Assembly (NCBI GenBank): GCA_001782035.1
Contig: MFNL01000001.1
Span: 277,012-341,011 of the forward strand
Source of the DNA: Candidatus Levybacteria bacterium RIFCSPHIGHO2_01_FULL_37_17
Lineage (GTDB): Bacteria; Patescibacteriota; Microgenomatia; Levybacterales; UBA12049
Length of the DNA: 64,000 bases
Direction of reading: 5' to 3'
Shown here: piece after piece, positions 1 through 64,000 of the stretch
How positions within the stretch are numbered: position 1 is the first letter of the stretch
Layout: the number at the start of each line of letters is the position of its first letter
The notes under the pieces: model-generated
What the model saw: the letters and a program-made list of their open reading frames with translations, nothing else
What the model was told of the DNA's origin: nothing
Database searches by the model: none
Program-made: the position numbers and the translations under genes

Positions 1-1
1 T

Positions 2-892
2 TTGGATAATTCAAAACCAGATGGCGCAGAAGTCGATTACGCTTCGGTCCCAGAGTTTTTAAGAGAAGGAAGTGCAATTTTAGATACCACCAAACCTGAT
101 AGAGTGGTAATAGGTACAGAAAGCAAGAGAGCTCAAGACCTTCTAATAAAGGTTCACGAACCTATTAATGCGCCACTTGTTTTAACTAATTTTGAAACAG
201 CAGAACTAATAAAATACGCGGCTAATTCTTTTTTAGCTATGAAAATTTCCTATGCAAATACGATTGCTAAGCTTTCAGAACTTTTGGGTGCTGACGCTCT
301 ACGTGTTTTAGAAGGAATCGGAAAAGATAAAAGAATTGGCGATATGTTTTTATCGCCTGGCCCAGGGTATGGTGGAAGTTGCTTTCCAAAAGACGTAAAA
401 GCATTGATTTCAATAGCTAAAGATGTAGATTATTCATTTTCACTCCTTGAAGACGTAGAAAACATCAATCATCAAGCAAAAAGAGATATAGTCAAGAAAG
501 CAAGAAAAGCTTTAGGAGACTTAAGAGGTAAAAAAATAGGCATTTTAGGTCTTGCTTATAAAGCAAACACAGATGATATGAGAGATGCTCCTTCCATCGA
601 TATTATTAATTTGCTTCAAAACGATGGCGCGAAAATTACAGCATTTGATCCCAAGGCTCAACAAAATGCAAAAACGGTGTTGAAAGATATTGATTACAAA
701 GAAGATGCTTATTCTGTTGCAGATGGAGTGGATTTATTGATAATTCTAACAGAGTGGAGTGAATTTAAGGAGCTAGACATTAATAACTTAAAGAAAAAAA
801 TGAGAGCACTAAATATAATTGATGGAAGAAACCTTTATGATCCCGAAAGATTAAGAAAAAAAGGATTCAACTATATTGGTATAGGAAGGTAA
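2..892 (+). CDS. ugd: UDP-glucose 6-dehydrogenase (nucleotide-sugar dehydrogenase), 5' end truncated by window edge
   Basis: Catalytic-site motif GGSCFPKD and C-terminal UDPG/MGDP dehydrogenase domain; ORF runs off the window start. Confidence 0.85.
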   Translation: MDNSKPDGAEVDYASVPEFLREGSAILDTTKPDRVVIGTESKRAQDLLIKVHEPINAPLVLTNFETAELIKYAANSFLAMKISYANTIAKLSELLGADALRVLEGIGKDKRIGDMFLSPGPGYGGSCFPKDVKALISIAKDVDYSFSLLEDVENINHQAKRDIVKKARKALGDLRGKKIGILGLAYKANTDDMRDAPSIDIINLLQNDGAKITAFDPKAQQNAKTVLKDIDYKEDAYSVADGVDLLIILTEWSEFKELDINNLKKKMRALNIIDGRNLYDPERLRKKGFNYIGIGR

Positions 893-1848
893 TGAATAAA
901 AAAATTTTAATTACTGGAGCTTCTGGATTTGCAGGAAGTTATTTAGCTCGCACTCTTTCCACAAAAAAAAATAATCAGATATTTGGCACATATCTTAATG
1001 AAAACAGTAAGTTAACGCTTTCAGACTTACCGAATTTAAACCTAATTCAAGTTGACTTAATGGATATACATGCAGTTTTTGATTCCATAAAAGCGATATC
1101 GCCAGATGAAGTTTATCACCTAGCAGCTTTAACATCCCCAAAACAAAGCTTCGAAGAACCTACCAAAGTTTTAACCAATAATATTGAGGCCCAGGTGAAT
1201 CTTTTGGAAGCAGTTAGAAAGCTGAATTTAAGTTCTAAGATTCTAATTGTTTCTTCAGCCGAAGTTTATGGCAAAGTGAATCCCAAAGATATGCCCATAG
1301 ATGAAAAAACTCCTTTAAATCCTACTAGTCCTTATGCTGTTTCTAAAATTGCACAAGACTATTTGGGTTTACAATATTTTCTTTCATATGGCCTTAAAAT
1401 TGTAAGAGCAAGACCGTTTAATCACATAGGGCCTGGGCAAACCGAAACTTTTTCCGTTGCGGCTTTTGCAAAAAAAATAGCAGAAATTGAAAAAGGAAAA
1501 TCAGAACCCGTGCTAAAGGTAGGCAATTTGGAGTCCAAAAGAGATTTTACGGATGTTGAAGACATGGTTAATGCATACCATTTACTTATGCAGCATGGAA
1601 AAGAAGGAGAAGTCTACAATCTTGGTTCAGGAAGAAATTTTAAGATGTCTGAGATTTTGGACATGTTGCTTTCCTTATCTAGTAAAAAAATTGAAGTAAA
1701 AAAAGAACCGAGCCTTTTTCGACCAGGCGATAACCCAGAGCTTGTATGTGACGCAACTAAAATAAACGCACTAACAGGCTGGACAGCTACTATACCAATA
1801 GAAGCAACATTAAAGAAAATTCTGGATTTCTGGAGAGAAAAAGCTTAA
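892..1848 (+). CDS. NAD-dependent epimerase/dehydratase (SDR), probably GDP-4-keto-6-deoxy-D-mannose reductase (Rmd-like) or GDP-fucose synthase-like
   Basis: N-terminal Rossmann motif TGASGFAGSYL, YxxxK-type SDR fold, ~318 aa; sits convergent and adjacent to gmd. Confidence 0.6.
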   Translation: MNKKILITGASGFAGSYLARTLSTKKNNQIFGTYLNENSKLTLSDLPNLNLIQVDLMDIHAVFDSIKAISPDEVYHLAALTSPKQSFEEPTKVLTNNIEAQVNLLEAVRKLNLSSKILIVSSAEVYGKVNPKDMPIDEKTPLNPTSPYAVSKIAQDYLGLQYFLSYGLKIVRARPFNHIGPGQTETFSVAAFAKKIAEIEKGKSEPVLKVGNLESKRDFTDVEDMVNAYHLLMQHGKEGEVYNLGSGRNFKMSEILDMLLSLSSKKIEVKKEPSLFRPGDNPELVCDATKINALTGWTATIPIEATLKKILDFWREKA

Positions 1849-2855
1849 TGTATTTTGAATCGCTCCAAATCGGCGTCAACCATTAATTTCATGAGATCTT
1901 CAAAGGACGTTTTAGGTTCCCAACCCAAATCTTTTTTTGCCTTTAAATAATCTCCTTTAAGCTCTTTAATTTCTGTTGGTCGAAGCAACCCTTTATTTGA
2001 GACAACATGATCTTCCCAATTGAGTCCTACATATTCAAAAGCGATTTTACACGCGTCTTTGACGGAATAAGAAGTATTAGTAGCAATTACGTAATCTTTG
2101 GGCTCTTTATTTTGTAACATAAGCCACATAGCTTCTACATAATCTTTCGCATATCCCCAGTCTCTTTGGGCGTCTAAATTTCCAAGGTGTAATTTACCAG
2201 CTGCATCTACTAAAGGCTCTCCCAATTCGTTTAAAGGAGGGTTTTTAACTCCATTCTTTATGCAGGCCACTGCAGCAGAAATTTTTCTTGTTACGAAATG
2301 TAAGCTTCTTCTTGGGCTCTCGTGATTAAATAGAATTCCTCCGCATGCAAACATTTTATATGATTCTCTGTAACATCTTACCATCATGTGCGCATACGCC
2401 TTAGCAATGCCATAAGGGTTATTTGCATCAAAAAAAGTTTCCTCGTTAGCCGCTTCTGCTTTAATATTGCCATAAATTTCCCTACTAGTTGCCTGGTAAA
2501 ATCTCGCGTCGGGCGCAAAATGCCGAACAGCCTCCAATACTCTTACCGGTCCAAGTCCCGTTACTTCTCCGGTATAAAAAGGATGAGACCAACTATCATG
2601 TGGTACGCTCTGTGATGCTATATTGTAAACCTCATTTGGTTTTGAGACAGTTACAGCACGCGCAAGTGACTCTCCATCTATTAGGTCTGCTGCCTCGATT
2701 TTAATTTTGCCGTAAAGCGGCGTTAAGTTCTCCTGATAAAAATTAGTTGATCTTCTGATTGTGCCCGTAACCTCATAACCCTTTTCTAATAGAAGTTCTG
2801 CAAGGTAAGATCCGTCTTGGGAAGAGACACCAATAATAAGCGCACGTTTGGCCAT
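1845..2855 (-). CDS. gmd: GDP-mannose 4,6-dehydratase
   Basis: N-terminus ALIIGVSSQDGSYLAELLLEKGYEVTG is near-canonical Gmd; length 336 aa. Confidence 0.9.
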   Translation of the reverse strand: MAKRALIIGVSSQDGSYLAELLLEKGYEVTGTIRRSTNFYQENLTPLYGKIKIEAADLIDGESLARAVTVSKPNEVYNIASQSVPHDSWSHPFYTGEVTGLGPVRVLEAVRHFAPDARFYQATSREIYGNIKAEAANEETFFDANNPYGIAKAYAHMMVRCYRESYKMFACGGILFNHESPRRSLHFVTRKISAAVACIKNGVKNPPLNELGEPLVDAAGKLHLGNLDAQRDWGYAKDYVEAMWLMLQNKEPKDYVIATNTSYSVKDACKIAFEYVGLNWEDHVVSNKGLLRPTEIKELKGDYLKAKKDLGWEPKTSFEDLMKLMVDADLERFKIH

Positions 2856-2925
2856 CAGCTAATACTTTAGCAGAGAGTTTTCTTTTCTACAATAGGTTTT
2901 TTAAAATAGATTTGATAGAATAAAT

Positions 2926-3882
2926 TTGATGGAAACTTGCTTAGTAGCAGGAGGTGGTGGATTTATTGGTTCTCATCTGTGTGAAAGTTTACTTGATGAG
3001 AATTTCAGGGTAATTTGTGTCGACAATTTTATTACCGGAGACAAGTCTAATATTAAACACCTTAGCTTAAATAAAAATTTCTTATTAATTGAAGATGATA
3101 TTATAAAAAGGAAAGAATATGACATTGCAAAAACAAACTATATTTTCCATTTGGCCTCTCCCGCTTCTCCAAATTTAAAAAGTAAAAAAAGTTACATTAA
3201 CTTTCCACTTGAGACTCTGCTTGTGAATAGTCTAGGAACTTATAATCTCTTAGAAGTTGCTCTAAAAAGTAATGCCAAATTTCTCTACACATCAACGTCG
3301 GAAGTATATGGAGATCCGGCAATTTCACCACAAACGGAAACATATTTTGGAAATGTAAATCCAAACGGCATAAGATCTCCGTATGATGAGTCTAAAAGAT
3401 TTGGCGAATCAATAACTATGACCTACTTTAGAAAGTTTAACTTGGACAGTCGTATCATAAGAATTTTTAATACGTATGGACCAAGAATGCAAAAGGATGA
3501 CGGTAGAGTGGTTTCTAATTTTATTAACCAAGCATTAGAGAATAGGCCAATAACAATATATGGAGATGGTGCTCAAACAAGAAGTTTTTGCTTTGTGAGC
3601 GACATGGTCGAGGGTATAAAGAGGGCTATGTTTAACGAAGAAACATCAGGAGAGGTAATTAATTTAGGAAACCCAACGGAGAAATCAATTCTTGATTTTG
3701 CAAAATTAATAATACAACTTACCCAATCATCCTCAGAGCTCTTATTTGAAGAGCTTCCACAAGACGATCCTAAAAAAAGAAATCCCGATATAACAAAAGC
3801 AAAAAAAATACTCAATTGGGAGCCAAAAATTGAGCTTGAGAAAGGAATCGTTAAGACAATACAATATTATAAAGAATTATGA
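2926..3882 (+). CDS. UDP-glucuronate decarboxylase (UDP-xylose synthase / ArnA-decarboxylase-like SDR)
   Basis: GGGGFIGSHL Rossmann motif plus VDNFITG motif typical of UXS family; 318 aa; follows ugd. Confidence 0.8.
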   Translation: MMETCLVAGGGGFIGSHLCESLLDENFRVICVDNFITGDKSNIKHLSLNKNFLLIEDDIIKRKEYDIAKTNYIFHLASPASPNLKSKKSYINFPLETLLVNSLGTYNLLEVALKSNAKFLYTSTSEVYGDPAISPQTETYFGNVNPNGIRSPYDESKRFGESITMTYFRKFNLDSRIIRIFNTYGPRMQKDDGRVVSNFINQALENRPITIYGDGAQTRSFCFVSDMVEGIKRAMFNEETSGEVINLGNPTEKSILDFAKLIIQLTQSSSELLFEELPQDDPKKRNPDITKAKKILNWEPKIELEKGIVKTIQYYKEL

Positions 3883-5009
3883 ACGCAACAGTTGTGATAC
3901 CCACATATAATGAGAAGGGAAATGTAGAAAGATTAATAGAAATTCTTGAAAAGGACATTTTTCCGCAAGTTAAAAACTACAATATGAACATTCTTGTGGT
4001 TGACGATAACTCGCCTGATGGTACCCAAGAAGTAGTAAGAGATTTAATAAAAAAATACAAAAATATCGAAATATCAGTGGGTACTAAAAGAGGGCTCGGC
4101 GCTGCGTATGTTAGAGGAATGAACCACGCAATAGAAAACATGAATGCAGACATATTGTTTGAAATGGATGCGGATTTTTTTCATGATCCTAATAAAATTC
4201 CGGAATTTTTGGAAAAAATAGACAAAGGTTTTGATTTTGTTATCGGCACGAGATACAGCCAAGGAGGTTCAATCCCAAAAGATTGGGGACTTCACAGAAA
4301 AATCATGTCTGTATGGGGGAATATTTTTATAAAACTTCTTTTTGGAAGAGAAGGAATTAATGATTGGACAGGTGGATACAGGGCTGTAAAAAAAGAGGTA
4401 TTTTTAAAAGAGAGAGATAAGTTGGGTGCATTTACCGGCTACACTTTTCAGGTTGGCTTTTTGTGGAATGCTGTAAAAGATGGGTTTAAGGTAGCTGAGG
4501 TTCCTTTTAATGCTGAAGATAGAACACATGGTAAATCTAAAATCCCAGGATTTCAAACAATTATACGCACCTTGTCTTTTGTTATTAAGGTTAGGATACT
4601 TGAAGTTGTTTCCGGATCTTTTGGAAAATTTTTGGTGGTAGGAGGAATAGGTTTCACTCTCCAATTTGTAATATATTGGTATTTAGCTCATAATACAAAC
4701 CTTCTTCTTGGCGTTGCCAGTTGGCTTGCGGCGCAGCTTGCTATATTCTCCAATTATAATTTAAATAATTTATGGACCTTTAGGGAAAGAAGAGCTCACT
4801 CATTTTTATCATATTTAATTAAGATGTCTGGATTTTTTATCTCATCCAATATTGGCGTAATTGTAATACAGTCAGGTATTGTGCAATTGAGTGAATTTTT
4901 ATTTGGAAGAAAGTATCCTCTTGTTTATTTTGTTGTTGCAACAGGAGTTTTGCTTTTATACAATTTTACAATGTACAGTAAGGTTATTTGGAGAAGAAAG
5001 CCTCGTTAA
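3879..5009 (+). CDS. GT2 polyprenol-phosphate glycosyltransferase (DPM1/ArnC-like) fused to C-terminal GtrA-like membrane domain
   Basis: VVIPTYNE...VVDDNSPDGT GT-A motifs, DAD (DxD) motif, four C-terminal TM helices like GtrA; start overlaps upstream stop. Confidence 0.8.
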   Translation: MNATVVIPTYNEKGNVERLIEILEKDIFPQVKNYNMNILVVDDNSPDGTQEVVRDLIKKYKNIEISVGTKRGLGAAYVRGMNHAIENMNADILFEMDADFFHDPNKIPEFLEKIDKGFDFVIGTRYSQGGSIPKDWGLHRKIMSVWGNIFIKLLFGREGINDWTGGYRAVKKEVFLKERDKLGAFTGYTFQVGFLWNAVKDGFKVAEVPFNAEDRTHGKSKIPGFQTIIRTLSFVIKVRILEVVSGSFGKFLVVGGIGFTLQFVIYWYLAHNTNLLLGVASWLAAQLAIFSNYNLNNLWTFRERRAHSFLSYLIKMSGFFISSNIGVIVIQSGIVQLSEFLFGRKYPLVYFVVATGVLLLYNFTMYSKVIWRRKPR

Positions 5010-6586
5010 TGCAGCAGAGAATTTCAAAATTAAGACACCTAATAGTAAATAATTTACCTGTCATATTAATTTTAATATTGGCATCTTTTTATCGCCTTTA
5101 CAGAATAGAAGATTATATGACTTTTTTGGGAGATGAGGGAAGAGATGTTTTGGTGGTCTACAATATTTTACATGGAAAGTTGACACTTCTTGGGCCTACT
5201 TCTTCGGTTGGTGGATTTTTTCTTGGGCCTATTTATTATTATTTCATGGCACCTTTCTTGTGGCTTTTTAATTACAACCCGGTTGGGCCTGCTATCGGGG
5301 TAGCGTTAATCGGAATTGCAACAGTTTTTTTGCTTTATAAAATCGCTCTCACCCTTTTTAATAAAAGGATAGCCCTGATTGCTTCATTTCTATATTCCAT
5401 TTCTCCTCTTGTAGTTACTTACTCACGGTCATCTTGGAATCCAAATCCAATGCCTTTTGTTTCACTGCTTACGCTTATAAGCGTATTTTACGCGATTAAA
5501 AAGAATTCACTCAAATTATTTGTAATGTGCGGATTTTTAATGGGAATCGCGTTTCAACTTCATTATCTAGCGTTATTCTTAGGTACAATAGTTCTCTTTT
5601 ATGTCTTATTTACAACTGTATATAAATCAAATCTTAAACGTTCAATAGAACAATTTATTAAACGAGTAGGAGCAATATTCTTAGGATTGATTATCGGTTG
5701 GTCTCCTTTTTTGGCTTTCGAGATAAGACACGATTTTATTGATTTTAAAAATGTATTTAACTTCGTTGTCCATTCTCAGGACACAGGAGTAAGCTCGGGC
5801 CTATTTTCCATAATTTATGATTTATTCTTCAGGCTTTTTGCTCGAACTATTTTTGGATTTCCTCCGATAGAACACACAGGTATATATGGTAACAGCATAC
5901 TTTGGGCCTGGAGTATGCTTGCCTTGGCGATAGGCGTTTTATCAGTTGTGATTTTACTGTCAAATTTTTATAAATCTTTAAAAGTAAAAAATGAGAATTT
6001 TTATAAATATGCACTGCTTACCTTCTGGTTAATTATAGGCATCTCTCTTTTTGGACTTTATAAAAAAGCCATTTATGATTATTACTTAGCGTTTCTATTT
6101 CCATTACCGTTTATTCTTGTTGCAATTTTATTTGACTACATATACCTTAATAAAAAAATTTTAATGCAAAAACTTTTAGTACTAATTCTTATCATTTTAA
6201 TAGTATTTTTGAATTTAAGAAGCATACCTTTTCAATACGAGCCAAACAGACAATTAAACCAGATGAAAAGCATTGCAAAGTTTGTGGAAGATAAAACACA
6301 AGGCAAGCCATTTAATTTCGCACTAATTACAGGAGGAAATTCGGACCATGCCTACAGATATTTTTTTACAATTTGGAATCATGCGCCAATTACAATAGAA
6401 GATCCAGTACACGACCCGCAACGCAAAACCATTACGAGTCAACTTTTTGTAGTATGCGAGAGTCTTCCATGTGAACCATTGGGACATTCATTATGGGAAG
6501 TTGCAGGATTTGGTAGAGCAGAAATTGTAGGAAAATGGAATGTTTCAGTTGTAGAAATTTATAAACTGGTTCATTATAGGGAATGA
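5009..6586 (+). CDS. ArnT/PMT_2-like GT-C membrane glycosyltransferase
   Basis: Polytopic membrane protein ~525 aa with GT-C architecture directly downstream of GT2-GtrA gene; probable start at TAATG overlap (ORF-track ATG at 4988 overlaps upstream gene). Confidence 0.65.
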   Translation: MQQRISKLRHLIVNNLPVILILILASFYRLYRIEDYMTFLGDEGRDVLVVYNILHGKLTLLGPTSSVGGFFLGPIYYYFMAPFLWLFNYNPVGPAIGVALIGIATVFLLYKIALTLFNKRIALIASFLYSISPLVVTYSRSSWNPNPMPFVSLLTLISVFYAIKKNSLKLFVMCGFLMGIAFQLHYLALFLGTIVLFYVLFTTVYKSNLKRSIEQFIKRVGAIFLGLIIGWSPFLAFEIRHDFIDFKNVFNFVVHSQDTGVSSGLFSIIYDLFFRLFARTIFGFPPIEHTGIYGNSILWAWSMLALAIGVLSVVILLSNFYKSLKVKNENFYKYALLTFWLIIGISLFGLYKKAIYDYYLAFLFPLPFILVAILFDYIYLNKKILMQKLLVLILIILIVFLNLRSIPFQYEPNRQLNQMKSIAKFVEDKTQGKPFNFALITGGNSDHAYRYFFTIWNHAPITIEDPVHDPQRKTITSQLFVVCESLPCEPLGHSLWEVAGFGRAEIVGKWNVSVVEIYKLVHYRE

Positions 6587-6867
6587 AAAAAAGTTTTTAC
6601 GATAAATTTACAAAAGAAGAGCTTATTTTAAGAGATCATTTGGCAATAGATAGAACTGTTCTTTCAAATGAGTCTACATTTCTTGCCTATATACGCACAT
6701 CTCTTGCAGTAATTGCGGCTGGAGGAACCTTGATTCATTTCTTTTCGGAAGTTTACATAAAGCTATTTGGCGCATTTTTAATTTTATCCGGAATTTTTAT
6801 TTTATTGTGGGGGTATAGGCGGTTTAAGCAAATGGATAGAGAGATTAAGAGAATAAGAAAAAAATAA
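6583..6867 (+). CDS. DUF202 (YidH-like) small membrane protein
   Basis: DHLAIDRTVLSNESTFLAYIRTSLAV matches the DUF202 signature; two TM helices. Confidence 0.65.
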   Translation: MKKSFYDKFTKEELILRDHLAIDRTVLSNESTFLAYIRTSLAVIAAGGTLIHFFSEVYIKLFGAFLILSGIFILLWGYRRFKQMDREIKRIRKK

Positions 6868-6900
6868 TCCAAATTGCGGCTCAAAGACCCCTGCTGCGAT

Positions 6901-7524
6901 TCATTTATCTAAGGGTTTTGAATAAGATAAATATTTTCCAGGAGCAACATCAAGATAAGTTGTAATACTACCTTTACTAAACTTTGACTCGATGACACGA
7001 TATGGATATGGTTCCCATTGTGAAATTTCAGAAAATAACCTACTAAGTCCCTCCAATACATCTCCTTCTTCAACACTATACTCGCCGATCCATCTTCTCT
7101 GTTTAGGAGGCGCCTCTTCGACTACCGCGTTGGAACTGTTTAAGAGTTCAATGTTTGGTCGACCCGGAAATCCGAGGTTTAAATTTCTTCCCACAAAAAT
7201 ATATTCAGGCTCAGATTTGCTGGAATAAGGAGCTATTTTGCCCAGAATTCTCAACACAACTGTTGTAGTTGAGCCGGGAGTAAATTCTTGAGTATAAAAT
7301 ATTTCTGCATGCCTATCGTCATAAGCATGTACATATCTTCCGCAATGAATAAATCGAGACCCAAAGCCCCCCACATTTACAAAATTGTTTCCTTCTTGGT
7401 TTATTTTGTTTCTAAACGCGTCCATCACTGCCTCGAAATAATCAGCATGCTCCGCGTTTGCTATCCTTTCACCTCTTACTTGTTGAACAATATCTCTTTC
7501 TTTCATAACTAGGGGATTATACAT
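6901..7524 (-). CDS. hypothetical protein (207 aa), no recognised family
   Basis: Long clean ORF, divergent from C39-like peptidase gene; contains R...STT...EPEY ordered motifs (see findings). Confidence 0.5.
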   Translation of the reverse strand: MYNPLVMKERDIVQQVRGERIANAEHADYFEAVMDAFRNKINQEGNNFVNVGGFGSRFIHCGRYVHAYDDRHAEIFYTQEFTPGSTTTVVLRILGKIAPYSSKSEPEYIFVGRNLNLGFPGRPNIELLNSSNAVVEEAPPKQRRWIGEYSVEEGDVLEGLSRLFSEISQWEPYPYRVIESKFSKGSITTYLDVAPGKYLSYSKPLDK

Positions 7525-7647
7525 CCTTATAAATTTATATATTTATATAATATTAATGACCTCAAAATGAGCCATTTTACCTCTTGACAAATAAAATATA
7601 GGCCTAATTTTGCCTCTAGTATATAAATATTTAAAATCTACAATTGA

Positions 7648-8046
7648 GTGATGAAAGCTGTAATGCAGGAACACTTTTCTGGTTGCGCTGTTGCTTGCGT
7701 TGCTTTTATATTGAAAACTAGCTATCGAAAAGCACTCAAAAGTTTTGAAAAGGGAACTGAAAAAGCGAAATTTAAAGGATTCTATTGTAATGAAATCATT
7801 CAAGCACTGAAGAAAAATAGTTATCAATATTCATTTAAATATGTAAAGAGAAGAAAAAATCATGAGTATCCAATTGGAACAATAATTTTCTTACAAAAAG
7901 ATTCAAAGTACCCGGCCGGTCATTTTGTTGCTAATACCTCGATGGGGTGGATGGACCCTTGGATAAACTTCCCGAATTTAAGCGCTAGAGCAGGTTTTAG
8001 AAAAAGAATAAAAGGCATCCCAGTATATGCAATACTTCCAGAGTAA
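7648..8046 (+). CDS. papain-fold cysteine peptidase, C39-like domain (standalone)
   Basis: Q7...GCAVACVAFIL (Cys13)...AGHFVA (His)...WMDPW (Asp-Pro) in the spacing/order of the C39 Q-C-H-D catalytic set. Confidence 0.55.
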   Translation: MMKAVMQEHFSGCAVACVAFILKTSYRKALKSFEKGTEKAKFKGFYCNEIIQALKKNSYQYSFKYVKRRKNHEYPIGTIIFLQKDSKYPAGHFVANTSMGWMDPWINFPNLSARAGFRKRIKGIPVYAILPE

Positions 8047-8097
8047 CAATTCTCTCTTACTCAAGATATACTAGTATATTTGTAGTAAGGAAATTAT

Positions 8098-8131
8098 ATA
8101 AAAAACCCCTTTTCGAAATGAGGGGTTTTTT
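8098..8131. terminator. bidirectional Rho-independent terminator
   Basis: A-run, CCCCT stem, 10-nt loop, AGGGG stem, T6 run (aaaaaaCCCCTtttcgaaatgAGGGGtttttt); lies between convergent genes 7648..8046(+) and 8151..8297(-). Confidence 0.7.
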
Positions 8132-8150
8132 ATGTTCGTAAAAAATTAAA

Positions 8151-8297
8151 TTAAGCCGCGCCGATTCTAAACATCATTGTTCCACAATCCGGACACTTTG
8201 CTTTCATTGCTGGTTTACCATTCTTCATTGTTACTCTCTCCGGATTATCAACCTCTTTCTTTGCTCGGTCTTTTACGCAATACATTGTAACTGCCAT
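8151..8297 (-). CDS. DUF5679 zinc-ribbon mini-protein (48 aa), not in ORF track
   Basis: Manual translation: MAVTMYCVKDRAKKEVDNPERVTMKNGKPAMKAKCPDCGTMMFRIGAA; MYCVK...CPxCGT..FRIG pattern of DUF5679; strong SD GGGGGTGAG 5 nt upstream of ATG. Confidence 0.75.
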   Translation of the reverse strand: MAVTMYCVKDRAKKEVDNPERVTMKNGKPAMKAKCPDCGTMMFRIGAA

Positions 8298-8315
8298 AAG
8301 CTCACCCCCTTTCGA

Positions 8316-8579
8316 CTAATAGGATATTCCCGGTAATTTAATTAAATGATTTTTGAGAATTAAAAATAATATAATTTGTAGTCCTATTATGGTTGATGAA
8401 AGTAATGCAGTTCTTATTAAATCTTTCTTTAAATAAGGATACGCATTAAGCTGAACTTTAATTTCGCTTTGAACTATCGTTGGATTAGCGTCATAAGTAA
8501 GCCGGGGTGATGGATGGTTAAATTGGTGTCGGATATCGGCTAGCTTTTTTTGTTCGCGTGTTTTTCTTTTCCTGCTCAC
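8316..8579 (-). CDS. hypothetical small membrane protein (basic N-terminus, one C-terminal TM)
   Basis: ORF ends 18 nt upstream of the DUF5679 gene on the same strand, so likely co-transcribed. Confidence 0.4.
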   Translation of the reverse strand: MSRKRKTREQKKLADIRHQFNHPSPRLTYDANPTIVQSEIKVQLNAYPYLKKDLIRTALLSSTIIGLQIILFLILKNHLIKLPGISY

Positions 8580-8600
8580 ACTAGAGGCAAGGTTACACTA

Positions 8601-8630
8601 TTGACACAAAGCCTGTCAAGAGGCTAAGAT
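8601..8630 (+). promoter_or_regulatory. candidate sigma70-type promoter (TTGACA-N18-TAAGAT)
   Basis: Hexamers read directly from sequence 11-40 nt upstream of the DUF4446 start. Confidence 0.3.
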
Positions 8631-8640
8631 AAATTTTAAT

Positions 8641-9105
8641 ATGCCTGACAATATACTGTTTCTTCTTTTCGCTAGCGCGTTTGTTTGGCTAGGCGCATTA
8701 ACTTTTTTTTTCATTCGTCTTCTAACCCACTACAACAGTCTTTCTAAGGGGGTAAGTCAGAAAAGCTTAAAATCAATTCTTGAGGATTTGTTAAAAGATG
8801 TAGATTTAAATAAAAAAGATATTGAATATCTAAAGAGCTATGCATCAAAAATAGACAAACAGGGGTCTTTGCATGTACAAAAAATTGGCTTACTCCGATT
8901 TAATCCGTTTAAAGACACTGGTGGTGACCAAAGCTTTATTCTTTCTTTGATAGACGGAAATAACAGCGGAGTAATAATTTCTGCCCTCTATTCAAGATCG
9001 GGTACAAGATGGTATGCTAAAAAGGTGATAGAGGGACAAGGAAGCGAATATGAATTATCGGATGAAGAAAAACAAGTCTTAAAAGATGCTGTCACATTAA
9101 ATTAA
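8641..9105 (+). CDS. DUF4446 family protein
   Basis: N-terminal TM helix and central RFNPFKDTGGDQSF...SALYSRSGTRWYAKKV block characteristic of DUF4446. Confidence 0.65.
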   Translation: MPDNILFLLFASAFVWLGALTFFFIRLLTHYNSLSKGVSQKSLKSILEDLLKDVDLNKKDIEYLKSYASKIDKQGSLHVQKIGLLRFNPFKDTGGDQSFILSLIDGNNSGVIISALYSRSGTRWYAKKVIEGQGSEYELSDEEKQVLKDAVTLN

Positions 9106-9106
9106 C

Positions 9107-10279
9107 ATGAGTTCAAATAACAAATTAATTATTTTTTTTGCTGGCTTAGCATTATATTTCCTATCTGCAGGAATATCTTATTTTGTTTTCGGATCTGTTT
9201 TATCAAAAAATCCTGCCGCTGTCTCCGTTCCCCTTCCGAAGGTGAGCCAAGACGGTCAACTAAATTTTGATGAAAGCTTGCCTAAGACAGAAGAATGTCC
9301 AATCAACGGCGCTAAATATTCAAAACAGCAAGAGGCATGGTGGAACACACACGGGCCTCTTACTGTTATGATAGAAAATCATCAGGAAGCAAGGCCACAG
9401 TCCGGCCTTTCCAAAGCAGATACAATATATGAAATTGTGGCGGAAGGTGGAATTAGCAGATTTCTTACAGTTTTTTATTGCCAGGATCCCGGGCAGCTTG
9501 GTCCAATAAGATCCGCAAGGACATATTTCATAGATTTTGCGTCAGAATACGGTGATTTTCCTCTGTATGTACACGTTGGGGGAGCCAATACTCCAGGTCC
9601 TGCTGATGCTCTTTCGCAATTAACAACATATGGTTGGACTAACCATAATGATTTAAATCAATTCTCAATCGGTTTTCCGACATTTTGGAGAGATTATGAT
9701 AGGCTGGGCCATACTGTAGCAACAGAGCACACTATGTATTCCACTGCAATTAAACTTTGGGAATATGCTGCCAAAGACAGAGAATTAACTAACGTTGATG
9801 AAGATGGAAAGGCTTGGGATACAAGCTTTTCCCCGTATAAATTTACCGACGATCCAAAGCTTTCCGAACGGGCATCAAAACAAGCTATTAATGTCGAGTA
9901 TTGGAATAATTCAGAGTATTTTGTCGATTGGACATATGACACACAAAGCAACAACTACAAAAGAGAAAATGGAGGAAAGTCACATCTGGATAAAAATACG
10001 AGTAAACAGTTAGCTGCTAAAAATATCGTAGTACTTTTTATGAGAGAATCAAACGCAAATGATGGGTATGAAAACAACGTACATCTTTTATACGGTACAA
10101 AAGGAAACGGAAAAGCAATTGTATTCAAAGACGGGAAAAGAATAAATGCGACATGGAAAAAAGCATCAAGAACGTCAAGAACAATTTTAACAGATTCAAG
10201 CGGAAAAGAAATTGCATTCAACAGAGGATTAATTTGGTTTCACGTATTAGCCACCGATGGAGCTGTTACAGCTAAGTAG
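9107..10279 (+). CDS. DUF3048 domain protein (YerB-like secreted/lipoprotein)
   Basis: Signal/TM N-terminus; TIYEIVAEGGISRFLTVFY DUF3048 core; 390 aa. Confidence 0.7.
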   Translation: MSSNNKLIIFFAGLALYFLSAGISYFVFGSVLSKNPAAVSVPLPKVSQDGQLNFDESLPKTEECPINGAKYSKQQEAWWNTHGPLTVMIENHQEARPQSGLSKADTIYEIVAEGGISRFLTVFYCQDPGQLGPIRSARTYFIDFASEYGDFPLYVHVGGANTPGPADALSQLTTYGWTNHNDLNQFSIGFPTFWRDYDRLGHTVATEHTMYSTAIKLWEYAAKDRELTNVDEDGKAWDTSFSPYKFTDDPKLSERASKQAINVEYWNNSEYFVDWTYDTQSNNYKRENGGKSHLDKNTSKQLAAKNIVVLFMRESNANDGYENNVHLLYGTKGNGKAIVFKDGKRINATWKKASRTSRTILTDSSGKEIAFNRGLIWFHVLATDGAVTAK

Positions 10280-10331
10280 TTGCAATTCCCCAATCTTTAT
10301 GATAAAAATTACTCACTTAATTGGATAAAAT

Positions 10332-10907
10332 ATGTTTTCAGATTTAATAACTTCTAAATCAAGAGTTAAGCTACTTTCGGTCTTTTTAGCAAACCCAAAC
10401 GACATGTTCCATGTAAGAGAATTGGTGCGAAGAACAGGGGATGAAATTAATGCTGTCAGACGTGAGCTTGCATTTTTAGAAAATAAGGGGATTCTAAATA
10501 AGGAACCTCGTGCCAACAGGGTTTATTATTCATTTTCCAAAACTTATCCATTTTATTTTGATTTACTTCGCATTGGCTCCAAAAATATGGGGCTTGGTGG
10601 GGATATATTAAAAAATCGTGTCAAACTGGGGAAAATAAAATACGCAATGTTTTCAGGTAAGTTCTTGCGACGAATCAAAGAAAGAGCGGATGAAGTGGAT
10701 TTACTTCTAGTCGGAACAGTGGTTCTTCCCGAGCTTGCGCTTCTTGTACGAGAAGAGGAAAAAAGATTATCAACCGAAATAAACTATACAGTAATGACTG
10801 AGGAAGAGTTTAACTTTAGAAAAAAGAAAAGAGACCCGTTTATTCTATCAATCTTATCAAGCTCAAGAGTTATGCTTCTGGGAGATGAAGAATCTATGCT
10901 TTCATGA
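10332..10907 (+). CDS. winged-helix transcriptional regulator-like protein
   Basis: N-terminal RVKLLSVFLANPNDMFHVRELVRRTG...VRRELAFLENKGIL resembles wHTH DNA-binding domain; C-terminal domain unassigned. Confidence 0.45.
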   Translation: MFSDLITSKSRVKLLSVFLANPNDMFHVRELVRRTGDEINAVRRELAFLENKGILNKEPRANRVYYSFSKTYPFYFDLLRIGSKNMGLGGDILKNRVKLGKIKYAMFSGKFLRRIKERADEVDLLLVGTVVLPELALLVREEEKRLSTEINYTVMTEEEFNFRKKKRDPFILSILSSSRVMLLGDEESMLS

Positions 10908-12196
10908 GAAAAAACCCTAGAACCCTGCTCGCTCTAATAGTAACTCTCACCTTAGTCTCTGTCTTTATAAACCTTCCGAAAGTAGGAAACTTCGATCCAA
11001 ATATCATTTTCCAAAAGTTAAATATTACCAAAGAATTAGCTTTCCGAAAAGGTTTAGACTTGGAAGGTGGAACAAGTCTTATTTTGAGAGCGAATATGAA
11101 AGAGATAGCTTCCTCGCAAAAATCCTCCGCATTGGATAGCGCTAAACTAGTTATAGAAAAAAGAGTTAATCTTTTTGGTGTTTCAGAGCCTCTTGTTCAA
11201 ACTTCAATTGTAAATAACGACTACAGAATTATCGTAGAACTGCCTGGTCTTACCGACATAAATCAAGTAAGACAGCTGATTGGTACAACAGCTCAGCTTT
11301 CATTTTGGGAGGAAGCGAGCTCTTCTGCAAGCATTGCGTCTCCTTCGGCACAGCCGGGGTTTATAAAAACAAGCTTAACTGGAGCGGATATCAAAGATGC
11401 AAGCGTCTCTTTTGACACAAGTACAGGAAAGCCACAAGTTCAGATTAGATTTACAAGTGAGGGATCTAAGAAATTTGCGGATATAACTACGAGAAATGTA
11501 GGCAAGCAGGTTGCAATCGTTTTGGATAATCAGCTAATTGAAAGTCCCGTCGTTAACCAGGCTATTTTAACAGGGGATGCAGTAATTACAGGAAATTTTA
11601 CAGTTGATACAGCAAAGCAATTGTCCACACAGTTGAATGCCGGAGCGCTGCCTGTTCCACTTGAAGTTCTTTCGACTAACGTCATTGAGCCTACTTTAGG
11701 AAGCGCGTCTTTGGCAAAAAGTCTTTTTGCAGGTGTATTAGGATTTATTATAATAATCATTTTTATGATCGGACTTTATGGAAGGCTAGGTGTCGTCGCT
11801 TCTCTTGCGCTTTTTCTCTACGCACTTTTTGTTTTGGCCATTTTTAAAATCAGCTCTATTACTCCATACGGAATCACTTTAACGTTATCAGGAATTGCAG
11901 GCTTTATACTTTCAATCGGAATGGCGGTTGATGCAAATGTTTTAATTTTTGAAAGAACGAAGGAAGAACTTCGAGCAGGTAAAGAAAAAGCTGTTGCAAT
12001 CGAGCTTGGATTTTCAAGAGCTTGGACATCAATTAGGGACTCAAACGTTGCAACTCTAATAACAAGTTTTGTTTTATACCAATTTGGCACAGGAATGGTA
12101 AAAGGCTTTGCTTTAGTTTTAGCAATTGGAGTTTTAGCTTCGATGTTTTCGGCGATTACAATTACTAGAACTTTCATAAGATTTTTATATAAATAA
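10904..12196 (+). CDS. secD: protein translocase subunit SecD
   Basis: LDLEGGTSLIL periplasmic domain and C-terminal SecD/F 6-TM core; ATGA overlap with upstream gene. Confidence 0.9.
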   Translation: MRKNPRTLLALIVTLTLVSVFINLPKVGNFDPNIIFQKLNITKELAFRKGLDLEGGTSLILRANMKEIASSQKSSALDSAKLVIEKRVNLFGVSEPLVQTSIVNNDYRIIVELPGLTDINQVRQLIGTTAQLSFWEEASSSASIASPSAQPGFIKTSLTGADIKDASVSFDTSTGKPQVQIRFTSEGSKKFADITTRNVGKQVAIVLDNQLIESPVVNQAILTGDAVITGNFTVDTAKQLSTQLNAGALPVPLEVLSTNVIEPTLGSASLAKSLFAGVLGFIIIIIFMIGLYGRLGVVASLALFLYALFVLAIFKISSITPYGITLTLSGIAGFILSIGMAVDANVLIFERTKEELRAGKEKAVAIELGFSRAWTSIRDSNVATLITSFVLYQFGTGMVKGFALVLAIGVLASMFSAITITRTFIRFLYK

Positions 12197-12197
12197 T

Positions 12198-13103
12198 ATG
12201 TTTAATATAATTGGCAAAAAATATTGGTTTTTTTTAATATCTACAATTATTATTATTCCCGGTCTTGTGTCACTTTATTTTTATGGCTTAAATCTCTCGA
12301 TTGAGTTTACAGGAGGGTCTAGGCTTTCGTTTGAATTTTCTAAAGAAATAACTAACCAACAAGCGTCAGAAGTAAGAAAAATTTTAGAAGAAAAAAATAT
12401 TAAGGTCTCAACTGTTGAGAAGTCGAATAAAAATCTTTTTATTAGAACTGCACCTCTTTCTCAAAAAGAAAATGTTGAATTGCAAAATGCGCTAAAAAAT
12501 AAATATCCTGATTTTAAACAAATAGGATTTGAAACAATAGGTCCAACAATCGGGCAGGAAATAACCCTTAACGCTTTAAAAGCGATTGCCATCGCATCTA
12601 TTCTGATTGTTTTATATGTAACTTACTCTTTCCGCCAAGTTCCCAAACCCGCAAGTAGCGTCAGGTTTGGAGTAGCCGCAGTTATCGCGCTGGTACACGA
12701 TGTGCTAGTTTTAATAGGAGCTTTTTCAATATTTGGACATTTCTTAAATGTAGAGATTGATAGTCTTTTTGTGACAGCAACTCTGACTGTTATTGGGTTT
12801 TCGGTGCATGACACAATTGTAGTTTTCGATAGAATTAGAGAAAATTTAAAACGGCAAGGAAGTGAGCATTTTGCGGCTACGGTTAATGATTCAATATTGC
12901 AAACTTTTGACCGCTCGCTTAACACATCTCTTACAGTAATTCTTGTTCTTGTTGCTCTTCTTATTTTTGGAGGGGAAACGATAAGATGGTTTGTTGTAGC
13001 GCTTTTGGTTGGAATAATTTCCGGAACCTACTCATCTATTTTCAACGCCGCCCCAATTTTAGTTGTTTGGCAGGAAATTGTCGAGAAGAAAGTTAAGAGG
13101 TAA
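12198..13103 (+). CDS. secF: protein translocase subunit SecF
   Basis: IEFTGGSRLSFEF N-terminal motif and SecF membrane core; immediately follows secD. Confidence 0.9.
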   Translation: MFNIIGKKYWFFLISTIIIIPGLVSLYFYGLNLSIEFTGGSRLSFEFSKEITNQQASEVRKILEEKNIKVSTVEKSNKNLFIRTAPLSQKENVELQNALKNKYPDFKQIGFETIGPTIGQEITLNALKAIAIASILIVLYVTYSFRQVPKPASSVRFGVAAVIALVHDVLVLIGAFSIFGHFLNVEIDSLFVTATLTVIGFSVHDTIVVFDRIRENLKRQGSEHFAATVNDSILQTFDRSLNTSLTVILVLVALLIFGGETIRWFVVALLVGIISGTYSSIFNAAPILVVWQEIVEKKVKR

Positions 13104-13545
13104 GCTTCTCGCTTACTAATTTTGAAACCAGTCCCATATCTGCTTTGCCCTTGAGCTTAGCATTAAGCGCTCCCATAACTTTTCCCATATCTTGCATTGC
13201 TGAGGCTCCAACCTCGTTAATTATTTGTTCAACAACTTTTTGAATCTCTTCCTCACCCATTTGCTCTGGCAAGTATTCTTGTAAGATTTCCAACTCTTTT
13301 TTTTCTTTGTCTGCCAAATCTTGTCTTTGGGCTTTCTCATACTCCGTAATTGAATCGCGTCTTTGTTTTGCCTGAGATTGAATTACCGACAACACATCCT
13401 CTTCTGTCGCACTGTATCCTGCGCCTCCTTTTTGAATTTCATAATAATTTATCGCAGAAAGTAACATTCGCAAAACAGAAGTTTTTAGCTCGTCTTTGGC
13501 AAGCATTGATTCTTTTAATTTTCCCTGTAACTCATCTTTCGTCAT
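13093..13545 (-). CDS. GatB/YqeY domain protein
   Basis: 150 aa, SVLRMLLSAINYYEIQKG...GKVMGALNAKLKGKADMGLVSKLV typical YqeY. Confidence 0.85.
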   Translation of the reverse strand: MTKDELQGKLKESMLAKDELKTSVLRMLLSAINYYEIQKGGAGYSATEEDVLSVIQSQAKQRRDSITEYEKAQRQDLADKEKKELEILQEYLPEQMGEEEIQKVVEQIINEVGASAMQDMGKVMGALNAKLKGKADMGLVSKLVSEKLTS

Positions 13546-13552
13546 AACCTAA

Positions 13553-14947
13553 TTATAGCTCTTTAATTCTTTTTTCTAAATACTCTTTGTTATTTAATTT
13601 TAAATTTTCGTCTACCTCTTCAAAAAGTTTTTTTAATATTTCTCCGACTTTGGGACCAGGTTTAATATTTAAAATTCTCATTACGTCCTTTCCATTAACA
13701 GCTAAATCGTTCATCGAGAATGGTTTTGGAGCAAGTTCCCCTGCGACTCTTTCTTTGAATTTTTTTAATCTCCAGCTTTCTGCTTTTTGGGTTCCTCCGC
13801 CGAGCCTGTCTCCAATTCTAAGGTCCATCATATCAGCAACATTTTCAACCCCAATTCTTCTTATAAATCGCCTTACCGCTGAATCAGTTAAGTTCTCGTT
13901 AACAGAAAACATGTGCCAGCGCACTAAAGTTATAACTTTATCCCTATCTTTTTTTGAAAACTTAAGCCTGTCACATAATTCCCCCGCAATTTTTGCGCCG
14001 GCTACCTCGTGGTTATAAAAAATGACCAATCCCTTATCATCCTTTGAGGCGACTTGTGGTTTTCCAATATCGTGAATTAGAGCGGCAAACTTAACAATTG
14101 GGTTTGTAGACGGACAAAACTTTAAAGATAAAACATTATGAGTAAAAACATCTTCGGTATGGTGTCTTCCGGCTCTTGCCTGAGACAGTCCAATGCCCTC
14201 TAAAAGCTGCGGAATAATATATTTTAAAAGCCCGCTTTCGTATAGCATTATTGCGCCTTCGTATGCAAACTCCGACTTCAAAATCCTCAAAAGTTCTGCT
14301 TGCACTCTTTCTTTTGAGATGTGTTCCAAGAGCTTCGCATCACTTTTTATACTTTTCCATGTTTTCTCTTCGATTGTAAACTGCAGCTCTGTTGCAATTC
14401 GAATTCCCCGCATAAGTCTTAATGCATCTTCTTTAAATCTTAAGTTTGGATTTCCAACTGCTCTTACAATTTTTTCTTTTAAATCCTTTTCCCCGTCGAG
14501 TGGGTCGATGATTTTATATTCTCCGTTTTTTATTTCAAGAGCAATAGCGTTTATCGTAAAGTCCCTTCTTGATAAATCGTCTTCTATGGTTTTCCCCCAT
14601 TCAATTTTTTCGGGTTTATGGGTGGGAGACTCGCTCCATTCTTTTCTAAATGTAGTAATTTCTGCAATCTTTTTCTCGCCCTTTAACTCAAAAGATACCC
14701 CAACTGTTCCAAACTGGTTATCGTAAAATCCATTTTGGAAAACTTTTAATATTTGTTCTGGTGTCGCATTCGTTGTTAGATCCCAGTCTTTTACGGAGTT
14801 GCTCAGCAGTAAGCTTCGTACGCATCCTCCTACGAAATAAACTTCAAAATTAGCTTTTTGTAGTTTTTTATAAATTTCAATAACTTCGTTTGGAATATCT
14901 TTCTGCATAGCTTGTTCGGTTAAGCTTACTTTGCTATAGTATAGCAA
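13553..14947 (-). CDS. cca: CCA tRNA nucleotidyltransferase with HD domain
   Basis: YFVGGCVRSLLL...DWDLTT polymerase-beta head motifs; HD motif LIHDIGKP; 464 aa. Confidence 0.85.
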   Translation of the reverse strand: MLYYSKVSLTEQAMQKDIPNEVIEIYKKLQKANFEVYFVGGCVRSLLLSNSVKDWDLTTNATPEQILKVFQNGFYDNQFGTVGVSFELKGEKKIAEITTFRKEWSESPTHKPEKIEWGKTIEDDLSRRDFTINAIALEIKNGEYKIIDPLDGEKDLKEKIVRAVGNPNLRFKEDALRLMRGIRIATELQFTIEEKTWKSIKSDAKLLEHISKERVQAELLRILKSEFAYEGAIMLYESGLLKYIIPQLLEGIGLSQARAGRHHTEDVFTHNVLSLKFCPSTNPIVKFAALIHDIGKPQVASKDDKGLVIFYNHEVAGAKIAGELCDRLKFSKKDRDKVITLVRWHMFSVNENLTDSAVRRFIRRIGVENVADMMDLRIGDRLGGGTQKAESWRLKKFKERVAGELAPKPFSMNDLAVNGKDVMRILNIKPGPKVGEILKKLFEEVDENLKLNNKEYLEKRIKEL

Positions 14948-14957
14948 GTTTTAAGAG

Positions 14958-16616
14958 ATGAAAAAATGGAACTTGCTCCATCAAGTTGAAAGTCAAAATT
15001 CAAAAGTCAAAAACGATGATATTCTTGACATCCTTCTAGAGAACAGAGGAATTAAGACTAAAAAAGAAAAAGAAAATTTCCTTACCCCAAAATTTAAAGA
15101 AGTAACAATTGCTTCTGTGGAAATTGACAAAAAACACCTCAAAAAAGCAACAGCAAGAATTAAAAAAGCAATTAATAATAAAGAGAAAATAATTATTTTT
15201 GGGGATTACGATGTAGATGGAATAGCCGCATCTGCAATTCTTTGGGAAACATTAAATAATTTAGGGGCGAATGTTTTGCCTTATATTCCATCAAGATTTG
15301 AAGAGGGATACGGACTAAGCATTAAAGGAATTGATAATGTTCTTGCTCAAAATTCAGATTTAAAATTGATAATAACAGTGGATAACGGAATTGTCGCAAA
15401 CGTTGCAATTGATTATGCAAATAAAAAAGGAGTTGATGTTATTATTACAGATCATCATGTAAAACCTGTTAATTCTAAGCTTCCAAAAGCCTTTGCAATA
15501 ATTCATACTACGCTTCTTTGTGGCGCAGGCGTTGCATATTTTCTGTCAAAAGACTTAAAAAACGAGACAATTGATTTTCCTGACAGCCATCTAGAGCTTG
15601 TTGCGCTGGCAACTATTGCAGATTTAGTTTCGCTTAAGGATGGAAACAGGGTATTTGTTCGTTTTGGAATTGAGGCCTTGAGGAAAACCAAAAGACCGGG
15701 TCTTCTTTCGCTTTTTTCCAAGGCTGACATTGATAAAGATGAAATTGGTGTTTATCAAGTAGGCCATATAATTGCACCTAGATTAAATGCTATGGGAAGA
15801 CTCACGAATGCAATGGATAGCTTAAGACTCATTTGCACTTCCAGCGTGCAAAGGGCGAATGATTTAGCTAATACTCTGGCAAAGACAAATTTGGAAAGAC
15901 AAGAAATCACAGCGGGAACACTCGATCATGCCTTAAGCGGTGCAAAGAAAAACTTGCTTAAAAAATTAATTTTTATAGCAGACAAATCCTATAAAGAGGG
16001 TGTAATTGGTTTAGTCGCGGGCAGGCTAGTTGAAGAATATTATTTACCTTCTATTGTTATTTCAAAAGGCAAAAAATATAGCAAAGCCTCCGCAAGAAGT
16101 GTTTTAGGGTTCAATATAGTCGAGTTTTTAAGGGAAGCATCAGATTTACTTGTGGACGTAGGGGGACATCCTATGGCAGCAGGATTTACTGTGGAAACGA
16201 AAAACTTAGCAAAGCTGGAGAAATTTTTATATGAAAAGGTTTCAAAGCTTATTAGCAAAGATCATTTAGAACGCAAGCTAAATATAGACTTAATTTTACC
16301 TGAGGATTTAATAGGTTTGGATTTATATTCTTATATTCAAAAATTGTCTCCTTTTGGAATGGCAAATCCGGAACCTACTTTTCTTACACACAATTTGAGG
16401 ATCTTTGAAATAAAAAAAGTCGGCAGAGATGGCAAACATCTTAAGCTAAAATTAAATACTATTAATGGAGCGCGCCTTGATGCCATTGCGTTTGGAATGG
16501 GTGATTCTAAGTTAAAAATAGGAGATGCTATAAATGTTGTCTATACTTTTTCGGTAGATGAATGGAACGGAAATAAAAAGCTCCAGCTAAAAGTAAAAGA
16601 TTTTAAAACTATCTAG
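14958..16616 (+). CDS. recJ: single-stranded-DNA-specific exonuclease RecJ
   Basis: DHH family motifs (IIFGDYDVDGIAASAIL, ITDHHV), DHHA1 and C-terminal OB-like region. Confidence 0.85.
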   Translation: MKKWNLLHQVESQNSKVKNDDILDILLENRGIKTKKEKENFLTPKFKEVTIASVEIDKKHLKKATARIKKAINNKEKIIIFGDYDVDGIAASAILWETLNNLGANVLPYIPSRFEEGYGLSIKGIDNVLAQNSDLKLIITVDNGIVANVAIDYANKKGVDVIITDHHVKPVNSKLPKAFAIIHTTLLCGAGVAYFLSKDLKNETIDFPDSHLELVALATIADLVSLKDGNRVFVRFGIEALRKTKRPGLLSLFSKADIDKDEIGVYQVGHIIAPRLNAMGRLTNAMDSLRLICTSSVQRANDLANTLAKTNLERQEITAGTLDHALSGAKKNLLKKLIFIADKSYKEGVIGLVAGRLVEEYYLPSIVISKGKKYSKASARSVLGFNIVEFLREASDLLVDVGGHPMAAGFTVETKNLAKLEKFLYEKVSKLISKDHLERKLNIDLILPEDLIGLDLYSYIQKLSPFGMANPEPTFLTHNLRIFEIKKVGRDGKHLKLKLNTINGARLDAIAFGMGDSKLKIGDAINVVYTFSVDEWNGNKKLQLKVKDFKTI

Positions 16617-17079
16617 CCCACTCAAAGACTACGCCTCGCCTTGACAATTTTGTAGATTCAGAAACAGCAGCTTCTATACTATCGACTTGCGCAGATACAT
16701 CAGGCATTTCATATATTCCTTCTACCTTAGCTGTTTTAAGCTCCTCATCTCTTTCTGCTAAAGCTATTGGATCGGTTAAGTATCTAACATGTCTTTCTAT
16801 GTCCGGCTCAGTAACATTAAACCTTATCAATGCGGCTTTGTATGCCTCAACATGGCTAGAGGTTAGTTGAGATACAGGCTCTTCTCTTGTTACTGTCAAG
16901 CAATGAATACCATTTCTTTCTTTGATTGACCTTGGTTTTTCTCCTACACTGTGTATTTTTAGCCTTCGTATTCCACTTTCAATAAAGTTTCTCATAAAAA
17001 ATTTCCGCAAAAAAACTTCCTTTCTGAAGCACAAAAATGGCTTCGTAGGGAAGTTAATCAATAATCTTATTAAATGCAA
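16609..17079 (-). CDS. hypothetical protein (start uncertain; internal Met MRNFIESG plausible)
   Basis: ORF convergent with recJ and overlapping its last 8 nt; no family recognised. Confidence 0.35.
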   Translation of the reverse strand: MHLIRLLINFPTKPFLCFRKEVFLRKFFMRNFIESGIRRLKIHSVGEKPRSIKERNGIHCLTVTREEPVSQLTSSHVEAYKAALIRFNVTEPDIERHVRYLTDPIALAERDEELKTAKVEGIYEMPDVSAQVDSIEAAVSESTKLSRRGVVFEWAR

Positions 17080-17150
17080 GTGATTTCATAAATATTAATT
17101 CCATATCAAATCGTATCACCTAAAAATTAGCTTGTCAAGAGCTTAGGAGG

Positions 17151-18521
17151 ATGATATCATCAAGATTAATGAGTAGGGTTTTAGCCACAGATGCGAAGGA
17201 TTTTGTAGAAAAAGAAATATCTATAAAAGGGTGGGTAAGGTTAAGGCGAGATCACGGAAAGCTGATTTTTCTTGATATTAGGGATAGGAGTGGAATTATT
17301 CAGGTGGTGGTTAATCCTCAAGTTTCGCAATCTGCTTATAAAAATGCTCAAGCGCTGGGGGTTGAATATGCGGTTGAAATTAAAGGAAGAGTAAATAAAC
17401 GCCCGGAAAATTCCATTAATAAAGATCTAGAAAGCGGCAGAGTTGAGCTTGAGGCAACAGAAATAAAAATACTGGCTAAGGCTCCTGTTTTACCCTTTGA
17501 TATGGGAGGGGAAGATTTGAAACTTGAGCTGCCAACTCTTCTTGACCACAGGGGTCTGACTCTACGTCACCCTAAAATAGCCGCAATTTTTAAAGTCCAG
17601 GCAGTTATCATAGATGAGTTTAGAAATTATCTTAAAAGGGAGGGTTTTGTTGAGTTCCAGGCTCCTTCAATTGCTCCTGCGGTAGCTGAAGGCGGAGCTG
17701 CCGTTTTTGAGGTTGATTATTTTGGAAATAAAGCATATCTTTCCCAGAGCCCCCAGCTTTATAAGCAGATTGTAATGTCTGCATTCGAGCGCGTTTTCTC
17801 TGTAAATAAGGTGTTCAGAGCAGAACCCTCAGTTACTACAAGGCATTTGACCGAGGTGGTTTCTTTGGACGCTGAAATGGCATTCATAGAGTCTTGGGAG
17901 GATGTAAAGGATATGGCGCAGTCTACTGTTAGAACAATTTTAAAAAGACTTGAGAAAGAGTGCGCAAAAGAGCTTAAAATGTACAAGGTCGAGCTTCCTA
18001 AAATGATTGAAAAGACTCCATATTTAAGCCTTAGAGATGCCCAGGAAAAAATTTTCAAACATTCAGGCCGAGACGCGCGAGGCGAAAAAGACCTAAACCC
18101 TCAAGATGAGCGCGAGATTTGCGAAATAATCAAAAAGGAAACAGGCTCCGATTTTGTATTTATTTACGGATATCCAACAAAAGAGAAACCATTTTATGTT
18201 TATCCAAATCCCGACAATCCTGAGTATAACGAGGGCATGGATTTACTCTGTAAAGGTCTTGAGTGGGCATCAGGAGGCAGAAGGGTAAATGACTATGACC
18301 AGCTGATGGAGCACGTTAAAAAATGGAAACTTAACCCAGCCAAAATCAAGCTTTTTCTCGAAACATTTAAGTACGGAATACCTCCCGAAGGAGGATTTGC
18401 GTTGGGGGCAGAAAGAATGACTATGCAGATTTTAGAGCTGTCTAACGTACGTGAGGCTAGTATATTTCCAAGAGATATTGAAAGAATTGATGAAAGGCTT
18501 ACCTCTAAAAAAAGGTCCTAA
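17151..18521 (+). CDS. aspS: aspartate--tRNA ligase, archaeal/eukaryotic-type class IIb (AspRS; AsnRS not fully excluded)
   Basis: N-terminal OB anticodon-binding domain, class II motifs incl. FRAE and LSQSPQLYKQ; 456 aa; AGGAGG SD upstream. Confidence 0.75.
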   Translation: MISSRLMSRVLATDAKDFVEKEISIKGWVRLRRDHGKLIFLDIRDRSGIIQVVVNPQVSQSAYKNAQALGVEYAVEIKGRVNKRPENSINKDLESGRVELEATEIKILAKAPVLPFDMGGEDLKLELPTLLDHRGLTLRHPKIAAIFKVQAVIIDEFRNYLKREGFVEFQAPSIAPAVAEGGAAVFEVDYFGNKAYLSQSPQLYKQIVMSAFERVFSVNKVFRAEPSVTTRHLTEVVSLDAEMAFIESWEDVKDMAQSTVRTILKRLEKECAKELKMYKVELPKMIEKTPYLSLRDAQEKIFKHSGRDARGEKDLNPQDEREICEIIKKETGSDFVFIYGYPTKEKPFYVYPNPDNPEYNEGMDLLCKGLEWASGGRRVNDYDQLMEHVKKWKLNPAKIKLFLETFKYGIPPEGGFALGAERMTMQILELSNVREASIFPRDIERIDERLTSKKRS

Positions 18522-19422
18522 AGAGTTCTATAAAATTTATTCACTGATTTTATTTTCAATATTTCTTGTGCTTTTTTCTCTAAGTATAATACTTAAGTTT
18601 TGGATTATAAATTACTCAACTAACGATATTCCAATCAAACCTAGGGCCGACTTTAAGTACCCAGTGCTTAAGGCTGAGTTCAACCCGCAAATAAGCGCAA
18701 CCGGTGCAATTATCATGGACGGCAAAACAAAAGCACTTATTTACTCAAAAAATCCCAAATTAAGGTTTTCCCCAGCCTCGACTACTAAAATTATGACAGC
18801 AATAGTTGCCTTGGACAGCTTTAAGCTCAACGATATTTTGACCGTAAAAGAAGCAACTACTGAGGGCTCCATTCTTGGACTTTATCCCGGAGAGCAGCTT
18901 AGCTTAGAATCACTTCTCTACGCACTGCTTCTTCCCTCGGCCAATGATGCTGCTTTAACCATTGCTCAAAATTATCCGGGTGGAGAAAAGAAATTTATTG
19001 ATAAAATGAACGAAAAAGCAAAATTATTTATGCTTGAAAATACTCATTTTGGAGACCCGGCAGGACTTGAAGATAGCAAAAACTTTACTACCCCGTTTGA
19101 TTTAGCCAGACTTGCGTCGTTTGCGATGGAAAATTCTGATTTTGCAAAAATTGTTTCAACTCAGTACAAAATCATAACAGACATGAGTGGCGCTTCGGTT
19201 TATTTTTTGGAAAACTTAAACAAGCTTTTAGGCACAGATAACATAACAGGAATAAAAACCGGATACACACAGGAGGCAGGGCAGGTTTTAGTTATCTCAA
19301 AGGTTGAAAGCGGCAACACCATAATTTTGGTCGTTATGGGAAGTGAAGATAGATTCCTTGATACTCAGAAGCTCTTAAGCTTAATTAGTGGAAATCTTAC
19401 TTACTTATCCATTCATCCGTAA
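18490..19422 (+). CDS. D-alanyl-D-alanine carboxypeptidase (peptidase S11, PBP5/DacB-like)
   Basis: SxxK (ASTTK), SxN (SAN) and KTG (KTGYT) motifs in canonical order; ORF track start 18451, Met at 18490 chosen to reduce overlap with aspS. Confidence 0.8.
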   Translation: MKGLPLKKGPKEFYKIYSLILFSIFLVLFSLSIILKFWIINYSTNDIPIKPRADFKYPVLKAEFNPQISATGAIIMDGKTKALIYSKNPKLRFSPASTTKIMTAIVALDSFKLNDILTVKEATTEGSILGLYPGEQLSLESLLYALLLPSANDAALTIAQNYPGGEKKFIDKMNEKAKLFMLENTHFGDPAGLEDSKNFTTPFDLARLASFAMENSDFAKIVSTQYKIITDMSGASVYFLENLNKLLGTDNITGIKTGYTQEAGQVLVISKVESGNTIILVVMGSEDRFLDTQKLLSLISGNLTYLSIHP

Positions 19423-20482
19423 CTGCAGGTAAATAAGCAAGAAATCCATCATTTCCTTCAAATACTACGATAGGGTACAAATAATCTTGCTCTTTTTCAC
19501 CCATATAATATGCAAGAAAAATATCCTTAATTTTAATACTATTTCCGGCACCGTAATAGGATGCGATATATGCCTTGCCCTCTTTGAGTTCTTCAAAAGC
19601 AGCACCCGAAGTTTTTATTGGATATGTTGAGCTTTCGCCTGACACCCTTTGCATAGAATAATTTGCTCTTACTATTTGAGGGCCGTCAGTTCCGCCTGTG
19701 ACGATTAAATTAATATTAGATTCAATCGGTTTTCCATAAAATATGGGTAAATTATTTATATCCTTTTGATAAAAGTTAATTCTATAAGCCCGTGTGGAGC
19801 CTTGACTTGTAGCAGCAAGAAGCTGTCCGTCCTTTACGGAAAGCAATATGGTTCTGGTCTTAGACGTGTCTAAGTCACCGGTTGGATAGTTCATGTCGTA
19901 TAAGAAATCTCTTGCTTTACTTACCGCATCAGCCTGTTTAGGAAGGTTTTTGCCGGAAAGTACATCGCTTTGAAAATAAAATGGAGAAAACAGAGTAAAA
20001 TCACGACTTTTAATATTAACCCTTATAGTTTTTAAAAATTGTCCGCTGCTATTTGTCCAAAAATAAGAATCATCAGATACCTTAAAAGGACCATTTTCAA
20101 ATCCGACATTTTTAACGTCTTGACCAATTTTCTTTAATGCCAGAAGGTCTGCCTTAGGTTTTTCGATTTCATAAATTTTAATCTGGTCTTTAAACAGTGG
20201 AACTTTTCCCGAAATTGTATCAAGGGAATATTTATAATTTTCATTAACAGCAGAAGTCGGAAATGAGATAGCCGGAAGTTTTCCAAATGCTATCGTAGGC
20301 TTTGGAGGGGGAGTAGGAAAGAAAGTCTCTTTTAGAAGAACAAGAGCCCTATAGGCAAGTATTAATACAAAAATAGCCGCAACTACAATTCCTGCCCATT
20401 TTAGAATGAGTTTAGTTTCTTTGCTTGCAGCTGTTAAAGTGAGCATATATTGAGTATAAGAAAACTTTGAGCTACAATGCAA
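19397..20482 (-). CDS. hypothetical membrane-anchored extracellular protein
   Basis: N-terminal TM (IVVAAIFVLILAY) then ~300 aa soluble domain; alternative start MLTLTAAS at 20446. Confidence 0.45.
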   Translation of the reverse strand: MHCSSKFSYTQYMLTLTAASKETKLILKWAGIVVAAIFVLILAYRALVLLKETFFPTPPPKPTIAFGKLPAISFPTSAVNENYKYSLDTISGKVPLFKDQIKIYEIEKPKADLLALKKIGQDVKNVGFENGPFKVSDDSYFWTNSSGQFLKTIRVNIKSRDFTLFSPFYFQSDVLSGKNLPKQADAVSKARDFLYDMNYPTGDLDTSKTRTILLSVKDGQLLAATSQGSTRAYRINFYQKDINNLPIFYGKPIESNINLIVTGGTDGPQIVRANYSMQRVSGESSTYPIKTSGAAFEELKEGKAYIASYYGAGNSIKIKDIFLAYYMGEKEQDYLYPIVVFEGNDGFLAYLPAVTDEWISK

Positions 20483-20599
20483 CTAAAGGGGTCCTGTCCC
20501 GGGTTTCCCTCCCGCCAGTGCTCACTCGAATATTTTCTTCGAAAATAGCTCGTTGCGCGCTGTCAGGAGCCTTTCCACCCGTGCCACCCCTCAATAAAT

Positions 20600-21835
20600 A
20601 TGGTTAGAGTAAGGTTTGCACCAAGTCCAACAGGAATACAACATATCGGAGGAATAAGGACAGCGCTTTATAATTATTTGTTCGCGAAGAAAAATCAAGG
20701 AGAGTTTTTACTTAGAATCGAAGATACCGACCAAAAAAGGCTGATCAAAGAAGCAGAAGGGGCACTTCTTGAGATGCTTAGATGGCTTGAAATAGAGCCA
20801 AAAGGAAATATTGTCCACCAGTCAAAACGTCTTGATATTTATAAAAAATACGCAAAAGAGCTTGTTTCAAAAGAACTAGCTTATGAAAAAGATGGCGCAA
20901 TCTGGGTTAAAATGCCGGAAAGTAAGAGCTTTGAATGGACTGATTTAGTAGGAAACAAGCATATTAGATTTGAGGGAAAAGATCAAAAAGACTTTGTGAT
21001 TTTAAAATCCGACGAATTTCCGACCTATCATTTTGCAAATGTAGTCGACGACCACTTATTTGAAATAACACACGTTTTTAGAGGCGAAGAATGGATATCA
21101 TCTACTCCTAAACACCTGTATCTATATGAAAGTTTTGGATGGAAAAGACCTGAATTTGTTCATCTCCCTGTAATTTTAGGAAGCGATCATACCAAGCTTT
21201 CCAAAAGACATGGTGCAAAATCAGTTTTGGATTACAGGAGTCAAGGTTATTTAAAGGAAGCTGTACTAAATTACATGGCGCTTCTTGGTTGGAATCCGGG
21301 TGGGGACAGAGAAAAAATGAGCCTAGATGAGATGATTGAGCTATTTAAGATAGACCATATTAATAGTGCAAATCCTATTTTTGATCAAACTAAATTTGAA
21401 TGGCTAAACGGTGTTTGGATACGCAGTATTTCGACAAAAGACTTGCAAGAAAGACTAATTGAGTTCTACTCAGATGATAAAGAGGTTACAGAAACTCTTA
21501 AAAGTTCAAAATCGCCTGATTTAGTAAAGGTTGCAGCCTCAAGAATGAAAACCTTGATGGATTTCAAAAGTTTGGTTTCTAAAACTTCTCAAAGAGAAAA
21601 AACTCGGGAGGAAATTAAAATAGCGAAAAAACTAAAAACATTTTTGACCCAAAATCTAAAAACATGGGAAGACGCAGAGCTGCTTAATGCAATAAAGGAA
21701 TTTAGTAAAGAAGAAGATATTCCATTTAAGACAATTTTTTTCCTGCTAACCGGAAAGGAACAGGGAATTGGAATTTTAGAGTTAAATCAAATCTACGGAA
21801 AAGACTTTTTGATATCAAATTTAGAGGGCAAATAA
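20600..21835 (+). CDS. gltX: glutamate--tRNA ligase (short form, 411 aa)
   Basis: HIGG (HIGH) motif in RFAPSPTGIQHIGGIRTAL, KLSKR (KMSKS) motif; C-terminal anticodon-binding region shorter than canonical ~470-490 aa. Confidence 0.9.
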   Translation: MVRVRFAPSPTGIQHIGGIRTALYNYLFAKKNQGEFLLRIEDTDQKRLIKEAEGALLEMLRWLEIEPKGNIVHQSKRLDIYKKYAKELVSKELAYEKDGAIWVKMPESKSFEWTDLVGNKHIRFEGKDQKDFVILKSDEFPTYHFANVVDDHLFEITHVFRGEEWISSTPKHLYLYESFGWKRPEFVHLPVILGSDHTKLSKRHGAKSVLDYRSQGYLKEAVLNYMALLGWNPGGDREKMSLDEMIELFKIDHINSANPIFDQTKFEWLNGVWIRSISTKDLQERLIEFYSDDKEVTETLKSSKSPDLVKVAASRMKTLMDFKSLVSKTSQREKTREEIKIAKKLKTFLTQNLKTWEDAELLNAIKEFSKEEDIPFKTIFFLLTGKEQGIGILELNQIYGKDFLISNLEGK

Positions 21836-22318
21836 AAGAACTGCTATCCCAAGAAGAACTATAGCTATTCCACCGATTCCAAGGCCAAGTATTGTAGCGT
21901 TGGGTCCAGCTTCTGGTAAGCCTGCTGCGCTTGCCAAATTAGTGCTCACGGTACTTGACCAAGGACCGGTTGCGCAGCCATTAGTTGCCAACACCTTAAA
22001 AAAATAGTTTGTTTTAGGGAATAAGTCGTTTACTTTGTATTTAACAGCCCCATCAATTTTTCCCATACTAAACTTTACTGAATACGCATCTGCGCTAGAT
22101 GTTAGACCATACGATATTACATAACCATCAAAAGCAGATGTTGGCTGGACAAAGTATAAAGTTGCAGATGAAGAGCTCATAGAAACAGAGTAGAGATTTG
22201 GAGCATCTGCAGGTGGAGTTGCTGAGCATTCTTGTGCAAAAGAAAGCTTGGGAGATAGCCCTGCTAAGGATATTAAGGTGATTAGAATAAATCCGAAGGC
22301 CAAAAACTTAAATTTCAT
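21821..22318 (-). CDS. secreted fibronectin-III-like protein with C-terminal LPEAG plus hydrophobic anchor
   Basis: Signal peptide MKFKFLAFGFILITLISLAG; FN3-like strand pattern (YVISYG...NYFFKVLATNG); C-terminus LPEAGPNATILGLGIGGIAIVLLGIAVLLFAL; start trimmed to Met with signal peptide. Confidence 0.5.
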   Translation of the reverse strand: MKFKFLAFGFILITLISLAGLSPKLSFAQECSATPPADAPNLYSVSMSSSSATLYFVQPTSAFDGYVISYGLTSSADAYSVKFSMGKIDGAVKYKVNDLFPKTNYFFKVLATNGCATGPWSSTVSTNLASAAGLPEAGPNATILGLGIGGIAIVLLGIAVLLFAL

Positions 22319-22413
22319 GCCTTTAGTATAGAATATCTCTTTTTTAGAGCCATTTTGCAATAGGCACATTAATATAAGGTGACTTTTAAGCACAAATCTT
22401 ATAGAATAGGGTG

Positions 22414-22457
22414 TATTGCCGAGTCGCCTGCCTGCGCAGGCAGGTCTAATGGTAGGA
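22414..22457 (+). repeat. partial duplicate of the 5' 26 nt of tRNA-Gln split by an 18-nt perfect palindrome (CCTGCCTGCGCAGGCAGG)
   Basis: TATTGCCGAGTCG[palindrome]TCTAATGGTAGGA is identical to 22711..22737 (tRNA 5' end) apart from the inserted hairpin; seen directly. Confidence 0.7.
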
Positions 22458-22461
22458 TAAA

Positions 22462-22710
22462 ATGTGGCACGTTTACATTTTAAGAAGTAAAATTAAGAGA
22501 TGGTATTACGTAGGAAGTACAAATAGGCTTCAAAAGAGAATTCTCGAACATAATTCAGGTAATACTGTCTCAACAAAAGCGTATAGACCTTTTGACTTGA
22601 TATTTAATAAAACTTTTAAATATGAAATTGATGCAAGAAAATACGAAAGAAAACTTAAAGACAAAAGAATAGAAAAAGAACAAATAATAAAAGAAACTGA
22701 AGACAAATAA
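22462..22710 (+). CDS. GIY-YIG nuclease family protein (82 aa)
   Basis: VYILRS...RWYYVGSTNRLQKRILEHN is the GIY-YIG catalytic module; lies between the tRNA-fragment repeat and intact tRNA-Gln. Confidence 0.85.
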   Translation: MWHVYILRSKIKRWYYVGSTNRLQKRILEHNSGNTVSTKAYRPFDLIFNKTFKYEIDARKYERKLKDKRIEKEQIIKETEDK

Positions 22711-22714
22711 TTAT

Positions 22715-22785
22715 TGCCGAGTCGTCTAATGGTAGGACAACGGATTCTGGATCCGTTTATTGGGGTTCGAATCCCTGCTCGGCAG
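22715..22785 (+). tRNA. tRNA-Gln (anticodon CTG)
   Basis: Manual fold: 7-bp acceptor TGCCGAG/CTCGGCA, D-stem GTCT/GGAC, anticodon stem ACGGA/TCCGT with loop TTCTGGA, T-loop TTCGAAT, discriminator G; CCA not encoded. Confidence 0.85.
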
Positions 22786-22873
22786 CAAGCACGTGCAGGT
22801 ATAGTACGGTACCCTCTCTATTCACGTCCTCAATTCGCTGGAGATCTTTTACGGATATGGTTATCAGCTGATA

Positions 22874-23230
22874 ATGCCTTCTTTTATGAAGAAAGCTGGA
22901 GAAGAACAATGGGGTATGTATGAAGGATACAGAGATGACGCTCAATATTTAATCGATATTGCTGATCAGAAAGTGCCAAGCGACCAGATCACTGGAAATT
23001 CCAAAGCAAGAGATAAAAGGGACAAGGCTATACAAAAATATACTGAAGAACTTGATAGGCTATCAAATATTAAAGACTGGAGAATTCCTATTATTTCGCA
23101 GCCTTTACCAAAAGAATGTAATAAGGATAATTTATTTATTCCTGAAACTTCTGGCTCAATTGATTGGACGGGAGAAGAAGATAAAGAAACTCCCATCCCT
23201 GGGCCTTTTAATTTCGAACCATTATCTTAA
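22874..23230 (+). CDS. hypothetical protein (118 aa)
   Basis: ORF immediately 3' of tRNA-Gln; acidic, no family recognised. Confidence 0.4.
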   Translation: MPSFMKKAGEEQWGMYEGYRDDAQYLIDIADQKVPSDQITGNSKARDKRDKAIQKYTEELDRLSNIKDWRIPIISQPLPKECNKDNLFIPETSGSIDWTGEEDKETPIPGPFNFEPLS

Positions 23231-23232
23231 AA

Positions 23233-23627
23233 TGAATATTAAACCAAATCCAAATATTCCTACAGACCAAAAATTACTGGATCTTCTTAAAGACGCATAT
23301 ACGAAAAACTTTGAGTGTTATAAAGCTTTGATAAAATTTGATGCAATAAAACCGTTTTCAAATTATGTTCCCGAGATAATAAGAGGAGACTTAGATAGAT
23401 TTGCTAAAGAGGAGGAAAAACAGCAGTTCCATTACCTTTTTGTTTATCAAGAGGGGGATAAATTTATTATGAGCGACGATTATAAAGCATACTATTGCTA
23501 TAAGATAATCGGTACCAATGAAGTTCCTTGCGTCGTTCTAGGAGAACCTAAGGGAGAAAACGTCACATTTAAAGGAAAACCATTCCTTCTCGAAGCTCCA
23601 CAAATAAAGATTACAAAAAATGAATAA
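23233..23627 (+). CDS. ParB-like nuclease domain protein (131 aa)
   Basis: IKPNPNIP N-terminal motif and ...YQEGDKFIMSDDYKAYYCYKIIGTNEVPCVVL resemble the ParB N-terminal/sulfiredoxin-fold core; start set at Met after the upstream stop (ORF track 22959 start overlaps previous gene in another frame). Confidence 0.45.
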
Positions 23628-24102
23628 CAAAAATCAAGGAACCTTGATACTACTAGCTTTTTTCGGTGTATTAATTTTGGTTTTTGCACTTTTTATGGTA
23701 AATCAAATGTCTGTCGATAAGGGTTCGGATGGAAACAACCCACTGCCAAAGGGACTCCAGAATGACCCTTTTAAGCCTGACGATTCTCAGGCATGTGAAG
23801 ATCAAGAAATTGAATTGGCAAGTATACTTGCTAAATCAATAAATGTTCTTGAATCAAGAGATGAAAATGACTACGAAGATACAATGAGCAAAGTGGAAGA
23901 GGCGCTAAATTATTTGGATATAAACTTTAATAAATACCACTCAGAATTTTACTATGTAGTTGAAGCAGCGGTTGACGGAAGACACCAGTTAGAAATGGTA
24001 GGAATAGATGATTATCAGGATTCACTTTATAGAATAAGCGAGGCTAACACTTCATTACGTCATGCGCATGAGAATCTCATTAATGTGTGTAACTCAGAAT
24101 AA
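23620..24102 (+). CDS. hypothetical membrane-anchored acidic protein
   Basis: N-terminal TM LILLAFFGVLILVFALFMV then 130-aa Asp/Glu-rich domain. Confidence 0.4.
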   Translation: MNNKNQGTLILLAFFGVLILVFALFMVNQMSVDKGSDGNNPLPKGLQNDPFKPDDSQACEDQEIELASILAKSINVLESRDENDYEDTMSKVEEALNYLDINFNKYHSEFYYVVEAAVDGRHQLEMVGIDDYQDSLYRISEANTSLRHAHENLINVCNSE

Positions 24103-24140
24103 AAGGTAATAACCCTTTTATAGTGTCTCATTTGTCTCGT

Positions 24141-24170
24141 TTGAGCCTGTATATGAGACACTGCTATAAT
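24141..24170 (+). promoter_or_regulatory. candidate promoter TTGAGC-N18-TATAAT overlapped by a 10-bp inverted repeat (AGTGTCTCAT...ATGAGACACT)
   Basis: Read directly; ~75 nt upstream of the NUDIX gene. Confidence 0.3.
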
Positions 24171-24245
24171 GACTAAACGGGTCTAGACCAACCCGCTCAG
24201 CATTCTGCTCGCCATTTATCGGTTCAAAGGGTATATAATGTATTT

Positions 24246-24644
24246 ATGGCAGATATCTCCTCGAGTCTAATACTATTGACATATAAAGGTAAAATACTTC
24301 TAATGCACAAAACTAATGGCGTTTTAGACCCAGTAGTTCATCCATGGTCCTTAATAGGGGGAGAACGTCGGGAGAAAGAATCTTTTGAGGAAGCAATGAG
24401 CAGAACTGTAGAAAAAGAAACAGGTATAAAAATTGAAAATATTGAGCGTATATCGGATTTTAAGTATCATGCTGCACTTACAGATGATAATATAAACAAA
24501 ATCCAGCGAGGAGAATTTCAGTTACTCGATTTTTTTGCACCAAAAGATTTACAGAAACTTTTGCTATCTGACTCAACACAAGAATTCGTATCTAATTACA
24601 GTTACCTTACCGACAATACATCCTTAGTAAGTGCTATTAAATAG
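24246..24644 (+). CDS. NUDIX hydrolase (small)
   Basis: Nudix box GGERREKESFEEAMSRTVEKETGI fits Gx5Ex7REUxEExGU. Confidence 0.7.
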   Translation: MADISSSLILLTYKGKILLMHKTNGVLDPVVHPWSLIGGERREKESFEEAMSRTVEKETGIKIENIERISDFKYHAALTDDNINKIQRGEFQLLDFFAPKDLQKLLLSDSTQEFVSNYSYLTDNTSLVSAIK

Positions 24645-24799
24645 CTAATTTGTTCCCTTCGTGGTATAATATACTCAGTTGCAGATCGTATATAAATACA
24701 TCTGCTTAATGATTGATTTAGTTTTAAATAGAAAGAAAGATCCAATTTTCCACATTACATCTTCTTAAACTTTAACAACGTCATTTTGAGCAGAGGTAT

Positions 24800-25999
24800 A
24801 TGTATTACGATTCAATAAGAAAACCTAATTATAGAAATAAAACAAAAAATTTCTATGGAAAGAAAAGCAATGGTTATTCCAGATTTCGACAAATAAAAAA
24901 GCTAGACCCGAACCTTTTTATAAAAAGTGCTCAAATAACGGAATTACCTCATGAGCAAGAATCTTTAGCAAGATTTGTCGATTACTCAATAGACGAAAAG
25001 ATAAAAAGAAATATTGTAGAGCACGGATACACAATCCCTACTTTAATACAAGAGCAGTCTATTCCCCACATACTTTCAGGAAGAGATATTATTGGAATCG
25101 CCAATACCGGAACAGGCAAAACCGCAGCATTTTTAGTTACTCTTATTAACAAGTCTCTTATAGATAGAAATCAAAGAACATTGATTTTAGTGCCGACACG
25201 GGAACTAGCTGTTCAAATTAAAGACGAGTTTAAAATATTTGCCAAGGGTACAAATCTTGAAGCAGTAGCAGCAATCGGAGGCATAAATATTAAAAGCCAA
25301 ACTTACGCATTAAGACACAAACCGCATTTTGTTGTCGCAACTCCAGGAAGACTTAAGGATTTAATCCAGAGAAGACAGATAAACCTTTTTCATTTTCAAA
25401 ATGTAGTACTCGATGAAGTAGATAGAATGGTAGACGTAGGGTTTTTAAATGAAATAAAGTATATTATTTCTCTACTTCCAAAAACTCGGCAGTCTTTATT
25501 CTTTTCCGCAACCGTTGACAGAAAAACAGAGGAAATAGTAAATAGTTTTGTTACCAACCCCGTGAAAATTTCTGTTAAAAGGCAGGAAACCGGAGAAAAC
25601 ATAAATCAGGATATTATCAAAATAGGTAAAAATTTATCTAAAATAGACACCTTGCATGATTTACTTGTTAAGCCCGGTTTTGAAAAGGTTTTGGTTTTTG
25701 GAAAAACAAAATGGGGAGCCGAGAAATTGTCAAAAGCCCTGATAGAAAGAGGTTTTAAGACCGCTGCGATTCATGGAAATAAATCCCAAAACCAAAGATT
25801 AAGAGCCTTGCAGGAGTTTAAAGAAAATAGACTGCAGATTTTAATCGCAACAGACGTTGCCTCAAGAGGCCTTGATATAGAAAATGTAACCCATGTAATT
25901 AATTACGATGCACCAACATCTTATGAGGAATATATTCATCGAATAGGAAGAACAGGCAGGGCAGGTAAAACGGGAAACGCCCTGACTTTTATAGACTAA
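24800..25999 (+). CDS. DEAD-box ATP-dependent RNA helicase
   Basis: Q-motif/PTLIQ, Walker A ANTGTGKT, DEVD (DEAD variant), SAT, HRIGRTGRAG motifs. Confidence 0.9.
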   Translation: MYYDSIRKPNYRNKTKNFYGKKSNGYSRFRQIKKLDPNLFIKSAQITELPHEQESLARFVDYSIDEKIKRNIVEHGYTIPTLIQEQSIPHILSGRDIIGIANTGTGKTAAFLVTLINKSLIDRNQRTLILVPTRELAVQIKDEFKIFAKGTNLEAVAAIGGINIKSQTYALRHKPHFVVATPGRLKDLIQRRQINLFHFQNVVLDEVDRMVDVGFLNEIKYIISLLPKTRQSLFFSATVDRKTEEIVNSFVTNPVKISVKRQETGENINQDIIKIGKNLSKIDTLHDLLVKPGFEKVLVFGKTKWGAEKLSKALIERGFKTAAIHGNKSQNQRLRALQEFKENRLQILIATDVASRGLDIENVTHVINYDAPTSYEEYIHRIGRTGRAGKTGNALTFID

Positions 26000-26096
26000 G
26001 GATTATGAATGTCTAATTTATTAGTAGGAGTTAGTTCGAAGCAATATTAAAATGTTACTAATTAAGCCTCAAATGATATAATTAACCATAAGAAAC

Positions 26097-26489
26097 ATGA
26101 AAAAAATGCCAGAAGATTATTGGAAGAAAAAACTAACTCCAGAGCAATACAGGGTTTTGAGAGAAAAGGGGACAGAGCCTGCTTTTTCTGGGGCACTCTA
26201 TGATAACCACGAAGATGGAATGTATAAATGCGCGGCATGTGGGGCAGAACTATTTTCTTCCGATACAAAATTTGATTCAGGAACGGGCTGGCCAAGTTTT
26301 GATAACCCGGTGAATAAAGAAAATGTTATTTTGCAAGATGACAATTCTTATGGAATGCGAAGAACCGAGGTAATTTGCAAAAACTGCGGTTCACACTTGG
26401 GTCACCTGTTCAACGATGGACCAAAAGAAACAACAGGGCAAAGATATTGTATAAATTCCTGTGCTCTAGATTTTAATCCTCAAAAATAA
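26097..26489 (+). CDS. msrB: peptide-methionine (R)-S-oxide reductase MsrB
   Basis: CxxC...CxxC zinc motifs and catalytic RYCINS, GWPSF signature. Confidence 0.9.
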
Positions 26490-26491
26490 GA

Positions 26492-27070
26492 TTATCGGGC
26501 TATAATCAGAAGTCGTTTGTAGGTTGTGCCTGCGGGCCAGCAAGTCATTAAGGTAAGGGTTTTTTCTCCTGGTTTAGGATTAAGGTAGGAAACATCTTTA
26601 GCGTCCACTATTTTTGTGTCAATTACTTTATATTCATACCTTATATTTTTGTAATAAACAAAAATCTCATCATCCTTTTTAAGTTTTGAGAGTAAATAAA
26701 ATACTGAGTTGTATCTTGTAGCTTCTAAAATATTGACGGATGAATGGGAAAACAAAAACATGTTGCCAAGTTGACTTGGTAAGGCAGTACCCCTTGCTTG
26801 GGCAACTCCTTTTGTTAAGGCAAGCTGATAAGTATTGGAATTGTAAGGATCTACGTTTGCAACAATTTTGGCATTTGCCCCGATTTTGGGTATTACAATT
26901 CCAAATTCTTTATCAAGAGGTTTTATTTGACTAATCGTTTTTTTAGGCTCGTTAAGTCTATAATTAATTTCTACTTTTGCAACGGGTGCAAATATATAAA
27001 TTAAAAGCACAAGAGAGGAAAATATTAAAATTATTCCTGCACCAATTAGAATTTGGGGAAGTTTCTTCAC
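26492..27070 (-). CDS. sortase (transpeptidase)
   Basis: N-terminal TM anchor, catalytic His in FLFSHSS, TLMTC catalytic Cys motif (TLxTC) and downstream Arg. Confidence 0.8.
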   Translation of the reverse strand: MKKLPQILIGAGIILIFSSLVLLIYIFAPVAKVEINYRLNEPKKTISQIKPLDKEFGIVIPKIGANAKIVANVDPYNSNTYQLALTKGVAQARGTALPSQLGNMFLFSHSSVNILEATRYNSVFYLLSKLKKDDEIFVYYKNIRYEYKVIDTKIVDAKDVSYLNPKPGEKTLTLMTCWPAGTTYKRLLIIAR

Positions 27071-27081
27071 AAGAATTATTT

Positions 27082-28050
27082 TTATTGAGTATTTCTATTG
27101 CGGTAAACGTAATAGGCAATTGCGGCAATAAGTATAAGAAGAGAAAGTGCTAGAATCCAATTTTTTGCAATCCAATTCATGGGTGCAGTTAAAGGATTTT
27201 TAGACATCTCTTCTGATTCTTCGGGCTCTGATGGTTGTGCACTTTCTGTTGCCAAGACTTCTCCACCTTGGCCTGTTGCTTCTGCTCCCTCTCCTAAAAC
27301 CGAACCCGTACCAGTTCCCCCTACAGGGATAGCTCCTTGCGTAACAGTCGTTGTCGGGTTGACTATTGTAGTAGTAACATTTGAATCTCCTATAACACCT
27401 GAGCCGTTTCCATAGGTATCGAAGGCTCTAATAACATAATAATATGTAGTATTACAATTTGGCGAAACGTTATCTGTCATGCTTCCATCGGTATTTGAGC
27501 CTATATTGACACTGTTTACTTGATGAGCTGAGTCAACGTTAAAGCTTGTATCAGAGGATCTATATAAATTCACCTTCACAGTTTTTCCGCCATCATCTGC
27601 TGTTCTAAACGATATTTTATAGGTACAATCATCCTGCTTTGATTTACTATAATTAGTTGGAGTTCCTGGAGTAGAATTGTTGAAATCTGTACTTACTGTT
27701 GAGCTTGTTGAGCTTGAAGTTCCTTGTGCAGTTGCATAAAAGCTATACGTACCGTTTCCTTGATTTAAAGAAACGTCGCATGTGTCTGTATTCCCACCTG
27801 CTGAGGTTACAATGTCGCTTCCAAATTGCGAGAAGCTGCCGCTATCACCCGGACCTGATTTAAAACATTTAACCGTAATAGTCTGTGAGGAATCTGTATC
27901 AAGAGCAACGAATGTTAATGTAAATGAGTCATCGTTTGTTTGGCTTGGGGGAGTCTGAAGTCTTACTGAAGTTGCAGCAAAACTTGTCCCAACAAAGACA
28001 AACAATGCAAAAATTGAAAGCAATAATGATTTAATTATCTTATTTTTCAT
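27082..28050 (-). CDS. secreted Ser/Thr-rich surface protein with two FN3-like domains and C-terminal hydrophobic anchor plus basic tail (putative sortase substrate)
   Basis: Signal peptide; FN3 patterns (TYSFYATAQG; TYYYVIRAFDTYGN); C-terminus ...NPLTAP...WILALSLLILIAAIAYYVYRNRNTQ. Confidence 0.55.
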   Translation of the reverse strand: MKNKIIKSLLLSIFALFVFVGTSFAATSVRLQTPPSQTNDDSFTLTFVALDTDSSQTITVKCFKSGPGDSGSFSQFGSDIVTSAGGNTDTCDVSLNQGNGTYSFYATAQGTSSSTSSTVSTDFNNSTPGTPTNYSKSKQDDCTYKISFRTADDGGKTVKVNLYRSSDTSFNVDSAHQVNSVNIGSNTDGSMTDNVSPNCNTTYYYVIRAFDTYGNGSGVIGDSNVTTTIVNPTTTVTQGAIPVGGTGTGSVLGEGAEATGQGGEVLATESAQPSEPEESEEMSKNPLTAPMNWIAKNWILALSLLILIAAIAYYVYRNRNTQ

Positions 28051-31000
28051 ATCTTTTCTTTAATCTAAGTCCTAAAAGCAAGCTTCCTGTTCCAGTGCCC
28101 AGTAATAGAGCTGCCATTATAACCCAAATCGTATTTTCTCCAGTAGCAGGTAGTTCAGTAGATGCTCCCAAAACCTCCTGGGTCGCTTTATACTCGGCGC
28201 TTGGTTGGCTAGTGTTAACAAGTGAAACTTCTGTTCCGACAAAATTGCTATCCGGGTCTGCCGTATCCAAGTCTCCAGGGTTAACCGCAAGCGCCAAAAT
28301 CAGGCTTGATGGATCTCCGATGGGTGTGCCCTTAGCCCATGCATTATCATAGTATGTTCCGGCTGCTTGCCCGCTGCCTATTGTAGCTTTGTATATTAAA
28401 GTGAATACGTCGCCCGGATTTGCACTACCAAGAGTCCACGTTCCGGGAGATGCATACGTAGGCTCACTTATACTTCCGGTTATATCGGTTGTTGCTCCTA
28501 AATATGGTGTATAGAGAACTTGGTACGAACCACCATTATAAGAGAATCCATCAGGAAGAAGATCGGTAGCCGTTATATTGTCTCCCGGTCCTTGATCTGG
28601 ATCAACTGTTAAGGTCAATGTGTATGTAACAACGTCTCCAGTATTTTTATCCCCAACTGCATCATTTTCCTTAGAAATCGTGAGAAGAGGTTCAGCGTTA
28701 TGATTAAGGATTTGGCAAAATACTGTTTGTCCAGAGCTAACGAAAAGATCAAGCGTATCGTCTTCGTTTATCGCTACTTCTTGACCACAGCTAATTGCAG
28801 TTTGTTCCCATCCATCCTGTAAATTTTCGCCTAATGTGTATGTTCCTGGAATAAGATTATTAAACGTCACTGTTCCAGTAGGATCTGTTAGTTGTGAAGT
28901 TTGTCCTGTTAAATTTATTGTCCAGTCCGAAAGAACAGGATCTTCTCCTTCTAATAGTCCGTTTCCATCTTCATCATTGTATTTCGTAACAATAACTTGA
29001 CCTTCCTGTGTATTAATAAAGGTATAAGACTCATTTTGTCCGCTCGTGGGTGTTTCAAAATCGTGCGTTGAATCATTTAATGGCGTCCATCCATCTCTGT
29101 CTTCTTCGGTTACAGAATAATTATGATTTGGTCCAAGATTTGTAAATGTGTAGCAGCCGTCTTCTCCGGTCGTTTGCGCACTTCCACTTGCAACACCGTC
29201 TACATTAAGTGTCATTTCCCATCCTTGTACATCACTTTGGTCTTCGTCCGTCTCTGGATCTCCGTCAACATCTTCCACCTTACATACAGTAATGTCGATA
29301 TTTTTAAAGTTGACAAAATCTTGTCCCGTAATTGTATCTCCGGCAGTAAGAGTAATGTTATAAAAAAGAGAAGTTAATGCTGTCCATCCAGCTTGAAGCA
29401 CCTCTCTTACCTGATAATAATCTGGGATAAGGTCAGTAAAGCTATAAGAACCATCAGAAAGAGTATTTGTTGTTAAGTAGAAAACACAGCCAATAAAATC
29501 GAATCCACAATTGTTGTAAAGATCAATCACCCAATTTTCAAGTCCAGTTTGATCTCCTGTTGTGTCCGTGTCGCCATCGGCATCTTCAAATTTAGACCCC
29601 AAGACTGAGCCCAGCTTGGTATTATATATTGTGCACTCAGCTGTTTGTCCTGAGGCAACTGCTACTTCCTGACAATCGCTTTCATCTTCGCTCCACCCGG
29701 ATTGTGCCTCCTCATTAACGTCGTATGTCCCTGGTGTGACTGTGAAAGACTCTGAATGGTTTGTAGCAAGCGTTGTTCGGGTTGCCGGAGCAGTTATTGT
29801 TCCAGATCCAGTTGCAGTAATGGTGAATTCGGTTAGATCATTGGTCGGATCTGTAACTTTATGAACAATTAAAGTCCCGTTGTCGATCGCATTACAAATA
29901 GTAATTTCATTAGTTTCACCGGGTTCAACCTCAATCACTGCCGGTAATGTATGATAAGCCGCTGGTTCAGGAAGGCTCTCACAACTATAGTCTTGGTTTG
30001 AAGGGAACCATCCAACAAAGTGGTAACCGGAAACGCTACTCTCATCAACTGAGTGTTCTCCTGGCTCAACATCGTTAACTGGAGAGCCCATTGTGTTAGT
30101 ACCTGACCCATCAAGGCTCCAGCTAAATCCTAACCCATCTGCTTCTGTATTTTCATCATCAGTAGATCCCTCATCGCTAAATCCGTTGGCATTTCCGTCT
30201 ACAATTTTATTTACCTTAACCGAGCCTGTTTCTGGCTCACAACCGTTGAGATCAATCGTTGCGCTATCTGAATTATTAGAGGTTGTTCCCTCTTCTGTAG
30301 CAGCACTAACACTGACCTCATTTATTAAAGCCGGACAATCATCCTCGGTTGTCACTCTTGTAACGGTATAAGTACGGCTTCCAGATACTCCAAGATCAAT
30401 ATTGGTACATTGGAAACTTCCAGTTGCGTTTTGATCACAAGCTGAGCCGCCTGTATAGTTTACAGCCCAGGTTCCGGGTGGAAGAATATCGTCAAGAACA
30501 ACATCGTTTATACTTTCGCCTCCGACAGAAGAAACGACGATTGTAAATTGGGCCGAATCTCCGACATTGATTGGTCCGTTCCCCACTTTCGTAACTTCGA
30601 CATCTTTACAAGCGAGAGTTATACTTTGTGAGTCAGAGTTATTTGCACTATTACCATCATTTAAGACGGTAATTGTTGCCGTATTATCAATTACACCACA
30701 GTCATCAATATCAGTAGTAGCTTTTACTTGAATTGTCTTTGAGGCTCCAGAGGCTAAGCTGTTGATAGTGCAAGTAAGGAGGTTTCCAACGATAGTACAG
30801 CTTGTCCCCGTAGGAAATCCACTCGCTCCGTCCTCTTCCCAAACTAATCCGCTTGTACCACTTGGAAGATTGTCGGTAAGAGTAAAATTTCCGCTAGCTT
30901 GATCACTTTCATTCTTAACAATTATGTTGTAATGTGCAACAGCCCCTGCACTTATACTTGCATCATCAGCTGTTTTATTTACGCTTACGTCAATGCAGTC

Positions 31001-32122
31001 TTCGACTGTAATCTTATTGTTATTGTCGGAAGCATTAAGTGTATTTCCGTTTCGACTATTAATTGCGGTGGCGCTAGCGTCGTTTGAGATTACTCCGCAG
31101 AATCCGGTCGTATCTTGACTTACGGTAATCGTCTTTGTTTGTCCTTTTGGCATATCGCCAAAGTTACAAGTTAAAAGATTGCTGCCGTTGATACTACAAG
31201 AAGCTGCATCAGCTCCTCCTAAAGTCCAAGAACCGACTGGGAGCTGGTCTGTCAAAACTACGTTTTGGGCCGTTGTGCCAGTGGCGCTTGCATCTGTGTC
31301 TACTGATATCGTGTATGTTGCTGTATCACCTGAATTAATGGTTGAATCCGCAGCTGTCTTGGTTACGTCGATCTTTGCGTCTGTGTCAGTAAAGGTGATA
31401 GATGCAACTAAAATATTTGAAGAATCAAAAACCTCAACTTTATAGTTCAACCTCTCGATCCCGTCCAGCTGATAAGCGTAAATAAAACTTCCTTCCTCAT
31501 TCGAATTAACATCATCTTCAAAATGTACAGGGGGAAGATCTTCAGAAGATATAATTATTTTGTAAGTAGTATTGGGAAAAAAGTTTCTACCGGTGATAAA
31601 AACAGCATCATCTGGAAAATAATCAGCCTTATCTGTAACAAGACTTGCGCTTTTTTCAGAAGTTAATATCGTGTCGCTATTTAAAAGCTCTGAGGAGCCG
31701 GAATTTATTGATTCTGCGGAAACATTATCAAGTATTACCATGTTAAGTTCTGTATTTAAATCTGTTTGTTCCAGCTCTGAACCTGAAGAGGCTTGATTTT
31801 CTAAGGCACTTGTTGACGAAGGAGGAGACAGATTGTCAACCTGAGTAGTATCGTTAGCGGTTGGTGAATCAGTCGGCTCTTGTGAAACAGTTTCTGATTG
31901 CGTGTCGCTTGGTGTGGGGGTAATTGTGTGTGTCGGTGTACCTTGCTCTACAACGGGAGTTGGAGTTGGTGCATCCGTTGGTGTTGATTGATCAACCGTT
32001 TCGGCGGGTGTTTCAGTTGTCGTTACTTCTTGGGCAGAAACCACATAAGGACTAATCGATTGGGCAATAAGCGATAATACTGCGACAAAAACAATAAATT
32101 TTTTAATTAATGTTTGTTTCAC
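28040..32122 (-). CDS. giant LPXTG-anchored cell-surface protein / adhesin (1360 aa) with repeated DUF11-like and Cna-B/SpaA-like beta-sandwich domains
   Basis: Signal peptide MKQTLIKKFIVFVAVLSLIAQS; T/P-rich linker; repeated ...VxKTAxxxxIxxGxxAxYxIxVxN...LxDxLPxG and GxYxFxxLxPGxYxxxE modules; C-terminus LPATGE plus hydrophobic stretch plus RLKKRYEK. Confidence 0.8.
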   Translation of the reverse strand: MKQTLIKKFIVFVAVLSLIAQSISPYVVSAQEVTTTETPAETVDQSTPTDAPTPTPVVEQGTPTHTITPTPSDTQSETVSQEPTDSPTANDTTQVDNLSPPSSTSALENQASSGSELEQTDLNTELNMVILDNVSAESINSGSSELLNSDTILTSEKSASLVTDKADYFPDDAVFITGRNFFPNTTYKIIISSEDLPPVHFEDDVNSNEEGSFIYAYQLDGIERLNYKVEVFDSSNILVASITFTDTDAKIDVTKTAADSTINSGDTATYTISVDTDASATGTTAQNVVLTDQLPVGSWTLGGADAASCSINGSNLLTCNFGDMPKGQTKTITVSQDTTGFCGVISNDASATAINSRNGNTLNASDNNNKITVEDCIDVSVNKTADDASISAGAVAHYNIIVKNESDQASGNFTLTDNLPSGTSGLVWEEDGASGFPTGTSCTIVGNLLTCTINSLASGASKTIQVKATTDIDDCGVIDNTATITVLNDGNSANNSDSQSITLACKDVEVTKVGNGPINVGDSAQFTIVVSSVGGESINDVVLDDILPPGTWAVNYTGGSACDQNATGSFQCTNIDLGVSGSRTYTVTRVTTEDDCPALINEVSVSAATEEGTTSNNSDSATIDLNGCEPETGSVKVNKIVDGNANGFSDEGSTDDENTEADGLGFSWSLDGSGTNTMGSPVNDVEPGEHSVDESSVSGYHFVGWFPSNQDYSCESLPEPAAYHTLPAVIEVEPGETNEITICNAIDNGTLIVHKVTDPTNDLTEFTITATGSGTITAPATRTTLATNHSESFTVTPGTYDVNEEAQSGWSEDESDCQEVAVASGQTAECTIYNTKLGSVLGSKFEDADGDTDTTGDQTGLENWVIDLYNNCGFDFIGCVFYLTTNTLSDGSYSFTDLIPDYYQVREVLQAGWTALTSLFYNITLTAGDTITGQDFVNFKNIDITVCKVEDVDGDPETDEDQSDVQGWEMTLNVDGVASGSAQTTGEDGCYTFTNLGPNHNYSVTEEDRDGWTPLNDSTHDFETPTSGQNESYTFINTQEGQVIVTKYNDEDGNGLLEGEDPVLSDWTINLTGQTSQLTDPTGTVTFNNLIPGTYTLGENLQDGWEQTAISCGQEVAINEDDTLDLFVSSGQTVFCQILNHNAEPLLTISKENDAVGDKNTGDVVTYTLTLTVDPDQGPGDNITATDLLPDGFSYNGGSYQVLYTPYLGATTDITGSISEPTYASPGTWTLGSANPGDVFTLIYKATIGSGQAAGTYYDNAWAKGTPIGDPSSLILALAVNPGDLDTADPDSNFVGTEVSLVNTSQPSAEYKATQEVLGASTELPATGENTIWVIMAALLLGTGTGSLLLGLRLKKRYEK

Positions 32123-32297
32123 TCAAGCAAAACCCTCATCCATCCAAATTTAGATGTCGCGATAGTACCACCAACAGTAATAAAGTACAATACCCTATAG
32201 TAGTAATAAAACAAAGGCAATTTTATAGACCTATAGCTATGTTTCAAGACGTTTAAATTTGACAATATTATTATTGTTTGGTAGTATTTTTTTAACA

Positions 32298-32879
32298 ATG
32301 AAAATTAAGATTGTTTTTCTAATTTTCATCCTTCTTTTTACCTTATCTATATTTCCTGTATTTGCTCAAGATGAGAACTCGACCATAACTCCAACTACAA
32401 AAAGAATTGAAGTGAGACAAAAAACTCAAGAAAGAATTGAGACGGTTAAAGAAAATATTGCCCAAAGACTGGAAGGAATAAAATTACGATCCTGTCAAGC
32501 AAGAGAAAATGCAATAAATAACAGAATAAACAGCCTAACCAGACTTACCGGAAATATGGAAGTAAAATTTGCGAGCATCTCGGCAAGAGTGCAAGAGTAC
32601 TATAGCAGTACTCTAGTTCCGGATGGAAAAACCCTTTCTAACTACGATAGTCTGCTATCTGATATTTCGGCAAAAAAAGATGCAGTAGATGCAGCATTAG
32701 CGACAGCTAAAGCATTGGGTGAGGATTTTTCGTGTCAGGCGGACAATCCAAAAAGTTTATTTACAACTTTTAGAGAAAACATGCAGGCAGTTAAAAGTGC
32801 GCTAAAAGAATACAGAACATCAATAAAAAATTTAATAGTTGCGATTAGAACCTTAAACTCGGAAGAAAATTCAGAATAA
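32298..32879 (+). CDS. hypothetical secreted coiled-coil protein
   Basis: Signal peptide MKIKIVFLIFILLFTLSIFPVFA; start trimmed from ORF-track 32259. Confidence 0.4.
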   Translation: MKIKIVFLIFILLFTLSIFPVFAQDENSTITPTTKRIEVRQKTQERIETVKENIAQRLEGIKLRSCQARENAINNRINSLTRLTGNMEVKFASISARVQEYYSSTLVPDGKTLSNYDSLLSDISAKKDAVDAALATAKALGEDFSCQADNPKSLFTTFRENMQAVKSALKEYRTSIKNLIVAIRTLNSEENSE

Positions 32880-32880
32880 C

Positions 32881-33117
32881 ATGAAACCTAATTATCTGAC
32901 ATTAATTTTAACAGCTGTTATAGTGCTTATAGTTTTAGTTGGAGCATATCTTTTTTTAAGCAAGGGCAATACGTATGCCCCCACGACTCAAAATGAAGTA
33001 ACAGTAATTGAAAATCCTCAAGACTTAAACGAGGCTAATAGTGCATTAGATAGCGAGGATCTAGACAATATAGACTCATCTTTGGACCAACTTGATTTGG
33101 AAGCTGCAAGCTTTTAG
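32881..33117 (+). CDS. hypothetical small membrane protein (78 aa)
   Basis: Single N-terminal TM, acidic C-terminus; start overlaps previous stop. Confidence 0.35.
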   Translation: MKPNYLTLILTAVIVLIVLVGAYLFLSKGNTYAPTTQNEVTVIENPQDLNEANSALDSEDLDNIDSSLDQLDLEAASF

Positions 33118-33119
33118 GC

Positions 33120-34211
33120 TTATATCCACCTCTTAATACGGAAGTAAAAAAGCATTATAAGAATAGGTACAATTGAAATTATACAAATTAAGATAAATGT
33201 TGTGTAGGGTCCCCAAAAGTCCCATGGTCCAGTTTCAATTCCACCAGGCAAAAGGATGTTCATGCCAAAAAAAGTCCCAAAAACAGTAGCAGGAATGGTT
33301 AAGGTAAATATTATAGTAAGAAATGCAATTATTTCATTATTTTTAGAATTTATAAGAGATTCGTTGCTTTCGGAAATACCTTCAATTAGCTCACGGTTGT
33401 TTTCCAGTCTTTCAGATAAAGTTTGAATGTGATCTAAAACGTTGCCCCAATAAGACTTCATGGTCCCGTTAAAAACTTCGTATTTTCCCTCTTCAAGCTG
33501 TTTTAGGATTGGTAAAACGGCTCGAATCATTGTATGAAAATAAACTATATTCCTTCTGGTTACAGATATATCTTCCAATATGTCTTGAGATTTCTTGGTT
33601 TCAAGATGCCTGTCTATTCTTTCAATTTTCGCAGAGAGCTCATTAACAATAGGAAAACACATATCAACTAAAGCATCAATTATCCTATATCCAAAAAAAA
33701 TCGGGCCTTTGCCCATAAAATCGTCTCTACTTGAAATATTCTTTTCGCAAATCTTAAAAATCTCATCCAAAATAGGTATTTCATTGTCGTGGAGAAGTAT
33801 TAAATACCCCTTTCCCATAAAAAGATATACTTGACTATAAAATATTCTTTTTTTCTCTGGATGAGCTTGTTTTGGGAGAGTGTAGGAAAGAGCTTTAGTG
33901 GGAAGCGTAAGAATATTACTAATAGTACTTTTAACAAATTTTAATGGTCGCTTTACATATGGAGTGCTTGGAAGATCTTCACCAAGTCTTTCTATATAGT
34001 TTTTAGCAGTTGTTAGAACAGGAAAGTCCAAAACTATGAGGCTGTAATCCTCATAAACTTCTATTTTGGAAATCTGAGTTTTATTCTCAAAATCCTCAAG
34101 GTCTAGAGGATTAAACTTATATGCTTTAATTAGCTTTTTAAGAACCTCGTCTCTTGGGTTTGCAATACTTAGGAATTGAAAATTCTTATGGTTTATTCTT
34201 TTGATATCCAT
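33120..34211 (-). CDS. corA: CorA-family magnesium/cobalt transporter
   Basis: Two C-terminal TM helices with GMN signature (FFGMNILLPG); 363 aa. Confidence 0.85.
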   Translation of the reverse strand: MDIKRINHKNFQFLSIANPRDEVLKKLIKAYKFNPLDLEDFENKTQISKIEVYEDYSLIVLDFPVLTTAKNYIERLGEDLPSTPYVKRPLKFVKSTISNILTLPTKALSYTLPKQAHPEKKRIFYSQVYLFMGKGYLILLHDNEIPILDEIFKICEKNISSRDDFMGKGPIFFGYRIIDALVDMCFPIVNELSAKIERIDRHLETKKSQDILEDISVTRRNIVYFHTMIRAVLPILKQLEEGKYEVFNGTMKSYWGNVLDHIQTLSERLENNRELIEGISESNESLINSKNNEIIAFLTIIFTLTIPATVFGTFFGMNILLPGGIETGPWDFWGPYTTFILICIISIVPILIMLFYFRIKRWI

Positions 34212-34313
34212 AATTAAATATTAAACTTACACTAAATTATGCCGGCTAAAAAGACACAATACTTTAATTTTAGTTTCGTTATATAATTAGTGTCAACCCG
34301 CAATATTAAGGGC

Positions 34314-34348
34314 TTGACATTCTAGCAGATGATATGATAGAGTGCTAA
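34314..34348 (+). promoter_or_regulatory. TTGACA -35 box plus CIRCE-like inverted repeat (cTAGCAgat-N9-GAGTGCTAA) upstream of lon
   Basis: Right half-site is a perfect match to CIRCE GAGTGCTAA, left half 5/9; ends 7 nt before lon ATG. Confidence 0.35.
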
Positions 34349-34354
34349 TAGAAA

Positions 34355-36718
34355 ATGCAAAGAGTTGTTCCGATAATACCAATTAGAGATGGAATAATAT
34401 TCCCCTATACCGATTCGGTATTAACCTTCGGCAGGCCAAAGAGCCTAGCTGCGCTTGAATATTCTTTTGCACAGGAGCGAATAGTCGGATTTGTTTTGCA
34501 GAAAAACGCAAAATTGAATGAACCTTCTTCTTCCGACCTCTACGCTATAGGCACCTTGTCCCACATCGAGCGAATGATAAAAAGTGAAGGAGAAATTAAT
34601 GCTCAAGTTAAGGGTTTATCAAGAATTAAAATACTTGAATATCTCCAAGATACCCCCTATTTAATGGCAAGAGTGGAAGAAGTAGAAGATACATTCCAAG
34701 ATACCCCAGAAATAAAAGCTCTTACAAACCACTTAATTACAGAGTTTAGAAAAGCAGTAAACTTGGGCAAATTTGTGGATTTTCTGGTTTTTATGAATGT
34801 TATGTCTGACAACAGCGCTACTCAACTTGCTGATCTGGTAGCCTCCGTTCTTGATCTAAAACCAAGCGAGAAGCAAGAAATTTTAGAGGAGAAAGATGTA
34901 AAGAAAAGACTAGAAAAAATAATTGAAATTCTTTCAAAAGAAATTAAGGTTTTGGAACTTGAGAAAAAGATTGCATCAAAGACGCAAGAAAGATTTGAGA
35001 AAGGCGCAAGAGAGGTAATGCTTCGCGAAAGACTTAAGACTATAGAAAAAGAGCTTGGGGAAAATGAAGAAGACGGTGAAATAAGAGAACTTTATACGAA
35101 GCTAAAAGAAGCCAAAATGCCTGAAGACACAGAGGAAAAGGCCAAGAAAGAAATAAAAAAGCTTTCCCAAATGAACCAGTTTAATCCGGAGTCCGCGTAC
35201 ATCAGAAATTATTTGGATTGGCTACTTTCACTTCCATGGTCGCTTGAAAGTAAAAATAGCGTAGATATAAAGCAGGCTGAGAAAATTCTTGATGAAGATC
35301 ATTATGGGCTTGATAAAGTTAAAGAAAGAATCACTGAATATTTAGCAGTACACAAATTGGCCGGTAAAATGAAAGGTCCGATCCTTTGCTTTGTAGGACC
35401 GCCGGGGGTGGGAAAAACTTCTATTGGCAAATCTATTGCTAGAGCACTAGGAAGACAATTTGTTAAAGTTTCATTAGGAGGAATAAGAGATGAAGCGGAA
35501 ATCAGAGGACACAGAAGAACTTACGTTGGGGCTTTGCCTGGAAGAATAATACAAGGTATTAAAGATGCTAAAACCAAAAACCCGGTTTTTATGCTTGATG
35601 AGATAGACAAGGTTGGAATCGACTTTAGGGGAGACCCCTCCTCTGCATTGCTTGAGGCCTTAGATCCTGAACAAAACCACGCATTTTCAGACCACTATTT
35701 AGAAGTACCATTTGATCTTTCTGACGTAATGTTTGTTACGACTGCAAATATTTTGGATACTATCCCCCCGGCACTTCGCGATAGATTGGAAGTAATTAAT
35801 TTTGCAGGATATACCCAAGATGAAAAATTCAAAATAGTTAAAGACTTTCTTCTTAAAAAACAAATGGAAGCTCACGGATTAAAACCTTCTGATATCGAAA
35901 TAACAGATAAGGCAATTAAATTTGTAGCAGAACATTATACCAGAGAAGCTGGAGTAAGAAGCCTGGAGCGGGAAATTGCGGCATTATTTAGAAAAGTTGC
36001 AAAACAAGTAGCAGAAGGGAAAAAGAAAAAAGTTATCATTACAGAGAAAAATGTGCCAAAGTTTTTAGGACCAATTAAAATTAGTTCTACTTTAATTGAA
36101 AAGAAAGATGAAACCGGTATGTCTACAGGACTGGCGTGGACGGAGGCAGGTGGAGACGTACTATTTATAGAAGTTGCTTTAATGCCTGGGAAGGGAAATT
36201 TAATTCTAACAGGACAACTTGGGGAGGTAATGAAAGAATCTTGCCAAGCAGCAATGAGCTATATAAGAGCAAGAGCAAGAGCACTGGGCTTGGATGAAAA
36301 GTTTTACCAGAGACTTGATATTCATGTGCACGTTCCTGAAGGCGCGGTTCCCAAAGACGGTCCCTCGGCCGGTATCGCAATTACAACTGCAATTGCATCA
36401 GCCCTCACCAAAATTCCGGTAAACAGAAAAGTTGGTATGACAGGTGAAGTAACTTTAAGAGGAAGAGCTTTAGAAATTGGAGGAGTCAAAGAAAAAGTAA
36501 TAGCAGCTCATAGAGCAGGGCTAAAAACCGTAATTTTACCCAAGGAAAATAAGAAAGACTTGGAAGATGTTCCAAAAGAAGTAATAAAAGACCTTAGCTT
36601 TAAGTTTGTTTCACATATGGATGAGGTATTAGATGTTGCGCTAACTCAGCATGTTCAAAAACAGCAAGAGCATTTTCAACGACCTGTTTTACATGCAACT
36701 CCTCCGCAAGTAGATTAG
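34355..36718 (+). CDS. lon: ATP-dependent protease Lon
   Basis: Lon N-domain, Walker [10 protein letters not shown], catalytic Ser in [10 protein letters not shown] and Lys in [10 protein letters not shown]...GGVKEK. Confidence 0.95.
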
Positions 36719-36720
36719 TG

Positions 36721-36794
36721 TACCCCGTATGGGAATCGAACCCATGATCTCGACATTGAGAATGTCGCGTCCTGGACCGCTAGACGAACGGGGC
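36721..36794 (-). tRNA. tRNA-Glu (anticodon CTC)
   Basis: Reverse complement GCCCCGTTCGTCTAGCGGTCCAGGACGCGACATTCTCAATGTCGAGATCATGGGTTCGATTCCCATACGGGGTA folds as cloverleaf; D-arm near-identical to bacterial tRNA-Glu. Confidence 0.85.
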
Positions 36795-36823
36795 ATGTCT
36801 ATATTTTACCTCAAACTGGCAGT

Positions 36824-36852
36824 TTAGACAATTGAGCTTGTTTTGCTATAAT
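36824..36852 (+). promoter_or_regulatory. candidate promoter TTAGAC-N17-TATAAT for the glycosylation gene array
   Basis: Hexamers and spacing read directly; 7 nt upstream of first GT2 gene start. Confidence 0.4.
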
Positions 36853-36858
36853 CAATGA

Positions 36859-37614
36859 GTGGATAATGTTTATTTAAGCGTTGTTATTCCCTCATATAAC
36901 GAAATCGCAAATCTTCGGAAAGGGACACTAGATAAGGTCCAGCACTTTTTGGAAAAGCAAACTTATTCTTATGAAGTATTAATTGTTGATGATGGCTCAA
37001 CAGATGGAAGCTTAGAGTTTGTAGAAAAGTTCATATTGGAAAATCCCAAGTTCAAAATATTGAAAAATCAGCATTTGGGAAAAGCAGGTGCAGTTACCTC
37101 GGGCATGCTAAATGCAAAAGGAGAACTGCGCCTTTTTACAGATATGGACCAGGCAACTCCGATTGAGGAAGTTAATGAGCTGACCCCTTTTACTAAAAAG
37201 GGATACGACGTGGTAATTGGCTCAAGAAGTTCGCATAGAGAAGGTTCTCCCCTGACTCGTCAATTCATATCATTATCCGCAATACTGTTGCGAAGAGTAC
37301 TCGTTGGCTTGAATGAAATATCGGATACCCAATGCGGATTCAAGTTGTTCACAAGAGATGCGGCAGATTTGCTTTTTAATAAAATAAGCGATATTCATCA
37401 TGGTTTCCATAAGATATCGGGCTCTGCAGTTACAGCAGGTTTTGATGTTGAGCTTTTATATTTAGCAAAAATTGAAGGTTTAAAAGTTAAAGAAGTTCCG
37501 GTCGACTGGCTATATGTTGAGACAAGAAGAGTGAGTCCAGTATCAGATTCTGTTAATGGGTTCTTAGATTTTGTAAGAATAGGTATTAATAGATTTAGGG
37601 GTAAATATAGATGA
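36859..37614 (+). CDS. GT2 glycosyltransferase, Dol-P/Und-P-sugar synthase-like (DPM1/GtrB-like)
   Basis: LSVVIPSYNE...VLIVDDGSTDGS, DxD (TDMD), soluble 251 aa. Confidence 0.8.
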   Translation: MDNVYLSVVIPSYNEIANLRKGTLDKVQHFLEKQTYSYEVLIVDDGSTDGSLEFVEKFILENPKFKILKNQHLGKAGAVTSGMLNAKGELRLFTDMDQATPIEEVNELTPFTKKGYDVVIGSRSSHREGSPLTRQFISLSAILLRRVLVGLNEISDTQCGFKLFTRDAADLLFNKISDIHHGFHKISGSAVTAGFDVELLYLAKIEGLKVKEVPVDWLYVETRRVSPVSDSVNGFLDFVRIGINRFRGKYR

Positions 37615-38798
37615 AATTATTTAAGCTGATAGCGAGTTTATATTTTATTACTCTTGTTTCTTTATTTTTTTACTCTTTTACTCAGGTTGATTTAAGTCTT
37701 ACTCTAACCCAAGCGTCAATCTTCAAAGATATAATTTCCACTCTGCAATATTTGGGGTTTTTTCAGAGGGAACTATCCGCTATAATTTTTGCCCTAATAA
37801 GTTTTTTGCTTTTTTTATTCTATTTCCTTTTTCTTAATCAGTCCAAAAAAATCTCAGGGAAAATGCTTTTTTCATTAATTTGTGGTATCTTTTTCATTCT
37901 AGTTTTATCGTACAACGCTTTTTCTTATGATCTTTTTAATTATATTTTCGATGCCAAAATTTTAACTTTTTATCATCAAAACCCCTATCTTTTCAAGCCG
38001 CTGGATTTTATAGGAGACCCAATGCTTACTTTTATGCGCTGGACTCATAGGGTCTACCCTTATGGTCCAAGTTGGCTAGCTCTTACAGTTCCACTATCAT
38101 TCATAGGATCAAATATTTTTCTTGTGACCTTCTTCTTATTTAAGCTTATGATTGGACTAAGTTTTCTAGGAAGTGCTTTCCTTATTTATAAAATTTCAGA
38201 GTTAGTTAGTCCAGAAAATAAGATATTTAATACTTTATTTTTTGCACTTAACCCATTGGTATTAATAGAAGGGCTTGTTTCTGCGCATAATGATTTTCCT
38301 TTGGTATTTTTTGCCCTGCTTTCTTTCTACCTTTTTATAAGAAAGAAAAAAGTTTTTTCTTTTGTCTCTCTTGCTTTCTCAATTGGTATTAAATATTTAT
38401 CTTTTATACTACTTCCTATTTTTGGATATCTGATGATTTTAGAAAATAAAAAGATTAAGATTAACTGGGATAAAATTTTCCTTTTATCCCTTGCTCTCTC
38501 CTTAGTTACCCTTGCTCTCGTAACTTTTAGAACTAATTTTCAACCATGGTATCTTATATTTCCCATGAGTCTTGCTGCATTTAATGCAAAAAGACCCTAC
38601 GTCTTTCTTCCTGTTATAGTAGCATCTTTATCTATGATTGCCGTTTACTATTTTTATGTACTTCTTACAGATTATGCGCCTAATTATCCTGCAGTAATTA
38701 CAAGAGTTGAGACTTTGGCACTTTTTGCTGTTATTGTTTCTTTTATTATTGGTTTTTTATTTAAAAAAAGATTATTTAAGCTTTTGAATAACAGCTAG
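37611..38798 (+). CDS. polytopic membrane protein, GT-C-like (DUF2029/GT87-like?)
   Basis: ~10 TM helices, loop motifs YPYGP and NPLVLIEGLVSAHND; ATGA overlap with upstream GT2. Confidence 0.45.
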   Translation: MKLFKLIASLYFITLVSLFFYSFTQVDLSLTLTQASIFKDIISTLQYLGFFQRELSAIIFALISFLLFLFYFLFLNQSKKISGKMLFSLICGIFFILVLSYNAFSYDLFNYIFDAKILTFYHQNPYLFKPLDFIGDPMLTFMRWTHRVYPYGPSWLALTVPLSFIGSNIFLVTFFLFKLMIGLSFLGSAFLIYKISELVSPENKIFNTLFFALNPLVLIEGLVSAHNDFPLVFFALLSFYLFIRKKKVFSFVSLAFSIGIKYLSFILLPIFGYLMILENKKIKINWDKIFLLSLALSLVTLALVTFRTNFQPWYLIFPMSLAAFNAKRPYVFLPVIVASLSMIAVYYFYVLLTDYAPNYPAVITRVETLALFAVIVSFIIGFLFKKRLFKLLNNS

Positions 38799-38816
38799 AT
38801 ATTATATAATTCATGT

Positions 38817-40331
38817 ATGGGTTTTATCCGCAAATGGAGAACTGAAATCATTTTTGCGTTGCTTATTGCAGTAGCTTATTTTCTCTCCCGTATTGTACTT
38901 CTTGGTAATCTCCCTATTTTTACAGATGAGGCAATTTACACTAGATGGGCTCAAATAGCATTAAACGATCCCCAGTGGCGTTTTATTTCCCTAACAGATG
39001 GAAAACAACCGATGTTTGTTTGGCTAGCCATGATTTTTATGAAATTTATAGAAGACCCGCTAGTTGCCGCAAGGCTTGTTTCGGTTGCCTCAGGCTTTTT
39101 TACTCTAGTGGGACTTTGGTTTTTAACCTTAGAGCTTTTTAAAAGTAGAAAGGTAGCGTTTATCTCCTCGCTTCTTTATGTCGTCTATCCTTTTGCCGTA
39201 GTGCTTGACCGCATGGCACTATACGACAGTATGGTAGCAACATTTTTTGTTTGGGCGCTTTATTTCTCAGTTCTTTTAGTAAGAAGAATTAGACTAGATA
39301 TTGCCTATACGCTTAGTTTGATTATTGCAGGAGGAATGCTGACTAAAACCGCTAATTTCTTCAGTATATATCTGCTTCCTTTTTTGCTGATCCTTTTTAA
39401 CTTTAGAAAAAAGAATTGGCAGTTTGATTTGAGAAGATTTGTTTTATTTGCCGCTTTCTCAGCTGGCATAGCTTTTTTCTTATACAATGTTTTGCGACTT
39501 TCCCCATTTTTCCATATTATTGATCAAAAGAATGCCGTTTTCGTTTATCCATTCTCAGAGTGGATAAAGCAGCCATTTACTTTTTTCCCTGGAAATCTTT
39601 CAGGACTACTTAACTGGTTGTATGAGTATTTAAAAATTCCAGTCATTGTTTTAATCTTGATTTCACTTGTAAAGTATAAAGAGTTTACGAGAGAGAAATT
39701 ATTGCTTCTTGTTTATTTCTCTGCGCCATTTATTGCGTTGGCCCTCTTTGGAAGACTGGTTTACCCTCGTTATATTTTCTTTATGAGCCTAATGCTTCTT
39801 CCTCTTGCTTCTTTGGGTCTTACATATCTTGTTGATTACGTCATTAAGAAGTATAAAGTTTCAAAAAATTTAGCTTTTTACTTAATCACTGCATTGTTTA
39901 TTGCATATCCTGCTTTTGTTTCATGGCAGTTTATTTTTGATCCTGTAAACGCAAGAATAGCAACAGCGGATAACAGGCAGTATGTAAATGGTTGGCCCGT
40001 CGGATGGGGAGTTAGGGAAAGCGTTGAGTTTTTCAGAAATGAAGCAAAGAACGAAAAGATTTACGTAGCAACAGCTGGAACTTTTGGGCTTCTTCCGGCA
40101 GCTTTAGAGATATATTTAGTTGAGAACAAAAATATTGAGATAAAGGGGCACTGGCCGGTAGATGTATTGCCTAAAGAACTTTTGCAAAAGGCAGAAGATA
40201 TGCCTACCTTTTTAATTACATATCAGAAAGAAAACTTAAATCTAGACGATAACCCAAATTTAAATCTCGTGTTTCAGATAAGACAGGGAAACACAGACTT
40301 TTTTTATAAGGTATTTAGGGTAGAACCATGA
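38817..40331 (+). CDS. ArnT/PMT_2-like GT-C glycosyltransferase (GT39/GT83-like)
   Basis: First extracytoplasmic loop FTDEAIYTRWAQIAL (DE motif), 504 aa polytopic. Confidence 0.65.
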   Translation: MGFIRKWRTEIIFALLIAVAYFLSRIVLLGNLPIFTDEAIYTRWAQIALNDPQWRFISLTDGKQPMFVWLAMIFMKFIEDPLVAARLVSVASGFFTLVGLWFLTLELFKSRKVAFISSLLYVVYPFAVVLDRMALYDSMVATFFVWALYFSVLLVRRIRLDIAYTLSLIIAGGMLTKTANFFSIYLLPFLLILFNFRKKNWQFDLRRFVLFAAFSAGIAFFLYNVLRLSPFFHIIDQKNAVFVYPFSEWIKQPFTFFPGNLSGLLNWLYEYLKIPVIVLILISLVKYKEFTREKLLLLVYFSAPFIALALFGRLVYPRYIFFMSLMLLPLASLGLTYLVDYVIKKYKVSKNLAFYLITALFIAYPAFVSWQFIFDPVNARIATADNRQYVNGWPVGWGVRESVEFFRNEAKNEKIYVATAGTFGLLPAALEIYLVENKNIEIKGHWPVDVLPKELLQKAEDMPTFLITYQKENLNLDDNPNLNLVFQIRQGNTDFFYKVFRVEP

Positions 40332-41977
40332 AATTTCTAAAAAAGAATTTATTGCTTGTACTTCTTTCCTTAATTTTTGCTCTAAGTCTTTTTTTAAGGC
40401 TTTATCAACTAGAGTCTTTTCCAGTTGGATTTCACCAGGATGAAGCAGCCTTAGGTTACAACGCATATTCACTTCTTTTAACAGGGAAGGATGAAAATGG
40501 ACAAAGTTTACCATTGTACATCAATAAGTTTGGTGATAATAATCCCAGCGGATATCATTATCTAGCTATTTTATCTGTAAAATTTTTTGGACTTAATGAG
40601 TTTTCTACCAGGCTTCCCGCAGCTCTTGCGGGGGCAATGCTTATTCTAGCAATATATTTTCTTAGCTTTACAATTTCTAAAAACACCTTGATTAGTTTGT
40701 TTGCCGCTTTTTTTAGTGCCGTTGCCCCATGGAGCATAGTGCTTTCTCGAACTAGTGCTGAAACAATAGTTGCATTATTTTTTGCAATATTAGGTTTTGC
40801 TTTATTTATTCATTTTTTTAGAAACAAGAACATTTTATTTTTATCCGGAAGTGTTTTGTTGTGGATAGCATCGTTTTTAACATATCCAGCACCTCGTTTA
40901 TATGTACCTCTTTTAGTTTTAGCAACGGGAATATATGTATTTAAATATATAAGAGAGAAAAAATTACTAGTACCTTCGTTTGTTTCTTTCACAATACTTA
41001 TTGCTGTTCTTCTATTTCTTATTCTAGGAGTATCAGGAGGTATCGGTCGATTCTCTCAGGTAAGTATATTTACCCATCCTGAAACGAAGCTTGTTTTAGA
41101 AGAGCAAATCAGAGAAGACGGAATGGAGCAAATTCCTCCAACAGTTGTTAGAGCTTTTCACAATAAAATTATCAATCATTCTTATACATTTTTACTAAAT
41201 TATTCTTCTTATTTTTCCCTGGAGTATCTTTTCTTGAAAGGCGGACAACCATTACTCCTTAACGTGCCCCACATAGGGCTATTGTATTTAGTAGAGCTGC
41301 CTTTCATATTAATAGGAATTTATTCAGTAATAAGATCGAAAAATCACTTCTCCAAGCTTCTTTTGATTTGGCTTCTGCTTGCTCCAGCTACTGCAGCTAT
41401 AACATTTGATGATAGTCCAAATGTAAGAAGGGCTTTGGTAATGTTTCCTTTTATAGAAATTCTTGCAGGATACGGAATGCTTTTTTCTATTAAAAAAATT
41501 ACAGAAGAGAAGAATAAAAAAATATTTATTTCTATCTTTATGTTATTTCTTCTGTACAATTCTGTATATTTCCTACATCAATATTTTGTTCACACAAAAG
41601 TTCATAAACCATGGTTTAGAGATGTTGGAGTAAAAGAGATGGTAGCGGAGATAAAAAATTCATATCAAAACTATGACAAAGTTATTGTCACAAATGCTAC
41701 TAGAGGAATACATCCTTTAATCCTCTTTTACATGAAATATGATCCTGTGACGTATCAAAAAGAAGGTTCAGCCAAAGACGCGGATTATAGCGGATTTGGA
41801 AAATTCTTTTTTGTTCCACAGGACTGCCCGTCAGTAAATAGGGATCCTGATTTTCCTGATTTTAAATCTGCAATTTTTATAGATAAAGGAGTCTGCCCGT
41901 TTATTGAGGGGAAAAACTACGAAATAATATATCGAGGTGATAAAACCCCCGTGTATAGAATTGTCTATGAAGATTAA
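40328..41977 (+). CDS. ArnT/PMT_2-like GT-C glycosyltransferase, paralog A1
   Basis: GFHQDEAALGYNAYSLLLTGKDENGQSLPLYINKFGDNNPSGYHY loop-1 motif; 549 aa. Confidence 0.75.
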   Translation: MKFLKKNLLLVLLSLIFALSLFLRLYQLESFPVGFHQDEAALGYNAYSLLLTGKDENGQSLPLYINKFGDNNPSGYHYLAILSVKFFGLNEFSTRLPAALAGAMLILAIYFLSFTISKNTLISLFAAFFSAVAPWSIVLSRTSAETIVALFFAILGFALFIHFFRNKNILFLSGSVLLWIASFLTYPAPRLYVPLLVLATGIYVFKYIREKKLLVPSFVSFTILIAVLLFLILGVSGGIGRFSQVSIFTHPETKLVLEEQIREDGMEQIPPTVVRAFHNKIINHSYTFLLNYSSYFSLEYLFLKGGQPLLLNVPHIGLLYLVELPFILIGIYSVIRSKNHFSKLLLIWLLLAPATAAITFDDSPNVRRALVMFPFIEILAGYGMLFSIKKITEEKNKKIFISIFMLFLLYNSVYFLHQYFVHTKVHKPWFRDVGVKEMVAEIKNSYQNYDKVIVTNATRGIHPLILFYMKYDPVTYQKEGSAKDADYSGFGKFFFVPQDCPSVNRDPDFPDFKSAIFIDKGVCPFIEGKNYEIIYRGDKTPVYRIVYED

Positions 41978-43595
41978 AAAGCATTTCTTATTCCTTCTTT
42001 TAATTCTTGCCATAGCTTCAATATTGCGTCTATGGCAACTGGGAGTAAATCCTCCGAGTCTTGATTGGGACGAAGCCTCACTGGGTTACAATGCCTATTC
42101 AATTCTTAAGACCGGAGCAGATGAATATGGGAATTTTCTTCCAACTTCCATAAGGTCTTTCAATGATTATAAACCTGCAGCATATGTATATTTAACAATT
42201 CCATCTGTTTTTATATTCGGGCTCAACGAATTTGCCGTTCGTCTTCCGTCCGCAGCCTTGGGGATACTAACTGTTCTTTTCACATATCTTTTAGTCAAAG
42301 AACTATTCAAAGCTAAAAATTTACAATTTGCCGAAGCCGCAGCGCTTGTCAGCGCATTGCTACTGGCAATTTCTCCCTGGCATCTACAATTTAGTAGGTC
42401 AGCTTTTGAAGGAAACGTTGGGGTTTTCTTTTTTGTCGGAGGAATATATTTTTTACTTAAAGCTTTAAATAAAGGATTATTTTTTGCGCCTGCTTTTATT
42501 TTTTTCGTACTTACTTTTTACTCCTATCATAGTTTTCGGTTGGTAACTCCATTGTTTCTGTTGTTTTCCATATTTTATTTTAGAAAGGAAATATTGGAGA
42601 AAAAAAAGCATTTTCTTGTTTCCGCACTGTTTGCCTTGATCTTAACCCTGCCTTTATTGCTTAGTATTTTTACCAACTTAGCCCGTTTTTCAAGCGTTAC
42701 CATTTTTAATTCTTCAGGAATTCTCGATACATCTATAAAGCAGCTGGAACTAGATAGAGAAAGAGAAAATGTTCTTGGAGAGATTTTCCATAACAGAAGA
42801 GTGGTCTACGCGCAGAACATTTTAGATGGCTATCTTTCACATTTTGATCCTGTTTTCCTTTTTCTAAGGGGAGATTCGGTGGAACGGCATCATGCAATAG
42901 GAATGGGAATGCTTTATATAATTGAACTTCCATTTTTACTAGTGGGAATTTTTTATCTTTCGCGAAAAAAAGATACCGGAAGGCTTATTTTACTCATCTG
43001 GCTCTTAGCTGCACCTGCCGCAGCTTCCTTAGCAACGGGGACTCCCCATGCAATACGCGCTATTGCCATGATTCCTGTATTGCAAGTTATTACGGCTATT
43101 GGCATTGTCGCTTTCTACGAGTGGAATAAAAAGGCAAAATTAGGAAAATTTATTATTTTTACATTTTCCGCTTTGTTTTTATTAAATGCTCTTTACTATT
43201 TGGATATGTATTATGTCCACACACCTATTGAAAATTCAAAATACTGGCAATATGGATACAGACAAGTGTTTGAATATGCAAAGGAAAGGCAAGATAAGTA
43301 TGACAAAATAATCGTAACTTACAAATACGACCAACCATACATCTATTATTTGTTTTTTAATAAAATTGAACCGTCTTGGTACCAGAAGAATTGGGATTAT
43401 AACAATGATGGAGAAATAGAAAGAATGACCAGAATTATCGGAAAATACGAATTTAGAAATATTGATTACGCAGTAGATTCAAAGGCAAAAAATGTTTTGT
43501 TAATCGGGACACCTGATGAGATATCGCAGAATGCAAGCATAAAAGAAATAAATTTTTTGGATGGAACCGTTGCATTTAGGATAGCAGAAAGTTAA
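41967..43595 (+). CDS. ArnT/PMT_2-like GT-C glycosyltransferase, paralog A2
   Basis: LDWDEASLGYNAYSILKTGADEYGNFLPTSIRSFNDYKPAAYVY; start set at ATG overlapping upstream stop (ORF track 41937). Confidence 0.75.
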   Translation: MKIKKHFLFLLLILAIASILRLWQLGVNPPSLDWDEASLGYNAYSILKTGADEYGNFLPTSIRSFNDYKPAAYVYLTIPSVFIFGLNEFAVRLPSAALGILTVLFTYLLVKELFKAKNLQFAEAAALVSALLLAISPWHLQFSRSAFEGNVGVFFFVGGIYFLLKALNKGLFFAPAFIFFVLTFYSYHSFRLVTPLFLLFSIFYFRKEILEKKKHFLVSALFALILTLPLLLSIFTNLARFSSVTIFNSSGILDTSIKQLELDRERENVLGEIFHNRRVVYAQNILDGYLSHFDPVFLFLRGDSVERHHAIGMGMLYIIELPFLLVGIFYLSRKKDTGRLILLIWLLAAPAAASLATGTPHAIRAIAMIPVLQVITAIGIVAFYEWNKKAKLGKFIIFTFSALFLLNALYYLDMYYVHTPIENSKYWQYGYRQVFEYAKERQDKYDKIIVTYKYDQPYIYYLFFNKIEPSWYQKNWDYNNDGEIERMTRIIGKYEFRNIDYAVDSKAKNVLLIGTPDEISQNASIKEINFLDGTVAFRIAES

Positions 43596-43608
43596 ACTTT
43601 AAAAGTTA

Positions 43609-45036
43609 ATGGCAAAAAGTAAAAAAGAAGTCGTCGTTTTAGGAGCAGGTCTTGCAGGGTTAGCATCTGCTCACGAATTAGCAAAAGCCGGTTACAAGGT
43701 TAGAGTTTATGAAATGTTTGATTTTATAGGTGGTTTGGCGGCTACCATAAGAAAAGGAGAATTCGCATTTGATACAGGTCCTCACCGCTGGTTTGCAAAA
43801 TCAGATTTCGTGAATAACTGGATGCTTGATTTAATGAAAGGCGAGATAAAAAGCGTCAAGCGGCTTACCAGAATTTATTTCGACAACAAGTACTTCTTTT
43901 ATCCTATTAAAATCTCAAATGCCCTTTTAGGTATTGGTCCAATTAAGGCTTTTATGGCTATTTTTGACTATGGTGTTTACAGAATACGAGCAAGAGTACT
44001 AAAGCCAAAAATTGTTTCTCTTGAAGACGGATTTGTAAATCAATTCGGCAGAACTTTATACAATACTTTCTTCAAAAGATACTCTGAAAAGCTTTGGGGG
44101 AGGCCCAATACACAGATTTCAGCAGATTGGGCAGGACAAAGAACTAGAGGTTTTAACCTTTTAACCGTAGTAAAAGATTCTCTATTTAAATCCAAAAAAA
44201 TTGTTTCTTTTGTTGATGAATTTCAGTATCCGGAAAAAGGCGTTGGAAGAATAGCGGAAAAACTAGCCGAAGAAGTTGAAAAAATGGGCGGAAAAATTTA
44301 CCTGAATGCAAAAGCAGTCTCTTTTAATGCAAACGGAAAAAACAAAATGACAGGTGTAGAAATAGAGGTAAAGGGAAAAAGGATAATGGAAACAGCCGAC
44401 TTTTATATAAACACAATTCCATTGCCACACCTGATTAAATTTATGAATCCGAAAGCACCAAAAGAAATTATCAAGGAAAGTGAAACGTTAAAATTTAGAT
44501 CCGAAGTACAAGTGGCACTATTTATTAAAAAAACTAATATTACACCTGATGTGTGGATTTATGTACATTCGAAAGAAATATCATTCATGAGGTTTATGGA
44601 AATGGATAATTGGAGTAATGTTCTTTCTCCCAAGGGTACTACTACTTTAGTTTTTGAAGTTGCTTGTAACGAAGATGATGAAACCTGGAACAAAAGCGAC
44701 AAAGAGCTTATTGAAATGGTTAAAAATGACTACATTAAAGAGTTTAAAACAATTGAGCAGAAAGATGTTTTAGGAGGTTATGTCCATCGTGTTCCCTTTG
44801 AATACCCTGTTTACCATATCGGCTACACCGATTCTTTGGATAAAATAAAAGAGTTCTTAGATAATTTTACAAACCTTCAGACAATAGGAAGAAACGGGAT
44901 TTTCAGATATAACAACATGGACCATTCAATAGAAATGGGCCTTTATGCAGCCTGGAATATAATTGAAGGTAAAAGGAAACATGATCCTTACTTGGTTAAT
45001 ATTGAAAGGGAATATCTTGAAGAAAAGAAGCTCTAG
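43609..45036 (+). CDS. FAD-dependent oxidoreductase (amine-oxidase/UDP-galactopyranose-mutase-like fold)
   Basis: N-terminal dinucleotide-binding VVVLGAGLAGLASAHELAKAGYKVRVYE...IGG; 475 aa soluble. Confidence 0.65.
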   Translation: MAKSKKEVVVLGAGLAGLASAHELAKAGYKVRVYEMFDFIGGLAATIRKGEFAFDTGPHRWFAKSDFVNNWMLDLMKGEIKSVKRLTRIYFDNKYFFYPIKISNALLGIGPIKAFMAIFDYGVYRIRARVLKPKIVSLEDGFVNQFGRTLYNTFFKRYSEKLWGRPNTQISADWAGQRTRGFNLLTVVKDSLFKSKKIVSFVDEFQYPEKGVGRIAEKLAEEVEKMGGKIYLNAKAVSFNANGKNKMTGVEIEVKGKRIMETADFYINTIPLPHLIKFMNPKAPKEIIKESETLKFRSEVQVALFIKKTNITPDVWIYVHSKEISFMRFMEMDNWSNVLSPKGTTTLVFEVACNEDDETWNKSDKELIEMVKNDYIKEFKTIEQKDVLGGYVHRVPFEYPVYHIGYTDSLDKIKEFLDNFTNLQTIGRNGIFRYNNMDHSIEMGLYAAWNIIEGKRKHDPYLVNIEREYLEEKKL

Positions 45037-46643
45037 TGAAAAAAGTTTATATTTATATTTTTATCCTTATAGCCTTGTCGCTTTTAGTCATTGGCCCTTT
45101 TTTTAAACCGGGATTTTTCGAGACCCATGATGGTGGCTGGGCAGTAGTACGCTTAGGGGCAATGCACAGAGCCTTTGCCGACCTTCATCTTCCGGCAAGA
45201 TGGGCAGGAGAGCTTAACTTCGGATATGGATATCCTCTTTTTGAATTTACCTATCCGCTACCCTATTATCTTGGTGAAGTTATAAACCTTTTAGGTCTTG
45301 GCTTAGTGGATTCAATAAAGGCAGTATTTGTCTTTAGTGTGCTTACCTCTGTAGTAGTGATGTTTTTTCTGTCAAGAAGAATATTTGGAAACCTAGGAGC
45401 ATTTATTTCTGCCGGTTTTTATTTATTCGCAAATTACAGATTAGTTAACCTTTACGTCAGGGGTTCTATTGGAGAATCCTTGTCTCTTGTTTTATTTCCT
45501 ATGCTCTTCTTTCTTGTTTTGTCTAGCATAAGTAAGCCTACAGCGGTAAAGACCTCTCTCTTTGCATTGTCTTTTGCTGCACTACTACTTACCCACAATG
45601 TTACTGCCTTGATTTTCAGTCCTTTTTTGCTTGCTTTCTATTTATTCCTGCTTTATCGGCAAAGAAATAGAGAAAATATTATACATATGATTTTAGGCTT
45701 TGGATTAGGCGGACTTATGTCATCTTTTTTTCTGTTTCCTGCGCTTCTTGAGAAAAATTATATAAGCCTGGGCGTTAATGCTATTAGTAACATAAAAGAG
45801 CATTTTTTATCTGTCCAGTCACTTATTTCAACTCCCTGGAACTACGGAGCCTTTGCCTCTTCTGAAAGATTTTCGGCTGAAATCGGGGCCTTCCCTCTGC
45901 TGGCATTTGTCTTAGCAATTTCTGTTCTTATAAAAATGAAAGATAGCTTAACCCGCAACGTTTTTTTGTTTTCATTCTTCAGCGTTATAATCCTTATTTT
46001 TCTGATGCTACCCTTTTCTTATTCTTTTTATAAACTTCCTCTTTTTTCAAATATCGATTTCCCCTGGAGACTCCTTACTCCTCTGATTTTTTTCCTCAGT
46101 TTTTCTCTTGGAATATTGGGAATGAAAAAAATATGGGGTTTAATAGGCCTGCTTTTGCTTATGGCAACTGCAATAATAAATCTTCCACATGCAAAGCCAA
46201 ATAATTACATTTCTTACCCGGATGAATATTACCTTACAAACCAGGCAACAACAACATCAAACGATGAGCTTATGCCTATTTGGGTAGAGAAAAAGCCAAA
46301 GCAACGGTACGAAAGAAAAGTTGAAGTATTGTCGGGAGATGCGGGTGTAAATGTTATTTCGCAAGAAACGGCAAAGACAGTTTTTGAAATAAATGCAGAA
46401 GAAGAAAGTAGAATTGCTCTTAATACAATATATTACCCTGGGTGGGAGTTAAAAGAGAATGGAAGTAAAATTGATTTCAGTTATGATAATCCAGAAGGTA
46501 TAATTGAGTTTGACATCAGAGAGGGGACGCATAGGATAACTGCAGAATTCAAAAACACGTCCTTAAGAAGCTTTGCTAATTTCCTATCGATACTGGGCAT
46601 CGCGGGGGTAATAATATTATGGGGGAAAAAGTTCGTAAAATAA
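45036..46643 (+). CDS. large polytopic membrane protein, PTPS-related (PF10131-like) family, putative GT-C-type transferase, paralog B1
   Basis: N-terminal FFETHDGGWAVVRLGAMHRAF...PARWAGELNFGYGYPLFEFTYPLPYY block; >12 TM plus C-terminal beta-rich domain. Confidence 0.5.
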   Translation: MKKVYIYIFILIALSLLVIGPFFKPGFFETHDGGWAVVRLGAMHRAFADLHLPARWAGELNFGYGYPLFEFTYPLPYYLGEVINLLGLGLVDSIKAVFVFSVLTSVVVMFFLSRRIFGNLGAFISAGFYLFANYRLVNLYVRGSIGESLSLVLFPMLFFLVLSSISKPTAVKTSLFALSFAALLLTHNVTALIFSPFLLAFYLFLLYRQRNRENIIHMILGFGLGGLMSSFFLFPALLEKNYISLGVNAISNIKEHFLSVQSLISTPWNYGAFASSERFSAEIGAFPLLAFVLAISVLIKMKDSLTRNVFLFSFFSVIILIFLMLPFSYSFYKLPLFSNIDFPWRLLTPLIFFLSFSLGILGMKKIWGLIGLLLLMATAIINLPHAKPNNYISYPDEYYLTNQATTTSNDELMPIWVEKKPKQRYERKVEVLSGDAGVNVISQETAKTVFEINAEEESRIALNTIYYPGWELKENGSKIDFSYDNPEGIIEFDIREGTHRITAEFKNTSLRSFANFLSILGIAGVIILWGKKFVK

Positions 46644-48277
46644 TACCTTTATTAATACTTTTAGTGCTTACAATTCCTGCATTTATGCCAGTGCTTGCTC
46701 CCGGATTTTTCCCAATGCATGATAATACTCAACCTTCAAGAGTATTTGAAATGGCAAAGGCCTTAATGGATGGTATGTTTCCTGTTAGATGGAGTGCTGA
46801 CTTGGGGTTTGGTTATGGTTATCCTCTTTTCAATTATTATGCTCCACTAGTATATTATGTTGGAGCTACCTTTAACCTAGCAGGATTTAACGCTTTAGAC
46901 GCAACAAAGATATTACTTGCCTTAGGATTTATTTTATCTGCATTAGCCATGTACATTTTTGCCAAAGAGTTTTTAGGCAAGCTTGGAGGAATTATAGCCG
47001 CACTTTTTTATGTTTATGCACCATATCACGCAGTGAATATATATGTTAGGGGAGCAGTTTCTGAGTTTTGGGCTTACGGGTTTATCCCACTTGCTTTTTG
47101 GGGGCTTTATAAGATTCATCAGACAGAAAAATTTAAGTATGTAGCTTTTACAGCCCTATTCTTTGCTCTTATTGTTCTTTCTCACAATTTGGCGGCGTTT
47201 ATCACTGCACCTTTTCTTCTTCTTTACTCATTTTTTCTTTTCTTTAAAAAAAGAAATATAAAACTATTTTATTCAGTTGGTATTGGTTTGCTGCTTTCCG
47301 CTTTTTATTGGGTCCCGGCTTTAATAGAAATCCCCTTTTTTAATGTCATGTCTCAAATAGGACCCGAGAAGGACATACGCTTTCATTTTGTGTGCTTACA
47401 GCAGCTCTGGACGAGCCAGTGGGGATTTGGCGGATCAATACCAGGGTGCGTTGATGGAATGTCCTATATGATAGGAAAATATCATATTCTTGCAGCAATT
47501 TTGGCTGTTATGGTAGCACTTCTGGAGTATAAAAATAAGAAAGTCGAGAAGGGTATTTTTCAAAACATTGTCCTATTCTTCGCTTTTGGAGTTTTAAGCA
47601 TTTTCTTGATGACGTCATACTCTCAATTTATTTGGGAGCTTGTTTCCCCTATGAGGTTTATTCAGTTTCCCTGGAGGTTTCTCCTGATAACGTCTTTTAC
47701 ATTTTCATTTGTTGCAGGATCATTATTTTACCTTTTTAGAAAGAGATTAAACTCTTTTTCGTATATCATACTTGCGTTAATAGTTTCGATTGCAATAGTC
47801 TTTCTCTATTCGAAGTTTTTTGTTCCTCAGGAGGCAAACTCTAAAAATGCCTCAGATTATGTTTCAAAAAATGCGTTAAATTACAATATTTCTAAAATAT
47901 CACACGAATTTATGCCAAGTAACTTCAAAATACCCGGAAATATAAATGAGGTTTCTAATCTCAATAATATTGAAGATGAAAGTATTGTAGTAGTTAATTC
48001 TAAAAAAAGGACTGGAAGAATCGAATTAAACTTAAGAGTTGAAAAAGAAACCAAAGCTGTTATTCCCATAGCTTATTTTCCCGCATGGAAAGCTTACGTT
48101 AACGGAGAGGAAGTTCCAGTCGAGAAGAATCCTCGCGGAATAAAAGTAAAATTGCCGGAAGGTAAAGTGATGCTAGAGTTTCTCTTCAGAGAAACTCTTC
48201 TGGAAAAATTTGCCAATGTCCTGAGCCTGGCTGGCGTACTAATACTGGCTTACGGTATAATAAGGAAGCCTAAATGA
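46619..48277 (+). CDS. large polytopic membrane protein, PTPS-related family, paralog B2
   Basis: FFPMHDNTQPSRVFEMAKAL...PVRWSADLGFGYGYPLFNYYAPLVYY, same architecture as 45036..46643. Confidence 0.5.
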   Translation: MGEKVRKIIPLLILLVLTIPAFMPVLAPGFFPMHDNTQPSRVFEMAKALMDGMFPVRWSADLGFGYGYPLFNYYAPLVYYVGATFNLAGFNALDATKILLALGFILSALAMYIFAKEFLGKLGGIIAALFYVYAPYHAVNIYVRGAVSEFWAYGFIPLAFWGLYKIHQTEKFKYVAFTALFFALIVLSHNLAAFITAPFLLLYSFFLFFKKRNIKLFYSVGIGLLLSAFYWVPALIEIPFFNVMSQIGPEKDIRFHFVCLQQLWTSQWGFGGSIPGCVDGMSYMIGKYHILAAILAVMVALLEYKNKKVEKGIFQNIVLFFAFGVLSIFLMTSYSQFIWELVSPMRFIQFPWRFLLITSFTFSFVAGSLFYLFRKRLNSFSYIILALIVSIAIVFLYSKFFVPQEANSKNASDYVSKNALNYNISKISHEFMPSNFKIPGNINEVSNLNNIEDESIVVVNSKKRTGRIELNLRVEKETKAVIPIAYFPAWKAYVNGEEVPVEKNPRGIKVKLPEGKVMLEFLFRETLLEKFANVLSLAGVLILAYGIIRKPK

Positions 48278-48990
48278 GTAAATTTGCGGAGTTATCGATT
48301 TTTTTTCCTTTCTGGAATGAGGCGGAAAATTTAGAAAGAGTCATAGAAAAAACAATCCCGGTGGCAGAAAAAGTTGCAGACAAGTGGGAAATAATTATGG
48401 TAGATGATGGCTCCTCTGACTCAACTTTGCAAATAATGCAAAAATTATCGGCAAAAGATAATCGCCTTATTGCGGTCTCCCACGATAAAAACCGTGGTTA
48501 CGGTGCAGCTTTGAAAACTGGTTTTGAAAAAGCAAGATATGAATATATAGTATTTAATGACGGAGATGGGCAGTTTGATTTTTCTGAAATTACAAAATTT
48601 ATGGATAAAATTGATAGGGCAGACGTAGTTATCGGCTACCGAAAGACAAGACACGACCATCCTTTTCGGCATGTCTTAATGAACTTGTTAAAAATTTGGG
48701 ATTATATTTTTTTCGGTTTTAGGTTTAAGGATATAGATTGCGGTTTTAAATTATTCAAAAGGCAAGCAATACAAAGGATAATTCCGCTTTCTTCGGAAGG
48801 CGCAATGATAACAACAGAGATTCTTGCAAGGGCAAAAAAGGCCAACCTTAACATTCTTGAGACAGAGGTTCATCATTATCCAAGATTATACGGCGACCAA
48901 AGCGGAGGGAACTTAAGGGTAATTTTGCGGGCGGTCAAAGAAAGTCTGCTTCTTTGGAAAGATTTAAATTTTAATCATGCAAGAAATTGA
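48274..48990 (+). CDS. GT2 glycosyltransferase, polyprenol-phosphate sugar synthase-like
   Basis: LSIFFPFWNE...IIMVDDGSSDST, DxD (NDGD); 238 aa. Confidence 0.8.
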   Translation: MSKFAELSIFFPFWNEAENLERVIEKTIPVAEKVADKWEIIMVDDGSSDSTLQIMQKLSAKDNRLIAVSHDKNRGYGAALKTGFEKARYEYIVFNDGDGQFDFSEITKFMDKIDRADVVIGYRKTRHDHPFRHVLMNLLKIWDYIFFGFRFKDIDCGFKLFKRQAIQRIIPLSSEGAMITTEILARAKKANLNILETEVHHYPRLYGDQSGGNLRVILRAVKESLLLWKDLNFNHARN

Positions 48991-50431
48991 CATAGCTGCA
49001 GTAAAGCAGAAATCTATTCATGGAATAATCGCTTTAACATCGCGAACATTTTTTATTCAGCTTGTAAATTTTTCGGCTAGTTTACTTCTCACAATTTTTC
49101 TGGCCCCTGCCATTTTTGGTGTTTTTTTTATCGTTTCAGCTGTTATTGCTTTTCTCACATATTTCTCCGATATAGGATTGGCTGCTGCTTTGATACAAAA
49201 AAAAGAAAGCTTAACAAAAGAAGATTTAAAAACAACATTCACAATCCAGCAGGCTCTAGTATTGTCCCTTGTTACTCTCGCGCTTTTATTTTCAGAGCGA
49301 ATAGGTTACTTTTACAATCTAGGAGAAGATGGTGTATTTCTATTTCAAGCATTAGCAATTTCATTTTTTCTATCTTCTTTAAAGACCATTCCCTCAATAA
49401 TTTTAGAACGTGATTTAAACTTTACAAAACTTGTAATTCCGCAGATTGTTGAAACTGTGTTTTTTAACGTTATTGCTGTAGGTCTTGCAATTAATGGATT
49501 TGGAATTGCAAGTTTTAGTTATGCAGTATTGGCACGAGGCTTTTCAGGTCTTGTAGCAATTTATTTAATAAGCCCTTGGAAGCCGGCATTAGGGTTTTCT
49601 TCCGTAAGCGCAAAAAAGCTTTTATCTTTTGGCGTACCTTTTCAGCTCAATAGTTTTCTTGCACTTATTAAGGACGATTTGTTTATCGCATTTTTGGGAA
49701 AAATACTTCCATTTGCCCAAGTTGGTTACATCGGATTTGCTCAAAAATGGGCATTTATGCCGTTGCGTCTCGTCATGGACAATGTAATAAGGATAACGTT
49801 CCCTTCATTCTCAAGGCTTCAAGATGAAAAGGAGATTTTAGGCAAAGCAATAGAAAAATCTGTATTTGCAGCAAGTTTTATCATTTTTCCCGCTCTGGCC
49901 GGTCTTTTTGTATTGTCGCCTTATTTCATAGAAATCATTCCGAGATACACAAAATGGGAGCCGGCACTTTTATCTGTATGGTTTTTCTCTTTGAGCGCCG
50001 CGCTTTCTTCTGTTTCAACACCCCTTACAAACGCACTTAATGCCATAGGCAAAATTAAGATTACCCTTTATCTTATGGTTTTTTGGACAATTGCTACATG
50101 GTCATTAACCCCGCTACTAATTTTTCTAATGGGATTTAACGGTGTTGCAGTCGCATCGGCAATAATTGCGGTTTCAACGATTGTGGTTGTATTTATAGTA
50201 AAAAGGCTTATTCAGTTTAATATAATAAATGCCCTAACCAATCCAGTAGCAGGGTCTATTATCATGGGAGCTATCCTTTTCTTTATAAGTCCTTATTTTG
50301 TACAGGGCTTGTTTAGTCTCATTTCCGTTATTGTATTCGGAGCTGTGATATACTTTTTAACAGTTTATATTCTAGGGCGGGATCAAATTAAGAAAGATTT
50401 TGTTTTAATCAGACAAAATCTAAGGAGTTAA
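48977..50431 (+). CDS. Wzx-like oligosaccharide flippase (MOP superfamily polysaccharide biosynthesis protein)
   Basis: 484 aa, ~12-14 TM helices with Wzx-like N-terminal pattern; embedded in GT cluster. Confidence 0.6.
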   Translation: MQEIDIAAVKQKSIHGIIALTSRTFFIQLVNFSASLLLTIFLAPAIFGVFFIVSAVIAFLTYFSDIGLAAALIQKKESLTKEDLKTTFTIQQALVLSLVTLALLFSERIGYFYNLGEDGVFLFQALAISFFLSSLKTIPSIILERDLNFTKLVIPQIVETVFFNVIAVGLAINGFGIASFSYAVLARGFSGLVAIYLISPWKPALGFSSVSAKKLLSFGVPFQLNSFLALIKDDLFIAFLGKILPFAQVGYIGFAQKWAFMPLRLVMDNVIRITFPSFSRLQDEKEILGKAIEKSVFAASFIIFPALAGLFVLSPYFIEIIPRYTKWEPALLSVWFFSLSAALSSVSTPLTNALNAIGKIKITLYLMVFWTIATWSLTPLLIFLMGFNGVAVASAIIAVSTIVVVFIVKRLIQFNIINALTNPVAGSIIMGAILFFISPYFVQGLFSLISVIVFGAVIYFLTVYILGRDQIKKDFVLIRQNLRS

Positions 50432-50432
50432 A

Positions 50433-51350
50433 ATGGCAAAACTTTCAGCAGTAGTAAGCGTTTACAACGAAGAAAAAAATATTGAAAAATGTCTAAAATC
50501 CCTCCAGTTTGCTGATGAAATTATTGTAGTAGACAATGGTTCAACAGATAAAACTGCAGAAATTGTCAAAAAATATACAGATAAAATCTTTTCACAAAAA
50601 AACGAACCTCAAAAGATTGATATTCTCAAAAATTTCGGTATCGAGAAAGCTACTAGTGAATGGATACTTATTATTGACGCGGACGAACAGGTAACTCCCG
50701 AACTAGCCAACGAAATCCGTTCAATACTCAAAGAACAAAGAACAAAGAACAAAGAACAAATTACTGGTTATTGGATACCTAGAAAAAATTATATTTTTGG
50801 AAAATGGATTCAGAACGCTGGCTGGTATCCTGATTTACAGCTAAGGCTAGTAAAAAGGGGTAAGGGAAAATATAATTCATTACACGTCCATGAGCCCTTG
50901 AAAGTGGAAGGAGACACAAAACAGCTCTCGCAATTTATAAACCATAACAACTACGAAAATATTTCTCAATTTCTTTCTAAAACTGCTGTTTATGCCCGAA
51001 ATGAAGCGGATTCTATTTTAAAAAATGATTATAACTTTTCTTATCTTGATGCAATAAGGTTTCCAATAAAAGAGTTTTTAAGCAGGTTCTTTGCAAGAAA
51101 AGGATATAAAGACGGACTTCACGGATTAATGCTTTCAATGCTTATGGCTTTTTACCATTTTATCATTTTTGCCTTCATATGGGAGAAGAAGGGATTTACA
51201 GAAGAAAACGCCGATAATTTCCTAGAAGAGGTAGGCGCTGAACTTAAAAGAGGTGGAAATGAAATAGATTACTGGATAAAAAAAGAAAAATACGACAATA
51301 TAAAAAACCCTCTTAAGAGAAGCCTCGCAAAAATTAAAGGAAAAATATAG
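50433..51350 (+). CDS. GT2 glycosyltransferase (subfamily with YWIPRKNY...PDxQLRL motif), contains heptanucleotide SSR
   Basis: LSAVVSVYNEEKNIEKCL...IIVVDNGSTDKT, DAD motif (IDADEQ). Confidence 0.8.
   Translation: MAKLSAVVSVYNEEKNIEKCLKSLQFADEIIVVDNGSTDKTAEIVKKYTDKIFSQKNEPQKIDILKNFGIEKATSEWILIIDADEQVTPELANEIRSILKEQRTKNKEQITGYWIPRKNYIFGKWIQNAGWYPDLQLRLVKRGKGKYNSLHVHEPLKVEGDTKQLSQFINHNNYENISQFLSKTAVYARNEADSILKNDYNFSYLDAIRFPIKEFLSRFFARKGYKDGLHGLMLSMLMAFYHFIIFAFIWEKKGFTEENADNFLEEVGAELKRGGNEIDYWIKKEKYDNIKNPLKRSLAKIKGKI
50729..50760 (+). repeat. (CAAAGAA)x4.5 heptanucleotide tandem repeat inside GT2 coding sequence
   Basis: caaagaacaaagaacaaagaacaaagaacaaa read directly; in-frame as KEQRTKNKEQ; unit length not a multiple of 3. 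Confidence 0.85.
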
Positions 51351-51353
51351 CTA

Positions 51354-52262
51354 GTGAAAAAAGTTTTTATTTCAATTCTTACTTTTAACGACAATAAGTC
51401 TACGTCAGAATGCTTGGATAGTATAGAAAATCTTAAGAAGCAAGACTTCGGGCTTTTTGTAGTAGTAGTGGACAACGCATCAGCAAACGCTTTTTCTGCT
51501 AAAAAAACGTACAAGAATTTTAGCCTAAAAATAATCAGAAATGAAAATAATCTTGGCTTTTCAGGGGGACACAATGTAGGAATTAACCATGCACTTTCTC
51601 AAGACGCAGATTTTGTAGTAATTCTAAATAACGATACAGTTCTTGGTAATAATCTGATAGTAAATATGCTAAGTGGATTTGATAAAGAGGTAGGAGTAGT
51701 TGTTCCTAAAATTTATTTTGCCAAGGGACACGAATATCATAAGGAAAAGTATACAGAGGCTGATTTGGGAAAAGTAATATGGTATGCAGGTGGAAAAATG
51801 GACTGGAAAAATATTTACGGTCAGCATATAGGAGTAGATGAAGTTGATAGTGAAAAATTTAATAAGGAAGAGGAAACAGAACTCGCAACAGGTTGCTGCA
51901 TGATGGTTAAGAGGGAGGTGTTTGGGAAAGCAGGTCTTCTAAATGAAAAATACTTTCTCTATTACGAGGATGCCGATTTTAGCATGAAAGCAAAAAGAAA
52001 AGGCTTTAAAATAATATATAAGCCGGATGCTTTTCTTTGGCACATAAATGCAGCTTCTACGGGAGGCTCTGGTTCCGAGCTTCAGGACTATTATATAACA
52101 AGAAACAGATTATATTTCGGTGTCAGACACGCTCCCTTAAGGGCAAAGGCAGCTTTATTTAGAGAAAGCCTAAGACTAGCAAGATCTGGAAGAAAATGGC
52201 AGAAAGAGGCTGTGAAAGACTTTTACAAAGGCATTATGGGTAAGGGGAGATATAAAAAATGA
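51354..52262 (+). CDS. GT2 glycosyltransferase (rhamnosyltransferase/WbbL-like)
   Basis: VVVVDNASAN motif, DxD (YEDAD), 302 aa. Confidence 0.8.
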   Translation: MKKVFISILTFNDNKSTSECLDSIENLKKQDFGLFVVVVDNASANAFSAKKTYKNFSLKIIRNENNLGFSGGHNVGINHALSQDADFVVILNNDTVLGNNLIVNMLSGFDKEVGVVVPKIYFAKGHEYHKEKYTEADLGKVIWYAGGKMDWKNIYGQHIGVDEVDSEKFNKEEETELATGCCMMVKREVFGKAGLLNEKYFLYYEDADFSMKAKRKGFKIIYKPDAFLWHINAASTGGSGSELQDYYITRNRLYFGVRHAPLRAKAALFRESLRLARSGRKWQKEAVKDFYKGIMGKGRYKK

Positions 52263-53014
52263 GTACTGTTGAAGTTTCAGTAATAATAATTGCACGAGAT
52301 GAAGAAGAAAGAATCAGGGAGTGTATTGAAAATTTATCTTTTTGCAAAGAAATCATCCTTGTAAATAACGATTCTCAAGACAAAACGCCCCAAATTGCTG
52401 AAAGCCTTGGCGCAAAGGTCGTAAATTTTAAAAGCAGTAATTTTTCAGAACTTCGCAATTTAGGATTAAAACAGGCGAGTTACAAGTGGATACTCTATAT
52501 AGACGCTGATGAAAAAGCGGATGAAACTCTTAAAAAAGAAATAGGCAGAGCAATAAATTCAGATGAATTTAACGCATATTTTATAAAGAGGAAGAATTAC
52601 TATTTAGGCAGTAACGAATGGCCATACGCAGAAAAAATACAAAGGTTATTTAAGAAAGATAAACTAGGTGGCTGGTTTGGACAACTTCACGAAAGTCCAA
52701 GCGTAGAGGGTAAGGCAGGGGAATTACAAGGTTTTCTTCTCCATAAAACCCACAGAAGCCTGGAGGAAATGGTAGATAAGACAAACGAATGGTCTGAAAC
52801 AGAGGCGTTTCTTAGATACAAAAATAATCATCCAAAAATGAGCTGGTGGAGATTCCCAAGAGTAATGATTACGGCTTTCCTTAGTTCATATATTGCCCAG
52901 GGGGGATATAAAGCAAAAGGAGTGGGCTTAATTGAGAGCATATACCAGGCGTTTAGTGCGTTTGTTACCTATGCTAAGCTTTGGGAATTACAAAAAAAAG
53001 AGGAAAAAAATTAG
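52259..53014 (+). CDS. GT2 glycosyltransferase (same subfamily as 50433 and 61604 genes)
   Basis: VSVIIIARDEEERIRECI...ILVNNDSQDKT, DAD (IDADEK), YFIKRKNYYLG. Confidence 0.75.
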   Translation: MSTVEVSVIIIARDEEERIRECIENLSFCKEIILVNNDSQDKTPQIAESLGAKVVNFKSSNFSELRNLGLKQASYKWILYIDADEKADETLKKEIGRAINSDEFNAYFIKRKNYYLGSNEWPYAEKIQRLFKKDKLGGWFGQLHESPSVEGKAGELQGFLLHKTHRSLEEMVDKTNEWSETEAFLRYKNNHPKMSWWRFPRVMITAFLSSYIAQGGYKAKGVGLIESIYQAFSAFVTYAKLWELQKKEEKN

Positions 53015-53247
53015 TTCTTATTTTCCCAGAATTTTAATTCGGAAAACTTCATTCGCTTATTGGCAAAATAGAATAGATATGCAAGTTCCAAAATTCCCAA
53101 TGTATTTAAAACTAAAATAGCAACGAACCAATTCCTCTGTTTTAAATTTGCTGCTCTCCAAAGAGCTATTCCTTTCCAAAGCAATGTCCAAAGATAAGCG
53201 ACAAAAAGCAGAAAAGAGGGAAGCTGGGGCAATATAAATGATTCCAT
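53011..53247 (-). CDS. small two-TM membrane protein, DUF5652-like
   Basis: LWTLLWKGIALWRAANLKQRNWFVAILVLNTLGILELAYLF resembles DUF5652 consensus from memory; only minus-strand gene inside the GT array. Confidence 0.4.
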   Translation of the reverse strand: MESFILPQLPSFLLFVAYLWTLLWKGIALWRAANLKQRNWFVAILVLNTLGILELAYLFYFANKRMKFSELKFWENKN

Positions 53248-53311
53248 AGATAAATTATAAATAAATATCTCTTCTTATGCAACGAGGGATGAAAGTTGAT
53301 AAAATAAATAT

Positions 53312-54364
53312 ATGAAAATAGGATTTTACGATCCATATCTTGATACCTTAGGTGGTGGAGAAAAATATATTTTTGATTTGGCGTTATGTCTTTCAAATGA
53401 TAACTCGGTTTATATTTTCTGGAACGATGCTTCAATTTTACAAAAAGCAGAAGAACGTTTTGGAAAAAAACTAAATAAGATTTCTCTTGTGCCAAATACA
53501 TTTTCTAAAGGAGCATCTTTATTTTCAAAATATAGACAAACCTCCAAATACGATTGTATTTTTTATATAAGCGATGGTAGCATTCCTCTTCTGTTTGCTG
53601 AGAAAAATATCCTTATCTTTCAGTTTCCAATACCTTGGATAAGAAAAACTTGGCTTTCAAATCTAAAACTAAAAAACATCAATAATGTAATTTGTTACTC
53701 CAACTTTGTTAAAGAGAATATCGACAAAATTCTAAATGTTAACTCTACAGTTCTTCCACCGCTTGTTGAGAAAATAAGTTCAAAAGAAAAAAAACAAAAC
53801 TTAATTGTTTCGGTAGGAAGATTTACAAAAGGCATGAACAAAAAAAAGCAAGAAGTGTTAGTTGAGGTTTTTAAAGAAATGGTAGATGACGGACTAAAAA
53901 ACTGGAAGTTAGTTTTAATAGGCTCTCATCTTGCAGGTGATTTGGATTTTGTAGAAAGCTTAATAAAACAATCTAATGAATACCCAATAGAAATACATAC
54001 AAACGTAAAATACGATGAACTTAGGGATGTATATGCCAAATCAAAAATTTACTGGCATGGCGCAGGCTTTGGAGAGAATCTTGAAAGATCACCTCAATTT
54101 GCAGAGCATTTTGGAATTACTACAGTTGAAGCTATGAGCGCAGGCTGTGTTCCGGCAGTTTTCAATGCCGGTGGACAGAAAGAAATAGTTACAAATGAAA
54201 AGAATGGAATTTTGTGGAATACGACTGTTGAGCTCAAGGAAAAAACAAAAAAGCTCATTGATGATGAAAAACTTCTGAACGAACTGTCTTTGAATGCTAG
54301 AAAAAGCTCTGAAAAATTTTCAGGTGATAATTTTTGCAAAGAAGCAAGAGACATAGTTCTTTAA
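53312..54364 (+). CDS. GT4 glycosyltransferase (GT-B, RfaG-like)
   Basis: C-terminal EHFGITTVEAMSAGCVPAV...GG motif (EX7E-type) typical of GT4. Confidence 0.8.
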   Translation: MKIGFYDPYLDTLGGGEKYIFDLALCLSNDNSVYIFWNDASILQKAEERFGKKLNKISLVPNTFSKGASLFSKYRQTSKYDCIFYISDGSIPLLFAEKNILIFQFPIPWIRKTWLSNLKLKNINNVICYSNFVKENIDKILNVNSTVLPPLVEKISSKEKKQNLIVSVGRFTKGMNKKKQEVLVEVFKEMVDDGLKNWKLVLIGSHLAGDLDFVESLIKQSNEYPIEIHTNVKYDELRDVYAKSKIYWHGAGFGENLERSPQFAEHFGITTVEAMSAGCVPAVFNAGGQKEIVTNEKNGILWNTTVELKEKTKKLIDDEKLLNELSLNARKSSEKFSGDNFCKEARDIVL

Positions 54365-56634
54365 TGAAGAAATATTTAGGGGTGGTTTTATTAATATTTA
54401 TTGTTTTAATTTTCTTTTGGAATTTTTTCATCCGTGGATTTTTACCAATCCCGGCTGACACCATTGTTGGTCTTTACCATCCTTTCAGGGATTTTTATGC
54501 AAAAGAATACCCCAGAGGAATTCCTTTTAAGAATTTTCTAATTACAGATCCTGTTAGACAGCAAATTCCATGGAAAAATTTAGCTATAGAACTCGAAAAG
54601 AAATTAAATTTACCACTTTGGAATCCTTATAATTTTACAGGTACCCCACTTTTGGCAAATTTTCAGTCTGGTGTATTTTATCCATTTAACCTTATCTTTT
54701 TTGTGATTCCTTTTGCCTACGGCTGGAGTTTATTTATTGTTATTTCTTCCATACTTGCTGCTATATTCACTTATTTTTATCTAAAGAATTTAAAACTCGA
54801 TTCTCTTTCCTCATTTTTTGGTGCAATAGTCTTCACATTTTCTGGTTTTGCAGTTTCATGGATGGAGTGGGGAAATATAATGCACACTGCTGCATGGCTT
54901 CCGCTTATTCTTCTTTCAGTAGATAAGCTATATGAACAGAAACTGAATAATAAAAATCAAAGTGTAAAGATCTGGTTTTTGATCTTACTTTTATCAACTG
55001 TATTTTCTTTCTTCTCAGGTCATCTTCAGATTTTTTTCTACGTTCTTTTAGTATCTTTTGCGTACGTCATTTTTAGATGGTTTTTGAACGGCAAAAAACG
55101 AGAGCATCTTTTGCTGTTTACTGCCTATTATTTATTGTTTATCGCAGTTACTGCAATACAGTGGATTCCGACACTCCAGTTTATAAATCTTTCGGCAAGA
55201 GCAATAGATATTATAGATTGGAGAACAGCAGGTTGGTTTATTCCATGGCAGAACATCGTGCAGTTTATTGCGCCTGATTTTTTCGGCAACCCAGCAACCC
55301 TAAATTATTTTGGAGTTTTCAACTACGGAGAGTTCATAGGCTATGTGGGAGTACAGCCTTTAGTTTTTGCTGTATTCTCTATTTTTAAAAGAGATAAAAC
55401 AGCAATTTTCTTTTGGGGCATATTGGCAATCTCAGTTCTTTTTGCTTTTCAAAACTTAATTTCAGAACTACCATATAGACTTTCTATTCCTTTTATTTCA
55501 ACATCTCAGCCCACGAGATTAATTTTTCTTATAGATTTCTCCCTGAGCATTTTAGCTGCAATTGGTTTTAATCATTTTCTTAAAACTAAAGAGAGAAGAA
55601 GGATATTCCTATCTTTATCATTTTTTTCAATAATATTTATCTCACTATGGTTATTTGTTTTGTACTTTGGGAAAAATTATCTGGAGATAGAGAATCTAGT
55701 TGTTTCCCAGAGAAACCTTATACTTCCTACAATTATTTTCATCATATCCTCTTTAATCCTTTTTCTTTATGTAATTTTTGAGAAGAGATTAAAGACTTTG
55801 AAATACAATATACTTCTGGTTTTATGCTACCTGCTTCTGGCAATCGTATTGTTTGATCTTTTCCGTTTTGGATGGAAATATATTACTTTTTCGGAAAGTA
55901 AGTATATGTACCCTGATACAAAAGTAACGAAATTTTTACAGGAAAATTTAGGAGATCACAGGGTAATGTCCACAGATTCCAGAATTTTTCCACCTAACTT
56001 CTCAGCTATGTATAGAATACAGTCAGTAGACGGGTACGACCCATTATTTTTACAAAGATATGCAGAGCTTATAGCTGCAAGTGAAAGAGGGGTGGCAGAT
56101 ATATCAGCCCCATACGGTTTCAATCGCATCATAACTCCTCAGCATTATAGAAATGAAATTGTTAATTTATTAGGAGTTAAATATCTGCTAACTTTTTCAG
56201 AACCAGACAAGGAGCATTTTAAGAAAGTATTTTCAGAGGGAGAAACACAGGTTTACGAAAATACAAATGTATTACCAAGAGCCTTTTTTGTAGAAAACCT
56301 ACTTTTAGCAGTTACTAAACAAGATGTAATAGAAGCTATTTATAGAAATAAAGATAATCTAAAGAATATTGCAGTAGTAGAAGGAAACAATAATCTTAAT
56401 AAATCGTGGAACAAGGGAATTGTGAAAATAGTTAATTATTCTGAGAATAAGGTTGTAATACAAACGGAAAATGAGAAAGACGGTTTTCTTGTTCTAACTG
56501 ACAGTTTTTACCCCACATGGAAAGCTTTTGTTGATGATAAACCTACTCACATTTACTTGACCGATTACAACTTTCGAGGCATAATTGTTCCCGAAGGAAC
56601 ACATAAAATAGTGTTTGAAAATAACTTGTTTTAA
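54364..56634 (+). CDS. YfhO-family polytopic membrane protein (GT-C-like glycosyltransferase)
   Basis: ~750 aa, N-terminal multi-TM region plus C-terminal soluble beta domain (...ENTNVLPRAFFVENL...); start set at TAATG overlap (ORF-track start 54334 overlaps GT4). Confidence 0.6.
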   Translation: MKKYLGVVLLIFIVLIFFWNFFIRGFLPIPADTIVGLYHPFRDFYAKEYPRGIPFKNFLITDPVRQQIPWKNLAIELEKKLNLPLWNPYNFTGTPLLANFQSGVFYPFNLIFFVIPFAYGWSLFIVISSILAAIFTYFYLKNLKLDSLSSFFGAIVFTFSGFAVSWMEWGNIMHTAAWLPLILLSVDKLYEQKLNNKNQSVKIWFLILLLSTVFSFFSGHLQIFFYVLLVSFAYVIFRWFLNGKKREHLLLFTAYYLLFIAVTAIQWIPTLQFINLSARAIDIIDWRTAGWFIPWQNIVQFIAPDFFGNPATLNYFGVFNYGEFIGYVGVQPLVFAVFSIFKRDKTAIFFWGILAISVLFAFQNLISELPYRLSIPFISTSQPTRLIFLIDFSLSILAAIGFNHFLKTKERRRIFLSLSFFSIIFISLWLFVLYFGKNYLEIENLVVSQRNLILPTIIFIISSLILFLYVIFEKRLKTLKYNILLVLCYLLLAIVLFDLFRFGWKYITFSESKYMYPDTKVTKFLQENLGDHRVMSTDSRIFPPNFSAMYRIQSVDGYDPLFLQRYAELIAASERGVADISAPYGFNRIITPQHYRNEIVNLLGVKYLLTFSEPDKEHFKKVFSEGETQVYENTNVLPRAFFVENLLLAVTKQDVIEAIYRNKDNLKNIAVVEGNNNLNKSWNKGIVKIVNYSENKVVIQTENEKDGFLVLTDSFYPTWKAFVDDKPTHIYLTDYNFRGIIVPEGTHKIVFENNLF

Positions 56635-56636
56635 TT

Positions 56637-57536
56637 ATGGATGTTAGTGTTGTTATCCCAAATTACCAAGGACAAGAACTTTTAAAAAATAATCTGCCCA
56701 AGTTAATAAAAGAGCTCGAAAATTACAAGGATCTAAAAACCGAAATTATTCTGGTGGATGATGGATCAACGGATAATTCGGTTAATACAGCAAAAAGTTT
56801 TCCTCGAGTTAAAGTTTTGCAAAACGAAAAAAACTCCGGTTTTTCAACAACCGTAAATAAAGGCGTGAGGCAGGCAAAGGGAAAAATTCTCTTGCTTCTA
56901 AATACAGACGTCTATCCGGAAAGTGGATTTTTAACTCCTCTTCTTAAACACTTTAGGGATGAAAGTATTTTTGCTGTAGGATGCATGGATAAAAGTAATG
57001 AGGGAAGGGGAATGGGTTTATGGAGAAGAGGGTTCTTAGTGCACCAAAAAGGAGAGATAGATAAAAACGATACGTTATGGGTTAGTGGAGGAAGCGGAGC
57101 ATTCAGGAAGTCTATCTGGGATAAATTAGGAGGTTTAAGACAAATCTATAGCCCGTTTTACTGGGAAGACATAGACCTTTCTTATAGAGCACAAAAAGCC
57201 GGTTACAAAGTTTTGTTTGAGAAAGACAGCGTTGTTTATCACGAACACGATAAGGGCGCTATAAAGAAAAAATTTTCAGCAGGGTTTGTAAGAGGCATAG
57301 TTTTTAGGAATCAATTTATATTTGTCTGGATAAACTTAACAGACAGAAATTTAATGGTTGGGCATTTCCTATGGCTTCCTTATCATTTTGTTAAAACACT
57401 TTTAAATTTAGATTTTGCTTTTTATCTTGGCTTTTTCAAGGCATTGTTAAAACTTCCGGAGGTTTTAAAAGTAAGGGAGGAAAACAAAAAACTGTTTAAA
57501 CTTACAGACAGAGCAGTTGTTGAAAGGTACAGTTGA
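56637..57536 (+). CDS. GT2 glycosyltransferase
   Basis: VSVVIPNYQG...IILVDDGSTDNS, DxD (NTDV / EDID), 299 aa. Confidence 0.8.
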   Translation: MDVSVVIPNYQGQELLKNNLPKLIKELENYKDLKTEIILVDDGSTDNSVNTAKSFPRVKVLQNEKNSGFSTTVNKGVRQAKGKILLLLNTDVYPESGFLTPLLKHFRDESIFAVGCMDKSNEGRGMGLWRRGFLVHQKGEIDKNDTLWVSGGSGAFRKSIWDKLGGLRQIYSPFYWEDIDLSYRAQKAGYKVLFEKDSVVYHEHDKGAIKKKFSAGFVRGIVFRNQFIFVWINLTDRNLMVGHFLWLPYHFVKTLLNLDFAFYLGFFKALLKLPEVLKVREENKKLFKLTDRAVVERYS

Positions 57537-57564
57537 TGAATCCCGTTAAAGACGGAATTAGCTT

Positions 57565-58275
57565 ATGAAGTTATCCATTATCATTCCTGCTTTTAACGAA
57601 GAAAAAACAATTGTGCAGGCAATTAAACGTGTTGTAGAACAAAAAATAGATGGTGTGCAAAAAGAAGTAATAGTAGTAGACGACGGGTCAACAGATAATA
57701 CAGTGTTTAAGATTAAAGATCTAAGATCTAAGATTAAAGGTATAAAATTTTTCCAGCATAAAGAAAATTCAGGAAAGGGAGCTGCAGTTAGAACAGGAAT
57801 AAAAAACGCTAAAGGTAATTATATTCTTATTCAGGATGCAGATTTAGAATATCATCCTAAATATATAAATGATCTTATTAAGCCTATTGTGGGGAAAAAA
57901 GCAGATGTAGTTTATGGTACAAGAATAAAAAGATTCCCGAATTTAAAAGGGGAGGAAAAGACCTTGCAATTTCTGACACACTATTTAGGCAACAGATTTT
58001 TAAGTTTGGTAACGAGTATTTTATATGGGCAGTGGATTACAGATATGGAAACAGGCTATAAGCTTTTTCCTAAAAATGCGTTTTCAAAATTTACAATTCT
58101 AGCTAAAGGTTTTGAATTTGAACCTGAAATAACGGCTAAGCTGATGAAATCAGGGCACAAGATTTTAGAAATTCCGATAAAAACAGTTCCTAGAGGTTAC
58201 AATGAAGGAAAAAAGATTGATACAATAAAAGATGGATTAAAAGCATTAGTGCATTTAATTAAATATAGATTCTAA
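57565..58275 (+). CDS. GT2 polyprenol-phosphate glycosyltransferase (DPM1/CsbB-like)
   Basis: LSIIIPAFNEEKTI...VIVVDDGSTDNT, DAD (QDADLEY), 236 aa. Confidence 0.8.
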   Translation: MKLSIIIPAFNEEKTIVQAIKRVVEQKIDGVQKEVIVVDDGSTDNTVFKIKDLRSKIKGIKFFQHKENSGKGAAVRTGIKNAKGNYILIQDADLEYHPKYINDLIKPIVGKKADVVYGTRIKRFPNLKGEEKTLQFLTHYLGNRFLSLVTSILYGQWITDMETGYKLFPKNAFSKFTILAKGFEFEPEITAKLMKSGHKILEIPIKTVPRGYNEGKKIDTIKDGLKALVHLIKYRF

Positions 58276-58277
58276 AG

Positions 58278-59936
58278 ATGTTTAAAAAATTTCTAAATTG
58301 GAAACTGTTGCTTTTTTCGATTACGATATTAGCGGCAATATTGCGATTTTATCAGTTGGGAAGTAATCCCCCTTCTTTAACATGGGACGAAGTGGCATGG
58401 GGATACAATGCTTACTCATTATCAGTAGATGCAAAAGATGAATTTGGAAAATTTCTTCCCATAACATATCTTGAGTCTTTTGGCGATTTTAAACCTCCGG
58501 CTTACGCTTATTTAACAGTAATACCGGTAATGTTTTTTGGTCTTAGCGAATTTGCTGTAAGGTTTCCTTCAGCACTTTTTGGAACGTTAACGGTTCTTCT
58601 TACTTACTTCTTAGTTATTCGTATTTTCCCAAATTCCAAGAACAAGGAATTAGTAGCAATATTATCTGCTCTTTTTCTTGCCATATCGCCTTGGCATATT
58701 ATGCTCTCCCGTGCTGCTTTTGAAGCAAACGTTGCCAACTTTTTTATAGTAACAGGAATATGGGCCTTTTTAGGTGGAGTACAAGGAAAAAAATGGCTTT
58801 TGCTTGTCTCAGCGGTTTCTTTTGCCTTGTCCTTTTACGCTTTTAATACTGCAAGAATTATTTCGCCTCTTTTGGTAATTCTTCTTGCATTTGTTTTCAG
58901 GAAAAGATTGTTCGAGCTAAAAAAAACCACACTTTATTCAATATTACTTGGACTTATAATTGTTGTCCCATTAGTGCCATTTTTATTTACTCCACAAGCA
59001 CAGCTTCGGTTTAAAGAAGTTAATATTTTTACAGATTCACAGGTGATTGAAACCGCAAATAAGTATATAGAGCAAAACGGTGGAGCAGCATGGTCAAACA
59101 TAATGCATAACAGAAGAATTTTATTCTCTCTTGAGTATGTTAAGCATTATCTCGACCATTTTTCTCCTGCATTTCTTTTTATAAGCGGAGATGAGAATCC
59201 TAAGTTTTCAGTTCAAGATGTCGGACAGATGTACATTTGGGATATTTTATTCCTTGTTACGGGTATAATTTTTCTATTCAAAAGAAAAGAAGGACTGTAC
59301 TACATAATTCCGCTTTGGTTGTTGGTAGGAATTATTCCTGCTGCAACAGCCAGAGAAACTCCACACGCACTTCGTATTGAAACAACACTTCCCACCTGGC
59401 AAATCATAACAGCTTATGGTTTTGTAGTATTTTTGGAATGGGCGAGAAAATTAAATATAAAAATTAGAGATTATAAATTAAAAGCAGCTTATGCACTTCC
59501 TCTCATAGTCTTCTTCTTTTTATTTATTAACGTTCTATACTTCCTACACAATTACTACGCGCATTATCCAAAAACCTGGTCTGGAGAGTGGCAATACGGC
59601 TATAAGGAGGCAATAGACTACGTTAAATCAGTTGAGGAAAATTACGATAAGATTGTAGTAACAACTGCTCTAGGAAGGCCGTATGCTTACTTTCTCTTCT
59701 ACAATAAAACAAATCCAGAATTATTTAGAAAAACTGCTGTTGTAGAAAGAGATCCGTTCGGTTTTGTTACAGTGAATAGTTTTGGAAAATATCATTTTTC
59801 GGGGCAATTTGATCAATTCGAACAAGACGGTGATAAAAACCTATATATAAATATTGCAGCACCTGATTCAGCTGATATTAAAAAGACTTTTTATCTATTA
59901 AATGGAAACCCTGTTTTAGTTGCGTATGAATTTTAA
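58278..59936 (+). CDS. ArnT/PMT_2-like GT-C glycosyltransferase, paralog A3
   Basis: LTWDEVAWGYNAYSLSVDAKDEFGKFLPITYLESFGDFKPPAYAY. Confidence 0.75.
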   Translation: MFKKFLNWKLLLFSITILAAILRFYQLGSNPPSLTWDEVAWGYNAYSLSVDAKDEFGKFLPITYLESFGDFKPPAYAYLTVIPVMFFGLSEFAVRFPSALFGTLTVLLTYFLVIRIFPNSKNKELVAILSALFLAISPWHIMLSRAAFEANVANFFIVTGIWAFLGGVQGKKWLLLVSAVSFALSFYAFNTARIISPLLVILLAFVFRKRLFELKKTTLYSILLGLIIVVPLVPFLFTPQAQLRFKEVNIFTDSQVIETANKYIEQNGGAAWSNIMHNRRILFSLEYVKHYLDHFSPAFLFISGDENPKFSVQDVGQMYIWDILFLVTGIIFLFKRKEGLYYIIPLWLLVGIIPAATARETPHALRIETTLPTWQIITAYGFVVFLEWARKLNIKIRDYKLKAAYALPLIVFFFLFINVLYFLHNYYAHYPKTWSGEWQYGYKEAIDYVKSVEENYDKIVVTTALGRPYAYFLFYNKTNPELFRKTAVVERDPFGFVTVNSFGKYHFSGQFDQFEQDGDKNLYINIAAPDSADIKKTFYLLNGNPVLVAYEF

Positions 59937-61581
59937 GACCTCAAGGATACTTCTTTTTCTTATTGTTTTGGTTGCAGCTGTTTTAAGACTGTGGCAGCTT
60001 GGAAGCATTCCTCTTTCACCAAACTGGGATGAGGTCTCGTTGGGTTATAATGCCTATTCAATTCTTTTGACAGGGAAAGACGAATATGCAAGTTTTCTGC
60101 CTCCGGTTCTTCGTTCTTTCGATGACTATAAGCCGGCTCTATATTCATATCTTGCGATTCCTTCAGTAGCATTTTTTGATCTCAATACATTTGCGACCAG
60201 ACTGCCATCCGCTTTATTTGGAATTATCAGTGTAGTCGCAGTTTACTTTTTAGTTAAAGAATTATTTCCAAAACTAAATCCTAAAAACAAAATTAATAGA
60301 GAAGCTTTAGCTCTTTTAAGCGCAATGTTTCTTGCGATTTCTCCCTGGGCTATTCAGTTTTCAAGGGTAGCCTATGAGGCAAATGTTGGTGTTACTTTAA
60401 ATATTCTAACAGTGTTATTTTTCCTAAAAGGACTTAAAAAGCCATACCTTTTAATGTTTAGTGCAGCCTTTGCTGCGCTTGCTATTTATGCATACCAAAG
60501 TGAAAAGGTTTTCGTGCCGCTTCTGGTTTTATTACTTGTTCTAGCTTATCGGAAGGATCTTTTTGCTGTAGGAAAAAAATATATAATTTCAGCAGCTATT
60601 CTCGGATTTTTTCTGCTTTCTCCAATGTTTTTTTATTTATCTACCAATAGCGGTGCTTTTTTAAGGGTGACAGCAACCAGTGTTTTTTCATACAAATCAG
60701 AATTTCTTCCGACTTATAATGCAAGACTTGTTGAAGACAGCCAAAGAGGCGACGCGATAGGAGCACTTCTTGAAAACAAGCGGATAGTTTACGCAAAAAA
60801 AGTTGCAGAGGGGTATCTCTCGCATTTTAGCCCGAACTGGCTTTTTACAAGTGGAGATATACAAAGACACCATGCACCAAATATGGGAAACTTATATTTT
60901 TTTGAACTTCCATTGATTCTTCTTGGCATTTATTTTTTGATCTTTGGAAACGTAAACAAAAAAACAAAACTCTTAATTTTTGGATGGCTTCTTCTTGCAC
61001 CTCTTCCTGCTTCAATAACGGTTCAGGTACCTCATTCAGTACGCACCTTAAATTTCTTGCCTACATGGCAAATTTTAACAGCTTTAGGGGTTGTTTATGC
61101 CTATCAGCTTATAAGTAATTTCCGTTTTAGAAAAATAGCGATTGGGAGCTTTTTGGTTCTTGCTGTTTTTAATGTTTTATTTTATTTAAATATGTATTTT
61201 GTTCAACTCAATTACTTTCACGGATACGAATGGCAGTACGGATGGAGACAGGCCGTTGAATATGTGAAAGAGCATGGCGGAAAATACGATCAAATACTTA
61301 TCACAGACGCAGAGCCCTTGGAAAAATCATATATGTTTTTTTTATTTTATTTGAAATATACTCCTTCGGAGTATCAGACAATAGGCAAATATAGCTCTGG
61401 AGGTTTTGAGTCTCACCATAGTTTTGACAAATATTCTTTCAGACCAATTGACTGGGAAAAAGATTCATTACTCCCTGACAGCCTTTTTATCGGAAAACCA
61501 ACTGAGATACCTGAGTCGAGAGCAATTAAAACGATCTATAATCCAGATGGCACTGCCGCTATAAGAATAGCTGGAACTTAA
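59926..61581 (+). CDS. ArnT/PMT_2-like GT-C glycosyltransferase, paralog A4
   Basis: PNWDEVSLGYNAYSILLTGKDEYASFLPPVLRSFDDYKPALYSY; start set at ATG overlapping upstream stop (ORF track 59920). Confidence 0.75.
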   Translation: MNFKTSRILLFLIVLVAAVLRLWQLGSIPLSPNWDEVSLGYNAYSILLTGKDEYASFLPPVLRSFDDYKPALYSYLAIPSVAFFDLNTFATRLPSALFGIISVVAVYFLVKELFPKLNPKNKINREALALLSAMFLAISPWAIQFSRVAYEANVGVTLNILTVLFFLKGLKKPYLLMFSAAFAALAIYAYQSEKVFVPLLVLLLVLAYRKDLFAVGKKYIISAAILGFFLLSPMFFYLSTNSGAFLRVTATSVFSYKSEFLPTYNARLVEDSQRGDAIGALLENKRIVYAKKVAEGYLSHFSPNWLFTSGDIQRHHAPNMGNLYFFELPLILLGIYFLIFGNVNKKTKLLIFGWLLLAPLPASITVQVPHSVRTLNFLPTWQILTALGVVYAYQLISNFRFRKIAIGSFLVLAVFNVLFYLNMYFVQLNYFHGYEWQYGWRQAVEYVKEHGGKYDQILITDAEPLEKSYMFFLFYLKYTPSEYQTIGKYSSGGFESHHSFDKYSFRPIDWEKDSLLPDSLFIGKPTEIPESRAIKTIYNPDGTAAIRIAGT

Positions 61582-61603
61582 GTATAATTAGTATAATAAC
61601 AGT

Positions 61604-62404
61604 ATGAAATTATCAATTGTTCTTTCAACGTTTAACGAAGAAAAAAACATGCCGGATTTTTTTGAAAACGTCAAAGATATTGCTGACGAAGTCATTTTAG
61701 TGGATGGAAGCTCTAAAGACAAAACAGTTGCAATTGCAAAGGAATACGGGGCTAAAATAAAAATTACAGATAACCCTCCAATATTTTTAATAAATAGGCA
61801 AAAAGCAATTGATATGGCAGATGATGGATGGCTTCTTAATCTAGATGCCGATGAAAGATTGTCACCAGAGCTTAAACAAGAGATAAGAGATAAGATAAAA
61901 GACATAAGTAAGCCTCTTAAATCTTCTGACTTAAATCATACTTCTGAAATCGCCGGTTACTGGATCCCCAGAAAAAATTTATTTTTAGGAAGGTTTTTAA
62001 TGAAAGGCGGACAATACCCCGACTATCAGCTAAGACTGTACAGGAAAGACAAAGTTCATTTTAAACTCGAGGACGTACACGAGCAGGCAATAGTAGAGGG
62101 TAAGACAGAATATTTACAAAACGCGATGCTGCATTATCCCTATTCTAATTTTTCCCACTATCTTAAAAAATGGAATGTTTATAATAACGCTTTAGCAGAC
62201 CAGATTACCAAAGAGCAAAAAACTAGAAATAGATTTCAAAAGGTCATCTATGGTTTTATGTACCTTTTGATAAAACCTTCCCACTGGTTGTTCACTACTT
62301 ATTTAAGGCATAAAGGTTTTATGGACGGCTGGCAGGGTTTTGTCTTCTCATTTTTTTCAGCACTTCGCTTTCCGGTTTCATACGTTTTATATTTGAGCAA
62401 ATGA
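61604..62404 (+). CDS. GT2 glycosyltransferase (YWIPRKN...PDYQLRL subfamily)
   Basis: LSIVLSTFNEEKNM...VILVDGSSKDKT, DAD (LDADER). Confidence 0.8.
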   Translation: MKLSIVLSTFNEEKNMPDFFENVKDIADEVILVDGSSKDKTVAIAKEYGAKIKITDNPPIFLINRQKAIDMADDGWLLNLDADERLSPELKQEIRDKIKDISKPLKSSDLNHTSEIAGYWIPRKNLFLGRFLMKGGQYPDYQLRLYRKDKVHFKLEDVHEQAIVEGKTEYLQNAMLHYPYSNFSHYLKKWNVYNNALADQITKEQKTRNRFQKVIYGFMYLLIKPSHWLFTTYLRHKGFMDGWQGFVFSFFSALRFPVSYVLYLSK

Positions 62405-63984
62405 GTTTTAATAAGCTTTTGAAGCACCGTTTGTTTGTGCCTGCATTATTTCTACTGGTGTTTTTAGCTGCCTTTCTTCTTAGATCCTACATGTTTATTA
62501 ACGGTGATTTTTTTTATTTGGTAGACCAGGCAAGAGACTTACTTTTGGCTAAGTCGGTTGCGGTAGATCAGGATTTAACTCTTATAGGAGGACGTACGGG
62601 CTTTGGGGGGTTGTTCCATGGAGTTTTATGGATATACGTTATAGTTCCCTTTTTTATCTTGGCGGGAGGAAACCCATATTTTAGCCTTGTTCCGCTTTTT
62701 CTTTTGGTCAATTTAGGAATTATTGTAGCCGGTTTTATTGTAGGATGGAAGCTTTATAACAAATGGATAGGATTGCTTGTTGCTTTTTTTCTCACTATAT
62801 CAGGCGAGCTTGTCGCATCTGCTCTAATTACCACCAACGCCCAGGTACTTCCCATTGTGTTTCTTTTATATCTTTTTTCAATTGTTAAATTTATCAGAGG
62901 GGAGGAAAAATATTTTGTACTTGCAATCTTTTCAATAGGGCTAGGTTTCCAATTTGAGTCAGCATTTTCTGTTCTTCTTGTGCCGGTAACTGTTTTAGCT
63001 ATTTTTTTTGCTGGAAAAATTCCGAAGATTAAATACTTATTTTTAGGGTTTCTAAGCGCTCTCTTGGCAGTATCCACTTTTATTCTTTTCGATCTAAGGC
63101 ATCAGTTCTTAATGACATCTTCTGCGTTTAGATTATTCACAAATACACATAAACCGCTTCCCGGTTACGAGGAGTATTCGGATATTATATTTAGAGTAGG
63201 TAATAGAGTAAGTGCTTTGTGGGACAGTTTTTTCTCGCCTTTATATGAAAAGAATCTTTTTTTAGAAATATTATTAATTTCTATCATCTTTTCTGCAATT
63301 TTCTTTTTAACAAGAAAAATTAGAACCTCAAAAATGGATAAGTTTGATAAAGAGTTTATTTTCCTTTTATTTTCTCCCGTCTTGATCTTTGGTTTTTATA
63401 TAATTTACCCTTTTCCTTTATGGTCTCACTATCTTCTTCCAATTGCTGTAATTTTTTCTTTTATATTAACCTTATCAATAAAAAGCATTTGGCAAACTTC
63501 ATCACTGCGTATCTTAGCTCTGGCCTTTCTTTTATTGGCAGCTTTACCGCCTTTGAATTATTTCAGTACGGTATATCTTCAAAATCAAGAATATAAATCA
63601 GTAAGCGACGGAACTTACATAAATCAAAAAAAGGTAGCAGAATGGGTTGTCGCCGACTCGATGAACAAGGGCTTCTCACATTTTGTTTATTCACCGGGCA
63701 TTCTAACTTATAATATGGATTATCTTCTTTGGTACTTTGCAAAAGAAAAAAACAGCAAACAACCCGAGAATATAAAATCAATCGATACTTATTTAATATT
63801 GTATCAGCCACGCCAGGGTGATGAAAACGCGCACATGTTTTGGAAAGAAAATGTAATTAGAACAGAAGCGATACCTGTGAGAATAAAAAGATTTGACAGT
63901 GGCATTATTGTTGAGAAAATAGACCTTTCTAAGGATAAACTAGAGGTAGACCCAAATTATTTTCAGAATTTAATTTTCAGATGA
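62401..63984 (+). CDS. polytopic membrane protein, putative GT-C-type glycosyltransferase
   Basis: 527 aa, >10 TM helices, first loop FYLVDQARDLLLAKS; ATGA overlap with upstream GT2. Confidence 0.4.
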   Translation: MSFNKLLKHRLFVPALFLLVFLAAFLLRSYMFINGDFFYLVDQARDLLLAKSVAVDQDLTLIGGRTGFGGLFHGVLWIYVIVPFFILAGGNPYFSLVPLFLLVNLGIIVAGFIVGWKLYNKWIGLLVAFFLTISGELVASALITTNAQVLPIVFLLYLFSIVKFIRGEEKYFVLAIFSIGLGFQFESAFSVLLVPVTVLAIFFAGKIPKIKYLFLGFLSALLAVSTFILFDLRHQFLMTSSAFRLFTNTHKPLPGYEEYSDIIFRVGNRVSALWDSFFSPLYEKNLFLEILLISIIFSAIFFLTRKIRTSKMDKFDKEFIFLLFSPVLIFGFYIIYPFPLWSHYLLPIAVIFSFILTLSIKSIWQTSSLRILALAFLLLAALPPLNYFSTVYLQNQEYKSVSDGTYINQKKVAEWVVADSMNKGFSHFVYSPGILTYNMDYLLWYFAKEKNSKQPENIKSIDTYLILYQPRQGDENAHMFWKENVIRTEAIPVRIKRFDSGIIVEKIDLSKDKLEVDPNYFQNLIFR

Positions 63985-64000
63985 GGTAAAATAGAAGAAT

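Follow-up and report, generated by a model that had tools for sequence, protein, structure and literature searches.

Two adjacent pairs of old GT-C glycosyltransferase paralogues in a conserved Levybacteria gene cluster and their possible role in envelope-glycan synthesis

The window analysed here is the whole stretch of 64,000 nucleotides from the CPR organism Candidatus Levybacteria bacterium RIFCSPHIGHO2_01_FULL_37_17 (GCA_001782035.1, MFNL01000001.1:277012-341011). Two adjacent pairs of GT-C paralogues, C/D and G/H, lie within a cluster of ~27 kb (36859-63984), which is tightly packed on a single strand and conserved across Microgenomates; its genes are compiled in Table 1. The cluster combines cytoplasmic GT2 and GT4 glycosyltransferases, a Wzx flippase, several GT2 proteins of the DPMS/ArnC/GtrB-like kind (putative producers of polyprenyl-phosphate-sugars), a UGM-like flavoenzyme and GT-C genes. 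Eleven GT-C-type genes were recognized in the window, namely A (starting at 4988), the weakly assigned gene at 37611, B to F, the YfhO-family gene at 54334, and G to I; ten of them reside inside the cluster, and the eleventh, A, outside.

Table 1. Features of the cluster, with coordinates counted from the first nucleotide of the window.
Feature	Coordinates	Strand	Description and evidence
GT2a	36859..37614	+	DPMS/ArnC/GtrB-like, cluster start; structure and NCBIfam matches
Membrane protein	37611..38798	+	395 aa, weakly MptA/MptB-like, possible GT-C; position conserved
Gene B	38817..40331	+	504-aa PMT_2 protein; Pfam PMT_2 42.3 bits
Gene C	40328..41977	+	549-aa GT-C glycosyltransferase, GYNAYS family, clade 4C; upstream in pair 1
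C/D overlap	41967..41977	+	11-nt stop/start overlap, ATGAAGATTAA; sequence read directly
Gene D	41967..43595	+	542-aa GT-C glycosyltransferase, clade 3D; downstream in pair 1
Flavoenzyme	43609..45036	+	UDP-galactopyranose-mutase-like, between D and E; Pfam Amino_oxidase, NAD_binding_8
Gene E	45036..46643	+	535-aa PTPS_related membrane protein; Pfam 35.5 bits
Gene F	46619..48277	+	552 aa, PTPS_related/PMT_2-like; Pfam
GT2b	48274..48990	+	ArnC-like polyprenyl-phosphate glycosyltransferase; PDB 9bhc (ArnC), E 6e-23, residues 6-217
Flippase	48977..50431	+	Wzx/MOP family; Pfam Polysacc_synt_3 171 bits
Three GT2, one GT4	50433..54364	+	Cytoplasmic glycosyltransferases (GT2 at 50433, 51354, 52259; GT4 at 53312)
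YfhO	54334..56634	+	YfhO-family GT-C, 766 aa; Pfam YfhO 77 bits
GT2f	56637..57536	+	Order YfhO-GT2f-GT2g conserved
GT2g	57565..58275	+	Polyprenyl-phosphate-hexose-synthase-like GT2; Pfam GT2 133 bits
Gene G	58278..59936	+	552-aa GT-C glycosyltransferase, clade 2G; upstream in pair 2
G/H overlap	59926..59936	+	11-nt stop/start overlap, ATGAATTTTAA; sequence read directly
Gene H	59926..61581	+	551-aa GT-C glycosyltransferase, clade 1H; downstream in pair 2
GT2h	61604-62404	+	Pfam
Gene I	62401-63984	+	527-aa PMT_2-like GT-C, related to A

C, D, G and H belong to a single large family of GT-C (class A) membrane glycosyltransferases. Every one matches Pfam PMT_2 and/or PMT (PF02366, gathering cut-off 22.7 bits), with D reaching 46.4 bits for PMT_2 and 33.1 bits for PMT, and G 42.7 bits for PMT; the scores of C (PMT 20.8, PMT_2 19.6 bits) both stay below the gathering cut-offs, and for H a Pfam PMT match was not found. 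A family HMM gave 611-855 bits for the four proteins and less than 25 bits for the other PMT_2 proteins of the window, so the grouping is not due to chance. In pairwise comparison they align end to end with 32-42% identity (E 1e-58 to 1e-135; D versus H 42%), and 116 aligned family members, the four included, share 30 invariant columns along the whole length, the loop-1 DE pair and 28 others, all of which are kept by C, D, G and H. The claim of the original prediction that the four are clearly diverged outside the loop-1 block was thus overstated. The block itself, described there by a longer pattern, stood in its core: among the GT-C proteins of the window, DE[AV]xxGYNAYS is confined to C, D, G and H, and the four have the motif W-D-E...GYNAYS...D-E in common, with D35-E36 and D52-E53 in loop 1 of gene D invariant among the 116 sequences. 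The pattern failed in its details, as the spacer following GYNAYS comprises 6 residues instead of 8-10, H carries Ala at the position given as G, and C is devoid of the [FY]-KP block because it reads D-N-N-P-S-G-Y-H-Y. Gene B had been taken for a more distant relative, and its scores agree (PMT_2 E 1.2e-10, family HMM only 16 bits).

Open reading frames on the plus strand bear out the two pairs of ~550-aa GT-C genes. Calling of the longest open reading frames placed the starts of D and H at 41937 and 59920, respectively; the lengths of the public proteins (D 542 aa at 100% identity, G 552 aa, H 551 aa) fix them at ATG 41967 and ATG 59926. Both junctions read TATGAAnnTTAA and both overlaps amount to 11 nt, the lower end of the range of 11-41 nt that had been proposed, while 41 nt is obtained only with the longest-ORF GTG at 41937. 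A GGAGG-type site is absent from the 20 nt preceding the gene D ATG. Gene B overlaps C by 4 nt (ATGA), and overlaps occur also at GT2/GT-C and GT2/flippase junctions of the cluster. With 18 of 37 same-strand junctions overlapping in the window, and 10 of 20 in the cluster, overlap is generic here and loses the value of a specific heterodimer signal that had been ascribed to it.

The AF2 model of gene D (pLDDT 92.8, pTM 0.92) predicts a GT-C_A fold of the STT3/PglB, ArnT and PMT type. All 25 PDB matches found by Foldseek at E<=1e-3 are GT-C enzymes, comprising STT3/AglB/PglB, ArnT, PMT, ALG9/12 and Emb. The best E-values belong to STT3/AglB and the best overall superposition to ArnT (PDB 5ezm, TMq 0.56/TMt 0.57, 12% identity). 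Emb (PDB 7bvf, 7bvh; TMq 0.38-0.43) aligned over only ~405 columns, and Pmt1/2/4 over only ~280 columns with TMq 0.33 and 15-19% identity. A MIR domain gave no Pfam match at E<=0.01 in any of the proteins; in the model an 18-residue loop (302-319) is present, no β-rich insertion is seen in the membrane domain, and strands are confined to residues 61-70 and the C-terminal domain (447 to 541). Each of C, D, G and H (542-552 aa) combines the complete loop-1 motif with this small extracytoplasmic α/β domain of ~100 residues. The proposed likeness to protein-O-mannosyltransferases is thin: it holds for the GT-C_A fold and the invariant DE pair but does not extend to MIR, and ArnT and STT3 are at least as close.

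The paralogues C, D, G and H are old and diverged. Each falls into its own clade (bootstrap support G 100, C 88, H 85, D 84), the H clade being the sister of the D clade and the quartet resolving as (D,H | G,C). Orthologues of each gene in other Microgenomates share 50-85% identity, compared with 32-42% between paralogues, and nothing pointed to recent duplication of, or gene conversion between, neighbouring paralogues, in line with the expectation that the pairs are not recent tandem duplicates. Orthologues of C (46-56% identity) immediately precede D-type genes at 10 of the genome loci. The adjacency of the pair members is likewise a conserved unit: an H-type gene comes immediately after the G-type gene in 60 of 61 G-anchored metagenome contigs, which were sampled independently, and the junctions in 80 genome loci include G→H 37 times, G→D 11 times and C→D 10 times. 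Of the 54 G-type genes in D/H-anchored loci, 50 have a D/H-type gene as immediate neighbour. Spacing from G to H lies between -35 and +8 nt at 35 of 40 junctions, with a mode of -4.

Often the unit exceeds the adjacent pair that had been predicted. The longest tandem run per genome locus has two members in 31 loci, three in 29 and four to six in 10, such that runs of 3-6 members are about as common as pairs, and a fixed clade order recurs in them, e.g. 11~5~8~7~G~D. Additional paralogues precede G in about half of the G-anchored contigs, and the number of family members within 20 kb varies between genomes from 1 to 7. D-type genes have C, G or clade 9, an unrelated B gene or nothing as their upstream neighbour, and they nearly always have some family member within ~5 kb; among the 66 anchors for which both flanks were available, 7 are solitary.

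The surrounding genes are conserved in order as well. Loci of the Levybacteria type repeat GT2a-Mpt-B-(YfhO)-C-D, many loci continue it as GT2a-Mpt-B-(YfhO)-C-D-(FAD)-E-F-GT2b-Wzx-GT2c-d-e-GT4-YfhO, and many show GT4-YfhO-GT2f-GT2g-..-G-H-(I/A-like)-E-like-GT2h, with GT2h and I/A-like genes 3' of G~H in most loci. A and I share 25% identity (E 7e-14). The membrane protein encoded at 37611 has no Pfam match, and its NCBIfam scores (crt_membr 36, MptB 26.6 bits) are both below cut-off. The flavoenzyme aligns with UGM (PDB 4dsg, E 4e-19, residues 7-451) and exceeds the NCBIfam cut-off for PRK07208.1-4 (436 versus 389 bits), while the flippase stays below the cut-offs of the MOP flippase and O-glycosylation Wzx models. 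Family PTPS_related, to which E is assigned, belongs to the Pfam GT-C clan.

GT2g is likely the maker of a lipid-linked donor. Its gene ends 2 nt upstream of G, orthologues with 60-65% identity precede G~H in eight loci, and the protein matches the Dol-P-Man synthase of P. furiosus (PDB 5mlz) over its full length (E 3e-16). GT2g, GT2a and GT2b match 5mlz, 9bhc (ArnC) and 5ekp (GtrB) over their catalytic domains, and their closest NCBIfam neighbours are AglJ, PgfS, PpgS and ArnC; for GT2g the best of these (AglJ, PgfS, PpgS) all score below cut-off, as does ArnC for GT2b (87.6 bits).

With moderate confidence, we favour a reading in which C, D, G and H would act as polyprenyl-phosphate-sugar-dependent transferases in separate steps of a conserved envelope-glycan pathway. 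The small upstream GT2 would place a sugar on polyprenyl phosphate, and each GT-C paralogue, with a specificity of its own, would transfer sugar, on the outer side of the membrane, to a different acceptor or position in an envelope glycan or in an S/T-rich surface protein. Adjacent paralogues would then be consecutive or parallel steps in one pathway, kept side by side as co-translated operon neighbours, and would not have to be two parts of a single obligate enzyme. In mycobacteria and in Gtr systems one lipid-linked donor serves several different GT-C transferases (PMC11127046). The three-component systems (GtrA/GtrB/Gtr*; CsbB/GtcA/YfhO; GT136) also share with the cluster a small GT2 of the polyprenyl-phosphate-sugar synthase type adjoining GT-C genes, as in GT2g→G,H and GT2a→..C,D (PMC11127046), but here each GT2 is accompanied by at least two GT-C genes where those systems have a single one, the cluster greatly exceeds them in size, and no separate GtrA-type flippase adjoins C/D or G/H; the only GtrA domain in the window is fused to a GT2 (3879-5009) directly before the PMT_2 gene A (4988-6586), and the Wzx/MOP flippase is encoded at 48977-50431. 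The Pgf system of Streptococcus mutans (PgfS, PgfM1, PgfE, PgfM2) has one GT2 and two paralogous GT-C proteins in an operon and glycosylates S/T-rich proteins of the cell surface on the outer side of the membrane. Its two GT-C proteins can be told apart by their roles: without pgfM1 glycosylation is abolished, and without pgfM2 only the mobility is shifted (bioRxiv 10.1101/2024.05.05.592596). GT2g, GT2a and GT2b all have PgfS among their best NCBIfam neighbours, yet at 67-77 bits against a cut-off of 500, and PgfM1/PgfM2 belong to the YfhO family, not to the PMT_2/GYNAYS family.

ArnT (GT83), the transferase of 4-amino-arabinose to lipid A, resembles gene D in length (537 versus 542 aa) and in its C-terminal periplasmic domain; public annotations read 'ArnT-like', and an ArnC-like GT2 occurs in the cluster. 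The likeness is at the level of the fold, with 12% identity, and NCBIfam NF009784 gave 25.4 bits, for G only, against a cut-off of 567. ArnT is not known to depend on a paralogue as partner, and CPR bacteria are not known as makers of lipid A.

Less probable, and in our judgement doubtful, is that G and H, and likewise C and D, make up a heterodimeric GT-C enzyme, obligate or preferred, of the EmbA-EmbB or Pmt1-Pmt2 kind. Translational coupling would then provide both subunits in equal amounts, and longer arrays would represent alternative partners or higher-order assemblies. By analogy, an EmbA-EmbB-like heterodimer is possible for each pair: the mycobacterial Emb proteins (GT53; EmbA-EmbB heterodimer, EmbC homodimer) are adjacent, diverged and catalytically intact GT-C paralogues of one operon, and EmbA and EmbB are sequential enzymes which also form a heterodimer (PMC7305291). 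They use a polyprenyl-phosphate-sugar donor outside the membrane, and the same type of donor may be used here. Emb proteins differ by their size (~1,050-1,100 versus 542-552 aa), C-terminal carbohydrate-binding modules and bound AcpM, and EmbB works alone (PMC7305291). The eukaryotic Pmt1-Pmt2/Pmt4 proteins (GT39) share the GT-C_A fold, the invariant Asp-Glu in the TM1-TM2 loop and Pfam PMT/PMT_2 matches, of which PMT reaches its cut-off in D and G only. In Pmt1-Pmt2 both paralogous subunits are catalytically intact (PMC12705809), and judged by their invariant residues the members of the pairs described here are so too. They are larger, however (700-800 versus ~550 aa), with a luminal MIR β-trefoil between TM7 and TM8, where only the 18-residue loop is found here, and the small C-terminal α/β domain takes its place; monomeric ArnT resembles the fold at least as well as PMT does.

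Two old clades with near-invariant adjacency and order and with overlapping or tight junctions in most genomes would be seen with a two-subunit stoichiometric enzyme as well. The (D,H | G,C) quartet agrees with an ancestral upstream/downstream pair having been duplicated, and the distance matrices of G and H correlate (r 0.83-0.88) slightly better than either does with its GT2h, YfhO and E-like neighbours (0.37-0.79). These observations, together with the EmbA-EmbB precedent, count against reading the paralogues as separate pathway steps, and the nearly constant company of D-type genes also favours a heterodimer. Against it stand the generic nature of overlaps in this genome, the frequency of triples and other odd-numbered runs, the solitary anchors, and the switching of the D-type partner clade between lineages. 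No fusion of two members occurs among the best 150 of 1.84 billion representatives (longest 661 aa), a list in which a fusion of two full members, scoring at least 300 bits each, should have ranked; this is weak evidence against a heterodimer, because an N-in/C-out topology disfavours fusion.

More tentative still, and rather unlikely, is a Microgenomates-wide, independently arisen EmbA-EmbB-like heterodimer of G-type and D/H-type proteins, with exchangeable upstream subunits (C and clades 5-11) docking on D/H. If so, the longer arrays of fixed order would represent a modular set of upstream subunits for a common D/H-type downstream subunit. Together with the other GT-C families of the cluster, they would give these ultra-small CPR bacteria an assembly line for glycans outside the cytoplasm, about as complex as the synthesis of arabinogalactan/LAM in mycobacteria.

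It is improbable that the paralogues are interchangeable proteins of variable specificity which diversify a surface glycan, as in Gtr*-like serotype conversion, and which are kept in tandem by duplication and recombination instead of a shared pathway. Copy number and array composition do differ between genomes, the additional paralogues before G are present in some contigs and absent from others, and Gtr systems have serotype-specific GT-C enzymes (PMC11127046), but the clades are old, vertically conserved and fixed in order, with no trace of recent exchange between neighbours. Very improbable is a role of some members as non-catalytic membrane partners, such as Agl23-type flippase-associated factors or scaffolds: the sole NCBIfam match common to all four is indeed the Agl23 'flippase activity-associated protein', but its 30-36 bits are four-fold below the cut-off of 126, the fold matches catalytic subunits, and the loop-1 DE pair is retained in each of the four, along with the further invariant residues typical of active GT-C_A enzymes.

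A third overlapping paralogue pair, E/F (45036/46619), which the original prediction had not mentioned, shows 32% identity, a 25-nt overlap and conserved E~F adjacency.

The gene pairs C/D and G/H of the GYNAYS family are conserved, ancient units within a glycosyltransferase cluster from a metagenome-assembled genome of Candidatus Levybacteria (Microgenomates, CPR). CPR bacteria (Patescibacteria) have tiny genomes, and to our knowledge almost nothing is known of their cell envelopes. D, G and H are 100% identical to the public proteins A2798_01830 (542 aa), A2798_01900 (552 aa) and A2798_01905 (551 aa), and these lengths place the start codons of D and H at ATG 41967 and ATG 59926. All four reading frames are present as originally predicted; of the overlaps of 11–41 nt the lower value stands and the upper does not, since from these starts both are 11 nt, of the common form TATGAAnnTTAA. 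Within the window, DE[AV]xxGYNAYS occurs in C, D, G and H only, and the family HMM scores them at 611–855 bits vs <25 bits for all other PMT_2-like proteins. The rest of the proposed motif needs correction: six residues, not 8–10, follow GYNAYS, the glycine position is occupied by alanine in H, and the [FY]-KP block, said to be common to all four, is missing from C. Nor are the proteins clearly diverged outside the block, as they align end to end at 32–42% identity with 30 invariant columns along the full length. B, a PMT_2 protein gene, overlaps C by 4 nt, which makes B, C and D three coupled genes in a row. Among 1.84 billion representatives, a profile search retrieved 6,105 at E ≤ 1e-30, a size of >6,000 clusters at 50% identity for the GYNAYS family alone; searches with G and H gave 3,568 G-type and 2,913 H-type matches. 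We know of no characterised member.

Beginning at 36859, the remainder of the window has tightly packed genes, all on the + strand. The conserved cluster of ~27 kb, whose whole gene order is kept across the genome loci compared, holds ten GT-C-type genes; the 64-kb window has eleven, including the PMT_2 gene at 4988.

Features of the glycosyltransferase cluster and of other regions of the window
Feature	Coordinates	Strand	Basis or remark
NAD-dependent epimerase/dehydratase	2926-3882		
GT2 fused to GtrA/DPMS transmembrane domain	3879-5009		
PMT_2 GT-C	4988-6586		532 aa
Two adjoining surface-type proteins	27082-32122	-	322 aa and 1,360 aa
Eight GT2 genes and one GT4 gene	cluster (36859-63984)	+	Pfam, NCBIfam, PDB searches
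Wzx/MOP flippase	cluster	+	Pfam, NCBIfam, PDB searches
YfhO protein and nine further GT-C-type genes	cluster	+	Pfam, NCBIfam, PDB searches
GT2a	36859-37614	+	
Membrane protein	37611-38798	+	395 aa
B	38817-40331	+	PMT_2
C	40328-41977	+	GYNAYS family
D	41967-43595	+	GYNAYS family
UDP-galactopyranose-mutase-like flavoenzyme	43609-45036	+	Pfam, NCBIfam, PDB searches
E	45036-46643	+	PTPS_related (Pfam) membrane protein, 535 aa
F	46619-48277	+	PTPS_related (Pfam) membrane protein, 552 aa
GT2b	48274-48990	+	
GT2g	57565-58275	+	
G	58278-59936	+	GYNAYS family
H	59926-61581	+	GYNAYS family
GT2h	61604-62404	+	
I	62401-63984	+	PMT_2-like

To assess the age of the paralogues, 259 full-length members, taken from 80 species-level genome loci and the window, were placed in a neighbour-joining tree (100 bootstraps). 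Each of the four genes falls into a clade of its own (bootstrap G 100%, C 88%, H 85%, D 84%); D and H share a superclade with weak support (48%), and the unrooted quartet in the bootstraps is (D,H | G,C), while (G,H | D,C) never occurs. Orthologues in other genomes are 50–68% (D), 60–85% (G) and 57–75% (H) identical, far above the 32–42% between paralogues. With these identities, the separate clades and the quartet, the view of the pairs as diverged paralogues holds, and recent tandem duplication into near-identical copies is rejected.

Adjacency was followed in two samples. In the first, 80 genome loci anchored on D/H-type genes, 73 anchors have enough upstream sequence, and at 61 of these the gene directly upstream is a family member; the junctions include G→H (37), G→D (11) and C→D (10). 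This sample is biased towards D/H-type genes by its anchoring, and therefore a second one of 80 metagenome contigs was drawn, anchored on G. Here downstream sequence is available for 61 G orthologues, and 60 of them are directly followed by an H-type gene; in the sole exception the family gene that comes next, a few hundred nucleotides further downstream, is H-type as well. Pairing is thus strongly kept across genomes for G→H, and C→D recurs in the 10 loci of the first sample. The spacing is tight, at -35 to +8 nt in 35 of 40 G→H junctions, and the 4-nt ATGA overlap is the commonest form. In about half of the G-anchored contigs, G is preceded by one to three extra paralogues. The clades follow a fixed order, such as 11–5–8–7–G–D (numbers denoting other clades of the tree) or G–H–H'. 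The gene in front of D-type genes varies: Levybacteria-type loci have C there, Gottesmanbacteria-type loci have G, and one locus has clade 9; other D-type genes stand directly behind the unrelated B gene, or have their nearest paralogue ~4 kb away on the opposite strand. Of the 66 anchors whose flanks are available on both sides, 7 lack an adjoining paralogue.

Several variants of these arrays may be mentioned. Gottesmanbacteria-type genomes (L003, L009, L012, L014, L017, L019–L022) carry five to seven GYNAYS-family paralogues in ~12 kb, in the fixed 11–5–8–7–G–D order, sometimes with a ~660-aa unknown ORF between 7 and G. The order is reversed in L048, L065 and L076, where a D/H-like clade 12 gene precedes G immediately or by two genes, and the arrays end with another D/H-like gene (clade 13).

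The original prediction compared the pairs with the heterodimeric eukaryotic protein-O-mannosyltransferases. The AF2 model of D (pLDDT 92.8, pTM 0.92) matched GT-C enzymes only in a Foldseek search of the PDB at E ≤ 1e-3, with the best E-values for STT3, AglB and PglB and the best superposition on ArnT (TMq 0.56, 12% identity). Pmt1, Pmt2 and Pmt4, in contrast, align over only ~280 columns (TMq 0.33), and the Emb proteins score lower still. A MIR domain is absent both from the Pfam search and from the model of D, the NCBIfam ArnT model was missed by a wide margin, and a PDB sequence search with the family profile gave a marginal match to STT3 only (E 0.007). Given the exclusive GT-C matches, the absence of MIR and the missed ArnT model, the family is a distinct, uncharacterised branch of class-A GT-C enzymes. 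The proteins are PMT-like mainly by their Pfam name, and the PMT heterodimer is no better an analogy than the monomeric ArnT.

The GT2 genes next to the pairs resemble donor-making enzymes. GT2g ends 2 nt before G and matches Dol-P-Man synthase over its full length, GT2a, which opens the block with C and D, matches DPMS, ArnC and GtrB, and GT2b matches ArnC. Their best NCBIfam neighbours, all below cut-off, are AglJ, PgfS, PpgS and ArnC, polyprenyl-phosphate glycosyltransferases throughout. In three-component extracytoplasmic glycosylation and in mycobacterial arabinan synthesis, a monosaccharide is first attached to a lipid by a small GT2 and then transferred outside the membrane by several different GT-C enzymes (PMC11127046), and the cluster, with small GT2 and several GT-C genes, is akin to these systems. 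On balance, it most likely encodes separate GT-C transferases that work as an assembly line on shared lipid-linked donors: a small GT2 would load the sugar onto the lipid, different GT-C enzymes would transfer it outside the membrane, and the G→H and C→D adjacencies would correspond to consecutive steps of one pathway. Two GT-C paralogues with separable roles occur in one operon in the pgf system of S. mutans (bioRxiv 10.1101/2024.05.05.592596).

That C+D and G+H form heterodimers of the EmbA-EmbB kind is possible but rather doubtful. EmbA and EmbB, encoded by neighbouring genes, act sequentially and also form a heterodimer, although EmbB works alone as well (PMC7305291); the assembly line of separate transferases and the heterodimer are not mutually exclusive. 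The distance matrices of G and H correlate only moderately better than those of other cluster genes taken as controls (mirror-tree r 0.83–0.88 vs 0.37–0.79), a comparison in which common phylogeny, protein length and paralogy within the control set act as confounders. Against heterodimers speaks that the unit often exceeds two, the longest uninterrupted run of paralogues being 2 in 31 loci, 3 in 29 and 4–6 in 10, and that D-type genes change their neighbour between loci. The overlaps are generic in this genome and no proof of coupling specific to the pairs: within the window, neighbouring genes overlap at 18 of the 37 same-strand junctions, the 4-nt ATGA form being the most frequent, and within the cluster they do so at 10 of 20, among them GT2/GT-C, GT-C/GT2 and GT2/flippase junctions. 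A fusion of two members was not found, none of the 150 best-scoring proteins among the 1.84 billion representatives exceeding 661 aa; this point is weak because the N-in/C-out topology disfavours fusion.

Literature searches on CPR GT-C or PMT arrays found nothing specific, and two CPR genome papers mention only multiple copies of 'dolichol-phosphate mannosyltransferase' GT2s. The enzymes are of a known kind, class-A GT-C transferases, but their family is uncharacterised, and no description of its conserved arrangement in pairs or arrays in CPR bacteria was found in the literature searched. Old, ordered and almost always linked, these paralogues provide concrete testable units, G+H and C+D, for asking whether bacterial GT-C enzymes outside Mycobacteriales work as heterodimers, and for identifying the surface glycan or glycoprotein made by these episymbiont-like bacteria. 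Should they be heterodimers, two-subunit GT-C enzymes would have arisen in bacteria a second time, independently; should they not, the arrays would still be a compact natural library of GT-C specificities.

Further features of the region deserve mention. The 395-aa membrane protein, without Pfam match, has a weak NCBIfam likeness to the polyprenol-phosphomannose-dependent mannosyltransferases MptA and MptB, and its position between GT2a and B is kept in many genomes. E and F constitute a third overlapping paralogue pair (32% identical, overlap 25 nt), whose adjacency recurs in Levybacteria-type loci. The flavoenzyme between D and E scores above the cut-off of NCBIfam PRK07208.1-4 ('hypothetical protein'); among solved structures, UDP-galactopyranose mutase 4dsg comes closest to it (E 4e-19, near full length). 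Gottesmanbacteria-type loci carry an epimerase, a flavoenzyme of this type and a GT2 behind D. This hints at a furanose or otherwise modified sugar donor. The GT2-GtrA/DPMS fusion and the 532-aa PMT_2 GT-C overlap by 22 nt and form a compact two-gene glycosylation module, preceded by the epimerase/dehydratase gene. The two surface-type proteins, the larger with DUF11, SpaA and SdrD_B domains, are candidate O-glycosylation acceptors because they are rich in Ser+Thr (26% in the 322-aa and 23% in the 1,360-aa protein), with S/T/P-rich stretches; the G+C content of their region is 0.42 vs ~0.35 in the rest of the window.

Follow-up and report, generated by a model that had tools for sequence, protein, structure and literature searches.

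Tandem PF10131-type membrane proteins in a Levybacteria sugar-coat locus as probable GT-C glycosyltransferases

What do two adjacent, related membrane proteins do in the middle of a large glycosylation gene cluster of a tiny uncultured bacterium? The two genes, here called A and B, lie in a 64-kb stretch of DNA that was analysed as a whole and is referred to as the window (Table 1). An earlier note on this DNA had claimed two adjacent open reading frames of 535 and 552 aa at 45036-48277, coordinates that are exact, and had described them as tandem paralogs. A BLASTP comparison of A with B agreed: the two align along almost their entire length at 32% identity (E=2e-60), much too similar for chance to explain. 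The junction sequence places the start of B 25 nt inside the end of A. The label "giant" was dropped, since 535-552 aa is the usual size of a GT-C enzyme. Our preferred reading, to which we give a probability of about 0.7, is that A and B are GT-C glycosyltransferases of the PF10131 family that stem from an ancient duplication and use a polyprenyl-phosphate-linked sugar.

Both proteins scored above the Pfam gathering threshold of 26.4 bits for PF10131 (35.5 bits for A and 39.8 bits for B), as expected from the resemblance to this PTPS-related family that had been noticed before, and a precomputed PF10131 match is present in most of their homologs. The match is partial. Residues ~71-405 of A and B cover positions 1-314 of the 621 in the profile; the model begins at residue ~71-73, leaving out the HD block at the N-terminus and the last third of the proteins. 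On these alignments, A and B represent a shorter, divergent subfamily. For B, the PMT_2 family (PF13231) gave 17.4 bits, below its threshold of 26.1, and A had no match; neither protein matched PF09586 (YfhO) at E<=0.1. Weak precomputed PF09586 matches were seen in some of the orthologs. NCBIfam contains no model for A or B, and searches of PDB sequences, whether with B by itself or with the profile of the family, returned no meaningful relative.

The earlier statement that PF10131 has no demonstrated function is in line with the literature that we found. A search on PF10131 and the PTPS-related names gave nothing beyond a mention as "function unknown" in the GT-C clan CL0111, and a search on GT-C enzymes in CPR bacteria and on new GT-C families gave nothing specific. 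A profile search for PF10131-type proteins retrieved 26,062 cluster representatives (50% identity) at E<=1e-3, including 7,745 at E<=1e-30. By the literature and PDB searches, this is a very large family without a characterised member or a solved structure.

Structure models of the two proteins were used for comparison with solved enzymes. The AF2 models had a pLDDT of 88.8 each and a pTM of 0.91 for A and 0.90 for B, and a Foldseek search against solved structures gave matches at a probability of ~1.0 solely to GT-C enzymes, namely STT3, AglB, PglB, AftD, EmbA/B/C, ArnT, Pmt4, DPY19 and ALG12. This supports the GT-C-like topology proposed in the earlier note, which had named AglB, PglB and ArnT for comparison. 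For A the matches included STT3, PglB, ArnT and AftD, and for B STT3, AftD, AglB, Emb, ArnT, Pmt4 and DPY19. The similarity of the polytopic membrane core to that of solved GT-C enzymes is moderate, with TM-scores of 0.38-0.47 and rmsd values of 6-13 A. Long conserved loops alternate with short K/R-rich loops in both proteins, and the N- and C-termini are basic, which places the conserved polar residues all on the outside.

The best structural matches for both models were STT3 chains (E down to 5.6e-6, for B), followed by AglB and PglB, with which A and B share a GT-C_A core and a flexible long outside loop. Together with a Wzx flippase and several cytoplasmic glycosyltransferases in the locus, these matches could be taken to mean that A and B are oligosaccharyltransferases (GT66), which would transfer to proteins a whole diphosphate-linked oligosaccharide that the GT2 and GT1 enzymes nearby would assemble and Wzx would flip. 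We consider this very unlikely. The TM-score to STT3 (0.43-0.46) is no better than that to AftD, ArnT or Pmt4, no sequence relation is detectable, and the STT3 model of NCBIfam (TIGR04154), whose cut-off is 450 bits, scored a negligible 14.7. Neither protein has a motif of the WWDYG or DxD/ExD type; regular expressions for WWD, W[WF]D[YFW]G and DxD drew no match in either of them. The C-terminal domain is a small, ~70-residue beta-sandwich common to YfhO, not the large outside domain of STT3, and the tightest neighbour is a GT2 that resembles a dedicated monosaccharide-lipid synthase. We rejected the oligosaccharyltransferase reading on the basis of motifs and domain architecture.

Residue conservation was assessed in 49 species pairs of A-type and B-type orthologs, with a threshold of at least 95% in both clades, and in a wider set of 380 relatives (169 A-type and 211 B-type). 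The N-terminal block that had been claimed as common to the pair is real; it is conserved in A- and B-type orthologs and sits in the first outside loop. Seven loop residues passed the threshold in the paired set (numbered A/B): D32/35, R39/41, P53/55, R55/57, G65/67, Y66/68 and P67/69. In the wider set, numbered as in B, the corresponding values were 99% for D35 and R41, 100% for R57 and 97-99% for G67-Y68-P69. Other highly conserved positions were K97, R144 and E149 (99% each), H189 (100%), E237 (98%), W352 (99%), E430 (97%), and P488 and W490 (99% each). From the HD...H..R pattern of the earlier note, the first H (92%), the D and the R held; the second H did not, as A reads AMHRAF and B reads MAKAL.

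The acidic residue D35 (D32 in A) is located nine residues past TM1, and in solved GT-C structures a catalytic Asp typically follows TM1 (PMC11127046). The HD and R residues, suggested before as metal or phosphate ligands, are conserved and face outward, as expected of catalytic or phosphate-binding residues. The putative active site would comprise the first outside loop and adjacent loop ends, with D35 (D32) as catalytic base or metal ligand and R41, R57, K97, R144 and R353 as candidate binders of the donor phosphate. E149, H189/N190, E237 and E430 would contribute additional outside-facing polar residues. Taken together, D35, R41, R57, K97, R144, E149, H189, E237, R353 and E430 provide a testable active-site map. 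The biochemistry of A and B is expected to be conventional for GT-C enzymes.

A long outside loop distinguishes the two proteins. The motif F-x-C-x2-QLW-x3-WGxGGS..C-x-DG-x-S is conserved in B-type proteins, with C259 and C277 each conserved at 76%, and is absent from A-type proteins. The lack of this motif and the faster evolution of A would fit a catalytically dead partner that binds the acceptor or acts as a scaffold, and a review has speculated that small GT-C enzymes might depend on another protein to bind the acceptor (PMC8035078). A related suggestion is that neither A nor B is a transferase and that the pair acts, for example, as a flippase accessory like Agl23. Both suggestions are highly improbable, because the two models have the full GT-C architecture and A retains at >=95% all the polar residues that it has in common with B, that is D32, R39, R55, K95, R142, E147, H187, N188 and E411. 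On this conservation, we discarded pseudoenzyme status for A. A is predicted to be a second active enzyme with a loop repertoire differing from that of B, and the linkage that it forms, or the site where it works, is probably not that of B.

The C-terminal extracytoplasmic domain that the two proteins had been said to share was recovered as a common beta-sandwich. It does not end the proteins, since a TM helix and a K/R-rich tail come after it (in A, the hydrophobic segment 510-528 followed by the tail), and the termini are thus cytoplasmic rather than outside. This beta-sandwich, with its P-x-W motif, may grip the acceptor. It aligns with the C-terminus of the YfhO protein in the window (hhalign, E=2.3e-6); the likeness to YfhO is limited to this domain, as the membrane core of A and B aligns instead with PMT_2 and both are ~200 aa shorter than the YfhO protein. 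The N-terminal residues 1-208 are related to the PMT_2 paralogs of the window (hhalign probability 94.8%, E=5e-8), and R144 aligns with their invariant R154. The HD of B lies 2-3 alignment columns from their DE motif, so that D35 is not exactly aligned. At the profile-profile level the relation to PMT_2 is real and remote.

More generally, A and B resemble the ArnT, PMT_2 and PMT enzymes (GT83 and GT39) in size, in the acidic residue soon after TM1 and in a conserved P..H..R stretch, and ArnT was among the Foldseek matches (TMq 0.41, rmsd 8 A). Unlike these enzymes, they carry HD..R..PxRW..GYGYP in the first loop in place of DE, and the C-terminal beta-sandwich with its terminal TM helix is arranged in another way. 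The mycobacterial arabinofuranosyltransferases AftD and Emb (GT53 and relatives) are structural matches as well (AftD with TMq 0.47 and rmsd 6.4 A). They would parallel A and B in having many GT-C paralogs that work on one glycan, lipid-phosphate donors, beta domains of a carbohydrate-binding type and an EmbA-EmbB heterodimer. They differ in being far larger, with several CBMs and a different donor pathway (DPA), and have no sequence similarity with A or B.

Table 1. Positions of the A and B genes, their domains and their neighbours in the window
Feature	Position	Strand	Description or basis
Upstream syntenic GT-C genes	37611..43595	+	MptA_B-like 395-aa protein and three PMT_2/PMT-type proteins
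UDP-galactopyranose-mutase-like flavoprotein	43609..45036	+	Adjoins A; NCBIfam NF005548, 436 bits
Paralog A, PF10131-type, probable GT-C membrane glycosyltransferase	45036..46643	+	ORF, GTG start, 535 aa; upstream, A clade
A, first extracytoplasmic loop (res 24-78)	45105..45269	+	Block HD32..R39..P53-x-R55..G65-Y66-P67; after TM1 (DSSP), conservation
A, C-terminal beta-sandwich (res 429-505) and TM helix (res 509-534)	46320..46637	+	DSSP on AF2 model
Paralog B, PF10131-type, probable GT-C membrane glycosyltransferase	46619..48277	+	ORF, ATG start, 552 aa; core B clade
B, first extracytoplasmic loop (res 27-80)	46697..46858	+	H34-D35..R41..M45..P55-x-R57-W58..G65-x-G67-Y68-P69-x-F71; invariant columns
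B, flexible long outside loop (res 248-286)	47360..47476	+	pLDDT 56-64; contains the B-type motif given in the text
B, C-terminal beta-sandwich (res 456-523, P488-x-W490) and TM helix (res 527-549)	47984..48265	+	DSSP
Soluble GT2, 238 aa, candidate polyprenyl-phosphate sugar synthase (donor maker)	48274..48990	+	Pfam GT2
Wzx/MOP-family flippase	48977..50431	+	Pfam Polysacc_synt_3, 171 bits; NCBIfam MOP flippase, O-glycosylation Wzx
Downstream syntenic genes	50433..56634	+	Three GT2, GT1, YfhO-type GT-C; small two-TM ORF on minus strand

Annotation of the neighbouring genes bore out the earlier description of a lipid-linked glycosylation array around A and B. Two genes on the downstream side, neither singled out in the earlier note, are conserved and informative: that for the 238-aa GT2, whose ATG overlaps the stop codon of B (ATGA), and that for the Wzx flippase. 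The GT2 matched ArnC, PgfS, AglJ and PpgS in NCBIfam, and ArnC (6e-23), DPMS (5mlz) and GtrB (5ekp) in the PDB. It is most similar to ArnC, GtrB and DPMS, polyprenyl-phosphate glycosyltransferases that load sugars onto polyprenyl phosphate. The FAD oxidoreductase directly before A, regarded in the earlier note as a functional clue, lost that role. It had no homolog in 84 related loci and was present only in the closest relative, L086 (83% identical), being absent from relatives with 54-56% identity. Its best solved relative is a UDP-galactopyranose mutase (PDB 4dsg, E=4e-19) that matches over its full length (residues 7-451). The gene probably encodes a mutase-like enzyme for sugar nucleotides, not a redox partner of A and B.

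A, B, the GT2 and Wzx are thus found together in the window. In multi-component transmembrane glycosylation, a GT-A/GT2 lipid-phosphate sugar synthase, a flippase and a GT-C transferase work together, as in GacI/GacJ/GacK(Wzx)/GacL and CsbB/GtcA/YfhO of Gram-positive bacteria (PMC8035078), and PgfS works with two GT-C paralogs, PgfM1 and PgfM2 (PMC12041528). The A/B locus resembles the Gac, CsbB and Pgf systems in its gene logic, with a candidate GT2 lipid-phosphate sugar synthase, a flippase (of the Wzx type in Gac) and one or two outside GT-C enzymes. As in GacI, the GT2 is without TM helices, and as in PgfM1/PgfM2, the GT-C enzymes form a paralog pair. The locus differs in that no GacJ-like partner was identified, and in its host, a CPR bacterium with an uncharacterised envelope.

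Following these systems, we propose that the 238-aa GT2 would transfer a sugar from a nucleotide sugar to polyprenyl phosphate at the cytoplasmic face, that the lipid-linked sugar would cross the membrane via the adjacent Wzx-type flippase, and that A and B would pass it to an extracytoplasmic acceptor. The support for a lipid-phosphate-linked donor and for catalysis by A and B at the outer face is contextual, consisting of the ArnC/DPMS/GtrB-like GT2, Wzx and the outside position of the conserved residues. The most likely role of A and B is thus to add lipid-carried sugars to a molecule at the cell surface, in the first place a surface glycan or lipoglycan and with less likelihood a Ser/Thr-rich surface protein. 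An alternative cargo for Wzx may be a diphosphate-linked oligosaccharide that the GT2 and GT1 enzymes nearby assemble.

The window contains at least 11 GT-C genes, an MptA_B-like gene among them. So many in one 64-kb stretch of a reduced-genome CPR bacterium suggest that its surface glycan is elaborate, and this glycan may play a part in its host-attached lifestyle. This number, the AftD and Emb matches and a beta-sandwich that could grip a growing chain would also be consistent with A and B being processive polymerases of the MptA/EmbC kind, which would join polyprenyl-phosphate sugars into a homopolymer (the backbone of a lipoglycan or wall glycan) instead of adding single decorating sugars. 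Sequence does not separate processive from single-addition transfer, and in the systems nearest in gene order (Gac, Pgf and YfhO) the enzymes decorate; we regard polymerization as unlikely. For the transferase reading that we prefer, the GT2 is a likely donor-making partner, and the conserved operon is suited to heterologous expression. Within the large sugar-coat gene cluster, A and B are well preserved and rather ordinary.

Gene order was compared across relatives, and the order A, B, 240-aa GT2 and Wzx is kept in ~80 Levybacteria/Patescibacteria genomes. A ~240-aa GT2 lies directly 3' of B in 72 of 75 loci, Wzx is located at most 1.5 kb from B in 65 of 69, and the overlaps between these genes are 4 nt in most cases. 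In ~20 loci the ~240-aa GT2 is of a divergent type. All 79 B proteins fall in a single tight clade, and the gene immediately upstream of B belongs to the A clade in 64 loci, where position and clade agree in every case (64/64). The A clade consists of two subclades and has a mean identity of 0.37, as compared to 0.42 in B. B would be the constant core enzyme, beside a GT2 in nearly all loci.

The strict A-then-B order and the 4-nt overlaps, which suggest translational coupling, raise the question of whether the functional enzyme is the pair, an obligate heterodimer like Pmt1-Pmt2 or EmbA-EmbB. GT-C heterodimers (6p25 and 7bvc/7bvf) are among the structural matches, and in a relative with 60% GC an uninterrupted ORF of 1116 codons joins A to B in a natural single-chain fusion, which the topology allows, as A ends and B starts inside. 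We still consider an obligate heterodimer doubtful. In four loci (L027, L032, L039 and L079) B was found with no A-type gene within the stretch fetched, and in L034 three PMT_2 genes separate A from B, which argues that cooperation between the two is not obligatory. A third paralog is present elsewhere in the locus in 11 loci, and the two subclades and faster evolution of A also speak against a fixed pair, as does the finding of a single clear A-B fusion among 150 representatives. For two separate GT-C enzymes, as we prefer, a complex of A with B is possible.

Two very long proteins among the representatives, P0243 (3329 aa) and P0255 (1670 aa), which may be gene-calling artefacts, contained several GT-C-like stretches.

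A wider proposal would place A-B at the catalytic centre of a pathway for envelope glycans, known to date mainly from Patescibacteria. The pair would be a heteromeric GT-C enzyme of an unclassified family that would found a new CAZy family and, with the ~9 other GT-C proteins of the locus, would use polyprenyl-phosphate sugars to build a lipoglycan or wall polymer entirely on the outer face. If true, ultra-small bacteria would have an extracytoplasmic assembly line in the style of mycobacteria; we hold it to be improbable.

The adjacent genes A and B are tightly packed in a window of about 35% GC. A public protein of identical sequence belongs to a Candidatus Levybacteria MAG (RIFCSPHIGHO2_01_FULL; CPR/Patescibacteria), in keeping with this GC content. 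The GTG start codon of A shares 1 nt with the stop codon of the preceding gene, A and B have 25 nt in common, and the TGA of B overlaps the downstream ATG in the sequence ATGA. The two proteins aligned across practically their full length in BLASTP (E = 2e-60, 32% identity), which identifies them as true paralogs. Mean identities were 0.37 within the A-type orthologs, 0.42 within the B-type orthologs and 0.26 between the two, which places the duplication before these lineages diversified. The coordinates and lengths of both ORFs in an earlier note were exact, although the term "giant" used there is inaccurate for proteins of this size.

Coordinates of genes and ORFs discussed in the text (positions in the window)
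Feature	Coordinates	Strand	Description
A	45036..46643	+	GTG start, 535 aa
B	46619..48277	+	ATG start, 552 aa
"FAD oxidoreductase" / UDP-galactopyranose-mutase-like gene	43609-45036		NCBIfam NF005548 (PRK07208, "hypothetical protein"), 436 bits
GT2-GtrA/DPMS TM-domain fusion	3879-5009		
PMT_2 GT-C after this fusion	4988-6586		
GT-C-type genes	4988-6586, 37611-43595, 45036-48277, 54334-56634, 58278-63984		
527-aa ORF	62401-63984		no Pfam match
1360-aa ORF	28040-32122	-	surrounding GC 0.42 vs ~0.35 elsewhere
78-aa ORF	53011-53247	-	two hydrophobic segments

Both proteins scored above the gathering score of the Pfam model PF10131 (PTPS_related; 35.5 and 39.8 bits vs 26.4). The match begins at residue ~71, so the N-terminal block lies outside the model, and it covers only profile positions 1-314 of 621, which makes A and B a short, divergent subfamily. 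In the literature that we found, PF10131 is described as an unknown-function member of the GT-C clan and nothing further. NCBIfam contained no model for A or B, and neither single-sequence nor profile searches detected a relative in the PDB. AlphaFold2 models, built on alignments of 44 and 46 sequences, reached a pLDDT of 88.8 for both proteins and pTM values of 0.90 and 0.91. Foldseek searches of the PDB with these models returned, at a probability of ~1.0, GT-C glycosyltransferases only (yeast and human STT3, AglB, PglB, AftD, EmbA/B/C, ArnT, Pmt4, DPY19 and ALG12; TM-scores 0.38-0.47). That A and B are oligosaccharyltransferases is unlikely, as other GT-C families matched at least as well as STT3, the WWDYG and DxD motifs are both missing, and the outside domain is small and of a different kind.

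Profile-profile comparison related residues 1-208 to the PMT_2 paralogs of the window (probability 94.8%, E = 5e-8). R144 (B numbering, unless A is named) coincides with the invariant Arg of these paralogs, whose DE motif is at most 2-3 columns away from the HD pair. The C-terminal beta-sandwich (YFPAWKAYVNG...) was related to the C-terminus of the YfhO protein of the window (E = 2.3e-6). Sequence, profile and structure thus all support the GT-C interpretation, and the earlier note had anticipated both family and fold. We regard A and B as GT-C glycosyltransferases from an orphan Pfam family, encoded in an operon of conventional logic. Their expected biochemistry is unsurprising; what makes them valuable is the strict synteny of A and B, the A-B fusion, the map of conserved residues and how large this uncharacterised family is.

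The topology was derived from DSSP strings and hydropathy. A basic N-terminus and TM1 are followed by a first outside loop of ~50-70 residues that holds the conserved block, and then by about ten more helices, in which short K/R-rich loops (KEFLGK, QTEKFK, FFKKRNIK, EYKNKKVEKG, FRKRLNS) alternate with longer conserved loops. The chain closes with an outside region of ~125 residues containing the beta-sandwich, a last TM helix and a basic tail, and the "extracytoplasmic end" described previously is thus inaccurate. The positive-inside rule places all conserved polar residues on the outside in this model. Among 380 relatives (169 A-type and 211 B-type), R57 and H189 were conserved in 100%, D35, R41, K97, R144, E149, W352 and P488/W490 in 99%, N190 and E237 in 98%, G67/Y68/P69 in 97-99%, E430 in 97%, H34 in 92% and R353 in 89%. 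The second "H" of the proposed HD...H..R block is not conserved. In solved GT-C enzymes, catalysis usually depends on a conserved Asp that closely follows TM1 (PMC11127046). All polar residues common to both clades are kept in A, which is therefore unlikely to be a dead enzyme. The B-type proteins have a conserved motif that is missing from A-type proteins, F-x-C-x2-QLW-x3-WGxGGS..C-x-DG-x-S, located in a long loop (residues 248-286) that was modelled with low confidence.

Synteny was analyzed in 80 loci, one per species, mostly from Levybacteria/Patescibacteria, taken from genome assemblies and annotated with the proteins of the window. Many MAG records with this Levybacteria-type locus (L010-L083) are titled "uncultured Gammaproteobacteria bacterium", which looks like a source labelling problem. 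The conserved order was GT2 - MptA_B-like - PMT_2 - [YfhO] - [PMT_2 x2] - A - B - GT2 (~240 aa) - Wzx - GT2 x3 - [YfhO] - GT1 - YfhO. B-type genes formed a single tight clade and always immediately preceded the small GT2 (79/79), and clade A, with two subclades, occupied the slot directly upstream of B (64/64); a third paralog clade was found elsewhere in 11 loci. The ~240-aa GT2 followed B in 72 of 75 loci, Wzx lay within 1.5 kb of B in 65 of 69, and at most A-B and B-GT2 junctions the overlap was 4 nt.

The flavoprotein gene preceding A, previously taken as a functional clue, is not part of this conserved order, with no homolog in 84 related loci, and so gives no conserved clue to what A and B do. 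Kept in an 83%-identical relative and missing from 54-56%-identical ones, it was inserted recently and is specific to this lineage. Among solved structures it is closest to UDP-galactopyranose mutase of the eukaryote type (4dsg, E = 4e-19, residues 7-451, full length), and its product probably supplies a furanose nucleotide sugar.

The small GT2 lacks TM segments, and its closest relatives are ArnC, Pyrococcus DPMS and GtrB in the PDB and ArnC, PgfS, AglJ and PpgS in NCBIfam, all of them polyprenyl- or dolichyl-phosphate sugar synthases. In about 20 loci (L016-L020, L024, L028, L034, L035 and others) the GT2 directly after B is divergent (50-70 bits against that of the window) and may use another sugar donor. 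In multi-component transmembrane glycosylation, a GT-A loads a sugar onto C55-P for export by a flippase, and a GT-C then transfers it to an outside wall polymer; in S. pyogenes the flippase is the Wzx-type GacK (PMC8035078). In the Pgf system of S. mutans, a single GT-A (PgfS) serves two paralogous GT-C enzymes (PgfM1 and PgfM2), and the targets are Ser/Thr-rich proteins (PMC12041528). Because the A-B-GT2-Wzx arrangement matches such systems, and Pgf in its paired GT-C paralogs, we propose that the 238-aa GT2 would make a polyprenyl-phosphate sugar, which Wzx would flip and B (constant) and A (variable) would transfer to an outside acceptor. D35 (D32 in A) would serve as base or metal ligand, and the conserved Arg and Lys residues would hold the phosphate. 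Two features favour a glycan or lipoglycan as acceptor: the beta-sandwich, which YfhO also has, and the abundance of further GT-C genes in the locus; a protein is possible.

In a profile search across 1.8 billion representatives, 26,062 relatives passed E <= 1e-3, and 7,745 of these also passed E <= 1e-30. One of the top hits, P0241 (L085:6001-9351, 1116 aa), is a natural fusion whose first half scores as A-type (483 vs 364 bits) and whose second half scores as B-type (565 vs 310 bits). It is one uninterrupted ORF on a contig of 60% GC, preceded by PMT_2 genes and followed by Wzx and GT2, and its joint, from the last TM helix of A through "RKR" to TM1 of B, is topologically consistent. The fusion hints that A and B cooperate physically. 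However, four loci (L027, L032, L039, L079) contain B with no A-type gene within the fetched stretch, and three PMT_2 genes separate A from B in L034, so that an obligate heterodimer appears doubtful. In a second fusion, P0340, a GT2 domain and a B-type GT-C form one chain. Two very long representatives, P0243 (3329 aa) and P0255 (1670 aa), contain several stretches that resemble GT-C enzymes and may result from gene-calling errors.

The window of this reduced CPR genome holds at least 11 GT-C-type genes in 64 kb: six PMT_2/PMT-type, one MptA_B-like, two PF10131, one YfhO and the 527-aa ORF, which hhalign related to PMT_2 (probability 95%). The GT2-GtrA/DPMS fusion and the PMT_2 gene after it form a separate compact unit of lipid-phosphate-sugar synthase and GT-C. 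The 78-aa ORF lies between GT2 and GT1 genes on the opposite strand, at the position of a DUF5652 gene in orthologous loci; by analogy with GacJ, which partners GacI, it might act as a small membrane protein that partners the soluble GT2.

Follow-up and report, generated by a model that had tools for sequence, protein, structure and literature searches.

A perfect heptanucleotide array lies in frame within a glycosyltransferase gene of the window, which is the whole 64-kb stretch of DNA analyzed in this study, and the linker in which it lies carries arrays of the same period in many related lineages. The reading favored here, held with a probability of roughly 0.55, is that the array is a slippage-born microsatellite, filtered by the reading frame, at a hot spot common to the family, and that in this species it is a latent or low-rate switch. 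Under this reading, slipped-strand mispairing would add and remove units, only frame-keeping copy numbers would persist, and consensus sequences would show in-frame states; the visible evolutionary output would be variants in linker length together with concerted evolution of the unit, and out-of-frame states would be transient loss-of-function by-products. In this species the array would be held at 4.57 units, as a frameshift site that is latent or used at a low rate. The original prediction had been of a phase-variation switch. Its anatomy, its gene class, and a history of slippage in relatives stand; variation in copy number does not, as no variant was found in the 16 loci that span the tract or in the protein collection searched. 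The anatomy of a switch is real and the hot spot notable, and the switch itself is probably latent or low-rate.

Host gene and linker

The gene that carries the array encodes a 305-aa protein identical to NCBI OGH03154.1 (Candidatus Levybacteria, Rifle aquifer). Its assignment to the GT2 family is based on the Pfam domain Glycos_transf_2 (PF00535; E=1e-21, 78 bits with a gathering cut-off of 23.3), the invariant D82-x-D84, and a predicted GT-A fold; none of the curated NCBIfam families reaches its cut-off for this protein. The predicted model (pLDDT 86) has a GT-A fold plus a C-terminal helical domain, and its best structural matches are SunS/ThuS (the closest), WrtF, TarS, and SpsA. The cluster is on one strand and encodes a PTPS-related membrane protein, a GT2, a Wzx-like flippase (Polysacc_synt_3), the tract-bearing GT2, two more GT2s, a GT1, YfhO, and further GT2s. 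From this content the cluster is predicted to be a surface-glycan locus, and it is by gene neighborhood (GT2s, flippase, GT1, and YfhO) that the product can be said to act on a surface structure, as the product of a contingency locus is expected to do.

The tract falls within the only region of the ortholog alignment that has no conservation, the segment between D82-x-D84-E85 and the motif G-Y/F-W-I-P-R-K-N, which varies in length from 20 to 42 aa among orthologs. In the model this linker (QVTPELANEIRSILKEQRTKNKEQIT) consists of a helix, residues 89-104, and a loop into strand 110-115, with the tract encoding the C-terminal end of the helix and the loop. The pLDDT falls to 72 in the linker, compared with about 95 on either side, and this is the sole local dip in the catalytic domain. 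Alignment and model together point to a permissive surface helix-end or loop that tolerates any sequence and any length in the observed range.

Table 1. Positions of the features discussed, unit-number products computed in silico, and linker arrays of related loci (window positions unless a locus is named)
Feature	Position	Strand	Context
GT2 glycosyltransferase gene, 305 aa	50433..51350	+	Pfam Glycos_transf_2; predicted GT-A fold and C-terminal helical domain
DxD(E) catalytic motif D82-A-D84-E85	50676..50687	+	invariant in orthologs; upstream boundary of linker
Variable linker, residues 86-111	50688..50765	+	from ortholog alignment and structure model
Perfect heptanucleotide array (CAAAGAA)x4.57, 32 nt	50729..50760	+	inside GT2 ORF
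Conserved GYWIPRKN motif	50766..50789	+	downstream boundary of linker
TAG met out of frame after +1 or -2 units	50780..50782	+	118-aa or 111-aa product
TAA met out of frame after -1 or +2 units	50842..50844	+	134-aa or 141-aa product
+1 unit, 5.57 copies			118 aa, truncated
-1 unit, 3.57 copies			134 aa, truncated
+2 units, 6.57 copies			141 aa, truncated
-2 units, 2.57 copies			111 aa, truncated
-3 units, 1.57 copies			298 aa, in frame
+3 units, 7.57 copies			312 aa, in frame
Natural knock-out in L008, same species	50997 (L008 position 1843)	+	C to T, codon 189 CGA to TGA
TAAGATC x3.9, 85% (perfect core AAGATCT x2.7)	57708..57734	+	third GT2, 57565-58275, residues about 48-57
Decaying array AAGAGAT AAGAGAT AAGATAA AAGACAT AAG... 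(AAGAGAT x4.4, 83%)	61878..61908	+	GT2 paralog 61604-62404
AAAATCA x3.6, perfect array	L011 = L012 = L092		same linker
AAATTGG x4.7, perfect array	L015, 1790-1822		same linker
AATTCAG x3.7, perfect array	L020		same linker
CCACGAG x3.1, perfect array	L090		same linker
AGAACTC x4.9, perfect array	L180/L181		same linker
AAATCAG x4.9, perfect array	L182		same linker
Imperfect arrays	L183-186, L187/188, L101, L190		same linker

Sequence of the tract

The tract (CAAAGAACAAAGAACAAAGAACAAAGAACAAA) has 100% matches at period 7 and reads CAAAGAA four times, then CAAA. Its TRF score of 64 is the highest in the window, and the runner-up among the perfect tandem repeats of the window, at 20 nt, is 12 nt shorter. 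The original prediction had placed about 4.5 copies of the unit in frame in this gene, encoding KEQRTKNKEQ, and this is confirmed, with 4.57 perfect copies encoding residues 100-109. The accompanying statement that no other non-triplet repeat occurs in a coding region of the window was wrong, as period-7 arrays are also present at 57708-57734 and 61878-61908, with a weak one at 14989-15012.

When KEQRTKNKEQ was recoded synonymously with the window's own codon usage, a perfect 32-nt tract was reached in 21 of 200,000 recodings. Since recoding so seldom yields the tract, the repeat belongs to the DNA level, and the peptide follows from it, not the reverse. Orthologs that encode the same peptide without a nucleotide repeat had been named as grounds for abandoning the switch, and none was found.

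At 36% G+C the genome is AT-rich, and lysine and glutamate codons abound in the linker, features that favor reading the tract as a fortuitous low-complexity stretch; an assembly error would be a second way for it to be spurious. In random sequence with the base composition of the window, about 3e-10 runs of at least 25 consecutive lag-7 matches are expected per 64 kb. The identical tract is present in independent assemblies from JGI, ENA, and NCBI, and period-7 arrays recur at the linker site in many lineages. These three results refute chance and artefact, leaving them a negligible probability.

Effect of changes in unit number

Slippage products were computed in silico from the window sequence for 0.57-9.57 units (Table 1). 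As had been predicted, gain or loss of a single 7-nt unit shifts the frame of the GT2, and any change of one or two units truncates it before its acceptor half: the predicted short products retain the nucleotide-binding half but lack GYWIPRKN and all that follows it. Two features by which contingency loci are recognized are therefore present in the computed products, namely a non-triplet unit within the ORF and a change of one unit that abolishes the full-length product, with a further change restoring it. A shift between in-frame states three units apart passes most simply through OFF intermediates. Programmed ribosomal frameshifting was considered as well and rejected, as the CAAAGAA unit, read by eye, has no slippery site of the form X XXY YYZ.

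Period-7 arrays across the family

For the ortholog loci, the DNA between the two flanking motifs (DxD and GYWIPRKN) was extracted and scanned for arrays. Perfect and imperfect heptanucleotide arrays were found in the same linker in several lineages, each with its own unit (Table 1). Those DNA-level arrays that were recovered by a route not biased to intact genes are all in frame. At the protein level, heptamer-only peptides (at least 7 aa, encodable only by at least three units of a 7-nt repeat) occur in 11 of 112 ortholog-cluster linkers, or about 10%, while shuffling within linkers gives an expectation of 0.022 per set and a maximum of 1 in 500 sets. The same peptide test applied to the 112 linkers gave none for periods 3, 4, 5, 6, 8, and 9, and chance level for period 10.

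Linker lengths of orthologs have modes at 21/22, 25, 28, 35/36, and 42 aa, and all eight 28-aa linkers contain heptamer peptides; lengths that step by 7 aa are the pattern expected of three-unit (21-nt) steps. In a tree for which the linker had been masked, lineages with a tract are interspersed with others whose 21-aa linkers have none. Within subclades the units are one base apart, as in AAATCAA, AAATCAG, AACTCAG, and AATTCAG, and also in CCACGAG, CCACGCG, and CCACGGG. In one 90% cluster the length of the array is constant and its purity varies, with PQSTSHEPRA in one member and PRATSHEPRA in the rest. Together these patterns show that the linker arrays have been expanded, contracted, and re-homogenized many times, as a long-lived, slippage-driven microsatellite would be.

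Three other interpretations of the family data were rejected. Tract-free linkers do not appear to be decayed heptamer arrays, as their lag-7 autocorrelation of 0.328 is no higher than that at lags 4, 9, or 12. The long tblastn spans that suggested insertions in L011, L012, L015, and L020 are merely extra matches in the neighboring GT2. A genome-wide bias toward heptamers was dismissed, as only weak, imperfect period-7 arrays occur outside GT2 genes.

The three strongest period-7 arrays of the window are all within GT2 genes. One of the two additional arrays, which is decaying, sits in the same linker, between DADE and GYWIPRKN, of a GT2 paralog; the other is in a GT2 of another subfamily, where it lies ahead of the DxD motif. 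The sole period-7 array of the window outside glycan genes (14989-15012) is a weak AAAGTCA x3.4 with 88% matches, near the 5' end of a recJ-like gene (14958-16616).

One account of the stepped lengths is that the in-frame product is itself selected. Each step of three units would lengthen or shorten the end of helix 89-104 by 7 residues, or about two turns, so the geometry of the donor and acceptor halves, and hence specificity, would be altered without rotating the face of the helix, and period 7 would be favored for this reason. Lengths that cluster at 21, 28, 35, and 42 aa, the position of the array at the helix end in the predicted model, and the in-frame state of every allele with a pure array (one with no internal stop or flanking indel) are all consistent with selection of this kind. 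However, linkers of 20, 22-27, and 36 aa are also common, so that a 7-aa step is not required, and a 21-nt duplication would suffice without any 7-nt period. The encoded peptides (KEQRTKN, KLEIGNW, PRATSHE, and NSELRTQ) also have no common property across lineages, and tuning of linker length is improbable as the explanation.

Several points count against the favored reading, of a frame-filtered microsatellite with a latent or low-rate switch. A purely passive microsatellite in a tolerant linker would be expected to show periods 3, 6, and 9 as well, and none was seen; in addition, arrays that are pure in many lineages imply that turnover goes on. The likely passage through OFF intermediates, the placement of the three strongest arrays of the window in GT2 genes, and the Logan contig breaks described below are further points of this kind. 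It is a possibility, considered doubtful, that the tract is an active contingency locus. Slippage would then occur at a high, selectable rate, and populations would mix ON cells (4.57 units) with OFF cells (3.57 or 5.57 units) that differ in surface glycan, for example against phage or in host attachment, with second-order selection for mutability keeping the hot spot across Levybacteria. A non-triplet SSR inside a surface-glycan glycosyltransferase gene is the classical signature of such loci, and the strongest support for activity is that the frame-breaking period is the only one seen at the linker site. Pure period-7 arrays persist or recur at this one site across many lineages and in the paralog, further arrays occur in other GT2 genes (window 57708; L015 2577-2610), and, with in-frame states three units apart, a lineage moving between them would cross OFF states.

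Copy number within the species

Loci were looked up by the GT2 itself and by its two neighbors, which avoids a bias to intact alleles, in contigs from JGI, ENA, NCBI, and Logan. Rifle data sets in which the species occurs are SRR3989344, SRR2090153, JGI 3300002502, 3300025317, 3300025322, and 3300025323, the ANAN16 samples SAMN03842430, SAMN03842435, and SAMN03842437, and ERZ27254767 with its sister runs; of the other lineages, L180/L181 come from sample 3300014839 and L182 from SRR8676592. The tract is 32 nt in each of the 16 spanning loci that were retrieved (identity to the window 99.68-100%, with 0-13 substitutions per 3-7 kb and no gap), as read from consensus assemblies, which are blind to minority alleles. 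None of the nine predicted products for 0.57-9.57 units is present among about 15 billion proteins, and a search with the N-terminal half plus the tract returned no short product above 74% identity and none of this species. No member of the 90% cluster of the window protein, or of those of ten tract-bearing orthologs, differs by 7 aa in either direction or is truncated in the linker. The comparison of copy number among orthologs that had been proposed as a check therefore divides: length variants are absent within 90% clusters, and three-unit steps are present between lineages. A copy number that is fixed across up to 0.3% divergence, no predicted variant products on record, and no length variants among close relatives all count against an active contingency locus.

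A single observation points in the other direction. In the Logan k=31 assemblies the GT2 gene is never intact, and the full-length protein has no Logan source while its neighbors have one. Contig L179 of SRR3989344 ends 30 nt into the tract (window 50758), contig L171 of the same read set starts 28 nt before the tract end (window 50733), and contig L172 of SRR2090153 starts 19 nt after the tract (window 50780). With one 32-nt allele only, no 31-mer would occur twice; the end of L179 is the exact stop expected if k-mers of a longer tract are present, and the start of L171 is 2 nt off that prediction. In another lineage a Logan contig runs through an array of 34 nt. The breaks at or near the tract are the sole hint of copy-number heterogeneity and are suggestive only, but they favor an active locus as far as they go.

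Natural loss of function

Orthologs that have been knocked out were recovered by a short-query search, in which the query favors fragments that end near the linker; assemblies of mixed strains are also prone to error at a variable segment with conserved sequence on both sides. The only knock-out allele seen in the species of the window is that of L008, from one Rifle assembly, which has a nonsense mutation at codon 189 and an intact tract. P0121 and P0122, two short members of the 90% cluster, were considered as possible tract frameshifts, but the cause is the nonsense mutation at codon 189.

Three further alleles are from other lineages. L187 (about position 2790) differs from L188 (about position 530) by the deletion of one T just upstream of an imperfect five-unit array, AACATTATCC compared with AACATATCC; the two are of the same strain, with 655 nt aligned without a mismatch, and the deletion puts the GT2 of L187 out of frame. 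L189 has a frameshift in its 38-nt linker, both halves of the gene being open, and has no close relative for comparison. L190 (1191-2126) has an in-frame TAG inside a decayed heptamer array, mid-contig, that leaves ORFs of 111 aa and 198 aa, with a GTG start 3 nt after the TAG; this split gene may be a pseudogene or encode a two-piece enzyme. An out-of-frame tail is also present in P0161, for which the evidence is a protein sequence.

The idea that OFF alleles arise by changes in unit number fails for all four alleles with DNA, which have a nonsense mutation, a 1-nt deletion, a linker frameshift, and an in-frame TAG, respectively. A perfect array that slips orders of magnitude faster than point mutation would make a slip the expected route to loss, so the nonsense mutation of L008 beside an intact tract counts against the high, reversible switching rate expected of a contingency locus, about 1e-5 per generation or more, although it is one data point for the species. 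As judged from these sequences, the GT2 gene is dispensable in some natural populations, which is in keeping with an active locus; the lesions themselves, one of them in this species despite a perfect array, are not.

Comparison with known phase-variable systems

The precedent of Neisseria glycosyltransferases that had been invoked is sound. In Neisseria meningitidis and Neisseria gonorrhoeae, the pilin-glycan galactosyltransferase gene pglE is phase-varied by an intragenic heptanucleotide repeat (PMC7157529). Both repeats have a 7-nt unit in the coding sequence of a surface-glycan glycosyltransferase, where a change in unit number shifts the frame and turns the enzyme off, and this likeness adds to the case for an active locus. 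However, switching of pglE has been demonstrated in carriage isolates, with all phasotypes seen, whereas the CAAAGAA tract has no observed variant; the host of the window is an uncultured CPR bacterium with an array of 4.57 units, and the likeness drawn here is one of repeat anatomy.

Haemophilus influenzae has (TGAAAGA)13-38 in the promoters of hmw1A and hmw2A, (AATTTTG)14 inside hmw1A, and (AACAACC)1-13 at or in a TonB-dependent receptor gene (PMC2651432). Unit length is 7 in both cases, the unit differs between loci, and unit number puts ORFs in or out of frame. The H. influenzae repeats typically have 6-38 units, vary among strains, and are in several cases in promoters, while the linker arrays have 3.1-4.9 units and are invariant among strains. 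In the Campylobacter phasome, as described with PhasomeIt, poly-G tracts keep their position in glycosyltransferase genes for capsule and LOS from one species to another (PMC6321876). The linker arrays resemble these in that an SSR occupies a homologous position in glycan genes of related species and several SSR-bearing glycosyltransferase genes occur per cluster; the Campylobacter tracts differ in being homopolymers, not heptamers, and in having documented variability.

With respect to length, at least 5 copies are needed for units of at least 4 nt to be called phase-variable, although mutability is a continuum according to the authors of that cut-off (PMC6321876). The tract, with 4.57 copies, is below this value and below the 6-38 units of H. 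influenzae (PMC2651432), so it falls short of the range shown to be hypermutable, and the earlier remark that four to five copies is at the low end for slippage was correct. The limit applies to the family, as no array exceeds 4.86 units in any lineage examined, far below the known heptanucleotide switches, and this again counts against an active locus. Lin and Kussell (2012) found that coding SSRs occur in segments that tolerate indels, that variability rises with tract length, and that mutable types of repeat are usually avoided mid-protein (PMC3315296). The SSR of the window is likewise placed where the protein tolerates indels; it differs in that a non-triplet unit recurs mid-protein in about 10% of the orthologs, at one site devoid of arrays with a triplet period. 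Its position one third of the way into the gene, and not near the 5' end, is a further point against active switching when compared with that survey.

Significance of the hot spot

Genomes in the CPR (Patescibacteria) are small, most members are uncultured, and they are believed to live in attachment to other cells. The literature search turned up no account of phase variation by SSRs in this group. It is possible, though less than an even prospect, that a position-conserved heptanucleotide contingency locus is common to Levybacteria and their relatives, with a unit particular to each lineage and further copies in neighboring GT2 genes. If so, it would produce reversible OFF states and, with every third unit, ON isoforms that have linkers 7 aa longer or shorter; it would also give the Candidate Phyla Radiation its first described SSR phasome, one that varies the surface glycans of tiny, probably host-attached cells.

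The hot spot is a lead whether or not this copy switches, given that period 7 is the only period seen, that about a tenth of orthologs, the paralog, and other GT2 genes are involved, and that length differences come in 7-aa steps. With the coordinates fixed and the read sets public, switching in an uncultured phylum becomes countable from reads. For the evolution of microsatellites, the question raised is why a frame-breaking period alone is tolerated in a coding linker, and a tract that proved stable would still illustrate, cleanly and in nature, how a coding microsatellite evolves in concert under a reading-frame filter.

Possible exchange and rearrangement around linker arrays

Several loci have unusual structures at or near the linker. 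Within one 90% cluster (members more than 90% identical), P0027 and P0129 have a linker wholly different from that of P0128, EPRATGNGPRAGVN compared with GRRSSLSENHKSEVN, and the P0128 linker GRRSSLSENHKSEVN resembles the linker of P0120. The difference suggests that the linker has been exchanged by recombination. L057 (864-1746), an ortholog with 72% identity and from the same sample as the species of the window, has a match that stops at residue 99, with the linker end GVINKKNKHIFRSIKN*. Truncation linked to the tract, or an inversion, was considered for this locus and rejected; the 580 nt downstream of its linker match nothing in the cluster, and L057 is probably a junction or rearrangement, or else an assembly chimera.

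In L015, the adjacent GT2 gene has a second array (2577-2610), CAATTTC x4.9, which is in frame and encodes SNFQFPISNLK. This array and the linker array of L015 are exact reverse complements. The two form an inverted repeat of 33 nt, with arms about 755 nt apart on either side of the gene junction. Such an inverted repeat is not expected from independent slippage and could have arisen by recombination or inversion between the tracts. In L058, a distant GT2 homolog is separated by 100 nt from the start of another GT2-like ORF, and an octanucleotide array (AAATTTTC x4.6, 2324-2360) lies within this gap, a location that, as judged from the sequence, would correspond to that of a promoter-type SSR.
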